Shown here piece after piece: positions 1-64,000 of a stretch of DNA of 64,000 bases. The stretch comes from an uncultured Candidatus Saccharibacteria bacterium (GTDB lineage: Bacteria > Patescibacteriota > Minisyncoccia > Phycocordibacterales > UBA2100): positions 1,089-65,088 of the forward strand of contig CAZUVH010000002.1 of the NCBI GenBank assembly GCA_964623775.1. The letters run 5' to 3'. The notes beneath the pieces were generated by a model. It was not told the origin of the DNA, ran no database searches, and was given only the letters and a program-made list of their open reading frames with translations. Each line of letters starts with the position of its first letter. Position 1 is the first letter of the stretch. The position numbers and the translations under genes were made by a program.

Positions 1-428
1 CTGGCATTTCCGCCTCGCGTCACTTGCCGCTTGTGATGCAGAAGCTTGAGCCACTGAAAGAGAGGACGGTAGTCACCGTGTGCACGGGCGGAATCCGCTG
101 CGAGAAAATGGCGGCATATTTACAGTACAAAGGATTCAAAAAAGTCCGACAACTCGATGGCGGGATTCACACGTACATGGAAAAATTTCCAGGAAAGGAT
201 TTTCAGGGGACGCTCTATACATTTGATCAGCGCATGACCATGGATTTTGGCGGTCAAAGAGAGGTAATAGGGAAGTGCCACCGCTGCGGAGCTTCGACGG
301 AAAAATACGCCGATTGCGCACAGGATTCGTGCCACCTCCACTTCCTTGCGTGCGACGATTGCCGTGATTCCGAGGGCAGGGTGTACTGCAGCGATGATTG
401 CAAAGCATCGGTCGTGAGCCATTATTGA
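1..428 (+). CDS. trhO: rhodanese-domain protein, C-terminal part (TrhO/YceA-like tRNA U34 hydroxylase); 5' end outside window
   Basis: Rhodanese active-site loop CTGGIRCEK followed by Cys-rich C-terminus (CHRCG...C..C..C), as in YceA/TrhO. Open from the window edge in this frame. Confidence 0.6.
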   Translation, partial: GISASRHLPLVMQKLEPLKERTVVTVCTGGIRCEKMAAYLQYKGFKKVRQLDGGIHTYMEKFPGKDFQGTLYTFDQRMTMDFGGQREVIGKCHRCGASTEKYADCAQDSCHLHFLACDDCRDSEGRVYCSDDCKASVVSHY

Positions 429-520
429 CGCCGGATTAAAAAAGTTGTACCCATAAGATAGTTCATAGCGAACCCCTTCTCCACGCTTGAGGGAGATAGG
501 AACACAGAAGGAGTTGGTCC

Positions 521-1297
521 ATGAAGTGGCCGCTAATGTTATCAACCGTGCGACACGGTCAATCGGCGTACAATATTCTAAGGGGAATAAAGGAGAGAGA
601 TCCCCAGTACATCGCATTCAAGAAAGCGTATGCGAAGGACTATACGTCGGCAGACGCTCGCAACCTTGCAGCCTTGATGGCGGAAAAGTATGCGCTCAAA
701 ACGAGCGACTACGACACGCCTCTTTCCGAGGTCGGCTGGGAGCAAGCAGTCGCGACGGGAGAAAACATCACTACGTTTGAGCATTATACGCGTCCCGACA
801 TTGTACTGGTGTCACCGTATCGGCGTACGCTTGAGACTCTCGCAGGGATGCAGCAGGGCGGATTCGATACAGGCCCTGCAAAGATCGTGGTCGATGACCG
901 TATTCGCGAGCAAGAGCACGGGCTGTCGCTGCTCTACAGCGATTGGAGAATTTTCCATGTCTTTCATCCGGAGCAGAAAAAGCTACATGATCTAATGGGG
1001 CCATATTGGTACCAGTATCCCCAGGGTGAGAGTACCTCGCAGGTGCGCGAGCGGATACGTTCAGTCACCAACACGATCGTCCGCGAATATGCGGGTCTCA
1101 ATGTCTGGTTGATTACGCATCATCTGACAAAACTCTCAATCAGGGCCAACATGGAACGACTTTCGCCGGAAGAGTTCATGCGTCTTGATCGCGAGGAGAA
1201 GCCAATCAACTGTGGTGTGATGGTCTATCGCGGCAATCCGCGCAGAGGGTCGGAAGGGAAGCTGGAGCTCGCGTGTTACAACGCCAAATTCTATTGA
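521..1297 (+). CDS. histidine phosphatase family protein (phosphoglycerate mutase-like)
   Basis: N-terminal RHGQS motif (VRHGQSAYN) typical of the His-phosphatase superfamily; 258-aa ORF. Confidence 0.6.
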   Translation: MKWPLMLSTVRHGQSAYNILRGIKERDPQYIAFKKAYAKDYTSADARNLAALMAEKYALKTSDYDTPLSEVGWEQAVATGENITTFEHYTRPDIVLVSPYRRTLETLAGMQQGGFDTGPAKIVVDDRIREQEHGLSLLYSDWRIFHVFHPEQKKLHDLMGPYWYQYPQGESTSQVRERIRSVTNTIVREYAGLNVWLITHHLTKLSIRANMERLSPEEFMRLDREEKPINCGVMVYRGNPRRGSEGKLELACYNAKFY

Positions 1298-1303
1298 TTG
1301 CTG

Positions 1304-1340
1304 CAGGCTCGCACCATATCGTGCGAGCCTGTTTCTTTTC
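1304..1340 (+). terminator. rho-independent terminator after phosphatase gene
   Basis: caggctcgcac-catatc-gtgcgagcctg stem followed by tttcttttc. Confidence 0.6.
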
Positions 1341-1362
1341 AATGTGTATAATACTGCAGAGC

Positions 1363-1391
1363 TTGACAAGGATTATAGCGAGTCGCATAAT
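1363..1391 (+). promoter_or_regulatory. sigma70-like promoter (TTGACA-17-CATAAT)
   Basis: TTGACA at 1363-1368, 17-nt spacer, CATAAT at 1386-1391, about 40 nt upstream of the 1434 start. Confidence 0.5.
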
Positions 1392-1433
1392 GACACTAGT
1401 CTAAATCTCCTCTAGAAAGGGAAGGAGTGCGCA

Positions 1434-1829
1434 ATGAAACGTTTTATTATCGCGCTGGCACTGCTGCTCGCTGGATTGGAGGGCGCGGCAGCTCAGTCGC
1501 ACTTTAAGAAGGCGAATCTGCCGACTGGTGGGCATTACTACTATCCCACCGAGGCGTATTTTTCTGAGCTGAAAAGCACGAACTGCAAATTCGAGGAATT
1601 TTCACTCGAGCAAAGTTTGTGCATCTCTCACGTAGACGGCTCCAACGGTCTTCGACGCAGGTGGGAAGCGCTGGACTCGCTCGCGTATCAAATAAAGCTG
1701 AATCCGAGGGTGGCGACGCCCGAATATCTCAAAATGTTTCGAGATACACTTGAGCAACTCTGCATCGAGTCGGTAGAGTTCCCCGACATTCGAAAAAAGG
1801 CTGAGGACGACCGTAGCTTCGGAGGTTGA
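1434..1829 (+). CDS. secreted hypothetical protein
   Basis: N-terminal signal peptide MKRFIIALALLLAGLEGAAAQ; GGAAGGAG RBS upstream. Confidence 0.55.
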   Translation: MKRFIIALALLLAGLEGAAAQSHFKKANLPTGGHYYYPTEAYFSELKSTNCKFEEFSLEQSLCISHVDGSNGLRRRWEALDSLAYQIKLNPRVATPEYLKMFRDTLEQLCIESVEFPDIRKKAEDDRSFGG

Positions 1830-1900
1830 TCTTGTGGAAGCGCGCAGGTTTGCGCGCTTCTTCTTTTTGTAAAAGGCGCTGCATGATACACTCCATGTGT

Positions 1901-2323
1901 ATGAAAAAACGTGTAGCCACAGCAATAGCCGTCGCATTATTTGCAGGGCCGTTTGTGGCCGTGGCTGAATCGGCGGTGCAAAATAATTCGCAGATTACGA
2001 CGCTCTACGCACAGCTCATTGTGCTCCTGCAGAAAATCGCATCGCTCCAGAAGCAATCTGTCATTTCGGTCTCGCCCGATCACGGCGCAGCACCCCTCAC
2101 CGTCCAGTTTGCGATCAATAATCCGACGGGGACGGAGTCGATCATCTTTGGCGATGGCGGATACAGCGGTCAGACGTGCATAAAAAAGGCAAACGGCTGG
2201 TGTGATTTCTCAAAGCCGCTCGCTCACACATATGCGCTACCTGGTACGTACACGGTCAATGTCTACACTCACAACGGGGAAGCAAAGATCGTGAGCACGA
2301 GCACTGTCGTGGTCACCAAATAG
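1901..2323 (+). CDS. secreted PKD-domain protein
   Basis: Internal Met with signal peptide MKKRVATAIAVALFAGPFVAVA. PKD-like motifs PLTVQF...FGDGG...HTYALPGTYTV. Start taken at the ATG at 1901 rather than the ORF-track start. Confidence 0.55.
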   Translation: MKKRVATAIAVALFAGPFVAVAESAVQNNSQITTLYAQLIVLLQKIASLQKQSVISVSPDHGAAPLTVQFAINNPTGTESIIFGDGGYSGQTCIKKANGWCDFSKPLAHTYALPGTYTVNVYTHNGEAKIVSTSTVVVTK

Positions 2324-2375
2324 AAATTCTCACTTTTGGGGTGCATTTACGCATAGAGCGTGTATCGTATAGAGA

Positions 2376-3383
2376 ATGTCCCTCAGAAGCACGCAGGGGT
2401 TTTGGCCTGTCACGATTGCGATAGGCGGCAATCTCACGGTCACCATCATCAAATTCTTTGCTGCACTCGGCTCCGGTTCCAGTGTCCTTTTTTCGGAGGC
2501 CATTCACAGTTTTGCCGACACCCTCAATCAGGTGTTTCTCCTCGTGGGACTCAGACGATCACTCAAGAAGGCCGACGATACTTTTGCATACGGCTACGGC
2601 AATGAGCGCTTCTTCTGGGCGCTCATATCAGCGTGCGGAATATTTTTTATTGGTGCCGGTATTACCGCGGTCCGTGGCATTGAGTCGCTCACGCACCCAC
2701 ATGAAATAGAATTTAGTTATACGATTGCAGCCGTCCTTTTCGCGTCATTGTTGATTGAGCTCTACACGCTGCGTGTCGCTGCACAGCAACTCATACATGC
2801 GTATCCCGATCATTCGTGGCGCGAACGCATCGACCATGCCGATTCGGCGACGCTCGCGGTGCTCCTCGAAGACACCGTCGCCGTCGTTGGCGTCGTCATA
2901 GCGGCATTGGCGATCGGTGCGTCGTATCTTTCGGGCAACACAGTGTGGGACGCCCTCGGCTCCATCGTCATTTCCCTCATGCTTGCTGCCGTCGCCGTTA
3001 TTCTTATAGTCAAAAATAGATCGTACCTCCTCGGCAAGTCGATGCCGGAGGAGCTCGAGGTGGCGCTCATTGAAATGATCGAGGCCGAACCGGCAATAGA
3101 GAAAGTGGTCGATTTCAAATCGAGCGTAATAGGGCTCGGCATCTATCGCATCAAATGCGAAGTTGAATTCAATGGCTCGGCGCTTTTGCGCGATTCGTAT
3201 CGCGAGTCATCGCTCCGCGCGATGTACGAAAAAATTCATGACGATGTGGAGGAATTTAAGCGATTCATGGCCGATTATTCGGACCGTATACCGCGTCTTA
3301 TGGGCAAAAAAATCGATCAGATCGAGGAGAAACTCCGCAAAGAATATCCTGGAGTAAAACACATTGATATCGAAGTAAACTGA
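2376..3383 (+). CDS. cation diffusion facilitator (CDF) family metal efflux transporter
   Basis: TM-rich N-terminus with SEAIHSFADTLNQ (HxxxD metal site) and cytoplasmic C-terminal domain, the typical CDF arrangement. Confidence 0.8.
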   Translation: MSLRSTQGFWPVTIAIGGNLTVTIIKFFAALGSGSSVLFSEAIHSFADTLNQVFLLVGLRRSLKKADDTFAYGYGNERFFWALISACGIFFIGAGITAVRGIESLTHPHEIEFSYTIAAVLFASLLIELYTLRVAAQQLIHAYPDHSWRERIDHADSATLAVLLEDTVAVVGVVIAALAIGASYLSGNTVWDALGSIVISLMLAAVAVILIVKNRSYLLGKSMPEELEVALIEMIEAEPAIEKVVDFKSSVIGLGIYRIKCEVEFNGSALLRDSYRESSLRAMYEKIHDDVEEFKRFMADYSDRIPRLMGKKIDQIEEKLRKEYPGVKHIDIEVN

Positions 3384-3523
3384 GAAGGCGACCCCACATG
3401 TCGCATCGCTACTGCGACGCGCACGCAGGGCCCGCCTCGCGATCCCAAGTGTCGTCGCACTTGGGCCCCACGCTCCGGCCGCTTTTTTGTCTTTTCGAAC
3501 GCTTTGCGTTCTCAAAGCAAAAA

Positions 3524-3550
3524 AGCCCCGACTTTCGTCGGGGTTTTCTT
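3524..3550. terminator. bidirectional intrinsic terminator
   Basis: ccccgac-tttcg-tcgggg hairpin flanked by A-run upstream and T-run downstream; sits at the 3' end of the minus-strand gene 3550..3849. Confidence 0.55.
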
Positions 3551-3849
3551 CACATAAAAGGGCCGTCGTGCTTGCTCCGCTCATCCTCAATCGGCGGTCG
3601 CCATCCGATTGGTTTTGGGGGCTCCACATACGCCGGCACATGCAGCATGTACCAGGATGTGAGTAGTTCGATGACGACGCATATGCCGCATGTGACAATC
3701 ATCTCAAATTCAAAAATAGGCAATCCGCGCGAAGGGACTATGCCGCTTGCGCTTATGCCCCATGCGCCAATGCAGAGCATGATCACGCCGAGGGCGCTGC
3801 ATTTGATGAGCAGTACGATTATGATCGAAAAGCGGTTGAACGCTTCCAT
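3550..3849 (-). CDS. small membrane protein (hypothetical)
   Basis: 99-aa ORF with two to three hydrophobic helices; terminator immediately downstream. Confidence 0.4.
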   Translation of the reverse strand: MEAFNRFSIIIVLLIKCSALGVIMLCIGAWGISASGIVPSRGLPIFEFEMIVTCGICVVIELLTSWYMLHVPAYVEPPKPIGWRPPIEDERSKHDGPFM

Positions 3850-3936
3850 GGTTTTCTCCCTAAGGTAGTTTCTGAAATCACTCTACCCCCGGCCCGCCTG
3901 GAGCGCCAGCGTCTAAATTTAGTGTAAAATTATTGC

Positions 3937-5004
3937 ATGACGAAGCATCCGGTGTACGAAAAGCTGATCAAGCAGCACCTCAAAATCCTGAAAGGCCTTC
4001 AATACGAATCAGGACTCTTTGCGGCATCGAAAAAAGGGATTGAGACCGGGTACGACAAAGCGTGGCTTCGCGACAATTTCTACGAATGCCTCGCATTTGA
4101 AGTCTTGGAGGATTGGGACACCGTACAAAAGACGTATCGCGCGATTCTCAACATCCTAAAAAAGCACGAATACAAGATTGATCATGCGATCAGTAAAAAG
4201 CCGGAGCATACACATCAGTACATTCACCCACGCTATCATCCGGAGACATTCGACGAGTACTGGGAGGAGTGGGGCAACAAGCAAAACGATTCGATCGGGT
4301 GCATCCTTTTCAAGATAGGAGAACTCGAGAAGATTCGAAAGGGCATGATCGTTACCGATGACGACGACCGTCGTGTCTTGCAAAAGCTCGTGTGGTATCT
4401 CTCGACGCTCGAATACTGGCACGATCTTGACTCCGGTATGTGGGAAGAGAATCAGGAGATTCACGCCTCGTCGGTCGGCGCTTGTGTGGCAGGCCTCAAG
4501 ATGGCGCGGCACATCGACGGGATAGATGTGCCGAACGATCTTATCGCGCTCGGCGAGCAGATACTCCGCGCCATAATGCCTCGCGAATCCGAACAAAAGT
4601 TTGTCGACCTCGCACTCCTCTCGCTCATTTGGCCGTATGACGTCCTTACCGCAGAGGAGACCGCACTCGTACTCGACAATGTGGAATACCATCTTCTTCG
4701 CGAGCGCGGCGTGATCCGCTACAAGGGCGATCATTACTACAACAAAAATCCCGACGGGTGGTCCGAGGAGGCGGAATGGACTTTTGGCCTCTGCTGGCTC
4801 GCGATTATTTACGAGCAACTTGGTGATCATGAAAAGGCATCTGCCTTTGTGGAGCGCGCGAGAGCCGCAATGACGAAGAAGGGGTTGCCCGAGCTCTACT
4901 TTTCTAATTCCACAAAATACAACGACAATACACCACTCGGATGGAGTGAGAGCCTTTTTATCGTCGCACTCCACGACGTCAACGAGGGCTCACTAAAAAA
5001 ATAA
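3937..5004 (+). CDS. glycoside hydrolase family 15-like (glucoamylase/trehalase-like) protein
   Basis: AWLRDN motif near N-terminus and SGMWEENQ (the GH15 catalytic WEE motif), alpha/alpha-toroid-like length. Confidence 0.55.
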   Translation: MTKHPVYEKLIKQHLKILKGLQYESGLFAASKKGIETGYDKAWLRDNFYECLAFEVLEDWDTVQKTYRAILNILKKHEYKIDHAISKKPEHTHQYIHPRYHPETFDEYWEEWGNKQNDSIGCILFKIGELEKIRKGMIVTDDDDRRVLQKLVWYLSTLEYWHDLDSGMWEENQEIHASSVGACVAGLKMARHIDGIDVPNDLIALGEQILRAIMPRESEQKFVDLALLSLIWPYDVLTAEETALVLDNVEYHLLRERGVIRYKGDHYYNKNPDGWSEEAEWTFGLCWLAIIYEQLGDHEKASAFVERARAAMTKKGLPELYFSNSTKYNDNTPLGWSESLFIVALHDVNEGSLKK

Positions 5005-5006
5005 AA

Positions 5007-5026
5007 CCGCCCACAATTCGTGGGCG
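5007..5026 (-). terminator. intrinsic terminator (minus strand; possibly bidirectional)
   Basis: ccgcccac-aatt-gtgggcgg hairpin; T-run on the minus strand (A-run on plus). Confidence 0.55.
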
Positions 5027-5033
5027 GCACATT

Positions 5034-5327
5034 TCAGCTGTGGCATGAACCGCCGCAGCAGCTGTCTGTGGCATCGGTCGGCTGCAGTAGGGGATCGTCC
5101 TTCGTCTCGTCGTGGACCCAAGTCCACTCGCCACGCATCACTTCCACCTTGTAGCGAAGCTGCGGCACAGCAGAATTGTTTTTCCGATTCCTTCGAATCC
5201 ATTCCCGAGCTTCCTCAATGGCGGCCTCATTCGTATCCGCTGTCACTGTCTTTCTTGCACCTGCAGCGTACTCCAGTACTCCTGTCTCACTGAGGAAAAA
5301 GACACTCAGATTTACATGGTAGTCCAT
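5034..5327 (-). CDS. hypothetical small protein with C-terminal CCGGSCH motif
   Basis: 97-aa ORF ending directly at a terminator. Confidence 0.35.
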   Translation of the reverse strand: MDYHVNLSVFFLSETGVLEYAAGARKTVTADTNEAAIEEAREWIRRNRKNNSAVPQLRYKVEVMRGEWTWVHDETKDDPLLQPTDATDSCCGGSCHS

Positions 5328-5384
5328 CCAATATCTCCTTTTGATTCGCTGACATGACTATAACAAATAGAAGTTCAAAATGGC

Positions 5385-5420
5385 AACGAAAACCCCCTGT
5401 CGACTTTTCGGCAGGGGGTG
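5385..5420 (-). terminator. intrinsic terminator
   Basis: ccccctg-N-caggggg hairpin with T-run on the minus strand just 3' of gene 5425..5946. Confidence 0.55.
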
Positions 5421-5424
5421 AAGA

Positions 5425-5946
5425 TCAGTTCAGTTGTCGTTTGTTCTTCGGCGGCGAAGGGGCATCTGGCATGTCCCCAAGATCTTCGTCCTGCTGTCGC
5501 TGAACGAAAGTCATCACTTGTTCGGTCATCTGCTTCTCGGTGTCATACATCGTGATACACCATCCTTTTCGGACGAGGGGCATCTGCGATTGCAGCTGTG
5601 TCCAGATATTGGGATGAGTCGTCTTTGCGACGCGCTCGGCGACGCCGATCCAGAAAATCTGAAGAAGCATGTCGAGCTCGATCTGGAGCTCGAATAATCT
5701 ATTCACATACTCATCCTGCTCAGGAGGAGGAAGTGACGGCGTATCCTTGAACGCCTTGTGAATCACATCGTGTCGCTTCTGGATAAGACAAAAGAATTTG
5801 CGCTCACGGGGCTCAAGCGTCCCAAATACCTCCTCGTACTTGGTCGGTGCCTCAAGTTTGTCATTTGCGGCCGGATCTTCCACGGTGGCGTCGATGTCAC
5901 CCTCGAGCGTCTTCAGCATTTCGAAGATCGTTTTTTTCTCGGTCAT
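5425..5946 (-). CDS. hypothetical protein
   Basis: 173-aa ORF, no recognisable motifs. Confidence 0.45.
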   Translation of the reverse strand: MTEKKTIFEMLKTLEGDIDATVEDPAANDKLEAPTKYEEVFGTLEPRERKFFCLIQKRHDVIHKAFKDTPSLPPPEQDEYVNRLFELQIELDMLLQIFWIGVAERVAKTTHPNIWTQLQSQMPLVRKGWCITMYDTEKQMTEQVMTFVQRQQDEDLGDMPDAPSPPKNKRQLN

Positions 5947-6053
5947 TTCCCATTCCTTTCAAAGAGCGCCGTTTTTCTCGGCCATAGACTCCTTGCATAC
6001 TGACAAATGAAAAAAGGTTTGCAAGCTGTGAGAATGCGTTAGAATGGCACCTG

Positions 6054-7028
6054 ATGAAAAGGAAAACACCAAGTGATTCACTTCGTTATCTTGAGCACGC
6101 ACCACGGTCCGAGACCATTTCAATCGTTCCTATCCCATTTGATTGGGGAGCGGATCATGGAGACGACCTGGCAAAGGGTCCGCGCTATTTTATCGACAAT
6201 GGTATTGAGACTGTCTTTGAGACGGCTGGTATCAAGACAAATCTTCTTCCGGAACTCCGCGTATCAAAAAGCGATCGTAAAAAATTCCACGCAAAAACGG
6301 GCGACATAATTACCGACCTTCAGAAAGTCCTTGTAGACATACGCGATGTCGTCTCGGGTGAAGTGGGACGTAAACGCCCGATCATCGCGCTTGGCGGCGA
6401 TCATACGATTGCCATGGGCACGATTGCGGGAGCCGCAGCTGCATTGAAGGGAAACCTCGGTGTGATCTGGGTAGACATTCATCCTGATGCACATACGTAC
6501 GACACGTCGATAACGAAAAATCCGCACGGCATGCCGACGATGGTCGTGATGGGCGAAGGTGAAAAGAGACTCACGAGCATCGTGACACATCCGATCAAGA
6601 AGAAAAATTTCCTCTACATCGGTACGCGTGACGCCGATCAAGGCGAAATCGATAACATGCGTAAACATAAAGTTGAAAACATTACGATGATGGATATTGC
6701 CGAACACGGCATAGGTATTGCGCTCCGAGGCGTGGAGCGGCTCAATAAGAAAGTAAAAAATGTATGGATAAGTATCGATCTCGACTCGATCGATCACCAG
6801 GTTGCACCGGGTACGACGATGGCTACGCCCGGAAGTTTTACACATCGCGAGATCGTGACGCTCATGACCGCGATAGGGAAAACATGCAATGTGGTCGGCA
6901 TTGACCTCGTCGAGATGACTCCGGGCCGCGACATTGATCGCAAGACCGTACTCATTGCGCTCGAGATCGCCGCGGCATGCTTCGGCGCGAAATACAGTTG
7001 GTATACGAGGTACATGGAAGCGTACTAG
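6054..7028 (+). CDS. arginase/agmatinase/formiminoglutamase family ureohydrolase
   Basis: Mn-binding motifs GGDHTI, DIHPDAHTYD and SIDLDSID in canonical order. Confidence 0.8.
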   Translation: MKRKTPSDSLRYLEHAPRSETISIVPIPFDWGADHGDDLAKGPRYFIDNGIETVFETAGIKTNLLPELRVSKSDRKKFHAKTGDIITDLQKVLVDIRDVVSGEVGRKRPIIALGGDHTIAMGTIAGAAAALKGNLGVIWVDIHPDAHTYDTSITKNPHGMPTMVVMGEGEKRLTSIVTHPIKKKNFLYIGTRDADQGEIDNMRKHKVENITMMDIAEHGIGIALRGVERLNKKVKNVWISIDLDSIDHQVAPGTTMATPGSFTHREIVTLMTAIGKTCNVVGIDLVEMTPGRDIDRKTVLIALEIAAACFGAKYSWYTRYMEAY

Positions 7029-7030
7029 AA

Positions 7031-7058
7031 TTGACATTTGTGCATAAAATCGTATAAT
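7031..7058 (+). promoter_or_regulatory. consensus sigma70 promoter (TTGACA-16-TATAAT)
   Basis: Perfect -35 and -10 hexamers at 7031-7036 and 7053-7058. Confidence 0.6.
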
Positions 7059-7094
7059 TTAAATAGTAACGAATTCAACAACGGGGAAACGGAA

Positions 7095-7685
7095 ATGTCA
7101 GACATTAAGGATATTCGAGTCGAGGTGCGGGTCAAAAACAACCTGCTCTTGAGTGCAATGGATCAGAGGGGTATCACGACGGTCGCAGAATTGTGCCGCC
7201 AAATGGGCATCCCATCGAGTCAGAGCCATGTAGGGGACCTCGTCAATATGAAGTTGCCGGCGCGTAAGGCAAATGGCGACTGGTATCCACTGGTGATCAA
7301 GCTTTCAGATTTTTTTCAGTGCATGCCCGAGGATCTTTTCAGCGATCCTCAGCAGTACAACAAGCTCGAAAAGAATCGCGCGTACGCCGAGCTTGGTTTC
7401 GGTGAGATGCAGCGGGTGATCGGACAGGAGAGTCCGGCTACTCCGGAAAAGCAATTAGAGGCAGTGCAGTTGCAGGCGGCAATCGCGCAGGCACTTCAGA
7501 AGCTGAAGCCGAGAGAAGAGCGCGTACTTCGCCTGCGATTCGGAATCGACTGTAAAGAGATGACTCTGGAGGAGGTGAGCAAGATCTTCAGCTTAAGCAA
7601 GGAGCGCATACGAGGCATCGAATCATCCGCACTCAGAAAGCTCAGACGACCTGTGTATGCAAGACCGCTTCTTGCTGCTCGGTAG
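7095..7685 (+). CDS. sigma-70 region-4 domain protein (region 4 only; no region 2 detected)
   Basis: C-terminal EERVLRLRFGIDCKEMTLEEVSKIFSLSKERIRGIESSALRKLR matches sigma70 region 4 (HTH). N-terminal 130 aa lack region 2 motifs. Start at the ATG at 7095 with GGGGAAACGGAA RBS. Confidence 0.6.
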   Translation: MSDIKDIRVEVRVKNNLLLSAMDQRGITTVAELCRQMGIPSSQSHVGDLVNMKLPARKANGDWYPLVIKLSDFFQCMPEDLFSDPQQYNKLEKNRAYAELGFGEMQRVIGQESPATPEKQLEAVQLQAAIAQALQKLKPREERVLRLRFGIDCKEMTLEEVSKIFSLSKERIRGIESSALRKLRRPVYARPLLAAR

Positions 7686-7692
7686 ATATCGA

Positions 7693-7735
7693 AGCATCGA
7701 CCTTTTGGCCGGTGCTTCTTTTTTGTAGGGTATAA
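7693..7735 (+). terminator. probable intrinsic terminator
   Basis: gaagca...tgcttc stem followed by ttttttg. Confidence 0.4.
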
Positions 7736-7744
7736 TTCTGACGC

Positions 7745-8683
7745 ATGTCTAAAGTAATCGTCTCAGGCTCGCTCGCGTACGATCGGATCATGGATTATCC
7801 GGGTCTTTTTGCCGAGCACGTGCTACCGGAGAAGCAAAACAGCATCAATCTGAGTTTCAATGTCGACAAATTATCCGTGGAGTTCGGCGGCACGGCTGGC
7901 AATATCGCCTACAACCTGGCGCTTCTTGGTGAGAGCCCCGAGATCATTGCATCGGCCGGTCAGGATTTTGCTGCGTACAAATCCCACCTGCTGCTCGTCG
8001 GGATCAATGCGTCGACCGTTCGATTACTTGAAGGAGTACTTACGTCCTCGGCATTCGTTTTTACTGATAAGGAAGACAATCAAATCTCCGCTTTCTATCC
8101 TGGAGCGGGCGCATCAGCATACGATACGCCGGTCAACACCGATGGTCGTGCGCTCGCGATGGTCTCGGCTGGGTGCATACAAGACATGGTAGAGCTCCCA
8201 CAACAATACAAGCGTCAGAATTTGAAATATTTTTTTGATCCCGGGCACCAAATAGACGGGCTCACACCGGACCAATTGCGAGATGGTATTTCAGGAGCGC
8301 AGGCGCTTTTCGGTAGCGATTATGAGATTGGTCTCATCGCCCAGAAGACCGGGTGGACGGAAGATGCGATCCTTGAGCATGTGCCGGTCCTCATCGTGAC
8401 GTATGGGTCAAAAGGGTCACGCATACGCTCGAGTGGGGGCGACTGGCAGGTGCCAGCGGTGGTCCCCAGTGTCGTCGAAGATCCTACGGGGGCGGGAGAC
8501 GCGTTTCGCGCGGGCTTCATCAAGGGAATTATCGCGGGATTTACACTCGATCAGTGCGCGCGCCTCGGTAGCGTCGTGGCCTCCTTCAAATCCGAAAAGC
8601 ACGGTACCCAAAATCACACTTTTTCAATGGATCAGCTGAAATCCCGCTACAAAAATGCGTACAAAGAAGATTTGAAGCTGTAA
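7745..8683 (+). CDS. PfkB-family carbohydrate/nucleoside kinase
   Basis: N-terminal GS.AYD ribokinase-like motif and PfkB signature DPTGAGDAF near C-terminus. Confidence 0.75.
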   Translation: MSKVIVSGSLAYDRIMDYPGLFAEHVLPEKQNSINLSFNVDKLSVEFGGTAGNIAYNLALLGESPEIIASAGQDFAAYKSHLLLVGINASTVRLLEGVLTSSAFVFTDKEDNQISAFYPGAGASAYDTPVNTDGRALAMVSAGCIQDMVELPQQYKRQNLKYFFDPGHQIDGLTPDQLRDGISGAQALFGSDYEIGLIAQKTGWTEDAILEHVPVLIVTYGSKGSRIRSSGGDWQVPAVVPSVVEDPTGAGDAFRAGFIKGIIAGFTLDQCARLGSVVASFKSEKHGTQNHTFSMDQLKSRYKNAYKEDLKL

Positions 8684-8687
8684 CTGG

Positions 8688-9674
8688 TCATTTCTTTAAT
8701 TTTCGCAGCGCATACCCGCCATACTTTTTTGCAAGATCATGTTGTCCGAGCATGGTGCGGTATGCCCATTGGATGAGCGCTCCGTGCAGCGCGTACGCGT
8801 CTACGATATGCGATGGGATAGTGCCATACGCTTTTTCGCGCGCGTCGTGGACGCTCTTCGGGAGTGATGCATCGCCCAATACTTCCGCATCGACTGCGGT
8901 GCGTATAAGTGCAAAATGCGGATCGTTCACGCGCCAATGCTCGTTGGGAGGCATGATGTCGATAAAAGAAGCCTTACCTCCCAGCCAGAGAATATTGTCG
9001 GAATTCGTATCCTTCGCCACACGATAATCGTCGGAAGTAAATTCATTAAAGTACGGATCATTCGCGATCGTGTCAGAAAGCTTGCGTATCGCCTCACTGC
9101 GTACCTCAGCGGGTATTTCGGTGTGTAGCTCGGAGAGCCATTCGTCCAAATCCCGGAGCGATTGAATACGAAGATCTGTGTACGAGCGGTCGAAGATATG
9201 CGAAAGGGAATCGCGCTTTTCGCGAGTGAGATTCTCAAGATTTTCAATCATCGCCTCGGCTATTGCCGTCATTGTCTCTCCATCGATTGCCCCGGCAGGT
9301 AAGAGGCGAGTGAGATTTGACGAGGTGTCGATATTTTTCATCTCAATCGCCCAGTCGTGCGCGGTATCGAGATCCGTAAGAGAAAGAGTTTCGTCGAAGC
9401 CGTGTAGCTTTGTATATACTTGAGGAGCAGCGATGTTGTTCCAGGTAAAGTCTTCGATGTAAAAACGCTTACGGAATGACGGTTCAGCGTACTGATTTCG
9501 ATGCTTATAGACCTTAATCACTCGATCTCCAAAGAAAAAAAGCTTCGCAAGGACGGTCTCGATTATGCGGTCGGGCATTCCAAAAGAAGTCTGTCCTGAT
9601 TCTAGGGCCTCGATAAGCTTCATTTGATACAGTATACCCTCACACCAATAGTTCCGGTATGTCATATATCTCAA
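8688..9674 (-). CDS. hypothetical protein (possible kinase/APH-like phosphotransferase fold)
   Basis: 328 aa; SFIDIMPPNE...DPHFAL loosely resembles the IDxE...DPxxDLA segment of APH/CotS kinases. Weak. Confidence 0.4.
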   Translation of the reverse strand: MRYMTYRNYWCEGILYQMKLIEALESGQTSFGMPDRIIETVLAKLFFFGDRVIKVYKHRNQYAEPSFRKRFYIEDFTWNNIAAPQVYTKLHGFDETLSLTDLDTAHDWAIEMKNIDTSSNLTRLLPAGAIDGETMTAIAEAMIENLENLTREKRDSLSHIFDRSYTDLRIQSLRDLDEWLSELHTEIPAEVRSEAIRKLSDTIANDPYFNEFTSDDYRVAKDTNSDNILWLGGKASFIDIMPPNEHWRVNDPHFALIRTAVDAEVLGDASLPKSVHDAREKAYGTIPSHIVDAYALHGALIQWAYRTMLGQHDLAKKYGGYALRKLKK

Positions 9675-9784
9675 AAAACATTCGCAATTCGGATTTGACT
9701 TATTTTCGAAAAAATTCAGCTATTGGTGTCAGGGTATACAAAAAAGATCGAGCGCAGACGACTAATCGTCTGCGCTCGTTCCCA

Positions 9785-10339
9785 TCAAAGACCAAGCCTC
9801 TGTTTTTCCCAATTCAGCGTGTTTTTGAGATCGGTCACACCTCGATGTGTCGGGATGTACAAAGTCCCAGCCTTGTATAGTTCCCGCCCACGCCTGTACT
9901 GGTCGGGCTGAAACTCTACGGGCAAATCTTCATTCGTCTGCAGGTTGTTGTCGTAATCGGCGCACTCTATCTTGAGCGGCTCAACTTCGCCTTGTGCAGC
10001 TAGCGCGATGACTCTTCGGACCACTTCTTCAGAGCCCTCGCGCGTGTCGCCCAGCTTCGGATCATACGAGCATTGCTCGACAAGATATCTGACCCTCGCA
10101 TTGAAGAGTCGCTGGATCATTGTGGGGCTCATCGCCGTATCTTCGATCCCATCGTGAAAAAATCCAGCCACCACGGTCTCGAGATTGCAGCGATACCTTA
10201 TCAGGGCAAGTCCGACGCCGAGGGAGTGTGTGTACGTTGGTACGGGCACGGGCCCGCGACGTACCTGGTCGCCAAATGCGTTAATGACGTGGTCGATCGC
10301 CGCTGTGACGGCATCACCGTAGCTCATCCCATGTTTCAC
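9785..10339 (-). CDS. HD-domain protein, SpoT/RelA-type (p)ppGpp hydrolase-like (small alarmone hydrolase-like)
   Basis: H...FFHDGIEDT motif characteristic of the RSH hydrolase HD domain; no synthetase domain. Start assumed at the GTG with GGAGG RBS (the ORF track extends to 10351). Confidence 0.65.
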   Translation of the reverse strand: MKHGMSYGDAVTAAIDHVINAFGDQVRRGPVPVPTYTHSLGVGLALIRYRCNLETVVAGFFHDGIEDTAMSPTMIQRLFNARVRYLVEQCSYDPKLGDTREGSEEVVRRVIALAAQGEVEPLKIECADYDNNLQTNEDLPVEFQPDQYRRGRELYKAGTLYIPTHRGVTDLKNTLNWEKQRLGL

Positions 10340-10457
10340 CGCAGCCTCCAATTTTATGAATTTTATGCTGAAAATACTTTACTATAAAATACGGTTTTGT
10401 AAAGGTATAAAAAAACCGCGATGCGTTGCTCTGTTGAGCATTGCATCGCGGCCTGAA

Positions 10458-11081
10458 TCAGCAACCGGAGACCTCGTCTTCCTCGAGATCGTCCTCGTCT
10501 TCGAAGATATCGTCCTTGAGGGGGGTGGTCTTCAGATTGGTTCGCTGCGTGACGACATCCTTTTGGACGCCGACGTCGTACATCGACACAATCATCTCAT
10601 TTCCGCCTTCGAGGCGAGATGCAGCAGCTTCGAGGAGTCGCACGAGCGTCTCGCGACCGCTCGGAAGGTGACCGATGGTAACGATGCCTCGGTAAGCAAA
10701 CACATCATTTTCGTCTCCGCCGCGCTCCCTGATATCAAGATAGCGTACCTGGGCATCAAGGAGATTGAGAGCCGCATTGATCCGCGTGGAGTCCTTGCTT
10801 CCGGGCGAGTGCAGCATCATCACCACGACGTTACTCGTACCAAATGTGAATCGCTTCAACTTCACCTTGATCCCGAAATGCCGCACCGCTGCGCGATAGA
10901 TGTGCCCGATCGGGTCACAAATGACCGCTTCCTGGCTAAATACAGAGACGGGGTTGCCGGCGCGGTCCGTCGACAGGTTGTTGGTCGAATAATCTGCCGG
11001 ATTCTTGAGAGATTCGGCGGCCAAGAGGGCGATTGCCCTCAAATCCGAAGCGGGGATGTCTCTTGCGACGTACTGGTTCAT
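10458..11081 (-). CDS. hypothetical protein with acidic C-terminal tail
   Basis: 207-aa ORF with strong AAGGGAG RBS; tail DDIFEDEDDLEEDEVSGC; no confident family. Confidence 0.5.
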   Translation of the reverse strand: MNQYVARDIPASDLRAIALLAAESLKNPADYSTNNLSTDRAGNPVSVFSQEAVICDPIGHIYRAAVRHFGIKVKLKRFTFGTSNVVVMMLHSPGSKDSTRINAALNLLDAQVRYLDIRERGGDENDVFAYRGIVTIGHLPSGRETLVRLLEAAASRLEGGNEMIVSMYDVGVQKDVVTQRTNLKTTPLKDDIFEDEDDLEEDEVSGC

Positions 11082-11259
11082 GGGCGGCTCCCTTTCTGAC
11101 TTTGTTTGATGAATTTCGTCTGGTCGGATGTAATCACTTTAGGGGACAGCTGTCAAGCAAAAATGTATAATAATGGCTTAGTTGAGCCATTTTTACCTAT
11201 TGACAGTATACCTGCTCTGTGATAATATATATAAAGCAAGGAATTCAGACTTGCGTCAA

Positions 11260-11862
11260 ATGACATCAATCTTCAGTACGGCCCTCATGGGGCTTCTTCT
11301 TTTGCCAAGCGCCAGCACGACTATCCCGACAGCCCAGCCGTGGACAAAAGCAGCCCCCGTAGAGCCCACATATGTGACACACACCGTTTCCATGACGGGT
11401 TATAACGCTATTGCCGGCCAGACCGACGACACGCCTTTTATTACGTCGATTGGTCTCCGTGTAAACCCTGAAATCGGTGCCGCTGCATCGCGCGATCTCA
11501 TTAAAGGGGAGTTGCCGTACGGGACCGTGATCGAGCTCGTACCCGGTGCCGCAGAGATGGCAAGCGGCGGATGCGAATTACCTGCGGTGGAGGAGTATAT
11601 CCAGTACCGCGTCATTACCGACACAATGCACCAGCGTCATACCGAGCACGTGGACGTACTTTTTAGTCCGGAAGACAAGGTCAAAATCGGACGCAATACA
11701 CTGAGCGCTGCACGCGCGATCGGCTGGTGCAACGATGTGCAGATCCGCGTCGTGGGCCGTGTCGATATCAAAGAGGTGCCGGAAACTCAAAAGGAACTCA
11801 GGCAGATGGTTGCCCAGCAATTGGGGAAGAACATCAAGCAAGATATCGCCCTCGCCAAGTAA
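11260..11862 (+). CDS. secreted 3D-domain (MltA-like double-psi beta-barrel) protein
   Basis: Signal peptide MTSIFSTALMGLLLLPSAS. TGYNAIAGQTDDTPFITS ... VITDTM ... VDVLF resemble the three conserved Asp of 3D domains. Confidence 0.5.
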   Translation: MTSIFSTALMGLLLLPSASTTIPTAQPWTKAAPVEPTYVTHTVSMTGYNAIAGQTDDTPFITSIGLRVNPEIGAAASRDLIKGELPYGTVIELVPGAAEMASGGCELPAVEEYIQYRVITDTMHQRHTEHVDVLFSPEDKVKIGRNTLSAARAIGWCNDVQIRVVGRVDIKEVPETQKELRQMVAQQLGKNIKQDIALAK

Positions 11863-11891
11863 ACTCGTGGCGCACGGGGTATACTCATTCA

Positions 11892-12758
11892 ATGCGACCA
11901 TGTCACACCGTCGAAATACACACGCCCGAAGGCGTCGCGCTCAATGGATTGTGGTTCGGGCCAAAGCGGCCGAAGCGTGCCATTTTGTGGGTACATGGCT
12001 TAGGCAGCTCTACGTTTAGCAAGCTTTCAATCGTCGATCATCTTATCGACGCCAGTACCGCAGTCCTTACTTTCAATAATCGCGGATCGGCCAAAGTTTC
12101 GAGCTCCTCACTCTCTCGCAAGAAGCGCAATCGTGCAGGCGCGGCGCACGAAGTATTCACCGAATGCGTTGATGATATCGAGGGAGCGATTCGTTTCGCT
12201 AGAAAACAGGGCGCACAGGAAATCTATCTGGCAGGACACTCTACTGGCTGTCAGAAATCTGCATATTGGGCCGCGAAAAAAGGTCGTGGCGTGAAAGGGA
12301 TCATCCTGCTTGCGCCCGTGAGCGATTACGCTGCAGCAGTGCATCTCGATGGCAAAGCGAAAATCGCACGCGCGTTGTCTGAGGCGAGAAAACTAATCAA
12401 GGCAGGGAGGCCACATGAATTACTCACTGAAAAATATTGGCAGTGGTCGCAGCTCGCGGACGCGCAGCGATTCGTCAGCTTGTATTCGGGAGAGAGCGAA
12501 GAAGAGATTTTTACCTACTGGGATCCGAAAAGAAATCCAAAGACGCTTCGAGCGATCAAGCAGCCACTCCTCGTGATACTCGCAGAAAAGGATGAGTACG
12601 CTGATCGGCCTGCGGAAAAAATGCAGGACTGGTTTGCCGAGCATATGAAAGTGGGGGATGAAATCGAAATTATAAAAAAATCACCCCACGGTTTTCAGGG
12701 AGTCGAAAAGAAGGTGGCAAATGGAATAAAAAAATGGATTCTTGGAGGATCCAGTTAA
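11892..12758 (+). CDS. alpha/beta-fold hydrolase
   Basis: LWVHGLGSS oxyanion region and GHSTG nucleophile elbow; start taken at the ATG at 11892 in frame with the ORF-track entry. Confidence 0.65.
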   Translation: MRPCHTVEIHTPEGVALNGLWFGPKRPKRAILWVHGLGSSTFSKLSIVDHLIDASTAVLTFNNRGSAKVSSSSLSRKKRNRAGAAHEVFTECVDDIEGAIRFARKQGAQEIYLAGHSTGCQKSAYWAAKKGRGVKGIILLAPVSDYAAAVHLDGKAKIARALSEARKLIKAGRPHELLTEKYWQWSQLADAQRFVSLYSGESEEEIFTYWDPKRNPKTLRAIKQPLLVILAEKDEYADRPAEKMQDWFAEHMKVGDEIEIIKKSPHGFQGVEKKVANGIKKWILGGSS

Positions 12759-12761
12759 AAA

Positions 12762-12790
12762 AGCGGGTCCGAAGACCCGCTTTGCATGTG
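12762..12790. terminator. bidirectional intrinsic terminator
   Basis: agcgggtc-cgaa-gacccgct hairpin between convergent genes. Confidence 0.55.
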
Positions 12791-12799
12791 CTGAGTACG

Positions 12800-13357
12800 T
12801 TAATGTGGAATAAAATGGGATTTTTCGAATCCGTTCAGCGCTTCGTTACGATGAGCGATTGTCAGAATCTTTTTGTTGAAAGCTTCCTCAAAATATCGCT
12901 TGCCTCTGAAGACGGTGTAATTGTTGGGCAAATGGGCCGTGTGTTCTACCACGTGGCCGATAGCGTTGACGCTCAGATTGATCGTCCGAACGATCTGAGT
13001 GGCCCAGCACCTACCGTTTTCCGATGGAGGTATTTTTTTCAAGCTCCAAGTGAGAAGAGTGCCTTCACTTGTTGTGCGTAGGCATTCCGCCCATAACGAA
13101 AGCTTACTTGCCGGCTTTGCCTCCATACCGAGGAAGGTTTCGATAGGTCCAAGATCCTGGGTAATCGATATTTTGTCGAACTGCAGGTTCCACTCGTCTT
13201 TCACCTGATAAAGCCATGGCATCTCGCCTAGCTTTCGAAGATTTTCCTCCACAAGACGGTCGATCCCGATCCTAATTCTGGCAGCCTTATTCCAAAGACT
13301 CATCGTAATCTCCTGCGCATGCCGCGCTTTGAACCCATCCGGGTCTGGCTGGTGCAC
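12800..13357 (-). CDS. hypothetical protein
   Basis: 185-aa ORF; no motifs recognised. Confidence 0.4.
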   Translation of the reverse strand: MHQPDPDGFKARHAQEITMSLWNKAARIRIGIDRLVEENLRKLGEMPWLYQVKDEWNLQFDKISITQDLGPIETFLGMEAKPASKLSLWAECLRTTSEGTLLTWSLKKIPPSENGRCWATQIVRTINLSVNAIGHVVEHTAHLPNNYTVFRGKRYFEEAFNKKILTIAHRNEALNGFEKSHFIPH

Positions 13358-13447
13358 TATTACACCTCTGCCTTTTTACTCTAACTGAATGCAAAGTCAA
13401 TCGCGGCCTTCATCGGGAGCTAAAATATGGTACGATAGCCGCACTTT

Positions 13448-14269
13448 ATGACCGAAGCCGGACCTGTAATCGATGAACATGCTGCCGAGGCACTTGCTAC
13501 GACCGCAGAATCTGCGGCGCATTCTGATGGCGGCATACACGTATCGATCGCCGCTGAAAAACTTGGTGAATTCATAGGTATTCCGATCACCAATGCACTC
13601 GTCACGAGCTGGATCGTCATCGGACTCCTTGTGGTATTTGCATTCCTCCTGCGCAGCAGACTCTCGCTCATACCGGGGAAATTGCAGGTACTTATCGAAG
13701 ACGCTTTTTCATTTGTATACGACTATGTCGCCGAGACGCTTGAGAGCGCGGACATGGCGCGCCGTTTTTTCCCGCTGCTCATGACCATCTTCCTTTTTAT
13801 ATTTGTGGGCAACATGCTCCACTTCATTCCGGGTGTCGGGTCGCTCACGTACGACGGTCATCCATTTTTGCGTGCCCCCAATACCGATCTCACCGTACCA
13901 CTCGTGCTCGCGATCATCTCTTTTTTCGTCATCGAATTCACCGGCATCTTCGCAATCGGCGTGTGGAAGTACGGACAGAAGTTTCTCGTCAATCCCTTCC
14001 GTGATCCGATCGGCGCCATGGTTGGATTCATCGAGATCATCGGCGAACTCGTACGCGTCGTTTCGCTCTCGTTCCGACTCTTCGGCAACATTCTCGCCGG
14101 CGAAATCATTATCGCCGTAGCGATCTTTTTCGCGCCGTATTTGGGCCCGGTACCGCTCATGATGTTTGAGGTATTCATCGGATTCCTCCAGGCTGCTATC
14201 TTCGCGCTCCTCACGCTCTTTTTCATCAAACTCGCTATCGCAGAGCCCCACGGCGCCGAAGCGCATTAA
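13448..14269 (+). CDS. atpB: F0F1 ATP synthase subunit a
   Basis: Multi-TM protein ending LFGNILAGEII...PLMMFEVFIGFLQAAIFALLTLFFIKLAIAEPHGAEAH with the conserved essential Arg region (SLSFRLFGN). Confidence 0.9.
   Translation: MTEAGPVIDEHAAEALATTAESAAHSDGGIHVSIAAEKLGEFIGIPITNALVTSWIVIGLLVVFAFLLRSRLSLIPGKLQVLIEDAFSFVYDYVAETLESADMARRFFPLLMTIFLFIFVGNMLHFIPGVGSLTYDGHPFLRAPNTDLTVPLVLAIISFFVIEFTGIFAIGVWKYGQKFLVNPFRDPIGAMVGFIEIIGELVRVVSLSFRLFGNILAGEIIIAVAIFFAPYLGPVPLMMFEVFIGFLQAAIFALLTLFFIKLAIAEPHGAEAH
14153..14269 (+). repeat. direct repeat copy 1 (native 3' end of atpB)
   Basis: 117 bp, about 96% identical to 14885..15001. Confidence 0.85.
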
Positions 14270-14282
14270 GTACATAAAGAAA

Positions 14283-14308
14283 AAGACTCCGCGATTCATC
14301 GCAGAGCC
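14283..14308 (-). terminator. intrinsic terminator for cassette gene 14318..14797
   Basis: ctctgcga-tgaa-tcgcggag hairpin with T-run on the minus strand. Confidence 0.45.
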
Positions 14309-14317
14309 TTTGAGGTA

Positions 14318-14797
14318 TCAATTATGCATTCCGGCTTTTTTTGAGGGGAACAGGCGTACGAACGTACCCCAAATAACAAAGAGCAATAAGGTTCCGAATA
14401 TGATCGTCGTGATAGTAAATCCGATACCCGTCATATCTCCCGCAAAAAACCTCATCCAGATGTTGATGACAGCAGCTCCCAGCCACGATATCGCAAAAGG
14501 TGCTGCCCAGGGTGCAATTTTCTCACGATCTTCTGTAAGTTGTGCTGAGGCTACACCTACGCCGGTCATATTGAAGTAAATGCCGAGACAAAAAGCAACG
14601 GCAATAATTCCCACGAGTCCCCAAAAGAGTGTGACAATGATCTGAATTGCAGCCGTTATGCCCATTGAAAGCGGCATAAAATGCGGATTCAAATTATAAT
14701 CGACCGGAGGAATCAATGGGTAGAAGCCGGTGATTATCCAGATGAGAAGAAGACACATGGCCAGACTCTTCAGAAAATTCGTTGCGAACATCGTCAT
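14318..14797 (-). CDS. integral membrane protein (hypothetical), cassette inserted between atpB and atpE
   Basis: 159 aa with four to five TM helices; GGAG RBS; candidate TTGCAA-17-TATACC promoter upstream on the minus strand. Confidence 0.55.
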   Translation of the reverse strand: MTMFATNFLKSLAMCLLLIWIITGFYPLIPPVDYNLNPHFMPLSMGITAAIQIIVTLFWGLVGIIAVAFCLGIYFNMTGVGVASAQLTEDREKIAPWAAPFAISWLGAAVINIWMRFFAGDMTGIGFTITTIIFGTLLLFVIWGTFVRLFPSKKAGMHN

Positions 14798-14884
14798 TCT
14801 CCAATCGGTGAAGGGTTATTTCCTATAAAAGGTATACGTGGCACGTGTTCGTTTTGCAAGGCACATGGATGTGCATTAAAAAAG

Positions 14885-15001
14885 CCGCTCATGATGTTTG
14901 AGGTATTCATCGGATTCCTCCAGGCTGCCATCTTCGCGCTCCTCACGCTTTTCTTCATCAAGCTCGCTATCGCAGAGCCCCACGGCGCCGAAGCGCACTA
15001 A
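14885..15001 (+). repeat. direct repeat copy 2: displaced duplicate of atpB 3' end (last ~38 codons plus stop), remnant
   Basis: Encodes MMFEVFIGFLQAAIFALLTLFFIKLAIAEPHGAEAH*, identical in protein to the atpB C-terminus. All five nt differences are synonymous. Confidence 0.85.
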
Positions 15002-15013
15002 TACAAAGGCCGC

Positions 15014-15704
<691 letters not shown>

Positions 15705-15727
15705 TCAGGTGACTCATCGTTTTTCTT

Positions 15728-16174
15728 ATGAGCGAATTGTTCGCAGCGTTTGGTCTGAATTGGAAGCTCCTCTTAATCCAGGGGCTCAATTTCGGTGCAC
15801 TGCTCGCAATACTTTCGTACCTCCTCTACAAACCTGTCTTTCGTATGCTCGACGAACGCCAGAAGAAAATAGCCGAGGGAGTGAAGACGGCCGAAGCTGC
15901 GGCAGGTAAGCTCGAGAGCGCAAAACACGAGAGCGAAGCGATCGTGGGCAAGGCCGCTCGTGAAGCCGAGGAGCTCGTCTCAAACGCACGCTCGCATGCT
16001 CAAGATCGTGGCGACGAAATCGTACGCGCGGCTGAAGAGCGCGCAGCATCGACGCTCAAGGACGCTCAGATGAAAGCCGACGAAGCCAAACGCCAGGCGC
16101 TTCTCGAGAGTCAGAAAGATATCGCGCGCGCCGCAATGCTCGCCGCTGAGAAAATTCTTCGCGAAAAAGCATAA
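15728..16174 (+). CDS. atpF: F0F1 ATP synthase subunit b
   Basis: Single N-terminal TM then long charged helix; operon position. Confidence 0.85.
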   Translation: MSELFAAFGLNWKLLLIQGLNFGALLAILSYLLYKPVFRMLDERQKKIAEGVKTAEAAAGKLESAKHESEAIVGKAAREAEELVSNARSHAQDRGDEIVRAAEERAASTLKDAQMKADEAKRQALLESQKDIARAAMLAAEKILREKA

Positions 16175-16176
16175 GT

Positions 16177-16572
16177 ATGGAAACCGCCTACGCACAAGCA
16201 CTTTGGAAGATGATCGACGGTGGCATGGATCATGCCAAGGCCGTAAAATCCCTCCATCAAATTCTTGTCGCGAAGGGCCGCTCGGTTTTGATGCCTCGAA
16301 TCGCTCGGGCATTCGAGCGCATTGCTGCGCGGGAGATCGCGCGAAGCGGCATGACTCTCACCGTCGCCCATGCAAAAGACGAGCAGCATGCAAAGACCGC
16401 CGCAAAAAAGGCGCTCAGCGCATTGCATGCAGATATGCCGAAGCATTTGCATCTGAAGGTAGACGACAGTTTGATTGGCGGATGGAGGCTTGAAGGCGCC
16501 GGCCATCTCATAGACGCGAGTTATAAGAAACAACTGCTCTCGATTTACGGCGCAGCCACGAAAGCAGAATAA
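16177..16572 (+). CDS. atpH: F0F1 ATP synthase subunit delta (short, 131 aa)
   Basis: YAQALW start and C-terminal SLIGGWRLEGAGHLIDASYKKQL typical of OSCP/delta; operon position. Confidence 0.8.
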   Translation: METAYAQALWKMIDGGMDHAKAVKSLHQILVAKGRSVLMPRIARAFERIAAREIARSGMTLTVAHAKDEQHAKTAAKKALSALHADMPKHLHLKVDDSLIGGWRLEGAGHLIDASYKKQLLSIYGAATKAE

Positions 16573-16588
16573 TAATTAATTTTTTATC

Positions 16589-18187
16589 ATGGACTCATCA
16601 ACCGTAGCGAAGATCGTCAAAGAGATCGAACAGTTCAAGCCCGCGCACGAAAGTGCGCACGTCGGACGCGTGACGAGCGTCGGCGACGGCGTCGTCGCGA
16701 TCGACGGCCTCTCCAAGGCGGTGATGAGCGAAATCATTGTTTTTGAGGAATCTGTCGGTAAATCTCTCAAGGAAGCGATGTCCGCCCGAGGCGGATCCGC
16801 CGGGGGCGGACATGTCGAGGGAGAGCTCTTCGGACTCATTTTGAATCTCGAGGAAGACGGCGTCCGTGCGGCGGTGCTTGGCGACACGGCACGCGTAGCG
16901 GAAGGCATGACCGTAAAATCATCGGGCAGAATTCTTTCCGTCCCCTCTGGCGACGAGCTTCTCGGCCGCGTGGTCAACGCACTCGGCGAGCCAATCGACG
17001 GCAAAGGACCTTTCAAGAATGTCACCATGATGCCTGTCGAACGCGAAGCGTTTGGCGTCATCGATCGCAAATCAGTATCAGTGCCGATGGCCACAGGCAT
17101 CAAGGCAATCGACGCGATGGTCCCGATTGGTCGCGGCCAGCGCGAGCTCATCATCGGCGACCGTGGCACCGGCAAGACGACTATTGCAATCGACACCATC
17201 ATCAACCAGCGCAACGAACCCGCTGAGAAGCGCCCGATCTGTATCTATGTAGCGATCGGTCAGAAGGAATCGAAGACCGCGCGCATCATGCAGCAGCTTC
17301 GCGAAGAGCACGCACTCGACTACACGATTATCGTCGACGCGCCCGCATCAGCTCCCGCCGCGCTCCAATTCCTAGCTCCATTTTCTGGCGTCGCGATCGG
17401 TGAATATTTCATGGAGAAGGGCAGGGATGTACTCATCATCTACGACGACCTCTCCAAGCAGGCAGTCGCGTACCGCGAGCTCTCGCTCCTCCTTCGTCGT
17501 CCGCCGGGCCGCGAAGCGTATCCGGGCGACATCTTCTACCTCCACTCGCGCCTCCTCGAGCGCGCGGCGTGTCTCTCGAAAGAGAAGGGCGGCGGCTCGA
17601 TCACAGCGCTTCCGATCATCGAGACGCAAGATGGCGACGTGTCCGGCTATATTCCGACCAACGTAATCTCGATCACCGACGGTCAGATCTTCTTGATTCC
17701 CGAGCTCTTCAACAAAGGCATTCGCCCTGCGATTGATGTCGGTATCTCCGTCTCGCGTGTCGGCTCATCGGCGCAGACCAAGGCCACCAAGGCGGTCGCG
17801 GGCGGTCTCAAGCTCACGCTGGCGCAATTCCGCGATCTTGAAGCATTTATGCAGTTTGCCCAGGATCTCGACAAGGCGACGGCCGAGCAGATTGGTGTCG
17901 GTCAGCGCATGGTGGAACTCCTCAAGCAGAAAAATGGCGCACCGATCCCGATGGAAATGCAGGTGGCGATACTTTTTGCTGCAGGTCAGAAGCTCTTTGC
18001 CACCGTGCCCGTATCGCGCATCTCCGAAGCCGAGGCGAAGCTCACTGCGTTTCTCGACGGACAAGCTACAGAGACGCTCGCGGAGATCAAAAAGACCGCC
18101 GTGCTTTCCGATGAATTGAAAGCGAAACTCAACAAAGCATTCGAAGAATTCAAGCTCGCACACCCCGACCTCTTCGAGACGAAGTAA
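16589..18187 (+). CDS. atpA: F0F1 ATP synthase subunit alpha
   Basis: P-loop GDRGTGKTTIAIDTIINQ and alpha-specific conserved blocks; 532 aa. Confidence 0.95.
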   Translation: MDSSTVAKIVKEIEQFKPAHESAHVGRVTSVGDGVVAIDGLSKAVMSEIIVFEESVGKSLKEAMSARGGSAGGGHVEGELFGLILNLEEDGVRAAVLGDTARVAEGMTVKSSGRILSVPSGDELLGRVVNALGEPIDGKGPFKNVTMMPVEREAFGVIDRKSVSVPMATGIKAIDAMVPIGRGQRELIIGDRGTGKTTIAIDTIINQRNEPAEKRPICIYVAIGQKESKTARIMQQLREEHALDYTIIVDAPASAPAALQFLAPFSGVAIGEYFMEKGRDVLIIYDDLSKQAVAYRELSLLLRRPPGREAYPGDIFYLHSRLLERAACLSKEKGGGSITALPIIETQDGDVSGYIPTNVISITDGQIFLIPELFNKGIRPAIDVGISVSRVGSSAQTKATKAVAGGLKLTLAQFRDLEAFMQFAQDLDKATAEQIGVGQRMVELLKQKNGAPIPMEMQVAILFAAGQKLFATVPVSRISEAEAKLTAFLDGQATETLAEIKKTAVLSDELKAKLNKAFEEFKLAHPDLFETK

Positions 18188-18192
18188 AAACT

Positions 18193-18591
18193 ATGTTCGA
18201 GAGATTCCCCAAAAAACCCAAAGATGATGATGAGCATGACCCTGCGGAGGAATTGACCAACGAAGACCTTGAAAAAATTGCAGAGGAGGCCGCAAAGATG
18301 ACTCCTGACGAAAGGATGTATTTCACACGCGAAGAGATCGCTCAATCGCAAAATAAGATGCATTTTCAGCAGGAAAGAGTCGCACATCTGAACGCGCAGA
18401 TCGAAAACCTGAAGGAGCGCCTGCGATCACTAAGTGGGGCGGAAAAAGAATTTATTCAAAAACAACTCGATGAGAAAATCGCCCACCGCGACGAATACAG
18501 CGAAGCTATGGCGGAGCTTGAGGAAGATGTGGCTGAAGGTAAAGATGTTCTCGATAATCTCGAACAAAGCAACAAGAAGCATTTCAACTAA
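18193..18591 (+). CDS. acidic coiled-coil protein embedded in ATP synthase operon (hypothetical)
   Basis: 132 aa, starts 6 nt after the atpA stop and ends 3 nt before the atpG start; very acidic, heptad-like. Confidence 0.6.
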   Translation: MFERFPKKPKDDDEHDPAEELTNEDLEKIAEEAAKMTPDERMYFTREEIAQSQNKMHFQQERVAHLNAQIENLKERLRSLSGAEKEFIQKQLDEKIAHRDEYSEAMAELEEDVAEGKDVLDNLEQSNKKHFN

Positions 18592-18593
18592 CT

Positions 18594-19571
18594 ATGGCAT
18601 CGCTTAAAAACATAAAACTCAAGATTTACTCGTACAAGAAGACGGGGACTGTCACGCACGCCATGGAGGCAGTGTCTGCCGTAAAGATGCGCAAGGCACA
18701 GGAGCGGGCACTCTCGGGCCGCGCGTACGCTGCTGTAGGGCTCTCGGTGCTTGAGCGACTCTCTGGTACCGCCGATCTCAAGCGTCATGCACTCATGTCG
18801 GCCCAAGGCCGATCTCAACCCAAGGCTGATGAGCCTAGGGCTCACGCCTCGGGCGGACAGTATGCGGGAAAAACATGTTTTATTTTGGTTACATCCGATA
18901 AGGGTCTCGCAGGATCACTCAATAGCGGTGTTATACGCAAGCTCGAGCAAGAACTCATCGATCGCAACCTTGAGCAGAAAGATGTCGTTATGATCGGCAT
19001 TGGGCGTCGCGGTGCAGACTTTTTTGCAAATCGCGGATATGAAGTGCGTGCAAAGATCGAAAATGTCGCAGAGAGCATCTCTGAGCAGGATATACGCGAG
19101 GTCACCAACAGGGTGATCGAGTGGCATGCGAGTGGCGAGATAAGCCAGTGCGTCGTCGTGTACCAAAATTTCATATCAACATTCGAGCAGCACCCGAGCG
19201 TCCGCCAGCTCGTCCCGGTGACCACCGCCTCGATGCGCGACATGGTGAAGGGCATCCGTCCGGCCAAGGGTCGCTATGCGCCCGCGCAAGATACAGAGCT
19301 CAAAGAGGGGCCGGCCGCCTATACGATCGAGCCCGATGCCGATACCGTCCTTGCGCTCCTTTTGCCGCGCCTCCTCAATGTCGCCGTCTTCCATGCGGTC
19401 TTGGAGAATAAGGCTTCCGAGCACTCCGCGCGCATGGTCGCGATGAAAAGCGCGACGGATAAGGCGAAGGAGATGGCGCACAATCTGACGCGCAAGTTCA
19501 ACAAGGTGCGTCAGGCGGCGATCACACGCGAGGTATCGGAAATCACTTCCGGTATGGAAGCGATGAAGTAG
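18594..19571 (+). CDS. atpG: F0F1 ATP synthase subunit gamma
   Basis: MASLKNIKLKI...T..AMEAVSAVKMRKAQ N-terminus and C-terminal helix RQAAITREVSEI; 325 aa (longer than typical). Confidence 0.9.
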   Translation: MASLKNIKLKIYSYKKTGTVTHAMEAVSAVKMRKAQERALSGRAYAAVGLSVLERLSGTADLKRHALMSAQGRSQPKADEPRAHASGGQYAGKTCFILVTSDKGLAGSLNSGVIRKLEQELIDRNLEQKDVVMIGIGRRGADFFANRGYEVRAKIENVAESISEQDIREVTNRVIEWHASGEISQCVVVYQNFISTFEQHPSVRQLVPVTTASMRDMVKGIRPAKGRYAPAQDTELKEGPAAYTIEPDADTVLALLLPRLLNVAVFHAVLENKASEHSARMVAMKSATDKAKEMAHNLTRKFNKVRQAAITREVSEITSGMEAMK

Positions 19572-19573
19572 TT

Positions 19574-21354
<1,781 letters not shown>

Positions 21355-21421
21355 TTAGCAGTGAGCAGAAGATGCATTATCCAATACTGATAACTGGCAA
21401 CTGAAAACTATAAACTGACTT

Positions 21422-21673
21422 ATGGCTGAACACGGCACACTTCATCTCGTTATTGCATCCGTCGGCGCGACGCGCTTCGACGGCCCTGCGGTATCAGTGA
21501 CTCTTCCGGGAGAATCCGGCGAATTTACCGTGCTTGCCCATCACGAGCCGATCGTCACGACGCTCAAGCCCGGTAAGATCACAGTGAGAGAGCAGGGAGG
21601 CGAACACAAAGAATTTGAAGTCGAAAACGGCGTCGTCGAAGTGAGCAACAATCGCGCCGTCGTTCTCCTTTAG
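21422..21673 (+). CDS. atpC: F0F1 ATP synthase subunit epsilon (83 aa, beta-sandwich domain only)
   Basis: Sequence typical of the epsilon N-terminal domain; lacks the C-terminal helical hairpin. Confidence 0.8.
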   Translation: MAEHGTLHLVIASVGATRFDGPAVSVTLPGESGEFTVLAHHEPIVTTLKPGKITVREQGGEHKEFEVENGVVEVSNNRAVVLL

Positions 21674-21735
21674 CATTTTCCCCGTTTCTAAATTTTCCTC
21701 CTACGTATCGCGTGCTTCCGCGATATACTTTGCAT

Positions 21736-22836
21736 ATGCACAAACGCCTCGCTATCGGCGTCGCTTTCATCACGCTGCTCTCCGCAACAAGCGTACTTGC
21801 CGCCACCATGAATGAGGCGGTAATTGCAAAATTTGCGGAGGTGGAGCAGCAATACCAACTCCCACAAGGGATACTCGCAAAGATCGCGAAGATCGAAAGC
21901 AACGGTAATGTGCAGGCGCTCAATGGCTCCACGCAAGCAGGCGGCCTTTTCCAGTGGATACCGAGATATTGGTACGATGCGGCAAGTAAGGTGTACCCGC
22001 CAGGCTCCGGTGCTCTCAATCCGCAGTCGCGCTTCAATCCTTTTATCGCGACGGAGGTGACCGGGTACAGTCTAAGGCATGTCAAAAACGTGGTTGGGCC
22101 ACTCATTCAAGCGGCAAATGCCGATCTCTCCGTCGGGCTCTATATGGGCCATTTCCTCGGTGCCGGAGGCGCCTCAAAGTTTTTTGCAATTATGAAGGCA
22201 AATCCGCAAGGTTCAGCCTCGCAATATTTCCCGAAAGAAGCGCAATACAATAGTTCCGTCTTCAGCGGGCGCACAATTGCGGGAGTATATAACTTTTTTG
22301 CATCCAAAATGCAGGCGCCAGGGATCTCGGGTGTTTCCAACTACGATGGTTCTTATACCGGACCGATGACCGGCAGAATAATGGATGCTAGCGGGAATAC
22401 GGCGCTCCAACAATCGTATACCGCCATACCTCCTGCTGCGCCGTATAGGACGTACCCGACAACGTTTAATGCTGCGCAAGATTCGAGCTATGCCAATACA
22501 AACCTCCCGCCACAAACACCAAATACCACACCCCCACCTTCTTCGCCCGGACCAGGGAGTTCTTCAGTTGTTTTTCCACCGGCCAGCTTGATCATTGCGC
22601 AGCCGTCGGTTGTTACAAAAGGTGATGTCGTGGTGGTGTCGTGGACTTCGGTCGGGATGAATACGTCGACGCAGTGCGAGATCACTTCTGATGGGGGTAC
22701 ACAAACTGCGCGCAGCAACGAGGGCACTCTCTATGTCGACACGAGCACGATGTCGTCTATCGTTACGTTCACACAGCGCTGTACGTCAAAAGCGGGGGAT
22801 TTGATAGAGAAAACAGCAAGCGTTACACTCCGGTAA
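21736..22836 (+). CDS. secreted SLT-domain (lytic transglycosylase-like) protein with Pro/Ser-rich linker
   Basis: Signal peptide, then IAKIESNGNVQALNGSTQAGGLFQW resembling the SLT ES...GLMQ catalytic motif; PPQTPNTTPPPSSPGPGSS linker. Confidence 0.5.
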   Translation: MHKRLAIGVAFITLLSATSVLAATMNEAVIAKFAEVEQQYQLPQGILAKIAKIESNGNVQALNGSTQAGGLFQWIPRYWYDAASKVYPPGSGALNPQSRFNPFIATEVTGYSLRHVKNVVGPLIQAANADLSVGLYMGHFLGAGGASKFFAIMKANPQGSASQYFPKEAQYNSSVFSGRTIAGVYNFFASKMQAPGISGVSNYDGSYTGPMTGRIMDASGNTALQQSYTAIPPAAPYRTYPTTFNAAQDSSYANTNLPPQTPNTTPPPSSPGPGSSSVVFPPASLIIAQPSVVTKGDVVVVSWTSVGMNTSTQCEITSDGGTQTARSNEGTLYVDTSTMSSIVTFTQRCTSKAGDLIEKTASVTLR

Positions 22837-22837
22837 T

Positions 22838-23146
22838 ATGCCGGGCAAGAAATTCCAACGACGCGAAGAGGACTTCGTGTGCGAGCACTGCAAGACAAAG
22901 GTGGTCGGTGATGGTTATACAAATCACTGCCCCAAGTGCCTATGGAGCAAGCACGTGGACGTACATCCTGGGGACCGTGCGGAAGCGTGCGGCGGCATGA
23001 TGGAGCCGATCCGGGTGGAGGGCACGACGGATGCCTATCGACTCATCCATCGCTGCAAGCGCTGCGACATGGAGCGTAAAAATGACGTCGCGAAGAATGA
23101 CGATCCCGAAGCGCTCATTGCACTTGCGAGTAAAAGGAGGCTCTGA
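22838..23146 (+). CDS. RNHCP zinc-ribbon domain protein
   Basis: CEHC...YTNHCPKC...HRCKRCD Cys clusters including the eponymous NHCP motif. Confidence 0.6.
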   Translation: MPGKKFQRREEDFVCEHCKTKVVGDGYTNHCPKCLWSKHVDVHPGDRAEACGGMMEPIRVEGTTDAYRLIHRCKRCDMERKNDVAKNDDPEALIALASKRRL

Positions 23147-23153
23147 TCAATTT

Positions 23154-23300
23154 GCCCGGTTAGTAAAATTTCGGCTTGCCGAAGGCGAACGCTGAGAATC
23201 TAAAACGAAGTCACTTAGTTTATACTGCGTTGTCGACCTCGATGTACTCTGTGACGGCAAGAAGCAGGAGCCGAAATTATACTACCGGGTTTGCAGCATT
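23154..23300 (+). ncRNA. candidate structured RNA element / long attenuator-terminator hairpin
   Basis: Arms cccggttagtaaaatttcggc (23155-23175) and gccgaaattatactaccggg (23270-23289) pair over about 16 of 20 positions. An alternative local hairpin ttcggc-tt-gccgaa exists; T-run follows the 3' arm. Confidence 0.3.
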
Positions 23301-23468
23301 TTTTTGCCGTGTCATCATTGAGGGGTGCCTAATTTTGAAGATATTCTCGAAAAGATCATGAATGCTCTCGGAATCTGGGAGCCCATCCACGATGATGAGC
23401 ATAAACACGATGCGAGCGGAGTTCACAATGAAGTAGAAAGCGATACGTAAACATTAATTATTTTCAAC

Positions 23469-24059
23469 ATGCAAAAAAAGATTTTCTTACTCCTCGGTCA
23501 TCCAGATAAAAGCGGCATGTGCGGTAAATTGGCCGACGCATACGAAACGGGTGCGCGCGAGGGCGGTCATGAGATTCAGCGTCTCAACATCGGGGAAATG
23601 CAGTTTGATCCCATTTTGCACAAGGGTTATCGCGCGATGCAGGATTTGGAGCCGGATCTCAGGAAATTTCAGGAACTGGTGCAATGGGCGGATCACACGG
23701 TGATCATCTATCCTGTGTGGTGGGTCGGTATGCCGGCGCTTCTCAAAGGACTATTTGATCGCGCCTGGCTTCCGGGATCGGCATTTCGATATATCAAGAC
23801 CAAGGCGGGCAAGCGCACCATCTTCTGGCATCGCCTTTTCCGCGGCAAGACGGCACGCACGATCCTCACGAGCGGTACCGCTCCATTGCTCGTGCGTTTT
23901 TTGCCAGGCAACGTCAATGCGCAGCTTAAATGGGGGATTCTGTGGTTTGCGGGCTTTTCCGTACGCAGCCTCTGGCTCGGCCCCGCAGAAAACGTCCCCG
24001 AAGCAAAGTGCACCGCATGGTGCGATCGCGCCAAAGAATTGGGACGTAGAGCAAGATAA
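23469..24059 (+). CDS. flavodoxin-like fold NAD(P)H dehydrogenase (quinone) family protein
   Basis: LLGHPDKSGMCGKLADAY...HTVIIYPVWWVGMPALLKGLFDR matches the Flavodoxin_2/MdaB-KefF family. Confidence 0.65.
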   Translation: MQKKIFLLLGHPDKSGMCGKLADAYETGAREGGHEIQRLNIGEMQFDPILHKGYRAMQDLEPDLRKFQELVQWADHTVIIYPVWWVGMPALLKGLFDRAWLPGSAFRYIKTKAGKRTIFWHRLFRGKTARTILTSGTAPLLVRFLPGNVNAQLKWGILWFAGFSVRSLWLGPAENVPEAKCTAWCDRAKELGRRAR

Positions 24060-24067
24060 CAAAATAA

Positions 24068-24094
24068 AACGAGCGGTCGAAACCGCTCGTTTAT
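24068..24094 (+). terminator. intrinsic terminator
   Basis: acgagcggt-cgaaa-accgctcgt hairpin followed by ttta-tctt. Confidence 0.5.
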
Positions 24095-24099
24095 CTTGT

Positions 24100-24175
24100 G
24101 AGGATAGCGAGAGAAGTGAAAGTTTACTTTCACTTCCGAGCGACGCAGCAAGTAAAGGTTTATCCTTTCAGAATG
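24100..24175 (+). ncRNA. repeated structured element, copy A (two hairpins with TTTA loops flanking conserved CCGAGCGACGCAG)
   Basis: gaggatagcgagagaagtgaaag-ttta-ctttcacttc-cgagcgacgcag-caagtaaagg-ttta-tcctttc; paralogous copy at 33731..33805 with compensatory stem changes. Confidence 0.45.
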
Positions 24176-24371
24176 TGCGCACTTTTTTCCAGAGCATGAG
24201 ACTGCTTCGCCAGATTGCTGGAATGTACGACACGTAAAAGGTCGCTGAGGCGATGAGCCATGCGTACCATACCTCAATGAAGAAGCAGAGTACGGCAAGG
24301 ACAAGGGCCCAGACGATCCAGGGGAGTACCCAGAGGATCATGCGCCTCTCCTTTCTGACGAGACAATACAA
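24168..24371 (-). CDS. small membrane protein (hypothetical)
   Basis: 67 aa with two TM segments. Confidence 0.35.
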   Translation of the reverse strand: MYCLVRKERRMILWVLPWIVWALVLAVLCFFIEVWYAWLIASATFYVSYIPAIWRSSLMLWKKVRTF

Positions 24372-24400
24372 CGAAAATCCGTTATACTCAACCCTTAATT

Positions 24401-25495
24401 ATGAAAATCGGAATCGTCGGCCTCCCAAATGTTGGGAAATCAACGCTTTTTAACGCCCTTACTCGTAAGGGTGTCCTTGTAGCTAATTATCCATTTGCGA
24501 CCATCGACCCATCGGTTGGCGTTGTGGCGGTACCGGATTTTCGGCTCGATCGGCTCTCTGAAATGTCTCAAACGAAAAAGCGAGTGCCTGCAATCGTGGA
24601 ATTCGTGGATATCGCCGGATTGGTAAAGGGCGCTTCGGAAGGAGAGGGTCTGGGCAATCAATTCTTGCAGCACATTCGCGAAGTCGATGCGATCGCGGAA
24701 GTTGTCCGCATCTTTGATGACGAGGACGTGCATCATGTCGCCGGCTCAATCGATCCTCGCTACGATATCGAAATTATTGACCTCGAATTGGTGCAAGCTG
24801 ATTTGCAGTCGGCAGAAAAACGCCTCGATCGCGTGACGCGTGATTCGCGCGGTGGCGATAAGGATGCGCTTGCCGAAAAGGAGGTTCTCGAAAAGATCAT
24901 CCAGCCGCTCCGACAAGGAAAGGCGGCACGTACCGCGAACCTTACTGATGAGGAAAAAGCTATCGCGAAAGGTTTCCACTTCTTGACCATGAAGCCGATT
25001 CTCTACATCCTCAACCGCAAAAGCGGTGTCGTGAATATAGATGCTGAGAATGGCCAACGATGGCATGATTTGAAAAGTTTTCTAGACCAGAGCGACGCCA
25101 AGTACGTGGTCGTTGATGCGGGTGTAGAGAATGAGCTTGGCGATGTGCACGCTGATGAAAAAGCTGATTTCCGCCGCGAGCTTGGTGTCGCAGATGACGG
25201 CCTCGATGCACTCATCAAGGCTGGTTATGAGCTCCTTGATCTCATTTCCTTTTTCACGACAGGCGTAGAGGAGACACGCGCGTGGACGATTCATCGCGGC
25301 GACAAAGCACCGGATGCGGGTGCCGCGATCCACACGGATTTCAAAGATAAATTCATCCGGGCCGATACGATTCATTGGGACAAGCTGCTTGAAGTCGGTT
25401 CCTGGTCAAAGGCGCGAGAGAAGGGGATGGTCCGCTCGGAGGGTAAAGAATACGTCGTCCAAGACGGCGACGTCATGGAGTTTAAACACAGTTAA
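24401..25495 (+). CDS. ychF: ribosome-binding ATPase YchF (Obg-family GTPase)
   Basis: MKIGIVGLPNVGKSTLFNALT G1 motif, 364 aa, TGS-like C-terminus. Confidence 0.95.
   Translation: MKIGIVGLPNVGKSTLFNALTRKGVLVANYPFATIDPSVGVVAVPDFRLDRLSEMSQTKKRVPAIVEFVDIAGLVKGASEGEGLGNQFLQHIREVDAIAEVVRIFDDEDVHHVAGSIDPRYDIEIIDLELVQADLQSAEKRLDRVTRDSRGGDKDALAEKEVLEKIIQPLRQGKAARTANLTDEEKAIAKGFHFLTMKPILYILNRKSGVVNIDAENGQRWHDLKSFLDQSDAKYVVVDAGVENELGDVHADEKADFRRELGVADDGLDALIKAGYELLDLISFFTTGVEETRAWTIHRGDKAPDAGAAIHTDFKDKFIRADTIHWDKLLEVGSWSKAREKGMVRSEGKEYVVQDGDVMEFKHS
25405..25495 (+). repeat. direct repeat copy 1 (native 3' end of ychF)
   Basis: About 83-90 bp repeated at 25957..26045. Confidence 0.85.
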
Positions 25496-25502
25496 AAAAA
25501 CA

Positions 25503-25531
25503 GAGGCCTCCGTATGTATATACGGAGGCCA
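25503..25531. terminator. bidirectional intrinsic terminator shared by ychF and cassette gene
   Basis: gaggcctccgta-tgtata-tacggaggcc perfect hairpin flanked by A7 / T-rich runs. Confidence 0.65.
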
Positions 25532-25536
25532 TGGTG

Positions 25537-25881
25537 TTATTGGATCGGCACATGCTTGCCGTCGTCGATTCGCCAGGCTTTGTAGTGCCCATCGGCGTTG
25601 AGATCGTCGGCGTCAATGTAAATCGTCACGGACTCGAAATCATGGGCAACATACTTAGACGCTTTTTCTACCTTCTGATCTCGTCTTGCTAGAGCCATCT
25701 CCAGCGTGGCATGACGCTCGGGATCGATATGCCCACCCTTCCAAAGTAGGACTCGGTGGGCTGTCATGGTGCCCTTGGCAAACTCGATCATGCTGTTGAG
25801 CTGTTGCCCCCAGAATGTGTCTGCGATGTAGCTGCCATCAAGCTTCGTAACGACGAAGTATCGAGAATCAAGATCAAACAT
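25537..25881 (-). CDS. hypothetical soluble protein, cassette inserted after ychF
   Basis: 114-aa ORF; own promoter (TTGACT-16-TAAAAT on the minus strand) and terminator. Confidence 0.55.
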   Translation of the reverse strand: MFDLDSRYFVVTKLDGSYIADTFWGQQLNSMIEFAKGTMTAHRVLLWKGGHIDPERHATLEMALARRDQKVEKASKYVAHDFESVTIYIDADDLNADGHYKAWRIDDGKHVPIQ

Positions 25882-25914
25882 GCAGAGACCCTTTCGATGA
25901 GAAACTCTTTATGT

Positions 25915-25942
25915 ATTTTAGCACAAACATTCAATAAGTCAA
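25915..25942 (-). promoter_or_regulatory. sigma70-like promoter for cassette gene (TTGACT-16-TAAAAT)
   Basis: Reverse strand reads ttgact-tattgaatgtttgtgc-taaaat about 35 nt upstream of the ATG. Confidence 0.5.
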
Positions 25943-25956
25943 TTCATCGTCGTTGA

Positions 25957-26045
25957 CAAAAAAGCGAGAGAAGGGGATGGTCCGCTCGGAGGGTAAAGAA
26001 TACGTCGTCCAAGACGGCGATGTCATGGAGTTTAAGCATTCGTAG
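25957..26045 (+). repeat. direct repeat copy 2: displaced duplicate of ychF 3' end (last ~27 codons plus stop), remnant
   Basis: Encodes ...EKGMVRSEGKEYVVQDGDVMEFKHS*, identical in protein to the YchF C-terminus. Differences GAC/GAT, AAA/AAG, CAC/CAT, AGT/TCG, TAA/TAG are all synonymous. Confidence 0.85.
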
Positions 26046-26088
26046 TGTAGAATCCCGATAGTCAAAAATCAGCTGAAAGGACTGCCTG

Positions 26089-26757
26089 ATGCCCCGATCT
26101 GCGGATTATTGGATCAAGGAATATAGTAAACGCGATGCTCTGTGGATTCATGATGGAAATCCGAAGCGTCCTCACGCACTCCTTACCTCGGGGAACCACT
26201 CCAACGGCTTCTTCAATAGTAGACCGGTGATTTCCGACACCCATTTACTTACAGAGGCAGCCTTCTGTCTACTCGACCATTTCTATCAGCAGGCCAGTGG
26301 AAACGTGATCATCAATGCTGTCGTGGGTCCTCAGACAGGGGCTACAAAATTGGCCGAATTGATTTGCGACTTACTTGTGCTGGGGACGCGCTATGATTGC
26401 GTCCACGTTTCTCCCGCAAAATCCGAAGTAGACGGCAAGAAAGTAATGGTCTTCAGTGATACGGAAGAAATTGCTATGCGCGGTAGGGCTGCAATCCTTT
26501 GCGAAGATGTGCTGACGACGGGTGGCAGTGTGGATCTCACTGCAGCGGCGGTCGAAAAGGCGGGCGGCACCGTTTTGCCGTACGTGCTCGTGCTTGTGAA
26601 TCGATCAGGTCTCACCGAGGTCAACGGCAAAAAAATCGTTGCACTGATTGATCGAGCGATGCCCATCTGGGAGCCGCATGAGTGTCCGCTCTGCAAGCAG
26701 GGCTCGGAGGCGCTGCGCCCCAAAGACAATTGGGCGCGACTGAACGCAGATTATTAA
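26089..26757 (+). CDS. phosphoribosyltransferase-domain protein (orotate PRTase-like)
   Basis: PRPP-binding motif AILCEDVLTTGGSV. Confidence 0.6.
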   Translation: MPRSADYWIKEYSKRDALWIHDGNPKRPHALLTSGNHSNGFFNSRPVISDTHLLTEAAFCLLDHFYQQASGNVIINAVVGPQTGATKLAELICDLLVLGTRYDCVHVSPAKSEVDGKKVMVFSDTEEIAMRGRAAILCEDVLTTGGSVDLTAAAVEKAGGTVLPYVLVLVNRSGLTEVNGKKIVALIDRAMPIWEPHECPLCKQGSEALRPKDNWARLNADY

Positions 26758-26759
26758 AG

Positions 26760-26790
26760 TAAAGCGGCCCGAAATGGGCCGCTTTGTTTT
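26760..26790 (+). terminator. intrinsic terminator
   Basis: aagcggccc-gaaat-gggccgctt followed by tgttttta-tttt. Confidence 0.6.
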
Positions 26791-27203
26791 TATTTTCGCT
26801 CAAATTTTTGCATAAGGTCGCGCACAACGCCCCTATCTCTCTCAAGCTGATCGAGTTTGAGACGCTGTTCTTGAGACCACTGCACAAGATCCCTCCATGT
26901 CTTGCTGTCGACAAAGCCAATAGTTCCATTAGGACAGCCGTAACTGACCTCGTTGGAGCGATAGTCTACCAAGACTCGTCCACCATCTTCACCAATAGCT
27001 GTTAGCTCCGCGTGGCCCTCAGTGACACAGGTGTCACCATATTTCAGATTTTTGATGCCACCGGGGTTTCGCACAGCGATTGATATATTTGGCCTCGATG
27101 TGAGCTTTGTTCCTGGTGTGGCCACTCCCTGTTGCGAGTTCACCCCGTCTGTCACAAGGAATAAAAACAGGACGACTAGCAAGCCCAGCAAATATCTTTC
27201 CAT
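26790..27203 (-). CDS. secreted hypothetical protein
   Basis: Start assumed at the MERYLLGLLVVLFLFLVTDG signal peptide; the ORF extends to 27275. Confidence 0.45.
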   Translation of the reverse strand: MERYLLGLLVVLFLFLVTDGVNSQQGVATPGTKLTSRPNISIAVRNPGGIKNLKYGDTCVTEGHAELTAIGEDGGRVLVDYRSNEVSYGCPNGTIGFVDSKTWRDLVQWSQEQRLKLDQLERDRGVVRDLMQKFERK

Positions 27204-27307
27204 CGTAAAACCTCCGTGGATCCTGCTCTCAAGTGTATAGAAGCGGCGTATATACGCAAATGTCGCCAAAGACAAAAAGAGGACGCCCAGCGGGCGTCCT
27301 TTGATCT

Positions 27308-27841
27308 TTAGTCGTCGTCTTTCTCAATAGCAAGGCCCAGGCGCTTGTATGCATGTGCGCGAAGTTCTTTGTTCTGATCGTAGCCTTTGTAATCCGAGTG
27401 AGCACCGCGCATATTCGCCGGCAAATCTTTCATGCGATGAATGAATGCATCGGAAGCATACGGATGCTGGACGAGTAAAATATCGAGATACCACAGACCC
27501 TTTTGCTCAAGGTCGTGGATCACCCTCGCCGGAGTCTCGATATTGCTCGCGAGCGCTTGCCATACAGGCCACACCATCCCCTGGTCCTCAAACATATATT
27601 CGCGCGCAATTCGCTGAAGCGTCCTCGGGGTAGCCCGGGGCGATCTTGCGTCTACTGTGCGCAGGGCGGCAAGCATTGCGGCCCGCTTTTCAACGAGTGC
27701 CGCGCCCTTATGTCTCGGGTATTTCCAACCGTTTTCACCAGTAATCACTGTCATCGAGGCCTCCGTGTCTCGCATGGTTGTATCAAATTCTGAGGGAATA
27801 ACCAACCTGTCTTGAAGGGGCCAATATGTTATCCTATACAC
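27308..27841 (-). CDS. hypothetical protein
   Basis: 177-aa ORF; no motifs recognised. Confidence 0.4.
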   Translation of the reverse strand: MYRITYWPLQDRLVIPSEFDTTMRDTEASMTVITGENGWKYPRHKGAALVEKRAAMLAALRTVDARSPRATPRTLQRIAREYMFEDQGMVWPVWQALASNIETPARVIHDLEQKGLWYLDILLVQHPYASDAFIHRMKDLPANMRGAHSDYKGYDQNKELRAHAYKRLGLAIEKDDD

Positions 27842-28801
27842 ATGGACAAACCAAAAATAACACCCAAGGATTTCTTCCTCTGGGCGATGGCAATGATAGC
27901 CCTTTATTCAAGTATTTTCGCCCTTATCACGCTTCTCTTTGGATATATAGATTACGCGTTTCCCGATGCGCTCAATAGCTATATCGATCCCTACAGTAGC
28001 GGCATGCGCTACCAGATCGCGACGCTCCTCGTGATGTTCCCGCTCTTCCTCGTGGTCATGCGCTTTATCCGCAAGGACATCGTGCGCGATCCGACACGAA
28101 GCGATATCTGGATTCGTCGCTGGGCACTCTACCTCACCGTCTTCCTCGCTGGACTCACGATGGTCATCGATCTTATTGTGCTCGTTAATTCATTTCTTGG
28201 CGGGGAGATAACGACACGATTCGTCCTTAAAGTGCTCGTAGTCCTCGGCATCGCTGGGGTCGCATTTATGCACTTCCTTGCAGATATCTGGGGGTATTGG
28301 AGCCAATATCCTTCCCGTGCCCGCTCGGTAGGATGGGGAGTGGGCGCACTCGTACTGGTCGCTATCGGGGCAGGATTCTTCATCATGGGCTCTCCTTCGC
28401 AGATTCGTCTCTATCGCTTTGACGACACCAAGGTCTCTGACCTCCAAAATATCCAATGGCAAGTCGTTAATTATTGGCAGCAGAAGCAATCGCTCCCGAC
28501 GACTCTTGGCGATATCCAGGATCCGATCAGTGGGTATGTGATCCCGAAAGATCCGCAGACCGGAGAAATGTACAAATACGAGGCGACCGGTCCGATGACA
28601 TTCAAGCTCTGCGCGACGTTTAACGCAGAGACTCAGCTGAATTCGATGAATAACAACATGTATGCACGACCGATCGGGATCGAAGGGAAAGATCCGATGG
28701 GCGAGACGTGGCAGCATGGCGTAGGGGAGACCTGTTTCGAGCGCACAATCGATCCCGAGCGCTATCCTCCGTACAACAAGCAGCCCGCAAAAGTCATCTA
28801 A
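27842..28801 (+). CDS. integral membrane protein with C-terminal soluble domain (hypothetical)
   Basis: Start taken at the MDKPKITP Met; five to six TM helices followed by a soluble region. Confidence 0.5.
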   Translation: MDKPKITPKDFFLWAMAMIALYSSIFALITLLFGYIDYAFPDALNSYIDPYSSGMRYQIATLLVMFPLFLVVMRFIRKDIVRDPTRSDIWIRRWALYLTVFLAGLTMVIDLIVLVNSFLGGEITTRFVLKVLVVLGIAGVAFMHFLADIWGYWSQYPSRARSVGWGVGALVLVAIGAGFFIMGSPSQIRLYRFDDTKVSDLQNIQWQVVNYWQQKQSLPTTLGDIQDPISGYVIPKDPQTGEMYKYEATGPMTFKLCATFNAETQLNSMNNNMYARPIGIEGKDPMGETWQHGVGETCFERTIDPERYPPYNKQPAKVI

Positions 28802-28809
28802 AAGAAAAA

Positions 28810-28832
28810 GGACCCTGAAAAGGGTCCTTTCG
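28810..28832. terminator. bidirectional intrinsic terminator
   Basis: aggaccc-tgaaaa-gggtcct between convergent genes. Confidence 0.6.
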
Positions 28833-28834
28833 AA

Positions 28835-29104
28835 TCACAGTAGCCACAAACTATTGTAGCCATCGATTTGCCATCGTTGCCACCCGAGGACAATCCACTG
28901 CACAGTGTTAATCCCCATAAAAAAGGCACTCCAATACTGCTCAAGGGCAGCATCAGCCACCACCATAAGTATCATCCCAATTGTGACACCGACGGATGTG
29001 AGGAGCGCGGGCTTTGAATCACTGCGGTGAACTGTCGGGATCATTGTGATGATGAAAATAATATTTGCGACCATCATCGCGGCATCTTGCCAGGTGATCT
29101 CCAT
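28835..29104 (-). CDS. small three-TM membrane protein (hypothetical)
   Basis: 89 aa, three hydrophobic helices. Confidence 0.4.
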   Translation of the reverse strand: MEITWQDAAMMVANIIFIITMIPTVHRSDSKPALLTSVGVTIGMILMVVADAALEQYWSAFFMGINTVQWIVLGWQRWQIDGYNSLWLL

Positions 29105-29170
29105 TATCGAGGCCTCCTTTTACTGAAGAAAATAGTATCACCACTGAGGCTGATATGGTACCTTATTTCA

Positions 29171-32100
29171 ATGGAGGGTTACGATCATAAAAAGATAGAA
29201 AAGAAGAGGCGGGATGCGTGGAGGAAGTCTGATCTCTACAAAGCTGCAGATTCTGTGAAAGGGAAGGACAACTTCTTCCTTCTGACAGAATTTCCGTATC
29301 CATCGGGCAATCTCCACGTCGGTCACTGGTACGCCTTTGCGCTCCCCGACATCCTCGCGCGCTACATGCGCATGAAGGGCAAAAATGTCCTTTTCCCAAT
29401 GGGATTCGACGCTTTTGGTCTGCCCGCAGAAAATGCCGCGATCAAAAATAAATTGAATCCGCGCAGATGGACCGAAAAAAACATCGAGTACATGAAGCAG
29501 CAGATCGCATCGATGGGTGCATCGTTCGACTGGTCGCGAGAAGTGCAGACGATCGACCCGGCGTACTACAAATGGACGCAGTGGCAATTCCTCCAATTTT
29601 TCAAAAAGGGTTTGGTGTATCAGAAGGACACGGCTGTCAATTGGTGCCCCAAAGACAAGACAGTGCTCGCCAACGAGCAGGTGGTGGATGGTAAATGCGA
29701 ACGCTGCGATAGTGTCGTCGAGCAGAAGCTGATGCTCCAATGGAATATCAAAATCACCGAGTACGCCGATCGTCTGATCGATGATCTCGAGCCACTCGAT
29801 TGGCCGCAGGAGATTAAAGAGTCGCAAAAAAATTGGATCGGAAGAAGCGAGGGTGCAGAGATTGACTTCCCGCTTGTACTAGACGCCGATAAGAAAAAGT
29901 ACACGTACTTGTATTTACATGGGTACAAAAGCCAGGCGGACCGGCCGCGAAGCCATTGGTATCGCGCGGGGCTTGAAGCCCTCGGCCACACGGTTGTGAT
30001 TCCTCAGCTACCTGGCACCGAACACCCCATTGAGAGCGAACAAGTGGAGACAGCGCTCAGTGCGACCGAATGGAATGAGAATACTATTGTTGTAGGACAC
30101 AGTCTCGGAGCGATCGTGGCGATGAAGGCACTCCTCAAGTCAGGTAAAAAGATCGGCGGGCTAATATTGGTGGCCCCGGCATTAGACCCGGAATCGGCTG
30201 CGAAAGCACCGAGAACTGGCTTGAATAAGGAATTTAAAAAACCATTTCACGAGACTTTCGATTGGAATATTGATTACGAGAAAATAAAAACCCTCACTGA
30301 TCGTCGCGTCATACTCTCTGATCTTAAAGAGGATCATCGCGTGGAGTATCTGAGAGAACTTTCTAAGAAGATTGACGGTCAGCTCGTGGAGACTACTGCC
30401 GTAGAAGAGCATTTTACAGGGGATACGGAGCCCGACGTACTTATGTGGCTTCGACCAACCGCGCGGGTTTTCACCACACGCCCGGATACGCTCTTTGGCG
30501 CAACGTATCTCGTGCTGTCGCCCGAGCATCTCTGGGTGCAGCTCGCGCTCAAGCATAGGACGGTGCTCAAGAATAACGATGCTGTGCAGAAGTATGTCGA
30601 TGATGCAAAGAGGAAATCAGACATGGATCGTCAGACGAGTAAGGAGAAAACAGGGGTACAACTCGAGGGTGTGTACGCGATCAATCCAGCAAATGGCGAG
30701 AAGATCCCCCTGTATGTCGCGGATTATGTGCTCGCTACCTACGGCACGGGTGCGATCATGGCAGTGCCTGCCCACGACGAGCGCGACTACGAATTTGCGC
30801 AGAAATTCAATATTCCTATCACGCGTGTCGTTGACCCGGTGCTTACACAAACATCCGGCTCGTCTGCATTTAAAGAGGGGGAAGAATACCAAGACAGCGA
30901 TGGTGTTATCGCGGTTGTAAAGCATTGGGCTGAAGATAAGTATCTCGGCCTCAAGTGGAAGGGCACGGACTGGGTAACGCTTCTCACGGGCGGTATCGAC
31001 GACGGATACACCGCGGAACAAACTGTGCTCAAGGAAATTTCGGAAGAGACTGGCTACAAGAATGCAAAAGTAGCGCGGCAGCTCGCGACAATCCACAGCA
31101 AGTATTTTCATGTGCCGAAAGACAAAAACCGTTTCGGACATGCGCCGACGTTCTATGTGCAACTTACCGATGGCGAGCGTGAGGAAATTTCCGCCGAAGA
31201 GGAATCGAAGCACGAGCTTGTTTGGCTTACGCCAGCCGAGATGGCCTCGGCTCTTACGGCTGTGTCACACAGGGAAGCGCTCTCGATACTCAAAACCGGT
31301 GTCTATACCGGTGCGGGGATGCTCACTAATTCGGGGGAATTCGACGGCATGATGTCTGGTGAGGCCAAGGCAAAAATAACCGAGAAATTTGGAAGAAAAA
31401 AAACGACTTATAAACTGCGCGATTGGATTGTCTCGCGCCAGCGCTACTGGGGTGTGCCGATTCCGATCATCCACTGCGAGAAATGCGGTCCGGTAGCAGT
31501 GCCCGACAAGGACTTGCCGGTGAAATTGCCCGACGTCGAAGATTATCTCCCGACGGGCGACGGTAAATCGCCGCTCGCCAAGGTTGAATCTTTTGTGAAC
31601 GTTGAGTGTCCCAACTGTAAGAAGCCTGCGAAAAGGGAAACAGACACGCTCGATACGTTTGTCGATTCATCGTGGTATTTCCTGCGTTACACCGATCCGA
31701 AAAATAAAAAGGAGTTTGCCGATCGCGAAAGCCAGGATCATTGGATGCCTATAGATCTCTATTCTGGCGGCGCTGAGCACACCACCATGCACCTCCTCTA
31801 CAGTCGCTTCTGGCACAAAGCGCTCTACGATCTCGGACTCGTAAAAGATCCCGAGCCGTACAAAAAACGCATGAACAGGAGCCTCATCATGGGCCCCGAT
31901 GGTCAGAAAATGAGTAAATCGCGCGGCAATGTAATCGATCCTGACGAGGTCGTCGATCGACTCGGCGCCGATACGGTACGCATGTATCTCGCGTTTATCG
32001 GTCCGTACAATGAAGTATCCAACTATCCGTGGAATCCCGATGGCGTCGTGGGCGTGCGCCGATTCCTTGAGCGCATATTCCGACTGCAAGAAATCGTGCA

Positions 32101-32575
32101 AAAAGACGACGTGCCAGAGCTCAATGCCGCGCTTCACCGAACAATCAAAAAGGTGGGGGATGATATAGAGGTGCTGAAATTCAATACCGCAATCAGCTCT
32201 CTTATGATATTCCTCAACAAAGTCGAAAAGAAAAAATCGATCGGCGAGCGTCAGTGGGCGTTCCTTTTGAAGTTGCTCGAACCTTTTGCGCCATTCATTG
32301 CCGACGAGCTGTGGAGCCGATCCGGTCACAAGAGCGATCTTCTTGAGGAAGAGTGGCCGCAGTACGACGAAGGACAAATGCGCGAGCAAACAATCACGAT
32401 CGCGGTGCAGGTCAATGGCAAGACTCGCGCGCAGATCCAGGTACCCTCCGACGCCGATAAGGCGGCAGTGGAAACGCAGGCAAAAGAAGCCATAGCGACC
32501 CGCATCCTCGGCAAAAAGATCGAGAAGACCATTGTCGTCCCGAACCGTCTCGTCAATTTCGTCGTTGAGGCCTAG
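29171..32575 (+). CDS. leuS: leucyl-tRNA synthetase carrying two inserted hydrolase domains (alpha/beta serine hydrolase and Nudix)
   Basis: PYPSGNLHVGH (HIGH), TTRPDTLFGATY (CP1 editing domain), KMSKSRGN (KMSKS), C-terminal tRNA-binding domain. About 1134 aa versus ~800-860 for typical LeuRS. Confidence 0.9.
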   Translation: MEGYDHKKIEKKRRDAWRKSDLYKAADSVKGKDNFFLLTEFPYPSGNLHVGHWYAFALPDILARYMRMKGKNVLFPMGFDAFGLPAENAAIKNKLNPRRWTEKNIEYMKQQIASMGASFDWSREVQTIDPAYYKWTQWQFLQFFKKGLVYQKDTAVNWCPKDKTVLANEQVVDGKCERCDSVVEQKLMLQWNIKITEYADRLIDDLEPLDWPQEIKESQKNWIGRSEGAEIDFPLVLDADKKKYTYLYLHGYKSQADRPRSHWYRAGLEALGHTVVIPQLPGTEHPIESEQVETALSATEWNENTIVVGHSLGAIVAMKALLKSGKKIGGLILVAPALDPESAAKAPRTGLNKEFKKPFHETFDWNIDYEKIKTLTDRRVILSDLKEDHRVEYLRELSKKIDGQLVETTAVEEHFTGDTEPDVLMWLRPTARVFTTRPDTLFGATYLVLSPEHLWVQLALKHRTVLKNNDAVQKYVDDAKRKSDMDRQTSKEKTGVQLEGVYAINPANGEKIPLYVADYVLATYGTGAIMAVPAHDERDYEFAQKFNIPITRVVDPVLTQTSGSSAFKEGEEYQDSDGVIAVVKHWAEDKYLGLKWKGTDWVTLLTGGIDDGYTAEQTVLKEISEETGYKNAKVARQLATIHSKYFHVPKDKNRFGHAPTFYVQLTDGEREEISAEEESKHELVWLTPAEMASALTAVSHREALSILKTGVYTGAGMLTNSGEFDGMMSGEAKAKITEKFGRKKTTYKLRDWIVSRQRYWGVPIPIIHCEKCGPVAVPDKDLPVKLPDVEDYLPTGDGKSPLAKVESFVNVECPNCKKPAKRETDTLDTFVDSSWYFLRYTDPKNKKEFADRESQDHWMPIDLYSGGAEHTTMHLLYSRFWHKALYDLGLVKDPEPYKKRMNRSLIMGPDGQKMSKSRGNVIDPDEVVDRLGADTVRMYLAFIGPYNEVSNYPWNPDGVVGVRRFLERIFRLQEIVQKDDVPELNAALHRTIKKVGDDIEVLKFNTAISSLMIFLNKVEKKKSIGERQWAFLLKLLEPFAPFIADELWSRSGHKSDLLEEEWPQYDEGQMREQTITIAVQVNGKTRAQIQVPSDADKAAVETQAKEAIATRILGKKIEKTIVVPNRLVNFVVEA

Positions 32576-32620
32576 TTTTTTTGGTACAGCAAAGTGCTGG
32601 AGAAGTGGTAGGATTTTCGT

Positions 32621-32968
32621 ATGGATACACACAACAAGATTGAAGAGGGGATGGTCACGACGGCTTTTGGAATTGAGGGATATAGAGTGGTGAAAAATTT
32701 CGGGGTAACGCGCGGGATTATCGTCCGATCGCGATCGATTTTCGGGACCATTGCCGGCGGCCTGCAGACGATCGTAGGCGGCAATATCACGATGTTTACA
32801 TCACTTTGCGAGCGTACACGCAAAGACGCTTTTGAATTAATGCTCCAACATGCGGCCGAAATGGGCGCCAATGCGGTTATTGGCTTTCGATACGACGCGA
32901 CCGAGATTGGCGGGGGAGTGACGGAGGTACTCGCATACGGCACCGCCGTGCAGCTCGAGAAAATCTAA
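32621..32968 (+). CDS. YbjQ/UPF0145 family protein
   Basis: [24 protein letters not shown]...[10 protein letters not shown], the family hallmark. Confidence 0.7.
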
Positions 32969-33030
32969 GACTTTCCCACGGAAAAGAGATAGTGTAAAGT
33001 GCCTAGAGAAAAAAATGAAAGGAGAGTCAA

Positions 33031-33675
33031 ATGAGACGGCTCGTCTTCATTTGGGCGGTCTTTTGGTGCGTTATTGGCGCCTCTACTGCGGCCTTGGCGC
33101 AAGGAGACAGGAGGCCCGTTGTCGTGTTTATCGGCTCGTCGTCGATAGCGCAATGGCACAATCTACAGAAGGATTTCCCGTCCTATCGGACGGTCAATCT
33201 GGGAGTCAACGGTAGCGCAGAGCTCCCTGGCGGCCAGGTCTTGCCGCGAATGATCGAAATGATCGACACGGATGTGGTCCCGCTTCGGCCGGCAGCGGTC
33301 GTTGTGTACGGAGGTGAAAACGATCTCTGGGGCAACGACGATGTGTCCAAGAGGAAATCACCAAAAGAGGTAGTGGAGCTCCTGAGTGCGTTTAGAAAAA
33401 GGCTTCACGCGCATATGCCCAATGCACGTATCGTGTTTATCTCGATCAAACCGAGCCCTTCACGATGGAAAATTGAGAACGATCTTATCGTTACAAATTT
33501 TCTGATGAAGCTGATGGTCCTGAAGCACCCGAATCTCCGCTTTGTCGATATCTATATCCCGATGCTCAACGATAGAGGCGAGCCTGATTCGAGCTTCTAT
33601 TCTCCGGACAGTCTGCACATGAGTGAAGCCGGCTATACGCTCTGGAAAAATGCGGTCACCAAAGCTCTCAAATAA
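33031..33675 (+). CDS. secreted SGNH/GDSL-family hydrolase
   Basis: Signal peptide; block I FIGSSS, block III GGEND, block V DSLHMS. Confidence 0.65.
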   Translation: MRRLVFIWAVFWCVIGASTAALAQGDRRPVVVFIGSSSIAQWHNLQKDFPSYRTVNLGVNGSAELPGGQVLPRMIEMIDTDVVPLRPAAVVVYGGENDLWGNDDVSKRKSPKEVVELLSAFRKRLHAHMPNARIVFISIKPSPSRWKIENDLIVTNFLMKLMVLKHPNLRFVDIYIPMLNDRGEPDSSFYSPDSLHMSEAGYTLWKNAVTKALK

Positions 33676-33681
33676 AACTAA

Positions 33682-33712
33682 CCCTTACCTCAAACGTGAG
33701 GGTTTTTGTTTT
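33682..33712 (+). terminator. intrinsic terminator
   Basis: cccttac-ctcaaac-gtgaggg followed by tttttgtttt. Confidence 0.6.
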
Positions 33713-33730
33713 GCTTACCGTTTTTCTAAC

Positions 33731-33805
33731 GAGGATAGTGAGGGAAATGAATACGTGTTTTCATTTCCGAGCGACGCAGTCAGCAAGAGGTTTACCTCTT
33801 GAATA
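33731..33805 (+). ncRNA. repeated structured element, copy B
   Basis: gaggatagtgagggaaatgaa-tacgtgtt-ttcatttcc-gagcgacgcagt-cagcaagagg-ttta-cctcttg; shares conserved linker and hairpin architecture with copy A. Confidence 0.45.
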
Positions 33806-35297
33806 CTTTTGCGCCATCAGGTGAGTCTTCGAGTGTGTAGCCGAGATCGGTGATTTCATTGCGTATGGCATCGGCGCGTGTCCAATCCTTTTCCGCGCGC
33901 GCCTTTTCACGACGCTCCACCAATTCTCTTATTTCAATAGGTAGCTCACTTTGTGTTATTTCGACAGTGGAGTATGGCTGTGCCAATTTCTTTGCCAGCT
34001 CATCAGGCTCTCTCAGATTGAGACCAAGCACACGGTCGAAATCGAGAATGGTCGCAAGAAGGTCTGCGGGCTCGATACTCTCGTCCTTCGTCATTTCCCA
34101 CAGTACGGCGAGGGCGCCCGGCGTATCGAGATCATCCTGAATCTTGCCCATGAATCTCGCGTGCCACCTGTGTACGATCGTTCCGCCCGTCTGTGATCGA
34201 AGCTCCTCGCAGATCGCAATAAGCTTGCTGTAGGCTGTCTGGGCAGCGGTGAGCGCCTCCCAGGTAAAATTCATCGGCGTGCGGTAGTGCGCTCCTAGAA
34301 AGAGGTAACGCAATGAGAGCGGATGATATCCGCGCTCGGTGATATCAGAGAGATAGACTACGGTGCCCTCTGATTTGGCGATCTTGCCACCATCGATCTG
34401 GATATGATTGCGGTGAAGCCAGAATCTGGAAAAGGGCTTTTTTCCCGAGGACGCCTCCGACTGTGCGATCTCGTTGTTGTGGTGTATCGCGATGTGTTCG
34501 ATACCGCCCGTATGGATGTCGAGCTGCTCACCGAGCGTCGCCCTCGCCATCGCCGAGCACTCGATATGCCACCCGGGGAAGCCGCGACCCCACGGCGATT
34601 CCCAGCCCATTTTTGCTGCGCCGCGCTTGGCCTCAGGCGTGAATTTCCAAAGAATAAAATCTTGAGGATTGCGCTTGGAGCTCTTTACATCGACACGCGC
34701 GCCTTCTTTCTGACCTTCAAGATTGATATTGCCCAAGCACCCGTACGCAGGGAAACGGGAGATGTCGTAGTAGATGCCATCTTCTCCCTTGTATGCATAG
34801 CCCTTTTCCTCAAGTGTGCGGATGATCGCAATCTGCGCATCGATGTATTCGCTCGCGCGTGGAAAACTGACAGAATCCACTTCCACATTGAGTGTGCGGA
34901 TATCCTCAAGAAAGATATTGGTATATTTCTCCGCCAAGACTTTCATGTTGGCCATTGAGGGGCGCAACTTCTCTCGTTTGAGACCTTTGAGCATCTTGTC
35001 CTCGCCCTCATCTGCGTCAGAGGTGAGATGACCGAAATCGGTGATGTTGATCGTCTGTTTTACGGCAAGACCTGAGTACTCAAGCGTGCGACGTAGGATA
35101 TCGGTGAATACAAACATCGAGAGATTCCCGATATGCTGGCGACCATAGACGGTGGGGCCGCAATTGTACATGCGCACATATTTCATGCCGGGCGCAAGCG
35201 AAAATTCCTGCTTTTCTTTCGCCAGAGTGTTGTAAAAACGAGGCATCAGGGCCTTCGAGGGGGCATTCCTATTGAAGAGAGAATCAAGAAATCCCAT
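33792..35297 (-). CDS. cysS: cysteinyl-tRNA synthetase
   Basis: MYNCGPTVYGRQHIGN (HIGH region), GWHIECSAM zinc-binding motif, KIAKSEG (KMSKS-like); 501 aa. Confidence 0.9.
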   Translation of the reverse strand: MGFLDSLFNRNAPSKALMPRFYNTLAKEKQEFSLAPGMKYVRMYNCGPTVYGRQHIGNLSMFVFTDILRRTLEYSGLAVKQTINITDFGHLTSDADEGEDKMLKGLKREKLRPSMANMKVLAEKYTNIFLEDIRTLNVEVDSVSFPRASEYIDAQIAIIRTLEEKGYAYKGEDGIYYDISRFPAYGCLGNINLEGQKEGARVDVKSSKRNPQDFILWKFTPEAKRGAAKMGWESPWGRGFPGWHIECSAMARATLGEQLDIHTGGIEHIAIHHNNEIAQSEASSGKKPFSRFWLHRNHIQIDGGKIAKSEGTVVYLSDITERGYHPLSLRYLFLGAHYRTPMNFTWEALTAAQTAYSKLIAICEELRSQTGGTIVHRWHARFMGKIQDDLDTPGALAVLWEMTKDESIEPADLLATILDFDRVLGLNLREPDELAKKLAQPYSTVEITQSELPIEIRELVERREKARAEKDWTRADAIRNEITDLGYTLEDSPDGAKVFKR

Positions 35298-35315
35298 ACG
35301 TGGAGAGGTTGTATA

Positions 35316-36221
35316 TTATAGCCATTTCTTGTGTTTGAAGAACCACAACATGGAGGCTCCCGTAGCGACTACCGCTGTAAGGACAAACCAAAAGCCAGCA
35401 TGCTTCAGTGGATTGTCATCCATGTGCAGGTCGGAAATCGCTACGAAGAGGGCGAGAGGGAAGGTGAGGAGGGCCATAATGGTCAATACACGCATGGTCT
35501 CATTTTGCTTGGTTGTGAGGAGCGAATTGTTGGTCTCGCGCAGCTCGTGAAGTGTCTCGGTGTTGCGCATAATGTGATTGTGGACACGATAATATTCGTG
35601 AGAAATCGCTTGTGCGTACGAGCGGAATTCATCTCCAAAAAAGCGCGGGCCCTCGGTCTCGAAATCCTGGAGCACCTCGCGATGGGGCTCTATAGTCTGC
35701 CTCAGATTCAATAGGTCGCGTGCATTGCGAGAGATGGCCTCAACCATCGCGACTTCGAGGCCGGCAAAAATGTCACTTTCGATACGCGCGAGCTCCTGTC
35801 GCACAAAATCCACCTCGTGCTCGACGGCTTTGTACATTTTTTTCAAAATGAAAAAAAGGAGATGCCCCGCGTGCTCGCCGACCGGATTTTTCTGTAGCGT
35901 CGAATTTACCTCGATGATCTTTGAAAATTTATGAAGCGCGTCAATGGTCTCGTAATGAGTGGTTATGAGAAAATCCTTACCAAATACAAAATCCACCTCC
36001 TGCTCTTTTTTGTTGTGTGAATGCCGGAGGGCAGGGAAGTGCATAATCATATAGAAATAATCACCGTGTCTCTCGACACGCGGCTTTGTAGAGGGGAGCA
36101 TCAGCTCCTCCGTGATCATTCTGTTTAATCCGTATTCGAGCGCTACACTTGCGACCTCATCGCGAGAAGGATTCTCGAGATCGATCCAGACGATACCTCC
36201 GTGAGAAAATCGTGAAATCAT
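35316..36221 (-). CDS. CorA-like divalent cation transporter
   Basis: N-terminal VWIDLENPSRDE...ITEELML CorA signature; two C-terminal TM helices, loop motif altered (no GMN). Start taken at the MISRF Met; the ORF track extends to a TTG at 36422. Confidence 0.6.
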   Translation of the reverse strand: MISRFSHGGIVWIDLENPSRDEVASVALEYGLNRMITEELMLPSTKPRVERHGDYFYMIMHFPALRHSHNKKEQEVDFVFGKDFLITTHYETIDALHKFSKIIEVNSTLQKNPVGEHAGHLLFFILKKMYKAVEHEVDFVRQELARIESDIFAGLEVAMVEAISRNARDLLNLRQTIEPHREVLQDFETEGPRFFGDEFRSYAQAISHEYYRVHNHIMRNTETLHELRETNNSLLTTKQNETMRVLTIMALLTFPLALFVAISDLHMDDNPLKHAGFWFVLTAVVATGASMLWFFKHKKWL

Positions 36222-36245
36222 TCGTTTTATTATAACGCGTATAAC

Positions 36246-37529
36246 GTGCGGGCAGACCCCGCATGTGAGATAATCGAATCCATGTTCCCTGAGCAGGTCA
36301 AGAGTACATTTCAAATGCGCAGCGCGATTGTCGCCGGAATCCTCATGCTCGCGTGTGGCTTTGCGGTCGGTGTGTTTGTCGGCCAGCGTTCCGCTACCGG
36401 AATCGCTTTTGCAGAGCGGCAAGCGCCGGAAGGAGTCGACATGTCTCCCGTATGGAAAGCGTGGCAGGTGATCGATGAGAAATTCGTCCCCGCTGCCGTT
36501 GCCACTTCCACCAAGATCTCCACCTCGACTGCTGAGATCAATGAAGAACGCGTCTACGGGATGATCCAGGGGCTCGCAGGATCACTCAATGATCCGTACA
36601 CATTCTTCCTGCCGCCGGTCGAGAACGAAATGTTCTCATCCGATATGAGCGGAAGCTTCGAGGGTGTGGGCATGGAAATTGCGATCAAAAACAACGTCCT
36701 TACGGTCGTGTCTCCTCTCAAGGGATCGCCCGCAGAGGCTGCGGGCATACAAAGTGGTGATTTGATACTTAAGATCGACGGCATCGATACAAAAGGCATG
36801 GATGTAAGTTCTGCAGTGCAGAAGATCCGAGGAAAAGGCGGGACGTACGTAAAGCTCAATCTGATGCGCGAAGGATGGGGTGAGCCGAAAGATTTCTCTG
36901 TCAAGCGCGATGTCATCAATGTACCGATTGTCACTACCAAAAAGATGGAAGGCGGCGTATTTGTGATCGAAGTGCGCTCGTTTACATCTTCTTCGCCACA
37001 TCTTTTTCGTGAGGCGCTGCGCGAATTCATAGAGTCTGGCAATACGAAACTCGCGCTCGATTTGCGTGGCAATCCGGGCGGCTACCTCGACGCCGCTGTC
37101 GCTATGGCGAGCTGGTTTTTGCCGTCGGGCGCGGTGATCGTGAGCGAGGATTATGCAGGACACGAACCGACGGTCGCACACCGCTCGCTCGGCTACGATA
37201 TTTTCAATAAAAATCTCAGGATGGTCGTCCTCGTCGATAGGGGCAGTGCCTCGGCCTCGGAAATTCTCGCCGATGCGCTGCGCCACTACGGTATCGCAAA
37301 GCTCGTTGGTACCAACACATTTGGTAAGGGCTCTGTGCAGGAGCTCGTCGACATAACGCCCACGACGGCTCTCAAGATTACCGTCGCGAGGTGGCTCGGG
37401 CCGGATGGGGAACAGATCCCGCTCACCGGTATCGCTCCGGATGTCGAGGTCAAAATGGATGAAGAGGACGTAAAAGAAAAACGTGATCCGCAGATGGATA
37501 AGGCACTCGAAGTTTTGAAGAGTCTCTAA
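36246..37529 (+). CDS. S41-family C-terminal processing peptidase with PDZ domain
   Basis: [23 protein letters not shown]; catalytic Ser in [15 protein letters not shown] and Lys in TFGKGSVQ. Confidence 0.85.
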
Positions 37530-37566
37530 TCTTGCGCACACCCCGGTGTTGGGATACAAAGAGTGC

Positions 37567-38001
37567 ATGAAAGTTATTTTTCTCAAAGATGTCGGCGGGG
37601 TAGGGCAGAAGGGGACCGTCAAAGAGGTTTCTGATGGCTATGCGTTCAATCACCTCATTCCCAACGGTCTTGCCAAGCAGGCAACTCCCGAGGCGATGGC
37701 AGATTTCAACAGGCAAAAAGCGATCAATGAAAAGGTGAATGCCGAAAAAAATGCCGTGGTCGCATCGAATCTCAAAGCGATTGACGGTAAAGAATTTACA
37801 CTAAAAGCACGCGCCAACGACAACGGACATCTCTTTAAAGGAATCGGAAAGGCTGATGTCGTGAAAACAATCGGTCATGCTATTACCGCAGAAATGATTG
37901 CGGATATCGGTACGATCAAGGAAGTGGGCGGCTACCAAATCAAATTCGCCGCAGCAAATGCCGCGGCGACCGTGAAATTGAATATTGTAAAGGAGGACTA
38001 A
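37567..38001 (+). CDS. rplI: 50S ribosomal protein L9
   Basis: [36 protein letters not shown] canonical L9 N-domain. Confidence 0.9.
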
Positions 38002-38270
38002 ATTACATCCACCACGCGGCGGCGGGTCTGAGTGCCGTCGAAGTTGACCTTGCGAGCCGAGCGGAATTTGACTACACCTGCAGCAAGCGCGAAGAGTGTG
38101 TGGTCCTTGCCGATTCCGATGTTTTTGCCGGCCATGATCGCAGTACCGCGCTGGCGGACAATGATTTCTCCCGTATTTACCTTGGTACCGTCACCGCGCT
38201 TTACGCCGAGATACTTCGGATTTGAGTCGCGTAGGTTTTTAGTTGTTCCGCCTGCTTTTGTATGTGCCAT
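37998..38270 (-). CDS. rpmA: 50S ribosomal protein L27
   Basis: [12 protein letters not shown]...[16 protein letters not shown] canonical L27; convergent with rplI and overlapping it by 4 nt. Confidence 0.9.
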
Positions 38271-38327
38271 AGGTTAAGTATCAAGTAGCAGGTATCAAGT
38301 ATCAAATAAATACTGTAATATGCCCGC

Positions 38328-38696
38328 GTGAAGAATATACAGGAAATAGCAGGGTTTTGCAAGGGCATACTCGACGACTTCTTGAGGGATAAGGGCCTCT
38401 TTATAGCCGTATTTTTGGCCATTTTAGCCTCTTTTGGCCTGGGGAGGCTCTCTGCCCTGGAGGCCTCGAAACAGCCTATTTCCATCCGCCAGGCGGCCTC
38501 TGCAGCTGCCGCAGTACGTATGGAATTAGGGGGCCAGTATGTGGCCTCCCGCGGCGGCTCCGTCTATTACTTCCCTTGGTGCGGAGGTGCGGGCGCTATC
38601 GACTCTCAAAATCAGATCTGGTTCAAATCAGAAGAAGCTGCGAGGAGGGCAGGGTATTCTCCAGCCAAGAATTGCAAAGGCTTGGGAACCAAGTAA
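38328..38696 (+). CDS. membrane-anchored hypothetical protein with C-terminal Cys pair
   Basis: GTG start; TM helix LFIAVFLAILASFGLG; C-terminal YYFPWCGG...AKNC. Confidence 0.4.
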   Translation: MKNIQEIAGFCKGILDDFLRDKGLFIAVFLAILASFGLGRLSALEASKQPISIRQAASAAAAVRMELGGQYVASRGGSVYYFPWCGGAGAIDSQNQIWFKSEEAARRAGYSPAKNCKGLGTK

Positions 38697-38716
38697 TTAC
38701 GGGCTAAAATAGATGT

Positions 38717-39313
38717 ATGTTGGTTCTCGACATTGAAGCCTCCGGCGTAGAGGCGCACAAACACTCGATCGTCTCGATCGGGGCGCTTGATCTAGATAAC
38801 CCGAAGAATCGTTTCTACATGGAATGCCACGTGTGGGACGGCGCCCATATCATGGATGACGCCCTCGCGGTCAATGGATTTACGAAAGAGCAGATCACCG
38901 ACAAAAGTAAGCCGAGCGAGGCGGATCTTGTCCATGCTTTCAAGGAGTGGAGCGAGAGCGTGCAGAATCGCACGATTGCCGGCCAGAATCCCTCATTCGA
39001 TCGCGACTTTCTGAAATACGCTGCAGAGCGTGCTGGCCACACCGACTGGCCTTTTGCGCATCGCACACTCGACACGCACACGATGGCCTACATGCACATG
39101 ATCAATCGCGGCATGCAGCCGCCTGTAAAAAATAACCGCTCCGCGCTCAATCTCGATGCGGTGCTCGAGTATTGCGGTATTCCCGATGAGCCATCTCCGC
39201 ACAATGCGCTCACCGGCGCGCTTTCTCACGCCGAAGTCATCGCCCGATTGCTCTACGGTCGCAAACTCCTCCCCGAATTCGAACAATTTGATATTCCGTG
39301 GAGTGCGAGATAG
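38717..39313 (+). CDS. DEDDh 3'-5' exonuclease (DnaQ-like)
   Basis: Exo I LVLDIEASG, Exo II QNPSFDRDFL, Exo III HNALTGALSHAEV. Confidence 0.75.
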   Translation: MLVLDIEASGVEAHKHSIVSIGALDLDNPKNRFYMECHVWDGAHIMDDALAVNGFTKEQITDKSKPSEADLVHAFKEWSESVQNRTIAGQNPSFDRDFLKYAAERAGHTDWPFAHRTLDTHTMAYMHMINRGMQPPVKNNRSALNLDAVLEYCGIPDEPSPHNALTGALSHAEVIARLLYGRKLLPEFEQFDIPWSAR

Positions 39314-39316
39314 CTC

Positions 39317-39826
39317 ATGGAACCTAATCTAGAGTTTGTGCGTCTATCGCCCGATGAATGGGAGAAGGCGAAGGAATTTCGCATACGAGCAGTCACCGAC
39401 CAGCCACGAGCTTTCGGCTCTACACCTGAAGAAGATAACGAAATTCCCGAAGAAGAATGGCGACGCAGACTGACAGAAAAATCATCACTGTACGCACAAG
39501 AAGAGGGTAAGTTGCTCGGCACAGTTGCTGTCGTGCCAGAAAAAGATACAAAATCGAGACATATCGCAAATATATGGAGCGTCTATGTCGTTCCCGAGTC
39601 TCGCGGAAAAGGTATTGCGAGAGAGTTACTTACTCGCGCTATGCGCGCGGCCGTAGAGACGCATCCCGACCTGGTTAAGTTCAGGCTCACGGTGACCGTG
39701 ACACAGCAAGAGGCATTGAAGCTTTATGAAAGTCTCGGATTCGAGCGTGTCGGACTTTTCAAGAAAGAACTTCTGGCAAATGGAGAATTCATTGACGAGA
39801 TCGTCATGGAGAAGTATTTGAGCTAG
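39317..39826 (+). CDS. GNAT-family N-acetyltransferase
   Basis: Acetyl-CoA binding VVPESRGKGIARELL motif. Confidence 0.7.
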   Translation: MEPNLEFVRLSPDEWEKAKEFRIRAVTDQPRAFGSTPEEDNEIPEEEWRRRLTEKSSLYAQEEGKLLGTVAVVPEKDTKSRHIANIWSVYVVPESRGKGIARELLTRAMRAAVETHPDLVKFRLTVTVTQQEALKLYESLGFERVGLFKKELLANGEFIDEIVMEKYLS

Positions 39827-39834
39827 CGCTTCGT

Positions 39835-40305
39835 ATGAATGTTCTAAAAAGAGTTGGTTATTTCATTTCGCTGATAACGATCTATTTCGCGAACAGTGCA
39901 CGGTCAATTATTTCGCCGGGCAGCATGAGCGGTGCCCGCATAATCTTGTTGCAGGAAGACCGGGTACTTTTGGTCAATCATTATCATGCGCCGTGGGTCT
40001 GGACGCTTCCGGGCGGCGGCATTGAGAAGGATGAATCGCCGGAGGCCGCGGCGATCCGTGAAGTAAAAGAAGAAACGGGGCTGGATCTCCTATCAATGAC
40101 TAAGATCGGCGCCTTTTTAAACACGCGAAAAGGGGAGACCCATGTCTTCTATTCCACCCGCTTTGAAGGGGTCATTTCCCCCACCGTCAAATTTGAAATA
40201 ATGGAGTGCAAATGGTTTCCGCTCGATCAACTTCCTGAAGAATTTTTTGAGATCGATCGCGCGCACGTAGAAAATTATCTCAATCTCACTTCCCCAAAAG
40301 TCTGA
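39835..40305 (+). CDS. Nudix hydrolase
   Basis: Nudix box GGGIEKDESPEAAAIREVKEETGL. Confidence 0.75.
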   Translation: MNVLKRVGYFISLITIYFANSARSIISPGSMSGARIILLQEDRVLLVNHYHAPWVWTLPGGGIEKDESPEAAAIREVKEETGLDLLSMTKIGAFLNTRKGETHVFYSTRFEGVISPTVKFEIMECKWFPLDQLPEEFFEIDRAHVENYLNLTSPKV

Positions 40306-40325
40306 TTTTTTGACCGATCCCCCGA

Positions 40326-40350
40326 TTGGGGTAGGGGAAGTAACCCCTTT
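40326..40350 (+). terminator. intrinsic terminator
   Basis: gggg-aagtaa-cccc followed by ttttag. Confidence 0.45.
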
Positions 40351-40963
40351 TAGCTGGCCTGGAAAAAAATCGATGGAAAATTTCTGATAGTAATTGTATT
40401 GCGAATAAATCTTAATTGAAAAAATAATTTTGCGACACATAGCCCATCCGAGGTAGGGGTGTGGATAACTTGACGGCTTCATGTTGTAATATTAGTCTAA
40501 CGTCGCACAATATATCTTTTGCGACGCTTATGCCTAGAGAAAAGGCCTGCGCGCGACCCGTCCGCTCCCTGGCCTTCCGCTCACGCGTATCGTATGTCGA
40601 TCTATGACGTGAGTGCATGAGTGCCCCATCGCCTCTTTGTATTTATTGCTGCATCCTGGGCGCTCGGTTTCCCTCGACATTTGATCGGTCACTTTTTTCC
40701 GAGCTCGCCAATGTATCGGCCACACTTGGGCCAACTGGGCTTTCCGAGCCCTTAAAAATGGTCCAAATCGGGGGAGTCGGCCGTACCCAGATACCTATAG
40801 AAGCCCTCAAAATGTCGTTTTGGAGGCCCTTGAGTCCCCCAATTTTGCCCCCTTAAAGGGGAGTCGCGTTTGGAAAATATTTACGTAATTTTTTTCAACC
40901 ATACTTCCCTGCCTCGAGTAAAATTTTTTGTAGAATTTTTTAAAATAAGTTTTCAAAAATATT

Positions 40964-41251
40964 TTACATTTCAAATAGAAACAAAGTCACGAGCGGCACA
41001 AGCGCGGCTACGATCTGGAGCAGAATGATCAAAATGGTCTGTGCCGGATACCTGAAAATCCATTTAAATCCAAAAAAAGCGATTATCGGAGCCTGGGCAA
41101 TCATGAGAAGCTGGAAAATGCGAGCCGCAGTCCCCTCGTCTTCTTGCTGCGCTGTGCCGAAGAGTACCACGTATCCGAGCAGTACCGTGAGCGCAAAAAA
41201 AGACATCATCATCGGCACCCAAGCACTCGGCTTCCTGAGCAACCCAATCAT
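40964..41251 (-). CDS. small three-TM membrane protein (hypothetical)
   Basis: 95 aa, hydrophobic. Confidence 0.4.
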   Translation of the reverse strand: MIGLLRKPSAWVPMMMSFFALTVLLGYVVLFGTAQQEDEGTAARIFQLLMIAQAPIIAFFGFKWIFRYPAQTILIILLQIVAALVPLVTLFLFEM

Positions 41252-41386
41252 CTATAAATAGTACCTCAAAAAAATGTTTGTCTTTCCCAGGTGGTTTTGT
41301 ATAGTCGTATCAGCAACAGTGGAGGAATGGCCCTTGCACGTGTTGCTAGGGCTGCTTTTTTAGGCAGCCAAACGTATAATGCCACC

Positions 41387-42037
41387 ATGCGATACGCCGA
41401 TCGGATCAAGAAAATTCTATCCCCTGCCGAGCGGAAATTTTTTCAAAAGTTGAATACTCCGCAAAAGATACAGAACTATCTGGATACAATTCCGGTCAAT
41501 TTCGAGGAAGTCGGCGAGACGTACATGTCTCCGAGGCGCACGATCGTCGCAAAAAAGGCGCACTGTCTTGAGGCGGCGCTCCTGGCGGCGGCAGCGCTTG
41601 CATATCATGGTCAGCGACCGCTTCTCATGGACCTACAGACCATCCCTGATTCCGACGACCAGGATCACGTCGTGACACTTTTTCAAATACATGGATATTG
41701 GGGCGCGATCAGTAAGACCAATCATGCGGTGCTCCGCTATCGCGATCCGGTCTATCGCTCGGTACGCGAGCTGGCGCTCTCGTATTTCCACGAATATTTC
41801 ATGGATGACGGCCTCAAGTCGCTTCGCAAATATTCAAAACCCTTTGATCTCTCCAAGTACGCGCCGGAAAAATGGATAACGGCAGGGGACGACCTCTTTT
41901 GGCTTATCGAGCCGCTCGACTCCTCTCCCCACTTCCCTCTCGTGCCGAAGAAAAATTTGCGACAGCTTCGCCACGCGACACAGGCAGAGCTCGATGCGAC
42001 GGATTACATCGAATGGAAGCGGCCGGTAAAAAAATAG
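41387..42037 (+). CDS. hypothetical protein (possible Cys/His hydrolase fold)
   Basis: Start assumed at the MRYADRIKK Met; CLEAALLAAAALAYHG followed by D/H-rich segment; weak. Confidence 0.4.
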   Translation: MRYADRIKKILSPAERKFFQKLNTPQKIQNYLDTIPVNFEEVGETYMSPRRTIVAKKAHCLEAALLAAAALAYHGQRPLLMDLQTIPDSDDQDHVVTLFQIHGYWGAISKTNHAVLRYRDPVYRSVRELALSYFHEYFMDDGLKSLRKYSKPFDLSKYAPEKWITAGDDLFWLIEPLDSSPHFPLVPKKNLRQLRHATQAELDATDYIEWKRPVKK

Positions 42038-42039
42038 AA

Positions 42040-42062
42040 CCCCGACATTGTCGGGGTTCTGC
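42040..42062. terminator. bidirectional intrinsic terminator
   Basis: aaccccgac-attg-tcggggtt; strong T-run on the minus strand. Confidence 0.6.
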
Positions 42063-42614
42063 TCATACGGCTCTCGGGTAAATCCTGAGTGCGTCTCGGT
42101 ATGCGAGCTCAAAGACCATGTCCAGAAATCCGCTAACCCCGTTGCATTCTTTCGCGATTGCAGCTGCACCTTTGACGTAATCGGTGCATTTCTGATAATC
42201 CCAATCGAGCGGAGGGTCACGAGTGACCAGGTATGTATTGGATGTCTGGTCGGATTTTTTGATCCGCTTTACTCCGGGGCTCTTGCACCGGATGCGTTCG
42301 GCTTGTTTCAGTTTCCGCTCGAGTAGCGGGAGATTCGCAAATTCGGGCGGATCAGTGAGGCCATCGACCAATTCTGCAACTTCAGGACCGAAGATTTCCT
42401 TGATCTCTTCGAGTGTGGTCTCAGTGTCTTCTACGGAGTCATGGAGCCATGCGGCGGCGACTTCTTCATACGAGCCGCCGGAATGTTCGACGAGTCTCGC
42501 AACTTCTTCGAGGTGCATCCAGATCGGATCTTGCTTCTTGTTGGGCCGTGTATGACCCGCGTGCCGCTCTATGGCAAAGGCGCGGGCCATCTCGACTAAT
42601 AATGTGCCATCCAT
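42063..42614 (-). CDS. HD-domain protein, SpoT/RelA-type (p)ppGpp hydrolase-like (paralog of 9785..10339)
   Basis: ERHAGHTR...AAAWLHDSVEDT motif. Confidence 0.65.
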   Translation of the reverse strand: MDGTLLVEMARAFAIERHAGHTRPNKKQDPIWMHLEEVARLVEHSGGSYEEVAAAWLHDSVEDTETTLEEIKEIFGPEVAELVDGLTDPPEFANLPLLERKLKQAERIRCKSPGVKRIKKSDQTSNTYLVTRDPPLDWDYQKCTDYVKGAAAIAKECNGVSGFLDMVFELAYRDALRIYPRAV

Positions 42615-42666
42615 TTTCGTATCCCTTTTGTGTCTGGAGGCACACTACCAGAGCCCAAAAAAATGA

Positions 42667-42697
42667 AAAGCCTCGGCAGCATGTGTGCCGAGGCTTT
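42667..42697 (-). terminator. intrinsic terminator
   Basis: gcctcggca-gcatgtg-tgccgaggc; minus strand followed by ttttcattttttt. Confidence 0.65.
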
Positions 42698-42707
42698 GTG
42701 AGTCGCT

Positions 42708-43058
42708 TCAGCGACTCTGGTGGGGTCTGGGACGGATCTCGAGGATACGCTTGTCGGCCTCGAGGGCTACCATGAGAGCGTCGGCCCTATTGATGGCTCG
42801 CCGAGCGTTCTTTATGGTTTTCCCGGTGCGCTCAGCCATCTCCTTTTCGGACCGTCGGCAGAGCTCGATCACCTCCGCTTCGGGGATGCCGTGCGCGACG
42901 ACCTCGTAGTCCTTGTGACCTGCTCTCTTGCACCGTCTCAGCCAGGCCTTGAATTCTTCCGCACTCTCGAACCTGTGCTTCGTGACCAGGCCCCTGTAAT
43001 CAGGGCCAGTATGATTGGTGTAGCGGAGCGCGACATGGTACCCAGCGTCGTTTTTCAT
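42708..43058 (-). CDS. hypothetical protein
   Basis: 116-aa basic protein, no motifs. Confidence 0.4.
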   Translation of the reverse strand: MKNDAGYHVALRYTNHTGPDYRGLVTKHRFESAEEFKAWLRRCKRAGHKDYEVVAHGIPEAEVIELCRRSEKEMAERTGKTIKNARRAINRADALMVALEADKRILEIRPRPHQSR

Positions 43059-43154
43059 GGCCAGTATCCTCTGGTTTGTTGACCAGTTAATATTTTAACA
43101 CGACCGGTAATCCTGTCAAGATTATTTAACACCGTTTTTGACAAAAGGACGTAA

Positions 43155-43646
43155 ATGTCATATTTTGCAGATAGAAAATCTAAACGATTGGAGGTTCAGA
43201 TGTCAGCGAAGACGAGGCCCAAAGTCCTTTTAGTAAGGCGCAGTTTTGTGCGCCGAGAGGAGGACGGCCAATTACTGCTCATTAGGCGCTCACCGGACGA
43301 TGTGAGTAATGCGGGTCTCTGGGAAGCCCCCGGCGGGAAGGTCGAGATCGGTCAGGATCTCGTGGAAGCGCTCGAGATCGAAGTGCGCCAAGAGACTGGG
43401 TACCTGATTCAGGTCACACATCCCCTTTGCACTGTCGAATCACGCATGATTCCGTCCGGAAAATATCGCGGACATCTGTATCTCGCACTCTTCAGTGTTT
43501 CGAGGATCGTCGGCGGTACCTTTGCTCTCAGTCACGAGCACTCAGAGCACGCATGGGTCACGTACAAGCAGATGCTCTCTGGGAAACGCGAGCTCACTCA
43601 GGAAGTCTGGAAAGCGGCGATCACGATGGAGAAGTATCTTCAATAG
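43155..43646 (+). CDS. Nudix hydrolase
   Basis: Nudix box PGGKVEIGQDLVEALEIEVRQETGY. Confidence 0.7.
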   Translation: MSYFADRKSKRLEVQMSAKTRPKVLLVRRSFVRREEDGQLLLIRRSPDDVSNAGLWEAPGGKVEIGQDLVEALEIEVRQETGYLIQVTHPLCTVESRMIPSGKYRGHLYLALFSVSRIVGGTFALSHEHSEHAWVTYKQMLSGKRELTQEVWKAAITMEKYLQ

Positions 43647-43684
43647 AAACACTCGGACTGTCTCTTCGGAGGCAGTCTTCTTTT

Positions 43685-44965
43685 TTATAAGTAATTGAGC
43701 GGATTCAGGTAGCCGCCGAGTGACTGAGTGACCGGCATCACCACGTTGGCACATGGTGTACTCTTGGATTGCGTAGCCTCGCCGAGCTTGATGATTTGCG
43801 TGTTGGAGGTGACATATACGCCGAAGTGCAGGTGTGGGCCTGTGGCGTAGCCGGTCTCGCCGCTATAGCCGATGATTTGACCGGTGCTGACCGATTGACC
43901 GGGCACAGCCTTTATTTGCGAGAGGTGCGAATACATAGTGGAGAGGCCGTTGGAGTGTTTGATCATCACCCATTTTCCAAAGGAATAGCATCTGCCCACG
44001 TCGGTGTCTCCCGTCCCGATGACCACGCCCGAGAGTGCTGCTTTGAGCGGAGTGCCGATCGGTGCAGCGAGGTCGATACCATTGTGTCCCTTGCCGTTGT
44101 ATGCCCCCGATGCAGCAAACTGCGTATTACCGAAATACTGTGTAATGCGCACGTTGTCGACCGGCCACGAAAGGATTCCCTTGCCGGCTGTCGGGATTTT
44201 CGAAGGATCGATTGCTTGTTGGAATTTTGCATTGAGATCAAGAAGGGCCGCCTCGAATCCCGCCTTTGCCGCCTGCTTTTGGGCGAGGATGTCCTGGAAT
44301 GTCGATTCCTGTGCCCGCGTTTTTTTCAGGAGGTCGGTCTGCGCGACCTTTACGGCACTGAGCGATCCCTGTTGCGCTATGAGATCGTTTTGCTGACGCA
44401 CGAGCTTTGCTTTAGCCTCTTCCGTCTTTTTCTTTGTGTCTTCAAGCGATTGTTTTTCCTGCGCGAGTATCTCGATCTTTTCTCGGACAGCGTCTTGTAG
44501 AGTGCGCAGATCGTTGGTCTCTTGCCAGATAGCCGATACATTTCGTGAAGAGAGTACCTGCAACACGAGCGGAGCCGACTCCATTTCGGCGAGCTTGCGC
44601 AAAGATTCGCCCACGCCCTCCATGCCTTGTCCTATGGAATCTTCCTTGCCTGCGATATTCGTGGAGAGTTGCTGGATCGTAAGCTGAGTCGTCTTGATCT
44701 GATTTTTCGTCTTTGTGATTGAGGCGTTGAGCTTTTTGATCTGCAAATTGAGCCCGTCGATCGTGTTTTGGAGGGTCTTCTTTTGGGTAGAGACGGTATC
44801 AAGTTGCTTTTGATACTGGTCAATCTCAGCATCGAGCGCCTTGAGTTTCTCATTCTGGCTCTTTATCTCAAGCAAGATTTCGTCCGCGGACTGCGCAATA
44901 GAGATGATTGGAAAGAGGGCGACGAGAGCGAAGCAGGCAGCAATAAAAGACGTAGCATTCTTCAT
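43685..44965 (-). CDS. M23-family metallopeptidase with N-terminal coiled coil (EnvC/LytM-like)
   Basis: Signal peptide, about 250 aa coiled coil, C-terminal M23 motifs HNGIDLAAPIGTP and HLHFGV. Start taken at the MKNATSF Met. Confidence 0.8.
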   Translation of the reverse strand: MKNATSFIAACFALVALFPIISIAQSADEILLEIKSQNEKLKALDAEIDQYQKQLDTVSTQKKTLQNTIDGLNLQIKKLNASITKTKNQIKTTQLTIQQLSTNIAGKEDSIGQGMEGVGESLRKLAEMESAPLVLQVLSSRNVSAIWQETNDLRTLQDAVREKIEILAQEKQSLEDTKKKTEEAKAKLVRQQNDLIAQQGSLSAVKVAQTDLLKKTRAQESTFQDILAQKQAAKAGFEAALLDLNAKFQQAIDPSKIPTAGKGILSWPVDNVRITQYFGNTQFAASGAYNGKGHNGIDLAAPIGTPLKAALSGVVIGTGDTDVGRCYSFGKWVMIKHSNGLSTMYSHLSQIKAVPGQSVSTGQIIGYSGETGYATGPHLHFGVYVTSNTQIIKLGEATQSKSTPCANVVMPVTQSLGGYLNPLNYL

Positions 44966-46308
44966 GACATAAGAGCCCCTATAGCTGATTTGACGCGTCT
45001 GAGGGTGGACTCTTTCCCAATAATTGATGCAATTACAAATGGGTCGGGGGATTTTGCACGACCGGAGAGTGAAAAGCGCAAGGGCCAAAGCACCTCTCCA
45101 CGACCTTTTTCTGTGGCGTAGTCCCAGAGGAGTGCCTTTATCTGATCGGGGGATTCAAACTGCGCATCCGACGCCTTTTCAAGGATTTCGGCCACCTGTC
45201 CTAGGTGTAGGGAAGCCACTTCCCTGCCACTCCCCTTCTGAGGGATATCACCTGCGGCCGGTTGTGGATCTTTGAAGAAATAGCCAAAATCTCCTGCTTC
45301 GACGAGGTTCTTTATGTCCTGCCATACATAAATATGTTCCATCACGATGGGCAGCACCTTTTTTCCAACAAGCTCATCCCAGTCATGACCATGCCTCTCA
45401 AGGGCCTCGTGTAGAAGTCCTAATGCGTAACTTGTCTCTCCCGATGCTACAACCTTATTTATGTACTGCTTATTGAACCACTGAAGTTTTTCGATATCAA
45501 AAACTGCGCCGCTTTTGTGCAGATCCTTGAGTTCAAATTCATCAATCATTTCGCCGAGCGATAAGATTTCTTTTCCGGAAGGCGGTGTCCATCCGAGGAC
45601 TGCAATGTAGTTGAGCAGTGCCTCAGAGAGGTATCCTTTCTCGCGATATGAGTGTACCGACACGTCGCCGGTTCTTTTTGAAAGTTTTGATTTGTCCGCA
45701 CCGAGATGCAGTGGGTAATGGGCGTATATGGGACGCGAGTACCCAAGCGCTTCTTGGATAAGAATTTGGCGGGGTGTGTTGGAGATGTGATCTTCGCCAC
45801 GGATGACATGTGTAATTCCCTGGAGAGCATCGTCGACAACGACTGCGAGATGGTACAAAGGATCGTCGATTGCTCGGCCGATTGCGAAGTCTTGAAGCTC
45901 TGTCGTGTCGAATGTGATGTCTCCGCGGATCTCGTCATGAAAGGTGATAACTTTTCCTGGATTCCTGAGCCGAATGACCTCAACCATTTTTCCGGGCTCT
46001 TTCTTACTCTCCTCCTTGGATACGTATGCCTTGTCAGAATTCACCAGGTCAAGCATCGCCTTCTTATGGTTTTCGACAAGCTCTGTTGTGCGATAGAATT
46101 CGTCCCAATCGAGCCCGAGCCATTTGAGTTGTTCTATAATGTCCTCCTCAAACTCTCGCTTACTTCGCTCTTTGTCAGTGTCTTCGCTTCGGAAAATTAT
46201 TTTGCCGCTATTTTTGCGCGCAAACAGGTAATTCAAAATCGCCATTCGGGCAGTGCCGACATGACAATACCCTGTAGGGCTGGGCGGAAAACGTACTTTT
46301 ATATTCAT
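44962..46308 (-). CDS. gltX: glutamyl-tRNA synthetase
   Basis: RFPPSPTGYCHVGTARMAI (HIGH), KLSKRTG (KMSKS), 448 aa. Confidence 0.9.
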   Translation of the reverse strand: MNIKVRFPPSPTGYCHVGTARMAILNYLFARKNSGKIIFRSEDTDKERSKREFEEDIIEQLKWLGLDWDEFYRTTELVENHKKAMLDLVNSDKAYVSKEESKKEPGKMVEVIRLRNPGKVITFHDEIRGDITFDTTELQDFAIGRAIDDPLYHLAVVVDDALQGITHVIRGEDHISNTPRQILIQEALGYSRPIYAHYPLHLGADKSKLSKRTGDVSVHSYREKGYLSEALLNYIAVLGWTPPSGKEILSLGEMIDEFELKDLHKSGAVFDIEKLQWFNKQYINKVVASGETSYALGLLHEALERHGHDWDELVGKKVLPIVMEHIYVWQDIKNLVEAGDFGYFFKDPQPAAGDIPQKGSGREVASLHLGQVAEILEKASDAQFESPDQIKALLWDYATEKGRGEVLWPLRFSLSGRAKSPDPFVIASIIGKESTLRRVKSAIGALMS

Positions 46309-47447
46309 ATAGGTTCATGCGAGATGGCCACATCGAGAAGTATCTTGGCAATTTTACGTGCGGCATCGGGTCTTGCAAATGTGTGGGCAGCCTCGATCAT
46401 TTTCTTCTTGAGATCTGGGCTGTTCATGATGCGATCGATTTCTGAGATGAGGACATGCGGCGTGAGATTCTGCTGCTCTATCACGATTGCGCCACCCATG
46501 CGTGCATATGAAAAAGCGTTTTCAATCTGATCGTGCGAGACCTCTTCGGGGATCGGAATGAGAATCGCGGGGATGCCCCAGCTTGCGATCTCGAAGATCG
46601 TACCGCTGCCGGCGCGTGCAACGACGAGCGAGGACACGCCTGCCGCCATTCGCAGTGCAAGTGTATTGAGCAGACCGTAGGCTTTGTAGCGATCCTTATA
46701 TTGCGACTCTTTCAGAACGACAGATGCTATCTGACTCGCCTCCAGGACATTTTTTGATCCGCACTGATGGACCACGTTGTAGCGAGTCACGAGATCCTGC
46801 AGCGCGTCGAGCACCGTACCATTGATCGCTTGCGCACCCTGCGATCCGCCGGTAATAAAGACCACGGGAACGGTCGGATCAAGTTTCAAAAATTCATATC
46901 CGCCTTCCGGCGCCGGATGCTCGATCTCTTTGCGGATTGGATGGCCGATACGTGCAATCTTGTCTCTGTATTTGGGCGAGAAATTTTGCGCTGCTTCCGG
47001 ATGTGCGAGGCCAATCCAGCGAGCGAATTTTGATGACCAGAGCGAGACGCGGCCCGGGGTGGCGTCGGCGTCGTATATGACGACGGGGATATTGAGGAGG
47101 CGCGCGGCGTAGAGTGTCGGGAAGGCCGCATAGCCGCCCGTAGAAAATATGACATCCGGATAGAGCGCAAAGAGCTGGAATATGGATTTGATGATACCTG
47201 CCGCTGTCTTAAACAGGTCGAGGAAATTGAGGATACTCGGATAGCGTCGTATGCGACCGGCAGGACTTGGCTTGTACTCGATATCATGCTCTTGGAGGGC
47301 GATGGCATCAAAAGGCGGTGGGCCGATGTAGTAGAGCTCAGGCTCGAGCAGAGCACGCTCTTTGCAGATGTCTTCCATCGCCTCTGCGACGGCAATCAGC
47401 GGGTAGAAATGCCCGCCCGTGCCACCTCCTGTGAGCCCAATACGCAT
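46305..47447 (-). CDS. murG: undecaprenyldiphospho-muramoylpentapeptide beta-N-acetylglucosaminyltransferase MurG
   Basis: MRIGLTGGGTGGHFYPLIAVAEAM N-terminus; GT28 C-terminal domain. Confidence 0.9.
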   Translation of the reverse strand: MRIGLTGGGTGGHFYPLIAVAEAMEDICKERALLEPELYYIGPPPFDAIALQEHDIEYKPSPAGRIRRYPSILNFLDLFKTAAGIIKSIFQLFALYPDVIFSTGGYAAFPTLYAARLLNIPVVIYDADATPGRVSLWSSKFARWIGLAHPEAAQNFSPKYRDKIARIGHPIRKEIEHPAPEGGYEFLKLDPTVPVVFITGGSQGAQAINGTVLDALQDLVTRYNVVHQCGSKNVLEASQIASVVLKESQYKDRYKAYGLLNTLALRMAAGVSSLVVARAGSGTIFEIASWGIPAILIPIPEEVSHDQIENAFSYARMGGAIVIEQQNLTPHVLISEIDRIMNSPDLKKKMIEAAHTFARPDAARKIAKILLDVAISHEPI

Positions 47448-47518
47448 CCTGTTATTCTATCAAAAAAATTGAGGCCCACCTTGGTAGATGGGCCTCATGA
47501 CAGTGCCTGTGCGCGTCT

Positions 47519-47791
47519 CTATTTTAGCTTCAGAATACCAGCAAGATTTCCGCAAGGAACCAAGACTGTACTCGGCGTATTGAGTCCACCCGTCTGTAGG
47601 CTCGGAAGTTGAGCAAAGCACAGATCAGTGCGATCGTCCTTCAGGTATACAATATGCGCTGGCTCAAGGATTCTGTACGGGGTTGGCGCCTTGGCCTGAA
47701 CCGATGCCCTCGTTGCGAGCACAACAATCACCGCAACACCTAAAAGGAGGAGCACCACAGCACCCAAAAGATACTTATTCGTTGCAGTCAC
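47519..47791 (-). CDS. small single-TM protein (hypothetical) within dcw-like cluster
   Basis: 90 aa with one N-terminal TM. Confidence 0.35.
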   Translation of the reverse strand: MTATNKYLLGAVVLLLLGVAVIVVLATRASVQAKAPTPYRILEPAHIVYLKDDRTDLCFAQLPSLQTGGLNTPSTVLVPCGNLAGILKLK

Positions 47792-47854
47792 TTTTCAACC
47801 TCCAATGTTGGCTTGACTACAGCAACTTATACCTTAAATCGAGGGTCAAGTATA

Positions 47855-48970
47855 CTAACGCTTTACAGCGCGATGGCGCGAGACACTGAGGAGGATTCCG
47901 GCGGCAGCGAGCGAGGCGAGCATGGCTGAGCCACCCTGGCTTATAAAGGTGAGCGGGATACCGGTGAGAGGCGCGACGCCGAGCATCGCTGCGATATTGA
48001 TGAATGCTTCGATCGATAGATAGGTCGCAATACCGACCCCCAAAAGCGCGCCAAATGGATCGGACGATCGTGTGGAGATCGCAAATCCTCGTAGCGCAAA
48101 AGCGAGGAAAAGGAATATGAGTACAACTGATCCGACAAAGCCAAGCTCTTCGGCAGCAACGGCAAAAATCGAATCCCCCATCGGCTCAGGTAGATAGGTG
48201 AATTTTTGCACACCTTGGCCAAAACCTCTCCCTGTCAGTCCACCAGAGCCGATCGCGATCAAGGATTGCCGTATCTGATAACTCTCGGCCTGTTGACCCT
48301 GAGCAGGATTGATAAAGGTCATGACTCGATCGCGCATATACGGCCGTGCCATGGTGAGGACACTGAGGGCTAATAGCCCGAGGCAGATTGCCGTTGCTAT
48401 GTGTTGCCAGCGCGCACCTGCCGCAAAATAGACGGCAAAGAGCGAAATCGTAATGATGCCCAGTGTGCCAATATCTGGCTGCAACACCATGATGATCACT
48501 GGCGCGGCAAGTATTCCCAAGAAGCCGCCAAGCCCGTATTTCCATGTCGAAATGAATGAATGCATCGATGCAAAGTACGCAGCGCCCATCACGATCACGG
48601 CAATCTTGAGAAATTCAGACGGCTGTACCGAGACACCGAAAAGATCGAGCCACCGCTTGCCGCCGCCGTGTTCCATGCCGATTTGTGGCACAAAAACGAG
48701 CGACGTGAAAACGAGTGCAAGCACGTAGAGATACGGCGCGAACCGTCGCCAGTATTTGTAATCGATATACATGGCAATGACGAGTGCGATCACGCCAAGT
48801 CCAATGCCGAGCACAAGATGATTGAAAACAACCGATGAGATCACCGTGGAGCCGCGTGCGACGAGTCCAAATGCGGCAGACGCGAAAATCATCGCTCCAG
48901 CCACAACGAGCGCTCCAATTAGAAAAGCCAGTATTTTGTCGATATGACCGCTGCGCCTGAACACACTCAT
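47855..48970 (-). CDS. ftsW: SEDS-family peptidoglycan glycosyltransferase FtsW/RodA
   Basis: Ten-TM SEDS architecture, conserved GGLTGRGFGQG...PEPMGDSIF block. Confidence 0.85.
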   Translation of the reverse strand: MSVFRRSGHIDKILAFLIGALVVAGAMIFASAAFGLVARGSTVISSVVFNHLVLGIGLGVIALVIAMYIDYKYWRRFAPYLYVLALVFTSLVFVPQIGMEHGGGKRWLDLFGVSVQPSEFLKIAVIVMGAAYFASMHSFISTWKYGLGGFLGILAAPVIIMVLQPDIGTLGIITISLFAVYFAAGARWQHIATAICLGLLALSVLTMARPYMRDRVMTFINPAQGQQAESYQIRQSLIAIGSGGLTGRGFGQGVQKFTYLPEPMGDSIFAVAAEELGFVGSVVLIFLFLAFALRGFAISTRSSDPFGALLGVGIATYLSIEAFINIAAMLGVAPLTGIPLTFISQGGSAMLASLAAAGILLSVSRHRAVKR

Positions 48971-49060
48971 ATTATATACGGCTTATACACCCGCCGTACT
49001 CATGAATATTTCACCCGCCGCAGACTACCCTCATACATATTTTGAGTAAATCAATACCGT

Positions 49061-50008
49061 ATGAGTCTTCGTCGCCTTTGTGCATCCATTCTTTTCATTG
49101 CAGCACTTTTTATTCTCGTCACGAGCAGTTTTGCGATGATAGTAGAGTCGAATGAACGAGTGATCCAAAGCGGGGAACCCCCGGCCTCTCAAGAACCAGC
49201 ACCATTTTCAATCGCTGACCAAGCTGATCGCGCAGGTATTATGAAGCAGAGCGATCGCCCTCATACGGCAGTACTCCCCGCCCCCTCCCCTCTCGTAGAT
49301 ATACGCGATGCTTCTACGTCCGCTGACAAGAGACCATCTGTGCAATATTCCGAGGGTCCCTGGATCTCGTTTAATTTTGATGACGGATTCGAATCGTCGT
49401 ACCTGCATGCGCTGCCGATTATGGATGCCGCCGGATTCAAGACAACACAGTACATCGTCACGGGAAGTATTGGGTACAAGAATTACATCTCACTCGCGCA
49501 ATTACAAAAAATCTACTCAGCAGGCCATGAGATCGGGGCGCACACGCGTACACATCCACGTCTCGACACACTGCCACTTGAGCAGGCGCAGAGCGAGATC
49601 GTCGGCTCAAAGGAAGATCTACTCAAGCTTGGTATAACTCCTGTGACCTTTGCATATCCGCATGGAAGTCATAGTCCAGCGATCGTTGACATGGTACGCA
49701 AGGCAGGGTTTATGGGCGCGCGGATCACGAGACCGGGATTCAACGATACTTCTACCGATCCGTACCTCCTGTGGTATTACGGCATCAATGCGAGCACCAC
49801 ACTACCGGTGCTTCAGGAGGTAATTGATCAAGCGGTGATCAACAAAAAATGGCTCATTTTTGTACTTCATCGCGTGGACGGTCAAAGCAGCGATTACGAG
49901 AATGTCTCACCGAAGCTGATTCAGCAGCTCGTCGATTATGTGAAGCAGCAAAATATTCGTGTCGTCACGAATGCCGAGGGTCTGCAAATGCTGGAGCAGG
50001 TGCGATGA
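49061..50008 (+). CDS. polysaccharide deacetylase (NodB homology domain) protein
   Basis: ISFNFDDG (motif 1), HEIGAHTRTHPRL (motif 2), signal/anchor N-terminus. Confidence 0.8.
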   Translation: MSLRRLCASILFIAALFILVTSSFAMIVESNERVIQSGEPPASQEPAPFSIADQADRAGIMKQSDRPHTAVLPAPSPLVDIRDASTSADKRPSVQYSEGPWISFNFDDGFESSYLHALPIMDAAGFKTTQYIVTGSIGYKNYISLAQLQKIYSAGHEIGAHTRTHPRLDTLPLEQAQSEIVGSKEDLLKLGITPVTFAYPHGSHSPAIVDMVRKAGFMGARITRPGFNDTSTDPYLLWYYGINASTTLPVLQEVIDQAVINKKWLIFVLHRVDGQSSDYENVSPKLIQQLVDYVKQQNIRVVTNAEGLQMLEQVR

Positions 50009-50044
50009 TTCGCTAGGGTACCAAAAGTGCCCGCAAATATATTG

Positions 50045-50962
50045 CTATTGCTGCACGCCTGCCGCTGCCTGCTGTGATTTGAGTTCAGCAATTTTTGCAA
50101 GAAGCAGTTGCACCTGCGCCATAAGCGTTTTAATCAGCTCGGCCTTTGCCGAGTCAGAAAGTGTCGGCGTCGCAGAGCTGTTGAGAATTGCACGCGTCTT
50201 CGGGCCCACGTTGCCGACCTGATCGAGACCATTATCCTTTTGATACAGCTTTACGGCCGCTGCGGTGAGCCCGCCGAAGAATCCGGTAGGCGCTGAAACT
50301 TTCAAATATCCTTTTGCGATGAGAATCTTTTGTAATTCCGTAACATCGTTCCCAGATGAACCTGTCTGTAGATTACGGGTGAAATTGAATATAGTCGTAC
50401 CCAAAACCTGACCTTGAGGAGTGGCAATGGTCGACGCTGAAATTGGTGCAGTGGATGTTGCTCGCGTAGTCGTCGCGATAACTGGAGTCACGGGTGTGGG
50501 TGTCGGTACGATTGAGCCACCTCCTCCCCCACCTCCACCTCCACCACCGCTTGCTGGCGGAGGAGTGGGTGAAGGCACGGCAATAGTGAATGCTAGATCT
50601 TTTTGAGTAGTGTTTCCTGCGATGAATCCTGAATGAGTGATCGCGCTCGTGCCCCCGGTTTCCGCTCCGCCATTAAATCCCGAAGCTACAACCTTGAAGG
50701 TCAATTCCCCCGCACCTTCGGCAACAACCAACTTTTGTTTCGTCAGCTCCGTATAGCCGTAGACGCCCGCGTCTTGCACTGTGACTTCGCCCGCAAGAGT
50801 CGATCCGTAGTAGACGCGCACAACAGTGCCGACCGGCGCAGCTGTGCCGTTTATTGTCACATTTCCCCAAAAAGCCATCGGGAATGCCGGAATGGTTTGC
50901 GCCGCCGCAAAAAACGGCGTAACGACAAGAAGTGCCAATGTGTATGTCAGTAATCGCTGCAT
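50045..50962 (-). CDS. secreted protein with peptidoglycan-binding (PG_binding_1) domain and poly-Gly linker
   Basis: Signal peptide; G12 run; SSGNDVTELQKILIAKGYL...LTAAAVKLYQKDNGLDQ. Confidence 0.6.
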   Translation of the reverse strand: MQRLLTYTLALLVVTPFFAAAQTIPAFPMAFWGNVTINGTAAPVGTVVRVYYGSTLAGEVTVQDAGVYGYTELTKQKLVVAEGAGELTFKVVASGFNGGAETGGTSAITHSGFIAGNTTQKDLAFTIAVPSPTPPPASGGGGGGGGGGGSIVPTPTPVTPVIATTTRATSTAPISASTIATPQGQVLGTTIFNFTRNLQTGSSGNDVTELQKILIAKGYLKVSAPTGFFGGLTAAAVKLYQKDNGLDQVGNVGPKTRAILNSSATPTLSDSAKAELIKTLMAQVQLLLAKIAELKSQQAAAGVQQ

Positions 50963-50968
50963 AAATCC

Positions 50969-53197
50969 TTAGTTACTTCGGGTTTGAATGAGACCACTGG
51001 AAGGCAAGCCGGTGAGGCCATACCCGTTCGTCCAATCAGAATCCGTCGTTACCGATGTTGAAAGCGTGTTCGGCGACCATATGAGATTACCGGTAACACC
51101 CGTAGCGGTGCCCATTCCATCGAAGGACGAATCGCCCAAGACTTTCGTCACAGCAGATGAGCCGCTTGTCACGCCTGAGACGGAACCTCTGAGTTCAAAG
51201 TAGTATGTGCTGCCTGCGGGCACCTGAACCGGATTAGAAGTCGGGTTGATAGTGAAGGGCACATCGGTCGTAATACTCGATACGGTTGAACCAATTTGTC
51301 CTCCCGCGCCCTGACCGGAGATAGCCGAAGAGTAGGACGAATCCGTGTACGCGAACAACTGCAAATCAGCGATTGAAAGCGATGTCATTGCAGATGAAAA
51401 TGTGAACTCATTGAGGCCGATTGCGCCGCTGCTATTTGATGTAACCTTGAAGCGAATCAAGCGGCCGTCAGCGACACCTGTTGAGGATAATGTGTCGAGC
51501 GTAAGTGTTGGGTATGACTTAACAATGCGCACACCAGCGACTCCCGCTGTTGCGCCCTGAGAATTTATTGTGGATCCAGAAGACACGCCTGTACCTTCTG
51601 CATTTGCGGGGTCCATCTTAAGCAGTGATCCGCTCACAGTTGGCTGTGTAAGATCGGCCCTCACCGTGATGAGAACATCGGTATCACTCGCGAGTGATAG
51701 CGGTGTGGACAGTGTCGATGTCGCATATGTATCACTCCCCATAAATGAGGCCGTGCCAATTAGCGTCGCGCCGTTGTAAAGATTTATTTGAGAGAAGTCG
51801 GTATTTTGTCCACTCGTGCGAGCAAGACCCAATTTAGTAAGCAAGACTGACTCGCTGGTCGCGCGGAGCTTAATAACACCCAATGTGACATTTGTCGCGC
51901 CGCCTGCGACAAGTGCATATGACGGTGAAGATGCATCCACCGTTAACGACAAAGATGCAGCTGCGACTGTCATTGTGCCGCCTGACTGGTTCCCAAATGT
52001 CTCGGTGACATTAAACCCCGATGTCACACCGGTGGAGCCCCACGTGTCGTTGTCACTGATACTCCACGTGAATGTGCCCGCTGCGGACCCTGAGACACCG
52101 CACTTCAAAGACAATGTTTTTATTGTGCCTTGTGAGACGATCAGAGAATTATCTAGGATGAAATTGTTCGGTGTCGTACCTGAATTTATTGAGTTGAGCA
52201 CGTTACTTCCGGTATTTAGCGCAGTCCCTCCGTCCCAAAGTTGGCACGAGTTCAAATGACCTGCGAGAGCTCCATTACTCAGCGCCAGTCTAGTCGGTAT
52301 TGTAGAGATGCGTACGTTTTCTTGCGATCCAACCGCACTAAGCAAAATATTTGCTAAATGGATTCCCGTACCAGCTGTAATGTTTTGTGATGCCGGACTT
52401 GCAGACATGCTCACAGACAGCGTTGGAACAAGGACTACATTAAACTCATCCGAATCATTGCCATTTACACAACCCACATCGCTCAAGTCAGTGCTGCCGT
52501 CACTGTCGTTATCAAGTCCGTCATTGCAAACAGGAACAGAATCATTCTGAAAACCAGTATAGAGTGCTGAGGAATCGGTAATGTAAACTGCGTACGCTTT
52601 CGTCTCACGAAAATCATTAAGTGTGTTCACGTTCGGTTGCGTGTGCATATCCCACGTCTGACCGATGGCAAGAGAGTCGGGATCAGTAGCATACGAGTCC
52701 GGGGTGAAATCCACCGCCTGACTCAATTTTGTTCCCAACGTGAATAGAACATCGTTAACATTATTTGAGTCAACAGATGACGCGCCGCGTTCGAGAGCGT
52801 ATGTGGGATTAGCAACACCGATCGAGTACCAACCCGTTTGGGTAAATGAGCGACTGAACAGACGTTCGTTCGGAGTCGTACTCGCTTTGTAATTGAATGT
52901 GAGCGTTTGATTAATTCCCGTTTTGTTGTTTACAAAATATCCATAGAGCGGGGTAAATTCAGCTTGACCCATGCCCGCCATAGTCGACCAAGTTGAACCA
53001 TTGAGGACATAGACATCAAAATTTGCCGATGTCTCGGCTGCCGAAAATGAGTGACTATCAAGGACTCGCGGGGTCGAAACGATATTCCAACCCGCAGAAA
53101 GAGTGACGTCCTCGCTATAGAGTGTTGCGGCGTACGCCGGTGAGGCGATAAAAATGACGGCACTGAGTACGGAACCCAAAATCGGGTAGATTTTCAT
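50969..53197 (-). CDS. large secreted Ser/Thr-rich surface protein with CNDGLDNDSDG...GC motif
   Basis: 742 aa, signal peptide MKIYPILGSVLSAVIFIASPAYA; repetitive beta-rich composition. Confidence 0.6.
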   Translation of the reverse strand: MKIYPILGSVLSAVIFIASPAYAATLYSEDVTLSAGWNIVSTPRVLDSHSFSAAETSANFDVYVLNGSTWSTMAGMGQAEFTPLYGYFVNNKTGINQTLTFNYKASTTPNERLFSRSFTQTGWYSIGVANPTYALERGASSVDSNNVNDVLFTLGTKLSQAVDFTPDSYATDPDSLAIGQTWDMHTQPNVNTLNDFRETKAYAVYITDSSALYTGFQNDSVPVCNDGLDNDSDGSTDLSDVGCVNGNDSDEFNVVLVPTLSVSMSASPASQNITAGTGIHLANILLSAVGSQENVRISTIPTRLALSNGALAGHLNSCQLWDGGTALNTGSNVLNSINSGTTPNNFILDNSLIVSQGTIKTLSLKCGVSGSAAGTFTWSISDNDTWGSTGVTSGFNVTETFGNQSGGTMTVAAASLSLTVDASSPSYALVAGGATNVTLGVIKLRATSESVLLTKLGLARTSGQNTDFSQINLYNGATLIGTASFMGSDTYATSTLSTPLSLASDTDVLITVRADLTQPTVSGSLLKMDPANAEGTGVSSGSTINSQGATAGVAGVRIVKSYPTLTLDTLSSTGVADGRLIRFKVTSNSSGAIGLNEFTFSSAMTSLSIADLQLFAYTDSSYSSAISGQGAGGQIGSTVSSITTDVPFTINPTSNPVQVPAGSTYYFELRGSVSGVTSGSSAVTKVLGDSSFDGMGTATGVTGNLIWSPNTLSTSVTTDSDWTNGYGLTGLPSSGLIQTRSN

Positions 53198-53298
53198 ATT
53201 TTATAATTATACCATATTATTATTGTTAATGCAAGTCCTGAAGAGACAGTGACTGAGTGTAAATCGTGTTCTACGGTACAGGGTTGATTATAGAAATA

Positions 53299-54375
53299 TC
53301 AAAGCGCTGAGAGGGCAAGAATGATGCCGGCGGAGGCGAAGACGACAGAGAGAATCCAGTAGCGCATCACGACTTTGTAGCCAGGCCAACCGAGCGCCTC
53401 AAAATGATGATGCAAGGGGGCAATACGAAACAATTTTTGCCCAAAAAATTTCTTCCACGTGACCTGAAGTATATCGGAGGCGACTGTCACCACAAGAAGA
53501 AAGCCAATGATCGGTAAGACGGCTATACCGATGCCGCCGCCAAGATTGTCTGTCATAAACGCGACGACGGCGACGGTGAGTGTGAGGCCCATTGTGCCCG
53601 TGTCCGACATATAGAATCGCGCTGGAGGGACGTTGAACCACAAGAACGCGAGGATACCGCCGACGACTGCCGCACAAAATGTGGCGAGGTCGACCTGGTT
53701 TTGCATGAAGGCGATTACGGCATATGCCGCGAATATCGAGGCGAATACGCCACCGGAGAGGCCGTCGATACCGTCGATAACGCCCGATGCGTAGAGTGCG
53801 AGTGATGTGAGAATGAAAAACGGGATAATGAGCCAGCCGATCTCAAGGGGCGCGTGGAATGGCACGTTGATCGCGATTATGTCGAGTTTGTACCAGAACC
53901 AGATGCCGATAAAGAGCGCGAGAAGCACGACAGTGATGAGGCGGGATCGAAGGCGAAGCCCTTTTCCGCCCTCGCGAATAACAAGGAGATCGTCGATCAT
54001 CCCCACGATTGCGCCCACGAGGAGTGTCGCGAGCGGAATCCATGTTTGATTACGACTGAGGAAGCTGAATTGTTCTACAATTGTGCCGTTTCCGATCAAT
54101 GAGAAAAGCGCAAGAAGGAGTGCGGTCAAAAGGACGCTCCCCCATATCACGATGCCGCCCATACGCGGCGCGCGCACCTCGTGGACCTCGTGCAAGCGGT
54201 TGAATTCTGATGCGTTCGTACCGTCGAGACCGATCTTGCCGGGGGCCTTTTTCCAAGCCTTGTATTTATAGAGAAAATGCGTCAGAACCGGGGTCATGGC
54301 AATACCGATCGCAAACGCAATTCCGGATGGTACAAGCACCCGCACGATTTCAGGAATCATCAGCATATTGTACAC
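53299..54375 (-). CDS. mraY: phospho-N-acetylmuramoyl-pentapeptide transferase MraY
   Basis: GT4-family motifs IDGIDGLSGG and NVPPARFYMSDTG. Confidence 0.9.
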   Translation of the reverse strand: MYNMLMIPEIVRVLVPSGIAFAIGIAMTPVLTHFLYKYKAWKKAPGKIGLDGTNASEFNRLHEVHEVRAPRMGGIVIWGSVLLTALLLALFSLIGNGTIVEQFSFLSRNQTWIPLATLLVGAIVGMIDDLLVIREGGKGLRLRSRLITVVLLALFIGIWFWYKLDIIAINVPFHAPLEIGWLIIPFFILTSLALYASGVIDGIDGLSGGVFASIFAAYAVIAFMQNQVDLATFCAAVVGGILAFLWFNVPPARFYMSDTGTMGLTLTVAVVAFMTDNLGGGIGIAVLPIIGFLLVVTVASDILQVTWKKFFGQKLFRIAPLHHHFEALGWPGYKVVMRYWILSVVFASAGIILALSAL

Positions 54376-54398
54376 GGGAAATGTATTTTGCAGCCAAG

Positions 54399-54602
54399 CT
54401 AATTCTGGCTCTCGTGCTCGTGCGCCTGCGACTCAAAACCCTTGAATTTGGGCGATGCGGCGCGCCTTTTGTCTCGCTCAATACGCAGGCGCTCTCTGCG
54501 CCGAGCCGCTATCCTATCGATTGCCGCGGCGATACTTGCTCCCAGGAGCATTGATCCTAGATATATGCCTATTCTCACAAGAATTGCGATAAATGCAGGC
54601 AT
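54399..54602 (-). CDS. small single-TM protein (hypothetical)
   Basis: 67 aa; one TM then basic tail. Confidence 0.35.
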   Translation of the reverse strand: MPAFIAILVRIGIYLGSMLLGASIAAAIDRIAARRRERLRIERDKRRAASPKFKGFESQAHEHESQN

Positions 54603-54608
54603 ATCTCG

Positions 54609-55613
54609 CTAGTTTTCCTGAGCTACCGCTGCGTACGTAGCTGAAATGATTTTCTTCATATCCTCAAAGCGGCCGTCCTGGGTGGATCCAAGGACGACAG
54701 CTACGACCGGGTGCGCAAGACCGACGTCAAAAACAATCGCGAGATTGCCACCCGCAAGATCAGTGAGACCTGTCTTGCCCATAATGAGGCCCGAGATGGA
54801 CCCGAGGGCGTTGTTGGTGTTGTTGGCCGAGGTGGTGTCGCCGCGCACAGAGGTCAGAAGTAAACCGTCTTTTGTTGTGCCCGCAAAAACAGCCGGCCAC
54901 TCTTTTGAGGCATACGCAAAAAGTATTGCTACATCGCGTGCGGAGCCATACGATCCTGCCTGTGTGACACTCTCATCAAGCCCGCTTACATTAAGAAAAT
55001 ACGTATTATTGAGGCCGAGTTCGCGTGCGAGGCTGTTCATGCGCCACAAAGTTGCGCGACTTTTCGGCGCTGCCGCATGTGCGGCACTGATCAGGGGGTC
55101 GGCCGTTTCTGCCAAAATGTCGGCTCCGTCATTGGATGATCCAATGAGCGTAAAGTCGAGAATGTCTTTGATGCGCCAGACGTCTCCCGTGGCGAGGTGT
55201 TCTGCGGTGCCATTTTGAGCGGATGTATAGCGCGGGATCTTGATTGCCGCGTCGGGTGAGAGCACTTCCGATACGACGATGGCGAGCGGGACTTTTGTCA
55301 GCGAGGCGAGTGGCAACTGAGCATCTGCGTTTTTTGCGTATAAGACTTTATTGGTTTTCAAATCGAGGACGTACGACGATCGCGCAAGAATTTCAATACC
55401 CGCAAATGGATCGACGACGGTCGTTGCTGCGGCGGTCTGTGCAGCACGATTCGTAAAAGTCGCCTTAAGTACTGCTTCCTCGGCCAATAAGCCGATAGCC
55501 GCCATCGTGATGCCGCCAAGAATAAGCCCGATAACCTTGGGCCGAAGAAAATAGTTAGCTCTGGCTTTCCGGTGCGCCAGTACCATTGAGTGCGTTATCG
55601 GAGGAGCTTCCAT
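54609..55613 (-). CDS. serine-type D-Ala-D-Ala carboxypeptidase (S11, PBP5-like)
   Basis: SLTK (SxxK), SSND (SxN), KTGLT (KTG) in canonical order. Confidence 0.8.
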   Translation of the reverse strand: MEAPPITHSMVLAHRKARANYFLRPKVIGLILGGITMAAIGLLAEEAVLKATFTNRAAQTAAATTVVDPFAGIEILARSSYVLDLKTNKVLYAKNADAQLPLASLTKVPLAIVVSEVLSPDAAIKIPRYTSAQNGTAEHLATGDVWRIKDILDFTLIGSSNDGADILAETADPLISAAHAAAPKSRATLWRMNSLARELGLNNTYFLNVSGLDESVTQAGSYGSARDVAILFAYASKEWPAVFAGTTKDGLLLTSVRGDTTSANNTNNALGSISGLIMGKTGLTDLAGGNLAIVFDVGLAHPVVAVVLGSTQDGRFEDMKKIISATYAAVAQEN

Positions 55614-56202
55614 TGTCTTTAAAAGGGCTGGCCTCCTCTTCGAAGGTCTTCAGCTCATTGGAAATAGTACCATAATCGGGCAATTCTTCGGCTTTATGAA
55701 TACCGAGATGCGCAAGGAGTTCGACAGTCGGTCGATACAAGTATTCGCGTGCATCATCGGGATTTCCGATGCGTTCGAGGAGTCCGCGAGAGAGCAAATT
55801 GCGGATGGTCGAGCTCGTATTTACTCCGCGGATGTAATCGATCTGCGCGCGCGTGGAAGGACCACGATAGAGCACAATAGAGAGCACTTCGAGACCCGCA
55901 TCGCCGATCTCGCGGCCCAATTCGCGCTGATATGCGTCGCGGATTTCCTGCGATGTCTCTTTGGAGAGCACGAGCGAAGCCTCGGTAGCTGTATGCACGA
56001 GGGTGATCCCGCGATCCTTGAGACGCGACTCGAGCTCGAGTAGTGCGGGTGTAAGATCCGCGTCCTTCATGTCTAATAACTGCGCGAGTTTCTTGAGAGA
56101 CAGCGATCCGCCTTCCGAAAAAAGGAAAGCTTCGATGCGCGACGAAAGATCAGCCTTTTTCAAATCTATTTTTTTATCGTCATCCATACCGTGGTGCGCC
56201 AA
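55555..56202 (-). CDS. scpB: segregation and condensation protein B
   Basis: Tandem winged-helix ScpB pattern (IEAFLF...LSIVLYRGPSTRAQIDYIRGVN). Confidence 0.8.
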   Translation of the reverse strand: MAHHGMDDDKKIDLKKADLSSRIEAFLFSEGGSLSLKKLAQLLDMKDADLTPALLELESRLKDRGITLVHTATEASLVLSKETSQEIRDAYQRELGREIGDAGLEVLSIVLYRGPSTRAQIDYIRGVNTSSTIRNLLSRGLLERIGNPDDAREYLYRPTVELLAHLGIHKAEELPDYGTISNELKTFEEEASPFKDNGSSSDNALNGTGAPESQS

Positions 56203-56902
56203 TTATATCGTTCTCTATGGTAATTTCTTCAAAAAGCCGCTCCTGGGTGATACTCGCCGAGCCAGAACGCACAAGCTCGAGCATCGCGAGGAAATACACA
56301 ATGGTCTCGTGTTTGTCGGAGTTCTTCGTGAGGTCACTGAACCGCGCCTTGAATGCGGTCGAGAGGCGCTGCTTTAGATTTACGATCACGTCTTCGAGCG
56401 CAAGGACAGGCGCGACAGCGGCACGGGCGAGCGCCTCAGGCTTCGGCAAAAGGCTCGCGAGCTTACGTGCAGCCGCGGCGATAGTCGGAATACTTGCCTC
56501 AGCCGGTGTAAACACCGACTCGCGAAGCGGCGCGCGGCGAGCAAAAAGGAGGGGGTGAGTCCCCCACTCTTTTCGCAAGAGCTTTGCCGCCTTGCGAAAA
56601 ATGGCGTAGCGGGCGAGGCGTCGTTCAAGCTCTTCGACACTCTCCTTCTCCTCATCTGAAAGCTCGAGCGACGGAAGGAGTGTGCGGGATTTGATGAGGA
56701 GTAGTGTGCTCGCCACGAGGATGAATTGCGCCGTCTCGCCAAGCGGCATCTCCGGCAACTTCTCCACATACGCCAGATATGCGTCACATACATCAGAAAG
56801 CGAGACTTCAGAGACAGAAAGCTTACGCTCCTCGATCAAATTCAAAAGTGCCTCAAGCGGGCCTTGAAATTTCTCGGTCGCAAGCGTGAACGTGTCTCCC
56901 AT
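56180..56902 (-). CDS. scpA: segregation and condensation protein A
   Basis: FQGPLEALLNLIEERKL N-terminus typical of ScpA; adjacent to scpB. Confidence 0.8.
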   Translation of the reverse strand: MGDTFTLATEKFQGPLEALLNLIEERKLSVSEVSLSDVCDAYLAYVEKLPEMPLGETAQFILVASTLLLIKSRTLLPSLELSDEEKESVEELERRLARYAIFRKAAKLLRKEWGTHPLLFARRAPLRESVFTPAEASIPTIAAAARKLASLLPKPEALARAAVAPVLALEDVIVNLKQRLSTAFKARFSDLTKNSDKHETIVYFLAMLELVRSGSASITQERLFEEITIENDIIGAPRYG

Positions 56903-56916
56903 CCCACTATTTTACC

Positions 56917-58251
56917 TTACTTCACCTCAGGATCGACCTCGGAAAGACGCACGTCAATGCGATTCATGTCGCGGGGGAACATCGTCGCTTCACGGATATT
57001 TTTGAGCCCCAAGATCTGCATGGTCATGCGCTCTGCGCCAAAAGCGAATCCGCCTTCTGGTGGAGCGCCGTATCGAAATGCTTCGAGGAACATCTCGATC
57101 TTTGATGGATCCATTTTCCACTCGTTCACATGGTCCATGAGCTGTTGGTAGTCATTGATACGACGACCACCAGAGAGCCATTCAACGCCACGGCAAAGGA
57201 GATCCATGCCTTCATTCACATCCGGATTCTCCGGATTTGGATATACATAGAAGGGCTTCTGACGCGTCGGGTATCCGTATACGTAAACGAAATCCGAACC
57301 CGTCTCTTCTTTGATGACTTCACAGATCCGGCGCTCTTGTTCTGGATTCAGATCTTTGTCGGCGGGGACGCCAAGCTTTTCAAATACTTCTGCAAGCGAA
57401 AGGGTTGGTGTTTTGTCGATCATAGCGGGAAGCGTCGCACCGAGGAATTCGAGCTCTTTGGCACATTTCTCTTCAAGTGCCTTCAAAATGAATCGGACAG
57501 TGGCTTCCGACATGTCGCGCACATCCGTCCACGAGTCGATAAATGCCATTTCCGCGTCGAGCGAGACGATTTCAGTGAGGTGCCGCGTCGTCGTGCTTGG
57601 CTCAGCGCGAAATACTTTGTTGACCGAAAAGACACGCTCAAAAGCGGTCATCACGATCTGCTTATAGAGCTGCGGTGACTGGGTAAGAAATGCAGAATGT
57701 TCAAAGTACTTTACCTGGAAGACTTCTGCGCCGCCCTCAGCTGTCGCTGGTGTGATCGTGGGTGCCTGGAATTCAAAAAAGCCCTGCGATTTCATGTATT
57801 CACGAAACGCGTCGATTATGACTGCCTGCACTTTAAATACCGCCTGCGATTTCGGATGACGGAGCGTGAGGGCGCGATGATCGAGCTCTGTGGTGAGGTC
57901 GACGTTGTAGCCGCTTTCAGACATATCAAAGGGAAGCGGCTCGGCCTTGGCGAGCACCGTGAGGCCGGTCACCTCGAGCTCAATATCGCCATTTTGCACT
58001 TTGGCATTACGATTTTTCTCGGGGCGCTCGTTGACCTTGCCAGTGACTTCCACGACGTATTCGATCTTTATCTCCTTTGCGGTCTCGATAGCTTCGGATT
58101 TCGGTAAAACGACACCCTGTACGGTGCCCGAGCGATCGCGGAAATCAAAAAAAACCATCTTGCCCTGATCGCGACGCACGGATACCCAGCCCTTAATGAG
58201 AGCAGTTTCCCCCACCTTTGTATTCAAATCCCCTATCATTGTCCGCTCCAT
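56917..58251 (-). CDS. aspS: class IIb aminoacyl-tRNA synthetase, archaeal/eukaryotic-type aspartyl- (or asparaginyl-) tRNA synthetase
   Basis: N-terminal OB fold, motif 2 FRAE, motif 3 GFAFGAERM; 444 aa. Confidence 0.7.
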   Translation of the reverse strand: MERTMIGDLNTKVGETALIKGWVSVRRDQGKMVFFDFRDRSGTVQGVVLPKSEAIETAKEIKIEYVVEVTGKVNERPEKNRNAKVQNGDIELEVTGLTVLAKAEPLPFDMSESGYNVDLTTELDHRALTLRHPKSQAVFKVQAVIIDAFREYMKSQGFFEFQAPTITPATAEGGAEVFQVKYFEHSAFLTQSPQLYKQIVMTAFERVFSVNKVFRAEPSTTTRHLTEIVSLDAEMAFIDSWTDVRDMSEATVRFILKALEEKCAKELEFLGATLPAMIDKTPTLSLAEVFEKLGVPADKDLNPEQERRICEVIKEETGSDFVYVYGYPTRQKPFYVYPNPENPDVNEGMDLLCRGVEWLSGGRRINDYQQLMDHVNEWKMDPSKIEMFLEAFRYGAPPEGGFAFGAERMTMQILGLKNIREATMFPRDMNRIDVRLSEVDPEVK

Positions 58252-58302
58252 ATGGCACTAGTGTAGCAGAAATTGCTGGCCGTAGTGAAATTTTGCGGCG
58301 AT

Positions 58303-58330
58303 TGACAAAAGATCGTTTCGCATGTATAAT
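58303..58330 (+). promoter_or_regulatory. perfect consensus sigma70 promoter (TTGACA-16-TATAAT)
   Basis: TTGACA 58303-58308, TATAAT 58325-58330; drives the small-peptide genes. Confidence 0.6.
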
Positions 58331-58405
58331 TACATTAGTCGGTGCCGATTGCCGTTAAGCCAACCTTCTGGGCTCATCCACCCCCACATCTCAAGGAGAA
58401 AACGT

Positions 58406-58507
58406 ATGCTGAAACTTTCAAGAATCGAATGTGTGCTGATCGCTCCGATTGGCGCCAGTATCTTGATTGCTCTCGTGGGACTTGCCCTTGTCCTCAATGG
58501 CATGTAG
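58406..58507 (+). CDS. 33-aa hydrophobic peptide (hypothetical)
   Basis: AAGGAG RBS 8 nt upstream; MLKLSRIECVLIAPIGASILIALVGLALVLNGM*. Confidence 0.45.
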   Translation: MLKLSRIECVLIAPIGASILIALVGLALVLNGM

Positions 58508-58555
58508 GTGTGGTCACATTCCGCATCACAGGTCTTTTCTGCAAAAGGAGGCTCC

Positions 58556-58711
58556 ATGAAACTCCCAACAATTTTGACGTTGCTCGCTATCGCTATTCTC
58601 GCCGCGCTTCTCCTCGTCAATGGGGCCGGATATGGTAGCGGAATCGGATACATTCTGATTACGACCAGTGTCTCGTGTGTGGTCATCGCTGCCGTCGTCG
58701 CTGTCGACTGA
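58556..58711 (+). CDS. 51-aa hydrophobic peptide (hypothetical, paralog of preceding peptide)
   Basis: AAGGAGG RBS; MKLPTILTLLAIAILAALLLVNGAGYGSGIGYILITTSVSCVVIAAVVAVD*. Confidence 0.45.
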   Translation: MKLPTILTLLAIAILAALLLVNGAGYGSGIGYILITTSVSCVVIAAVVAVD

Positions 58712-58728
58712 TGTAATGGCTGCTGCCA

Positions 58729-58765
58729 TAGAAGACCTGTCTTTATTGGCAGGTCTTTTCTTTTT
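58729..58765 (+). terminator. intrinsic terminator after peptide pair
   Basis: aagacctg-tctttattgg-caggtctt followed by ttctttttat. Confidence 0.6.
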
Positions 58766-59699
58766 ATATTGTTACTCCGACCTTCGTGCGGACGTCTTTC
58801 ATTTTGAGCTCTGCAATTGCACGAGCCTTTTCGCTCCCCGCCCTCAATATCTGTTCAACGTCTCCATCAGTGATACTCGCTCGCCTCTCACGCATCGGGG
58901 CTACTACAGCTTCGATATCCGCGATGAGCGCCTCTTTGCTCGCCTTGAAATTGCCCTTATTCGCAGTGTAAATCGGCGAGAGTTCCTCGCGGGATTTAAA
59001 AAGGAGGTGCATGTTGTACACATTCTCCGGGCTCTCGCCGGTTGAATTGGTGACGATACTCATCACCGCTTTTGCGATTTCATCTTTGCTACCAAAAAGC
59101 GGGATGGTGTTGCCATAGCTCTTGCTCATCTTCTTGCCATCGGTACCAGGTACGATTGCGACACTCTTCAGGATCGCCTCTTTAGGCTCCTTGAACGTCA
59201 CGCCGTATGCATTATTGAATTTTGCGGCCGCCTCACGTGCGTATTCGAGGTGCTGACGCTGATCCTCTCCGACTGGCACCACCTCTGTGTCGTAAAGTAA
59301 TATGTCTGCCGCCATAAGCATTGGGTAATTGAAAAGCCCGGCATTTGCTTCCATACCTTTCGCCACCTTGTCCTTATACGCATGCGCGAGCTCGAGGAAC
59401 GGTACGGTGACGAGACATTCAAACATCCACGCAAGCTCCGTGTGCTCGGGAATGCGCGACTGCTGGAAAATCACGGCCTTTTTAGGATCGACTCCAGCGG
59501 CTACGTAATCGCGGACGATGTCGCGGATGTATCCGCGCAACTGCTCGGGATTCTTGAGCGAGGTGAGCGCATGATAATCCGCCACCATGAGGAAGCTCTC
59601 GTACTTGTCGTACATATCGACAAACGGCTTGAGCGCGCCAAAATAGTTGCCAATGTGCAGCGCGCCCGAGGGCTGTAATCCTGTGAGAAGCCGAGCCAT
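58764..59699 (-). CDS. trpS: tryptophanyl-tRNA synthetase
   Basis: LTGLQPSGALHIGNYFGA (HIGH) and KMSKSYGN (KMSKS); 311 aa. Confidence 0.9.
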   Translation of the reverse strand: MARLLTGLQPSGALHIGNYFGALKPFVDMYDKYESFLMVADYHALTSLKNPEQLRGYIRDIVRDYVAAGVDPKKAVIFQQSRIPEHTELAWMFECLVTVPFLELAHAYKDKVAKGMEANAGLFNYPMLMAADILLYDTEVVPVGEDQRQHLEYAREAAAKFNNAYGVTFKEPKEAILKSVAIVPGTDGKKMSKSYGNTIPLFGSKDEIAKAVMSIVTNSTGESPENVYNMHLLFKSREELSPIYTANKGNFKASKEALIADIEAVVAPMRERRASITDGDVEQILRAGSEKARAIAELKMKDVRTKVGVTI

Positions 59700-59757
59700 G
59701 ATTTGCTGATTGTACCAAAATAAAACCGCCTCGCGAACATCGCGAGGCGGTAAAATC

Positions 59758-60387
59758 TTACAAGGCTACTTCGTCAACGCCGGATTTCGCAGGTGTTGCC
59801 GTCTTCGGAAGATACTGCTTCCAGCCGCCCTTCAAAGTGGCATGCAGCCGGAAACGTGTGCCGAGATCGAACATCTCATTTATCTCGGAAACAGCACGTG
59901 CGCCGTCAGGTGTTCCCACCGCACTCTGGACATACACTCCAAGACGTCTCATCGCCGCGTAATATACCTCGGCAATCGTCTGCGGATCGCTGCCGCTGCG
60001 CAAGATTCCCGACGCGAATCGATGAAGCTGAAGAACATCGTGACCAAAACCATCCTCAAAAGCCCTTCGTATTCGACGATATCGAATCTGCTCGGGCGTC
60101 GCGGCCAGCACAATCAGTGCATATCCTACGAGTGTGATGATAAGAGTCGCCCACGGTTCTCCACCTTCACGCGCGTACTCGAGGGAGACAAATGTGGCAC
60201 AGAGAGGAGTTAGAACAGCCAGCGCGATTAGCGGTGCCATACAGGATTCGCCCAAGAAGGCAACTTGACGCGCCTCATGAACGGGATCACCTCCGACAGT
60301 CTTCATCCACCCTGACTTGAGCTTGTGAGGGATGAGGCCGTTGCGTTCCAAAAACAAGACTTCCTTGGCAGAAAACGAGTTTGCCAT
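59758..60387 (-). CDS. integral membrane protein (hypothetical)
   Basis: Start taken at the MANSFSAKEV Met; three to four TM helices. Confidence 0.45.
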   Translation of the reverse strand: MANSFSAKEVLFLERNGLIPHKLKSGWMKTVGGDPVHEARQVAFLGESCMAPLIALAVLTPLCATFVSLEYAREGGEPWATLIITLVGYALIVLAATPEQIRYRRIRRAFEDGFGHDVLQLHRFASGILRSGSDPQTIAEVYYAAMRRLGVYVQSAVGTPDGARAVSEINEMFDLGTRFRLHATLKGGWKQYLPKTATPAKSGVDEVAL

Positions 60388-60550
60388 TGTAGTTACTCCG
60401 ACCTCGTATATCGTCCGAAGCGGACAAGCGCAGGGGGCTTCCGGCCCGTCCCGAGATGACAACTGGTCACTCGGAGATACTCCTGCACCCTTTCCTCCCG
60501 AGGCTCAAAGAGGACTGGCAGCATCCTACAATAAATTACTATAACGTAAA

Positions 60551-60589
60551 GACCCGTCCCACTCACGTGGAAACGGGTCATTTGATCAA
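60551..60589 (-). terminator. intrinsic terminator
   Basis: gacccgt...acgggtc hairpin; minus strand followed by tttacgtt. Confidence 0.45.
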
Positions 60590-60792
60590 GAAGGTCTGGG
60601 TCGCGGAGGCCAATTGCCGGCGTCCTTGGCTCTCATCTTGGCTGCATCGATCCTGTCGGCGAGGTTGTCTCTCATGCGATCATATGCCGCGTCAGCGGTC
60701 TTTTCATATGCCTCCGCCTCGGTCGCGCCAGGGTTCTTTTTGAGATATTCAGCGATCAGCTCCTCATGAGCTGCCATAAATAGGTCCTTCAT
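60586..60792 (-). CDS. small hypothetical protein
   Basis: Start assumed at the MKDLFMAAHEEL Met. Confidence 0.35.
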   Translation of the reverse strand: MKDLFMAAHEELIAEYLKKNPGATEAEAYEKTADAAYDRMRDNLADRIDAAKMRAKDAGNWPPRPRPS

Positions 60793-60845
60793 TCCCGTCC
60801 TCCTGACTAAAACCAGGAGGACATTACAACATAAAACGCGTCTCG

Positions 60846-62426
60846 TCAAACTATGGGAAATTCGAGAATAAATCGGGAGCCCTTGTCTCTCCCATCGCTT
60901 TCAGCCCAGATGCGGCCGCCCATCGCCTCGGTAATATTCTTTGCGAGATAGAGTCCGATACCCGTGCCGAGGATGTTGACCTTCTGCGCATCGGCGCGCG
61001 AGAATTTTCGGAAAAGATGCGGGATGGTCTCGGGGGGAATCCCTACACCCGTGTCGGCTATCGTGACACGCGCATGCACTCCGTGTCTGTGCGTGGAGAC
61101 GGTAATGGATCCGTGTGGGGTGTACTTGAGAGAATTGTCGATGATATTGCCCACCACTTCCTTCACGCGCGCCACATCCGCCTTGATCTTCAAATGCTCA
61201 TTCGCATCGACATCGCATATGAGTTTCAACCCTTTTTGGTCTGTATGCGGTCGATATCCTTCGACTACGGTACAGACGGCTTCGCCAAGTTCAAATTCCG
61301 TTATCGTGTATGACATCATGCCGAGCTCGAGCTTTGATTTATTGAGGTATTCAGAGATGAGGAGCAGTACTTCATTGCCGAGGACGAGGATTTTCTGCGC
61401 GGTGTCTTTGACGGGTGGAGGGACATCTCCGAGCGTCCCGTCGGTAATAAGAGATGCATAGCCGCGCATCGCCGTAAGTGGATTCCTGATCTCATGCGAG
61501 GCAAAGGTCATAAATTCCGATTTTTCCGCGCTCAATTTTTCGATCTCCTCGCGTTGCGCCACCTCTCGCTGCACGCTTTTCACGAGGAAATAGCCAAAAA
61601 CAACGACGAACGAGAGAAGGAGGAAGTCTACGATGCGGGCATCAGTCGATGTTTCCCCAAAAATGCGCGCAAAAAGCACGAGGCAGATCGTGAGTGTAAG
61701 CGTCTGCGCCAACAGTACCTTAATTTCGAAGAGCTGATATTTTGTGATCGCATACGCGGTCATACCAAGAAATGCGAGCGTGTAGAGCGGGGCAAGCCAT
61801 ATGGCTGGTGAGGCGTTGAAGAAAGCAATGGGAATCATGATTGTTGCAATAATTGAGATGAGCATTATGCATATGCCGATCAAGACCAGTTGAAATTGTT
61901 TCCGAGCGACCCCGGTTGATATAAGGTATTTCTTAACAAGAAAATACACTGCAAGAACGCTGAAGATTGTCGAGGCGACGGAAAACGGCAGCATTCCTAT
62001 GCCCGCTTGAAGCCGCATGACGCCGTCGATTACCGTAACTCCCACAAATGCGTAGGGTGAAATATTGATAAGCATTATGGTCGCCGTTAGGCCGATTAAG
62101 GCATAGAGGTATCGGCGATTTATTTTCATTTCGTCAGAAGGCATGTTGTAACCGAGCAAGAAAAACAAAAAGGCCTGTGGTGCCGCAAAAAATATACCGA
62201 GACGGTGAATCGGCAACCACTCCTGAAATGCTGGCAGGCCGGCAACATACGTGTCGACGACCCAAAGCATAGTGAAGATAGAGAGGAGTGAAAAGATTCT
62301 GTTGGTGGCACTCTTTGGGTTGCTGCGATATACCGCGATCGCAAGGAATATATCAATCGCGATCGCGATGACAAAAATAACAAGCTCAAGCGACGGGCTA
62401 TAGAATTCTGCAATGAGAGGTGTCAT
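60846..62426 (-). CDS. membrane sensor histidine kinase (multi-TM sensor, HisKA, HATPase_c)
   Basis: H-box FASHEIRNPLTAM; N/G1/G2 boxes (NIIDNSLKYT, DTGVGIP, GTGIGLYLAKNI); about seven to eight N-terminal TM helices. Confidence 0.85.
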   Translation of the reverse strand: MTPLIAEFYSPSLELVIFVIAIAIDIFLAIAVYRSNPKSATNRIFSLLSIFTMLWVVDTYVAGLPAFQEWLPIHRLGIFFAAPQAFLFFLLGYNMPSDEMKINRRYLYALIGLTATIMLINISPYAFVGVTVIDGVMRLQAGIGMLPFSVASTIFSVLAVYFLVKKYLISTGVARKQFQLVLIGICIMLISIIATIMIPIAFFNASPAIWLAPLYTLAFLGMTAYAITKYQLFEIKVLLAQTLTLTICLVLFARIFGETSTDARIVDFLLLSFVVVFGYFLVKSVQREVAQREEIEKLSAEKSEFMTFASHEIRNPLTAMRGYASLITDGTLGDVPPPVKDTAQKILVLGNEVLLLISEYLNKSKLELGMMSYTITEFELGEAVCTVVEGYRPHTDQKGLKLICDVDANEHLKIKADVARVKEVVGNIIDNSLKYTPHGSITVSTHRHGVHARVTIADTGVGIPPETIPHLFRKFSRADAQKVNILGTGIGLYLAKNITEAMGGRIWAESDGRDKGSRFILEFPIV

Positions 62427-63523
62427 GAGGCGTCTTTGTATTCAACAATAGGAGGCAATTTGTGCGAAGAAGCGGTTGGCTTGGGACCGCGGCCTATCCT
62501 GAAGACCATTGCAATATGCTGTTCTTCGCGACGAATCGTGAAAGCGCGCATCATTATGGCGTACGCACTTCGTATCAAAGTGCGGTGCTCTTCGGTAAAC
62601 ATTTCCGACCCCCCTGCCTCAATGCGATCTCTCAAATACGGTATGGCGGTGATTGGTTGCATCGAGAGTCCGTTGGTGGTGGCCGTGAGCCACACGCGCT
62701 GAAGGACTCTGCCCGCGTCCATATACGCCCGATCAGCGTCTGATTCGATGATCAGGGCTCCGATTGCAGAGGATGATTCATAGAGAGCGGCACTTTGTTT
62801 GGCGATCGATTTTGAAAACCCGATCAAATTGAGCACCCTCAGGGCCGACCAATTCGAAACGATGTATTTGAGAATGAGGCGTACAGGCGGCGGGAATTCC
62901 ATTGTTTTGATAAAGAGACCGGGCGATCTCTGTTCATCGCGGATGGACCAGCGAATCATACTGAAAAGAAAATCATGAAGTCCCCGATTCTCCATGAGGA
63001 CGCGCTCGTTTGTGGAGACGGCCCCTGCGAGCGCTCTAATTACATCTCTGTCCTCCACGAGGGTGAGCGAGACGTTTGCGTGTCCTACCGCCTCCTGAAG
63101 AGTGTTTAGGTCGCGAGGTCCCAGCGGAGATCTGTCATACGGCTTGCGATTACATGATCTGACCCGAATGGACTTGTAGAGCGGGTGCTCATTTTTGGTA
63201 CCCTGTCGCAGATCGATTCGTGCAGTGCAGAGTGCTGGCCCCGGAAAATAGAATACCGAGGTGTCAAAACCCTCTTCAGAGGCAGCGATCACGATGTTTT
63301 CAACAAGCGCACCGTGACCCACATACGAGCCGCGTTGACGGAAGTTGTAGAGCGTCGCATCACGATCAGGTATGTTGTAGATAAAAATCGCGTCATTTTC
63401 GTACACAAATCGCCATGGCTGAGCATTGTCTCCCGAGGGGGCATACACCGCCGTCTCAAGGATTCGCTGTATAACCGCCCTTTGAACCATGCTGTCTAGT
63501 ATAATATGACTCGTGGCAGACAA
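62423..63523 (-). CDS. nitroreductase-family protein (two-domain, 366 aa)
   Basis: APSGDNAQPWRF FMN-binding motif at N-terminus. Confidence 0.65.
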   Translation of the reverse strand: MSATSHIILDSMVQRAVIQRILETAVYAPSGDNAQPWRFVYENDAIFIYNIPDRDATLYNFRQRGSYVGHGALVENIVIAASEEGFDTSVFYFPGPALCTARIDLRQGTKNEHPLYKSIRVRSCNRKPYDRSPLGPRDLNTLQEAVGHANVSLTLVEDRDVIRALAGAVSTNERVLMENRGLHDFLFSMIRWSIRDEQRSPGLFIKTMEFPPPVRLILKYIVSNWSALRVLNLIGFSKSIAKQSAALYESSSAIGALIIESDADRAYMDAGRVLQRVWLTATTNGLSMQPITAIPYLRDRIEAGGSEMFTEEHRTLIRSAYAIMMRAFTIRREEQHIAMVFRIGRGPKPTASSHKLPPIVEYKDAS

Positions 63524-63525
63524 TT

Positions 63526-64000
63526 ATGGCCAATTCTAACAATAAGAAGCAGGATAAGCTTGAGACGATGCCCCATTCTCCCGGGGCGCATACTGATGAG
63601 CGAGCGTTTAAAGTCGCCCTTGATTTATTTCACAACGCCGCGCGGCGTGTCCCCGCATATGCGGATTTTCTCAAAAAAAACGGTGTTGATCCAAAAAAGA
63701 TCCGTGACTGCGCCGACTTCGCACACATACCGCTCACCAATAAGCAATATTTTTCTGACTACAGCCTCAAAGAGCTCAATTGGGACGGCGTGCTCGACAA
63801 TTCGCTCTACGTATCGACGAGCTCCGGCTCAACCGGCGTACCTTTTTTCTGGCCGCGCGGACGAGAGCAAGACATCGCATCGGGAACCATTTTCAAGCAT
63901 ATTTACGAAGATATTTTTGAGTCGAAAAAGGGGTCCACGCTTGTGATCAATTCTTTCGCGCTCGGTACGTGGATCGCGGGATTTGAATTCTATAATGCTG
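63526..64000 (+). CDS. phenylacetate-CoA ligase / F390 synthetase-like adenylate-forming enzyme; 3' end outside window
   Basis: Reading from the ATG at 63526 gives MANSNNKK... with AMP-binding motif STSSGSTGVPFFWPR; TATAAT at about 63500. Not in the ORF track because no stop lies inside the window. Confidence 0.5.
   Translation, partial: MANSNNKKQDKLETMPHSPGAHTDERAFKVALDLFHNAARRVPAYADFLKKNGVDPKKIRDCADFAHIPLTNKQYFSDYSLKELNWDGVLDNSLYVSTSSGSTGVPFFWPRGREQDIASGTIFKHIYEDIFESKKGSTLVINSFALGTWIAGFEFYNA

What the first reader, a model, noticed from the sequence alone, without database searches (positions are those of the whole stretch)
29171..32575. Leucyl-tRNA synthetase with two inserted hydrolase domains: RBBP9/YdeN-like serine hydrolase before the CP1 editing domain and a Nudix domain after it
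All canonical LeuRS landmarks are present (HIGH HVGH, editing TTRPDTLFGATY, KMSKS), but the protein is ~1134 aa.

Insertion 1 (nt ~29871-30466): between the conserved NWIGRSEGAEIDF and VFTTRPDT blocks, where E. coli LeuRS has only ~10 residues, there are ~195 aa. They contain YLYLHGYKSQ...SHW...VVGHSLGAIVA...LILVAPA, a nucleophile-elbow pattern matching the small alpha/beta serine hydrolase family PF06821 (YdeN/RBBP9).

Insertion 2 (nt ~30840-31300): between the end of CP1 (DYEFAQKFNIPI) and SGEFDGM, ~120 extra aa include KWKGTDWVTLLTGGIDDGYTAEQTVLKEISEETGY, a Nudix box (Gx5Ex7[RK]EvxEExGy with Lys for Arg).

Both are in frame with no stops, so they are genuine internal domains, not inteins (no Cys/Ser junction, no HNH/LAGLIDADG) and not frameshifted neighbours. 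Standalone Nudix (39835, 43155) and alpha/beta hydrolases (11892) also occur in the window.

Functional inference: aminoacyl-tRNA is an ester and aaRS make aminoacyl-adenylate and Ap4A, so an esterase-fold domain and a Nudix pyrophosphohydrolase placed around the editing site could be extra proofreading or adenylate/Ap4A-clearing modules. I am not aware of this architecture for LeuRS.
Basis: partly seen in the sequence, partly recalled or inferred. Interest (0 to 1): 0.85.

Follow-up and report, generated by a model that had tools for sequence, protein, structure and literature searches.

The report
LeuRS carrying two passenger hydrolase domains
This is a real, intact leucyl-tRNA synthetase from an uncultured CPR (Patescibacteria) bacterium that has a complete serine-hydrolase domain and a Nudix domain looped into its editing domain, one example of an apparently undescribed habit of these bacteria of inserting small hydrolases into LeuRS and other essential proteins.

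Summary
Observation confirmed. ORF 29171-32575 (+) encodes a 1134-aa bacterial-type LeuRS (TIGR00396, 970 bits) with intact HIGH, KMSKS and CP1 editing motifs. It carries two in-frame inserted domains. Residues 236-432 form a YdeN/RBBP9-type serine hydrolase (profile vs PDB 1uxo, E=4.5e-22) with its triad conserved in the family. Residues 556-712 form a Nudix fold (Pfam 40.9 bits; AF2 pLDDT 94).

- Both inserts lie inside the Pfam-defined CP1 domain.
- Insert 2 is about 155 aa.
- The window's Nudix box lacks the first Glu (E613Y) as well as carrying R621K, whereas 103 of 111 relatives are canonical.

The architecture is common: more than 100 clusters, named Kaiserbacteria/Parcubacteria. The same hydrolase sits at five or more other LeuRS sites and in ValRS, AlaRS, TsaD, an Fmt-like protein, SecA and UvrA. 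Other LeuRSs carry Ham1, HAD or IS200-transposase domains. Inserts are absent or exchanged in close relatives.

Best reading: autonomous passenger enzymes tethered to a permissive essential scaffold. An extra proofreading or Ap4A-clearing role is not excluded. I found no published description.

The parts
29171..32575 (+). leuS gene: 1134-aa bacterial-type leucyl-tRNA synthetase with two inserted domains (stop codon included). The mechanical ORF starts at GTG 29027, but the conserved N-terminus supports ATG 29171.
29315..29326 (+). HIGH signature (HVGH, aa 49-52)
   Evidence: GNLHVGH present in 117/120 homologues; coordinates checked
29840..29881 (+). N-terminal beta-strand of CP1 (GRSEGAEIDFPLVL, aa 224-237) that leads into insert 1
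   Evidence: AF2 strand 224-237; alignment with insert-free P0105
29876..30466 (+). Insert 1: YdeN/RBBP9-type alpha/beta serine hydrolase domain (aa 236-432), looped into the first hairpin of CP1 ('site A', P0105 residues 233-255)
   Evidence: PF06821 33.5 bits, PF12697 34 bits; profile vs 1uxo E=4.5e-22 and RBBP9 about 1e-18; pLDDT >90
29918..29923 (+). HG (His250-Gly251), putative oxyanion-hole motif of the hydrolase
   Evidence: H250 in 119/119, G251 in 115/119
30095..30109 (+). Nucleophile elbow GHSLG with catalytic Ser311 (nt 30101-30103)
   Evidence: S311 in 119/119; Ser kept in all embedded copies at every site and host; aligns to RBBP9 Ser75
30329..30331 (+). Glu387, the triad acid (aligns to RBBP9 Asp138). 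Asp384 (nt 30320-30322) is an additional acid that is near-invariant in the close homologue family (118/119).
   Evidence: position 387 is Asp in 91 and Glu in 28 of 119; alignment to RBBP9
30410..30412 (+). His414, triad histidine (aligns to RBBP9 His165)
   Evidence: invariant
30467..30835 (+). CP1 editing-domain core (aa 433-555) with the T-rich motif TTRPDT (nt 30473-30490) and AHDERD (nt 30770-30787)
   Evidence: PF13603 183.6 bits; editing residues kept in all 120 homologues
30836..31306 (+). Insert 2: Nudix-fold domain (aa 556-712), looped into a C-terminal loop of CP1 ('site B', P0105 residues about 379-388)
   Evidence: PF00293 40.9 bits; AF2 pLDDT 94.3; Foldseek TM 0.66-0.81 to Nudix hydrolases
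30989..31057 (+). Nudix box, non-canonical in this gene: GGIDDGYTAEQTVLKEISEETGY (Gx5E Glu->Tyr613; Arg->Lys621; Glu622, Glu625 and Glu626 retained)
31307..32572 (+). Rest of LeuRS: end of CP1, CxxC pairs (nt 31475-31486 and 31607-31618), KMSKS (nt 31907-31921), anticodon-binding domain (nt 32126-32464) and C-terminal domain

Best explanation
The gene encodes a working bacterial-type LeuRS. Two complete, independently folding enzyme domains are looped out of surface hairpins of its CP1 editing domain.

Shown:
- The synthetic motifs (HIGH, KMSKS) and the CP1 editing residues are intact.
- Insert 1 is a YdeN/RBBP9-type hydrolase whose Ser311 / Glu387 / His414 triad is conserved across the family.
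- Insert 2 has a Nudix fold. In most relatives its Nudix box is canonical. In this gene and its nearest Nudix relatives the box has lost the first Glu, and the Arg is substituted in most of them.

Inferred:
- Both modules act as autonomous 'passenger' enzymes tethered to LeuRS.
- The hydrolase most likely cleaves an aminoacyl or N-terminal residue from a substrate with a free alpha-amine, as RBBP9 does.
- The Nudix module, where its box is canonical, most likely acts as a nucleoside-polyphosphate (ApnA/RppH-like) hydrolase. In this gene it is probably attenuated, or serves only to bind a ligand.
- LeuRS serves as a permissive, constitutively expressed essential scaffold. The modules are not obligatory steps in the aminoacylation or editing cycle.
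- The CP1-plus-inserts block behaves as a cassette that is gained, lost and exchanged between lineages.

My confidence that the anatomy is right is about 0.95. My confidence in the passenger mechanism is about 0.45.
For: Anatomy.

Catalytic conservation:
- In the close homologues, Ser311 is present in 119/119, position 387 is Asp or Glu in 119/119, and His414 is invariant.
- In the wider set of embedded copies at other sites and hosts, Ser and His are invariant and position 387 is acidic in nearly all.
- The Nudix box is canonical in 103/111.

Evidence for a passenger or scaffold arrangement:
- The hydrolase is found at five or more different LeuRS positions (P0105 coordinates about 233-255, 380, 449, 498, 657), sometimes in tandem.
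- It is also found in ValRS, AlaRS, TsaD, an Fmt-like protein, SecA, UvrA and an IMPase fusion.
- The same LeuRS sites hold unrelated domains: Ham1, HAD and an IS200 Y1 transposase.
- Nudix occupies three or more LeuRS sites.
- The insert-free P0105 is the sister of the window protein, with 84% core identity, and its contig has a similar gene order around leuS (neighbour families not on record).
- Nudix-less forms are scattered at six or more tree positions.
- P0029 and P0099 have about 100% identical flanks but a swapped CP1/insert block.
- The inserts evolve much faster than the core. Nudix identity is 27-49% where core identity is 69-83%.
- The embedded domains show no shift towards a basic, RNA-binding charge.
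- The canonical CP1 editing site is retained in all 120 sequences.
Against: - LeuRS is greatly over-represented as host. It accounts for more than 50 of about 60 embedded representatives and five or more separate sites. This could reflect functional coupling and not only structural tolerance.
- Most other hosts also handle tRNA or aminoacyl-tRNA (ValRS, AlaRS, TsaD, Fmt-like).
- RBBP9 chemistry (aminoacyl substrate with a free alpha-amine; 'amide, ester or thioester') fits aminoacyl-tRNA.
- The Nudix domain's nearest relatives include Ap4A hydrolases, and aaRSs make Ap4A (from my own knowledge).
- I could not read the model's coordinates, so the distance between Ser311 and the CP1 pocket is unknown.
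- No biochemical data exist.
Confidence: 0.45

Rival explanations
1. Extra quality-control modules. The YdeN-type hydrolase would act as an additional cis or tethered-trans deacylase, hydrolysing mischarged aminoacyl-tRNA-Leu or non-cognate aminoacyl-adenylate that CP1 handles poorly. The Nudix domain would clear Ap4A or related dinucleoside polyphosphates made by the synthetase, or act on the 5' end of the tRNA.
For: - RBBP9 requires a free alpha-amine. [quoted passage not shown]
- Hosts are dominated by editing-type synthetases: LeuRS many times over, ValRS twice, AlaRS once.
- The triad is strictly conserved.
- The best solved sequence relative of the Nudix profile is Aquifex Ap4A hydrolase 3i7u. 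RppH, ApnA hydrolases and MutT1 are prominent among the structural neighbours.
- A Tyr or Phe is conserved 16-17 residues after the box. From memory, this is an ApnA-hydrolase marker.
Against: - The insertion site varies across the LeuRS surface, so there is no fixed geometry relative to the CCA end.
- The same domain occurs in SecA, UvrA and an IMPase fusion.
- Ham1, HAD and a transposase domain occupy the same LeuRS sites.
- CP1 editing residues are all intact, so no gap in editing is evident.
- The inserts are absent from close relatives, and the Nudix box has decayed in 8/111, including this gene.
- The RBBP9 alpha-amine anchor Glu108 is not clearly conserved.
- All Nudix subfamily matches fall far below the curated cutoffs, and the structural E-values are flat.
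- There is no basic surface shift.
Confidence: 0.3
2. Neutral or selfish insertions. The domains would be cargo of a mobile, cassette-like process that lands in tolerant loops of essential genes. They would persist because excision is rarely clean, and they would give the cell no benefit.
For: - Many hosts and many sites.
- An IS200-like Y1 transposase domain lies in frame at the same LeuRS site.
- Tandem duplications occur (P0177).
- Presence/absence varies among close relatives and there is a mosaic CP1 block.
- The inserts diverge fast.
Against: - The hydrolase triad and oxyanion motif are essentially invariant across more than 119 sequences whose insert identity falls to about 30%.
- The Nudix box is canonical in 103/111.
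- That pattern indicates purifying selection on catalysis. No mobility machinery or terminal repeats were identified.
Confidence: 0.12
3. Substrate supply. The hydrolase would be an aminopeptidase that frees N-terminal hydrophobic residues (Leu, or Val and Ala in the other synthetases) from scavenged peptides, feeding the attached synthetase in an amino-acid-auxotrophic CPR cell.
For: - RBBP9 is an aminopeptidase for hydrophobic and aromatic residues.
- The synthetase hosts are LeuRS, ValRS and AlaRS.
- CPR bacteria have reduced biosynthesis (from my own knowledge).
Against: - Tethering gives little kinetic benefit for a freely diffusing amino acid unless there is a channel.
- The hosts SecA, UvrA and TsaD do not fit.
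- The idea does not explain the Nudix, Ham1 or HAD inserts.
Confidence: 0.08
4. Artefact or intein: a frameshifted neighbouring gene, a metagenome assembly chimera, or a protein-splicing element.
For: None positive. The P0029/P0099 mosaic shows that chimeric assemblies should be kept in mind for individual database entries.
Against: - There is one uninterrupted frame.
- The identical protein appears in an independent assembly.
- More than 100 homologues share the same junctions.
- The AF2 model is confident.
- G+C content is uniform across the gene.
- Pfam gives no Hint, LAGLIDADG or HNH match, and no intein-like junction residues are present.
Confidence: 0.02

Closest known systems
Canonical bacterial LeuRS (Thermus thermophilus 2bte/1h3n; E. 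coli 4aq7)
   Same: Same overall fold (Foldseek E=1.4e-76, TM 0.70 on the target). HIGH, KMSKS, the CP1 T-rich motif and the conserved Asp residues, the anticodon-binding domain and the C-terminal domain are all present.
   Different: About 350 extra residues form two foreign enzyme domains inside CP1. None of the 50 listed solved LeuRS chains exceeds 876 residues.
Bacillus subtilis YdeN (PDB 1uxo) and human RBBP9 (2qs9, 7oex), Pfam PF06821
   Same: A minimal alpha/beta hydrolase of about 185 aa with an HG motif, a GxSxG elbow and a Ser/Asp/His triad in the same order. The profile E-values are 4.5e-22 and about 1e-18.
   Different: It is embedded in a loop of another enzyme and is not free-standing. 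The triad acid is Glu in this gene. An extra acid (Asp384) is near-invariant in the close homologue family, and a conserved C-terminal EPDVLMWLRP return segment is present. The RBBP9 Glu108 alpha-amine anchor is not clearly conserved. The substrate is unknown.
Nudix ApnA hydrolases and RppH (Aquifex Ap4A hydrolase 3i7u; E. coli RppH; M. tuberculosis Rv2985)
   Same: Nudix fold. The family consensus carries a full GX5EX7REUXEEXGU box. These are the best sequence and structure neighbours.
   Different: Scores are far below the NCBIfam cutoffs and the structural E-values are flat, so no subfamily can be assigned. The window's copy has Tyr in place of the first Glu and Lys in place of Arg. The domain is embedded in CP1.
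NCBIfam NF040702 'isoleucine--tRNA ligase, N-acetyltransferase domain-containing' (ileS_w_GNAT)
   Same: A curated precedent for a class Ia synthetase that carries an unrelated enzyme domain. It was listed among the NCBIfam hits.
   Different: A different synthetase and a different passenger domain. I did not examine its insertion site or its taxonomy.
Free-standing trans-editing factors (AlaX, YbaK/ProXp, Dtd) and adenylate/Ap4A hydrolases (HINT, ApaH)
   Same: These are functional analogues of what the rival 'extra proofreading' model proposes (from my own knowledge).
   Different: Their folds are unrelated. Pfam found none of these families in the protein.
Mycoplasma mobile LeuRS lacking CP1 (3ziu)
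   Same: It shows that the CP1 region of LeuRS is naturally modular and can be dispensed with (it appears as hit 50).
   Different: That case is a loss of a module. This case is a gain of foreign modules.

Membership tests
Bacterial-type leucyl-tRNA synthetase (TIGR00396) | Whole-protein score above the curated equivalog cutoff | tested here: met
   970.2 bits against a cutoff of 548.4, matched in 3 stretches interrupted by the inserts
Bacterial-type leucyl-tRNA synthetase (TIGR00396) | Class I signatures HIGH and KMSKS | tested here: met
   HVGH at aa 49-52 and KMSKS at aa 913-917; conserved in 117-120 of 120 homologues
Bacterial-type leucyl-tRNA synthetase (TIGR00396) | CP1 editing domain with the T-rich motif and the conserved Asp residues | tested here: met
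   PF13603 183.6 bits; TTRPDT and AHDERD present; T436, R437, D439, T440, D536 and D539 invariant
Bacterial-type leucyl-tRNA synthetase (TIGR00396) | Leucylation and editing activity | not testable with these tools
   Requires biochemistry
YdeN/RBBP9 serine hydrolase (Pfam PF06821) | Score above Pfam's gathering threshold, and similarity to solved family members | tested here: met
   33.5 bits against 22; family profile vs 1uxo E=4.5e-22 and vs RBBP9 9e-19
YdeN/RBBP9 serine hydrolase (Pfam PF06821) | Ser-Asp-His triad in the positions of RBBP9 Ser75/Asp138/His165 | tested here: met
   Ser311, Glu387 (Asp in 91 and Glu in 28 of 119) and His414. The window has Glu as the acid.
YdeN/RBBP9 serine hydrolase (Pfam PF06821) | Alpha-amine anchor equivalent to RBBP9 Glu108 | tested here: inconclusive
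   The aligned column (position 356) is variable (Pro, Lys or Glu). The neighbouring Asp344 is present in 92/119 but is Ala in the window. The alignment in this loop is uncertain.
YdeN/RBBP9 serine hydrolase (Pfam PF06821) | Aminopeptidase or aminoacyl-hydrolase activity | not testable with these tools
   Known only for RBBP9
Nudix hydrolase (Pfam PF00293) | Score above the gathering threshold, and a Nudix fold | tested here: met
   40.9 bits against 21.1; AF2 pLDDT 94.3; Foldseek TM 0.66-0.81 and prob 1.00 to many Nudix structures
Nudix hydrolase (Pfam PF00293) | Canonical Nudix box GX5EX7REUXEEXGU | tested here: not met
   The window has GGIDDGYTAEQTVLKEISEETGY, with Tyr613 for Glu and Lys621 for Arg. 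Glu622, Glu625 and Glu626 are kept. The family consensus is canonical in 103/111. This copy is therefore a member by fold, but its catalytic competence is uncertain.
ApnA-hydrolase / RppH subgroup of Nudix | Score above the curated NCBIfam cutoffs for RppH or a related equivalog | tested here: not met
   15/15 family members hit the RppH models, but at E=1e-7 to 1e-9 and about 20-35 bits against cutoffs of 116-241 bits. This is a resemblance only.
Intein | Hint domain, a homing-endonuclease domain, and junctions with a nucleophile and His-Asn | tested here: not met
   Pfam gives no such hit at E<=1. The junctions read ...FPLVL|DADKK... and ...RPTAR|VFTT....

The most novel reading that the evidence does not exclude
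The YdeN/RBBP9-type serine hydrolase is a previously unrecognised aminoacyl-ester (aminoacyl-tRNA or aminoacyl-adenylate) hydrolase. On this reading it is a new class of editing module that CPR bacteria have recruited repeatedly and independently into editing-type synthetases (LeuRS at five or more sites, ValRS, AlaRS). The co-inserted Nudix, Ham1 and HAD domains would remove nucleotide by-products of the same reaction. This would also give the first physiological function for the YdeN family.
Probability: 0.2. Interest if true: 0.9.

Novelty: new variant of a known kind. Interest (0 to 1): 0.65.

Why it matters
LeuRS and its CP1 editing domain are among the best-studied enzymes of translation and are a drug target (benzoxaboroles). 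A natural LeuRS that tolerates two foreign catalytic domains inside CP1, conserved across a whole clade, is unexpected. The wider pattern found here is that the same small hydrolases are inserted at many sites of LeuRS and into other essential proteins of CPR bacteria. This points either to a new kind of tethered quality-control enzyme or to a general way in which genome-reduced bacteria pack housekeeping enzymes into essential scaffolds. Both readings can be tested with recombinant protein. The mapped permissive sites would also be useful for engineering LeuRS fusions.

Tried and rejected
1. The alignment-based scan of GTDB genomes failed because no stretch was conserved enough. The single-sequence scan returned only 9 loci, so no quantitative taxonomic survey was possible.

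2. I first took Asp384 to be the triad acid. The alignment to RBBP9 shows that Asp138 maps to position 387, so Asp384 is an extra residue that is near-invariant in the close homologue family.

3. I tested whether the inserts were copied from the window's free-standing Nudix genes (39835, 43155) or its alpha/beta hydrolase gene (11727). Only motif-level matches exist (38% over 42 aa; 27% over 67 aa), so this is rejected.

4. The NJ tree of hydrolase domains is star-like with long branches. It is compatible with repeated acquisition (the site B, D and F domains group with free-standing proteins) but proves nothing.

5. The 97% 'core identity' between P0099 and P0029 looked like a very recent Nudix loss. 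It is in fact a mosaic with a swapped central block. The 'repeated loss' inference should therefore be read as presence/absence polymorphism.

6. Neither sequence nor structure could assign the Nudix domain to a subfamily, because the E-values are flat.

7. The net-charge comparison showed no RNA-binding signature. This is weak evidence.

8. Rfam found no T-box, tRNA or any other RNA family in the window.

9. Eight literature searches found no description of the architecture. Subscription-only papers were not searched.

10. I could not read the AF2 model's coordinates or its PAE, so I could not measure the distance between Ser311 or the Nudix box and the CP1 pocket.

Full report
**1. The observation**

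The window holds one long ORF on the + strand, 29027-32575. Homologues begin at a conserved MxxYDHKKIEKKW, so the start is ATG 29171 and the product is 1134 aa. G+C content is even across the gene.

NCBIfam's bacterial LeuRS equivalog TIGR00396 scores 970 bits against a cutoff of 548, in three stretches. Pfam finds tRNA-synt_1, the LeuRS editing domain PF13603 and Anticodon_1. It also finds NUDIX (40.9 bits against a gathering score of 21.1; aa 582-701) and Ser_hydrolase PF06821 (33.5 against 22; aa 247-347), together with generic alpha/beta-hydrolase models. No intein, HNH or LAGLIDADG family appears at E<=1.

I checked HVGH, GHSLG, TTRPDT, AHDERD, the Nudix box and KMSKS at nucleotide level.

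The identical protein is encoded on an independently assembled Logan contig with the same neighbouring genes.

**2. Anatomy**

Alignment with a close relative that lacks both inserts (P0105, 817 aa) defines insert 1 as about aa 236-432 and insert 2 as about aa 556-712. P0105 has about 20 and about 10 residues at those places.

Pfam's editing-domain model is matched at positions 23-148 between the two inserts. In insert-free or differently arranged LeuRSs the same model runs from position 1 to 185. Both inserts are therefore inside CP1. Insert 1 sits in the first beta-hairpin, just before TTRPDT. Insert 2 sits in a loop after the DYEFA helix.

A full-length AlphaFold2 model built from 76 homologues is confident (mean pLDDT 88.2, pTM 0.73). 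Both inserts form compact domains with pLDDT above 90. The core superposes on bacterial LeuRS structures (T. thermophilus 2bte, E=1.4e-76). None of the 50 listed solved LeuRS chains is longer than 876 residues.

**3. Insert 1**

A profile of 15 insert-1 sequences hits B. subtilis YdeN (1uxo) at E=4.5e-22 and human RBBP9 at about 1e-18. All other alpha/beta hydrolases score at 5e-5 or worse.

Across the 119 insert-bearing relatives, the HG motif (His250), Ser311 of GHSLG and His414 are invariant. The RBBP9 alignment places its catalytic Asp138 at position 387, which is Asp in 91 and Glu in 28 of 119. The window has Glu. Asp384, which I first took for the triad acid, is an additional residue. 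It is near-invariant in the close homologue family (118/119) and more variable in the wider site-A set (26/35).

RBBP9 is the only biochemically defined relative. It is an aminopeptidase that needs a free alpha-amine. [quoted passage not shown] The column that aligns with its alpha-amine anchor, Glu108, is not conserved here.

**4. Insert 2**

Folded alone, it gives a Nudix fold (pLDDT 94.3). TM-scores to Nudix hydrolases are 0.66-0.81.

The family consensus has a canonical GX5EX7REUXEEXGU box in 103 of 111 sequences. The window's copy reads GGIDDGYTAEQTVLKEISEETGY. The first Glu is Tyr613 and the Arg is Lys621, while Glu622, Glu625 and Glu626 are kept.

Its nearest Nudix relatives (P0006, P0010, P0117, P0050) also lack the first Glu, and three of the four have also replaced the Arg. 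All still keep the fold and the downstream Glu677, His681 and Trp685. This sub-lineage probably has an attenuated or re-purposed Nudix domain.

Subfamily assignment fails. The best sequence hit in the PDB is Aquifex Ap4A hydrolase (E=2e-9). NCBIfam RppH models are hit weakly by 15/15 members, far below their cutoffs. Structural neighbours (Ap4A and Ap6A hydrolases, RppH, MutT1, Rv2985) have flat E-values. An aromatic residue, mostly Tyr, is conserved 16-17 residues after the box. From memory this is a marker of ApnA hydrolases, so I treat it as a lead and not a test.

**5. The LeuRS itself**

In all 120 relatives, the T-rich motif TTRxDT, the AHDxRD motif with both Asp residues, and KMSKS are kept. 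HIGH is kept in 117 or more. The inserts add to the synthetic and editing sites and do not replace them.

**6. Distribution**

The search of the 5.8-billion-protein collection lists 120 clusters at 58-100% identity. Of these, 111 carry both inserts, 8 carry the hydrolase only (about 975 aa) and 1 carries neither. Where the sources give a name, it is Candidatus Kaiserbacteria, Paceibacterota, Parcubacteria, Minisyncoccota or Patescibacteria. NCBI labels the proteins 'alpha/beta fold hydrolase', 'NUDIX domain-containing protein' or 'class I tRNA ligase family protein'.

The inserts evolve much faster than the core. Nudix identity is 27-49% and hydrolase identity 28-68% where the core is 69-83% identical, and the two inserts are discordant with each other.

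**7. A wider phenomenon**

I searched insert 1 against 1.84 billion 50%-identity representatives. This gave 438 hits, a mixture of free-standing proteins of about 180-190 aa and embedded copies.

Mapping the large hits onto P0105 and scanning them with Pfam shows the following.
- The hydrolase lies at five or more different LeuRS positions: about 233-255 as in this gene, about 380, about 449 (within a CxxC hairpin), about 498 and about 657. In one case (P0177) it is in tandem.
- Nudix lies at about 208, about 290 and about 380.
- Other domains occupy the same LeuRS sites: Ham1/ITPase-like (P0238), HAD (P0126) and an IS200-type Y1 transposase domain (P0156).
- The same hydrolase is embedded in ValRS (P0163, P0201), AlaRS (P0173), TsaD (P0206), a formyltransferase (P0222), SecA (P0152) and UvrA (P0180, P0271). 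It is fused to an inositol monophosphatase (P0256) and to a Nudix domain (P0240).

Ser and His of the triad are kept in every embedded copy, and the acid at position 387 in nearly all. The variants that carry a name are from Parcubacteria and Peregrinibacteria.

An NJ tree of the domains is poorly resolved. It places the site B, D and F copies among free-standing proteins and not with the site-A clade, which is compatible with repeated acquisition.

**8. Gain, loss and exchange**

The leuS locus is syntenic (YchF - DUF5671 - leuS - cysS - corA) in the window and in the Nudix-less P0025 genome. The short P0105 contig shows a similar gene order, but the families of its neighbours are not on record. 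These genes look like orthologues.

On a core-only tree, the insert-free P0105 is the sister of the window protein (84% identity) inside the insert-bearing clade. Nudix-less forms sit at six or more scattered positions.

P0029 and P0099 have about 100% identical flanks, but their central block (about aa 230-715) is only 46-71% identical. It carries a different hydrolase allele and no Nudix. The CP1-plus-inserts block has therefore been exchanged, or one contig is chimeric.

Either way, LeuRS genes that are otherwise intact exist without the inserts. The Nudix module in particular appears to be facultative.

**9. Interpretation**

Shown:
- A bona fide LeuRS.
- Two foreign, well-folded enzyme domains inside CP1.
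- Strong purifying selection on the hydrolase triad.
- A Nudix box that is canonical in the family but degenerate in this gene.
- Modular gain, loss and exchange.
- Many insertion sites and several hosts.

Inferred (about 0.45): the domains are autonomous passenger enzymes. One is an aminoacyl or N-terminal hydrolase. The other is a nucleoside-polyphosphate hydrolase. LeuRS serves them as a permissive, constitutively expressed essential scaffold.

Four points keep it alive:
- LeuRS is heavily over-represented as host.
- Most other hosts are linked to tRNA.
- RBBP9 chemistry fits an aminoacyl ester.
- The Nudix domain resembles ApnA hydrolases.

Several points count against it:
- The insertion geometry varies.
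- Non-tRNA hosts exist.
- Unrelated domains, including a transposase domain, use the same sites.
- CP1 is intact.
- The inserts are absent from close relatives whose LeuRS motifs are intact.
- There is no shift towards a basic surface.

A purely neutral or selfish insertion (about 0.12) is hard to reconcile with the invariant triad.

**10. Novelty**

The sequences are in public databases under generic names. Eight full-text searches found no description of a LeuRS with hydrolase or Nudix inserts, or of the wider pattern. Subscription-only literature was not covered.

A related precedent is NCBIfam's 'ileS_w_GNAT' family.

I class this as a new variant of a known kind: a multidomain synthetase with foreign catalytic inserts. 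My interest score is 0.65. It would rise sharply if the hydrolase proves to be a new editing module.

Noticed in passing
P0156 (998-aa partial LeuRS, Candidatus Parcubacteria, MCX6741383.1), aa 269-374: An IS200-like Y1 transposase domain (PF01797, 52.8 bits) lies in frame at the same CP1 hairpin ('site A') that holds the hydrolase in the window's gene. The same protein has the hydrolase at about P0105 residue 449. This may hint at how domains get into LeuRS loops.
   Followed up: partly
P0238 aa 255-326; P0126 aa 428-583: Other LeuRSs carry a Ham1/ITPase-like domain at site A (with the hydrolase moved to site B) or a HAD-family hydrolase at about P0105 residue 497. JGI names the latter 'leucyl-tRNA synthetase/phosphoglycolate phosphatase-like HAD superfamily hydrolase'.
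   Followed up: partly
P0163, P0201 (ValRS); P0173 (AlaRS); P0206 (TsaD); P0222 (formyltransferase); P0152 (SecA); P0180/P0271 (UvrA); P0256 (IMPase fusion): The same YdeN-type hydrolase domain is inserted into, or fused to, several other large housekeeping proteins of uncultured bacteria.
   Followed up: partly
P0029 vs P0099: Two LeuRSs have about 100% identical N- and C-terminal parts but a divergent central CP1/insert block (46-71% identity, a different hydrolase allele, Nudix absent). This is either cassette recombination or a metagenome assembly chimera.
   Followed up: partly
P0177 aa 17-411; P0122 and P0124: Some LeuRSs have two hydrolase domains in tandem at site A, or one or two extra Nudix domains at about P0105 residue 208 in addition to the hydrolase.
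   Followed up: no
L011:52-1064: In the genome whose LeuRS lacks the Nudix insert, free-standing Ham1-like and Nudix genes sit back to back between the ATP synthase gamma and beta subunit genes.
   Followed up: no
window 24401-36422: The gene order YchF GTPase - (PRTase, small ORFs) - DUF5671 membrane protein - leuS - YbjQ - GDSL lipase - cysS (minus strand) - corA (minus strand) has its core (YchF, DUF5671, leuS, cysS, corA) conserved in the related genome L011.
   Followed up: partly
window 39835-40305 and 43155-43646: Two free-standing Nudix genes (PF00293, 86.5 and 56.9 bits). The first has a canonical Nudix box. Neither is a close paralogue of the LeuRS insert.
   Followed up: yes
window 11727-12758: A DUF1749/S33-type alpha/beta hydrolase that also gives a weak PF06821 match (25 bits). 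It is only distantly related to insert 1 (27% identity over 67 aa).
   Followed up: yes
window 1-64000: No Rfam family reaches its gathering score anywhere in the 64 kb. There is no tRNA, and no T-box or other leader upstream of leuS or cysS.
   Followed up: partly
window 29027-29170: The mechanical ORF extends 48 codons upstream to a GTG. Homologue N-termini indicate that these codons are not translated.
   Followed up: partly

Follow-up and report, generated by a model that had tools for sequence, protein, structure and literature searches.

What does a bacterium express from a perfect consensus promoter lodged between two aminoacyl-tRNA synthetase genes, when all that the promoter faces is a pair of unannotated ORFs of 33 and 51 codons? 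The locus that raises this question belongs to the window, as we call the whole stretch of 64,000 nt that was analysed. A cassette carrying the two ORFs, p33 and p51, fills the 512-nt gap between trpS and aspS and occupies the strand opposite to both genes. It converges with trpS and diverges from aspS, an arrangement already described in the first-pass annotation and borne out by the positions and strands of the genes. The host genome is that of a Paceibacteria/Parcubacteria-type member of the Patescibacteria (CPR), and the closest matches of its AspS among GTDB species are found in 'Adlerbacteria', 'Nomurabacteria', 'Kaiserbacteria' and Paceibacterota MAGs, with at most 83% identity.

The boundaries of the cassette are sharply drawn (Table 1). 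Its sigma-70-type promoter agrees with the TTGACA/TATAAT consensus at 12 of 12 positions, as had been noticed before, although it starts at 58302 rather than 58303 and its spacer measures 17 nt and not 16. The window holds just one other perfect match (7031-7058), which makes two where 0.01 would be expected by chance, and the cassette promoter is thus one of two equally strong ones instead of the strongest of the window, as had been claimed. Transcription would start near 58337, upstream of a 5' UTR devoid of unusual folding (z = +1.1). At the opposite end, the intrinsic terminator announced by the first-pass annotation was found, with both its stem and its T-run, abutting the stop codon of trpS (58764-58766). 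This hairpin reads as functional for the plus strand alone, because its minus-strand version loses G-U pairs and is followed by no T-run. Promoter and terminator delimit an mRNA of about 430 nt. The promoter of aspS lies back to back with that of the cassette, and 9 nt separate the end of its -10 box from the aspS ATG; the aspS mRNA is therefore leaderless or nearly so. This aspS promoter element is kept at loci L083, L084 and L022, relatives that also possess a gap.

Table 1. Features of the trpS-aspS interval in the window, with the cargo carried by the same interval in relatives
Feature	Position	Strand	Description
aspS	56917-58251	-	
aspS promoter	58260-58289	-	TTCACT, 18 nt, TGcTACACT
Cassette promoter, sigma-70-type	58302-58330	+	TTGACA 58302-58307, 17-nt spacer, TATAAT 58325-58330; 12/12 match
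5' UTR, about 70 nt (putative start)	58337-58405	+	contains the p33 SD site
p33 SD site	58393-58398	+	AAGGAG, 7 nt before the ATG at 58406
p33	58406-58507	+	MLKLSRIECVLIAPIGASILIALVGLALVLNGM; putative single-pass membrane peptide, Flp-like helix start (IE-x-x-LIA ... VG)
Repeat CAGGTCTTTTCT	58529-58540	+	12-nt exact copy of the terminator 3' arm, in the spacer after p33
p51 SD site	58545-58551	+	AAGGAGG, 4 nt before the ATG at 58556
p51	58556-58711	+	MKLPTILTLLAIAILAALLLVNGAGYGSGIGYILITTSVSCVVIAAVVAVD; predicted two-helix membrane hairpin
Intrinsic terminator	58730-58768	+	12-bp stem 58730-58759, 6-nt loop, then T-run
trpS	58764-59699	-	
Relative L084/L085 (AspS 85% identical)			one 31-aa ORF, MPKGAIEWGLIAAGTALLVISVYNSIGHHWH
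Relative L083 (AspS 87% identical)			114-aa ORF, then 51-aa ORF beginning MTPKWIEYSFIALYFLLFAVVVYYAGNRKRH
Relative L089 (AspS 84% identical)			73-aa soluble ORF
Relative L022			124-aa ORF
Relative L021			217-aa ORF, under another perfect promoter

Several signals argue that this transcript is translated. The first-pass annotation had quoted both peptide sequences exactly and had assigned a ribosome binding site to each ORF; these Shine-Dalgarno (SD) sites are present, 7 and 4 nt before the respective ATGs. Such sites are uncommon in this genome: AGGAG or GGAGG precedes the start codon in just 5 of the 66 genes of the window, many of which show instead a box resembling -10 at 7-10 nt ahead of the start codon, a pattern that leaderless mRNAs would produce. 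Two strong combinations of SD, start codon and ORF within 430 nt compare with about 0.18 expected for such a length. The encoded peptides are moreover exceptional in composition, since p51 and p33 rank first and second in hydrophobicity among the 554 ATG-initiated ORFs of 28-70 aa in the window; residues 9-31 of p33 form an uninterrupted hydrophobic stretch and its GRAVY value is 1.79. One public gene call, made on a contig identical to this region of the window, predicted both p33 and p51. The cassette region also recurs, with 100% identity, in two public Logan contigs, which for that reason carry no comparative information. Across the related lineages, third codon positions vary within the p33-type motif described below (ATC/ATA, GAA/GAG, CTG/CTC/TTC, GCT/GCC). 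Conservation confined to the nucleotide sequence had been named beforehand as the mark of a non-coding RNA; for p33 the situation found is the reverse, an N-terminal peptide motif kept while third positions differ, which favours coding.

Alternatively, the cassette could specify a non-coding RNA, about 430 nt long, whose ORFs would be present by accident. A short unit bounded by a promoter and a terminator would suit such an RNA, as would the folding of the whole transcript, slightly better than that of shuffled sequences (z = -2.1), and the want of protein-level conservation for p51. This folding signal may however come largely from the terminator hairpin, the 5' UTR being unstructured, and no Rfam family could be assigned: Rfam 15 returned a single match in the region at E <= 10 (25 bits, E = 0.1), lying mostly over the terminator (58663-58766), and nothing in the whole window at gathering score. 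ARAGORN detected neither tRNA nor tmRNA, and together these negatives rule out a known structured RNA. An attenuator or leader peptide of trpS or aspS was also considered and rejected, as the cassette lies on the wrong strand and has no runs of Trp, Asp or Asn codons. With two strong SD-ATG pairs, peptides of extreme hydrophobicity and relatives that keep the peptide motif and not the nucleotide sequence, we regard the non-coding RNA as highly improbable. The cassette is most likely protein-coding and, judged on its signals, most likely a real, self-contained operon of two genes for small membrane proteins. Both peptides are probably made in large amounts, because each ORF has a strong SD site, while most genes of this genome lack such a site or are leaderless. 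The earlier suggestion of highly expressed small membrane peptides finds support here, with high expression being the probable part of it.

The history of the cassette can be approached through the same junction in related genomes. In about 85 related loci trpS is likewise followed by aspS, with a distance of 1-20 nt between them at the majority of these loci; therefore the gap of the window represents an insertion into an operon junction. In one relative with an AspS 87% identical, the gap is 5 nt long and holds no cassette, which makes the cassette accessory and dispensable. BLAST revealed no nucleotide or peptide conservation of the cassette in 80 GTDB relatives, and it appears limited to a few lineages. 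Several lineages nevertheless carry an antisense cassette in their gap, in which a promoter of TTGAC type points away from aspS and a terminator lies against trpS. At L083, L084 and L099 a promoter of the same type sits at the position equivalent to that of the window, and the ends of the L084 and L083 cassettes, promoter and terminator, are homologous to those of the window cassette. The cargo between these ends differs from one lineage to the next (Table 1). In four lineages, the small ORF of the gap cassette starts with the motif M-x(2-5)-IE-x-x-[LF]-IA.

The most informative of these relatives came from searches of metagenomic DNA. A pattern built from the aspS promoter signature gave 0 matches. 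A second pattern combining an SD site, an ATG and the motif gave 53, mostly due to chance or unrelated, among them helices that start with IE[WY]xLIA in TatA-like proteins and a cardiolipin synthase; the useful match was locus L099/L107. It is a syntenic relative of the window (TrpS 67% and AspS 52% identical), the most distant of the four lineages with the motif, in which the order aspS-scpA-scpB-dac-mraY-ftsW can be deduced from the size and succession of the ORFs. Its trpS-aspS gap accommodates an antisense cassette with a perfect TTGACA-17-TATAAT promoter, an AGGAG SD site and a terminator placed against the trpS stop codon. The ORF of this cassette encodes a protein of 123 aa, beginning MATAIEYGLIAAGISVAIIAVVGG, which matches the Pfam Flp_Fap family (PF04964) with E = 5.9e-9 and 36 bits, above the gathering cutoff of 32.2 bits. 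The alignment begins at profile position 8, and the protein therefore has no leader peptide; no alternative in-frame start lies upstream of the ORF within the transcript. A Flp/Fap-type protein lacking its leader is thus encoded in the same slot as p33.

The 31-aa gene of L084 is clearly homologous to this L099 gene. Their DNA alignment reaches z = 9.2, a score that 0 of 500 shuffles attained, tblastn gives E = 5.7e-4, and a profile made from L099 and L111 alone retrieves the L084 ORF with E = 1.6e-4. The L084 ORF also matches Flp_Fap in Pfam (22.2 bits, E = 1.3e-4), below the threshold of 32.2.

Of this set p33 is the most diverged member, and the observations on its connection with these genes point both ways. 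It occupies the same slot as the L084 ORF in the closest cassette-bearing relatives (AspS 85-87% identical), with further positional orthologues at L083 and L099, and like the short hydrophobic ORFs at L083 and L084 it begins with M-x(2-5)-IE-[CWY]-x-[LF]-IA. In 33,928 ORFs of related DNA, the motif IE..[LFIVM]IA is found within the first 16 residues five times, and four of these five are gap ORFs (p < 1e-3). Aligned in frame with the L099 helix, IECVLIAPIGASILIALVG against IEYGLIAAGISVAIIAVVG, p33 is identical at 9 of 19 residues, and the synonymous third-position differences in the motif codons also speak for the link. The putative chain of homology runs from L099 to L084, through the DNA alignment, and from L084 to p33 through the slot, the flanking promoter and terminator, and the motif. 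Against this last link, the DNA similarity of p33 to L084 is marginal (z = 1.7, p ~0.08) and a leave-one-out profile of L099, L111, L084 and L083 fails to retrieve p33. A profile of the three short peptides retrieved p33 itself alone in a search for protein homologues. Neither p33 nor p51 matched Pfam Flp_Fap even at E <= 10, and NCBIfam and PADLOC searches with the peptides gave nothing meaningful. A profile search of the PDB did return Flp pilins (8u1k PilA and 8u2b) at E ~1, ranking under chance matches to GPCR helices, and was set aside as unusable.

From the slot, the flanks and the motif we conclude that p33 probably descends from a Flp-like gene. Its membership of the family is another matter. 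Apart from giving no Pfam match, p33 has the hydrophobic N-terminal helix of about 20 residues after the Glu and lacks the leader ending in Gly, with the G/XXXXEY site of the prepilin peptidase (Glu at +5, Tyr at +6). It starts MLKLSRIEC, with no Gly before IE, Glu as residue 8 and Cys in place of Tyr. The Gly is also variable in the other gap proteins, being absent before the Glu in L083 and located 3 residues ahead of it in L084, while L099 has no leader altogether. Since p33 fails the tests that define the family, we do not file it under Flp/Fap; it is best described as a minimal variant related to Flp-type pilin-like proteins.

In comparison with the Flp/Fap pilins of type IVc/Tad systems, the resemblance lies in a short protein with one hydrophobic helix starting ...IE-aromatic-x-L-I-A, in a short or monocistronic unit bounded by a strong promoter and a dedicated terminator, and in a positional homologue, that of L099, above the Pfam threshold, with the L084 orthologue below it. 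The differences are that p33 has no Pfam match, no leader and no Gly site, carries Cys for Tyr and is not located beside tad genes; with 33 aa it is also shorter than any known pilin. The L099 protein is itself atypical, since it starts at the 'mature' N-terminus (M-ATAIEYGLIA) and bears a C-terminal extension of about 95 aa, no remnant of which was found in the gap of the window.

The case of p51 is different. It is a strain-specific orphan: only p51 itself was recovered among 5.8 billion protein clusters and, again, when 1.84 billion representative proteins were scanned exhaustively with phmmer, and no p51 remnants were found in the trpS-aspS gaps of relatives. AlphaFold2 models it as a helix (3-25), a turn and a second helix (29-50) with a pLDDT of 79, and p51 is thus predicted to form a two-helix membrane hairpin. 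As a separate observation, the segment formed by its residues 1-23 looks like a Sec signal peptide that might be cleaved after VNG or GAG.

The first-pass annotation had presented p33 and p51 as tandem paralogues, a proposal that did not withstand comparison of the two. Their best protein alignment scores 29, a value equalled in 42-60% of composition-preserving shuffles, BLASTP returns E = 0.07-0.1 in registers that do not agree, and tests by codon shuffling gave a negative result as well. By the same alignments at chance level, the (A)LLLV(L)NG core that the peptides were said to share could not be upheld. An alignment of the two units as chains is significant (p ~0.003-0.009), but nearly all of its score comes from a non-coding 12-nt repeat, CAGGTCTTTTCT, the sole significant DNA repeat between the p33 and p51 units. 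This repeat is a copy of the terminator arm; it occurs in the spacer after p33 and again at 58750-58761, bracketing p51. In an alignment with the two homologous terminators, that of the window and that of L084, the spacer copy appears as a decayed one. It reads as the decayed terminator of an older cassette containing p33 only. The simplest history would start from an ancestral cassette like that of L084, made of promoter, p33 and terminator, to which the p51 segment was later added downstream in the lineage of the window.

The same comparisons could be explained by decay. A full-length Flp-like gene would once have resided in the gap, p33 and the 31-aa ORF of L084 would be its truncated leftovers and p51 a chance or de novo ORF; the peptides would be functionless and selection would act on the promoter, kept for instance as a bidirectional promoter region with aspS or to block read-through from trpS. 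The variety of cargo under an equivalent promoter (73 aa in L089, 124 aa in L022, 217 aa in L021, 114 and 51 aa in L083) is in line with this idea, and so are the close relatives without a cassette, the absence of any homologue of p51 and the failure of family profiles to recognize p33. A remnant would not be expected, however, to retain strong SD sites at ideal spacing on both ORFs in an SD-poor genome, or to encode two extreme outliers of hydrophobicity. In addition, two lineages independently retain intact ORFs of 31-33 aa with the motif and with synonymous codon differences. We consider decay to be unlikely.

The first-pass annotation had suggested type I toxin-like peptides among other readings. 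Toxins such as Hok, TisB and Fst are membrane peptides, hydrophobic and 30-50 aa long, whose genes lie between others and are overlooked by annotation, and p33 and p51 are like them in their small size, hydrophobicity, intergenic place and escape from annotation. They would then be toxin-like or membrane-damaging peptides restrained by antisense transcription, for example by read-through from trpS. Indeed, trpS seems to have no good minus-strand terminator and read-through would be antisense to the cassette mRNA; the accessory and variable distribution of the cassette would also fit. The cassette nevertheless differs from these systems in having no antisense RNA promoter, strong instead of repressed signals, and pilin-like homologues in relatives. 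Among minus-strand promoter-like sites with at least 8 of 12 matches in the interval 58200-58800, the aspS promoter stands alone and none lies inside the cassette. A consensus promoter with strong SD sites would imply constitutive high expression, which would be intolerable for a toxin and the opposite of the tight repression that type I toxins need. Defence and toxin models match only p51, and weakly (a SLATT-type transmembrane stretch, E = 0.008, 13.8 bits), and the L099 homologue is a Flp_Fap protein of 123 aa. The toxin explanation, against which these observations count, appears quite unlikely.

A secreted bacteriocin-like or signalling peptide, also envisaged by the first-pass annotation, would imply export of p51 through its N-terminal hydrophobic segment. 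The Sec-like character of that segment and the glycine-rich region after it are compatible with export, but the C-terminal half of p51 is itself predicted to be a membrane helix and there is no double-glycine leader. No gene for a transporter, immunity or modification is found nearby, where the neighbours are housekeeping genes: trpS, aspS, scpA/B, a PBP5-type peptidase gene and mraY. A histidine kinase with seven transmembrane segments is encoded 2 kb away, but relatives that lack the cassette have this kinase too, and it is thus independent of the cassette. Such a role for p51 is very unlikely.

We consider it moderately probable, as an overall reading, that the cassette is a two-gene operon for small membrane proteins in which p33 is a diverged descendant of a Flp-like gene and p51 a later addition. 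Most likely, p33 would be the shortened and strongly diverged descendant of the leaderless Flp/Fap-pilin-like gene present in the same slot of relatives. It would have kept the Glu-containing helix start (IE-x-x-LIA ... VG), whereas leader peptide, Gly cleavage site and the Tyr that follows Glu are missing, whether through loss or from the outset. Without leader and Gly site, p33 would therefore need no prepilin peptidase and would probably insert into the membrane unprocessed, with its N-terminus predicted to face the cytoplasm, as K3 and R6 suggest. In type IV and Flp pilins, the Glu-containing helix start mediates subunit packing. We infer that p33 may serve as an abundant structural membrane helix, a pilin-like or accessory subunit, rather than as a toxin.

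An accessory role has possible functional analogues in AcrZ, KdpF and CydX. These are single-helix proteins of less than 50 aa, encoded within the operon of the complex that they partner or close to it, and p33 and p51 might similarly be accessory subunits of membrane complexes. The cassette differs by its isolation between two aminoacyl-tRNA synthetase genes and has no sequence similarity to them.

A true pilus role for p33 is speculative and unlikely, because no assembly genes were seen and the predicted orientation differs between homologues. Pfam detected no Tad or type IV assembly genes (TadV/CpaA, TadA/CpaF, TadB/C) among 27 window proteins scanned, and none was seen in the neighbourhoods of L082-L089 or L099. 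The packed operon at 15315-21354, considered as a candidate set of pilus genes, turned out to encode an F-type ATPase. The distribution of positive charges predicts differing orientations for the four homologues. A search of the literature on Flp pili in CPR found nothing relevant.

A bolder proposal, to which we give little credence, is that Paceibacteria carry leaderless, Flp-derived 'mini-pilins' of 31-123 aa under a consensus promoter in the trpS-aspS slot. Their N-terminus would already be mature-like at synthesis (ATAIEY... after Met removal in L099), allowing entry into the membrane, and possibly into a filament, without prepilin peptidase. Under this proposal p33 would be the smallest pilin-type subunit known and p51 its lineage-specific partner.

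The CPR or Patescibacteria have tiny genomes and depend on contact with a host, and little is known of the proteins of their surface and membrane. The locus described here illustrates how proteins of less than 55 aa, to all appearances strongly expressed, can be hidden between core genes, and one of them is likely traceable to a leaderless Flp-type pilin-like gene. The trpS-aspS junction emerges as a site used repeatedly, where a strong promoter is conserved and the cargo behind it is specific to the lineage. Should the peptides be structural, they would bear on how appendages may be built with a minimal gene set; if they are not, the cassette would offer a clear case of gene decay together with the birth of a new small gene, p51.

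Lineage-specific cargo recurs at the junction between trpS and aspS, a hotspot for such insertions: it occupies the space 5' of aspS at the related loci L022, L089, L021, L083 and L023, among others. Antisense gap ORFs of 73, 114, 124 and 217 aa lie behind TTGAC-type promoters in related loci, and a sense-strand two-helix protein of 70-92 aa occupies the junction in several more distant relatives. At L023, a 187-aa sense ORF lies between two copies of the palindrome TAAGATCACAATTTGTGATCTTAG.

In the window, the segment holding p51, the second of the two small membrane-peptide ORFs in this gap, is bracketed by an exact 12-nt direct repeat, CAGGTCTTTTCT. The repeat copy before p51 could in addition base-pair with the 5' arm of the cassette's terminator, to which it is complementary, so that an alternative long-range pairing spanning p51 is possible. 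The short frame that follows p51 overlaps the terminator hairpin and continues antisense into trpS. It matches MATAIEYGLIAAGI of the syntenic metagenome relative L099 at 7 of 14 residues (E = 5.9), which is probably due to chance.

Features of the window and of contig L111
Feature	Coordinates	Strand	Details
Second perfect promoter in the window	7031-7058	+	TTGACA, 16 nt, TATAAT
F-type ATP synthase operon	15315-21354	+	subunits c, b, delta, alpha, gamma, beta
Additional ORFs inside this operon	18193-18591; 19574-19945		132 aa; 123 aa
Direct repeat around p51	58529-58540; 58750-58761		exact, 12 nt
Terminator 5' arm	58727-58740		complementary to first repeat copy
Short reading frame MAAAIEDLSLLAGL...	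58716-58757	+	ATG just 3' of p51 stop
Example starts, -10-like box without SD	7745; 19981; 50969-53197 (-); trpS 59699; aspS 58251		
L111 Flp-like protein MATAIEYGLIASLVAVAVITVVG...	7735-8076	+	113 aa; Flp_Fap 37 bits

Elsewhere in the window, an ORF with the N-terminus MSDIKDIRVEVR... opens about 35 nt 3' of the second perfect promoter. The two additional ORFs of the ATP synthase operon gave no convincing domain against Pfam, with a sub-threshold match for one only.

Leaderless Flp-like N-termini are also encountered in proteins outside the window's clade, namely on the contig L111, which appears by eye to be more GC-rich, and on the high-GC contigs L095 and L110, whose 49-aa peptides start with M(H/R)R(A/W)IEWLLIA... 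Most genes of the window lack an SD site (AGGAG or GGAGG precedes only 5 of 66) and display instead a -10-like hexamer, TATAAT, TACAAT or TAGAAT, located 7-10 nt 5' of the start codon. The missing SD combined with a hexamer so close to the start suggests that leaderless mRNAs are widespread in this genome.
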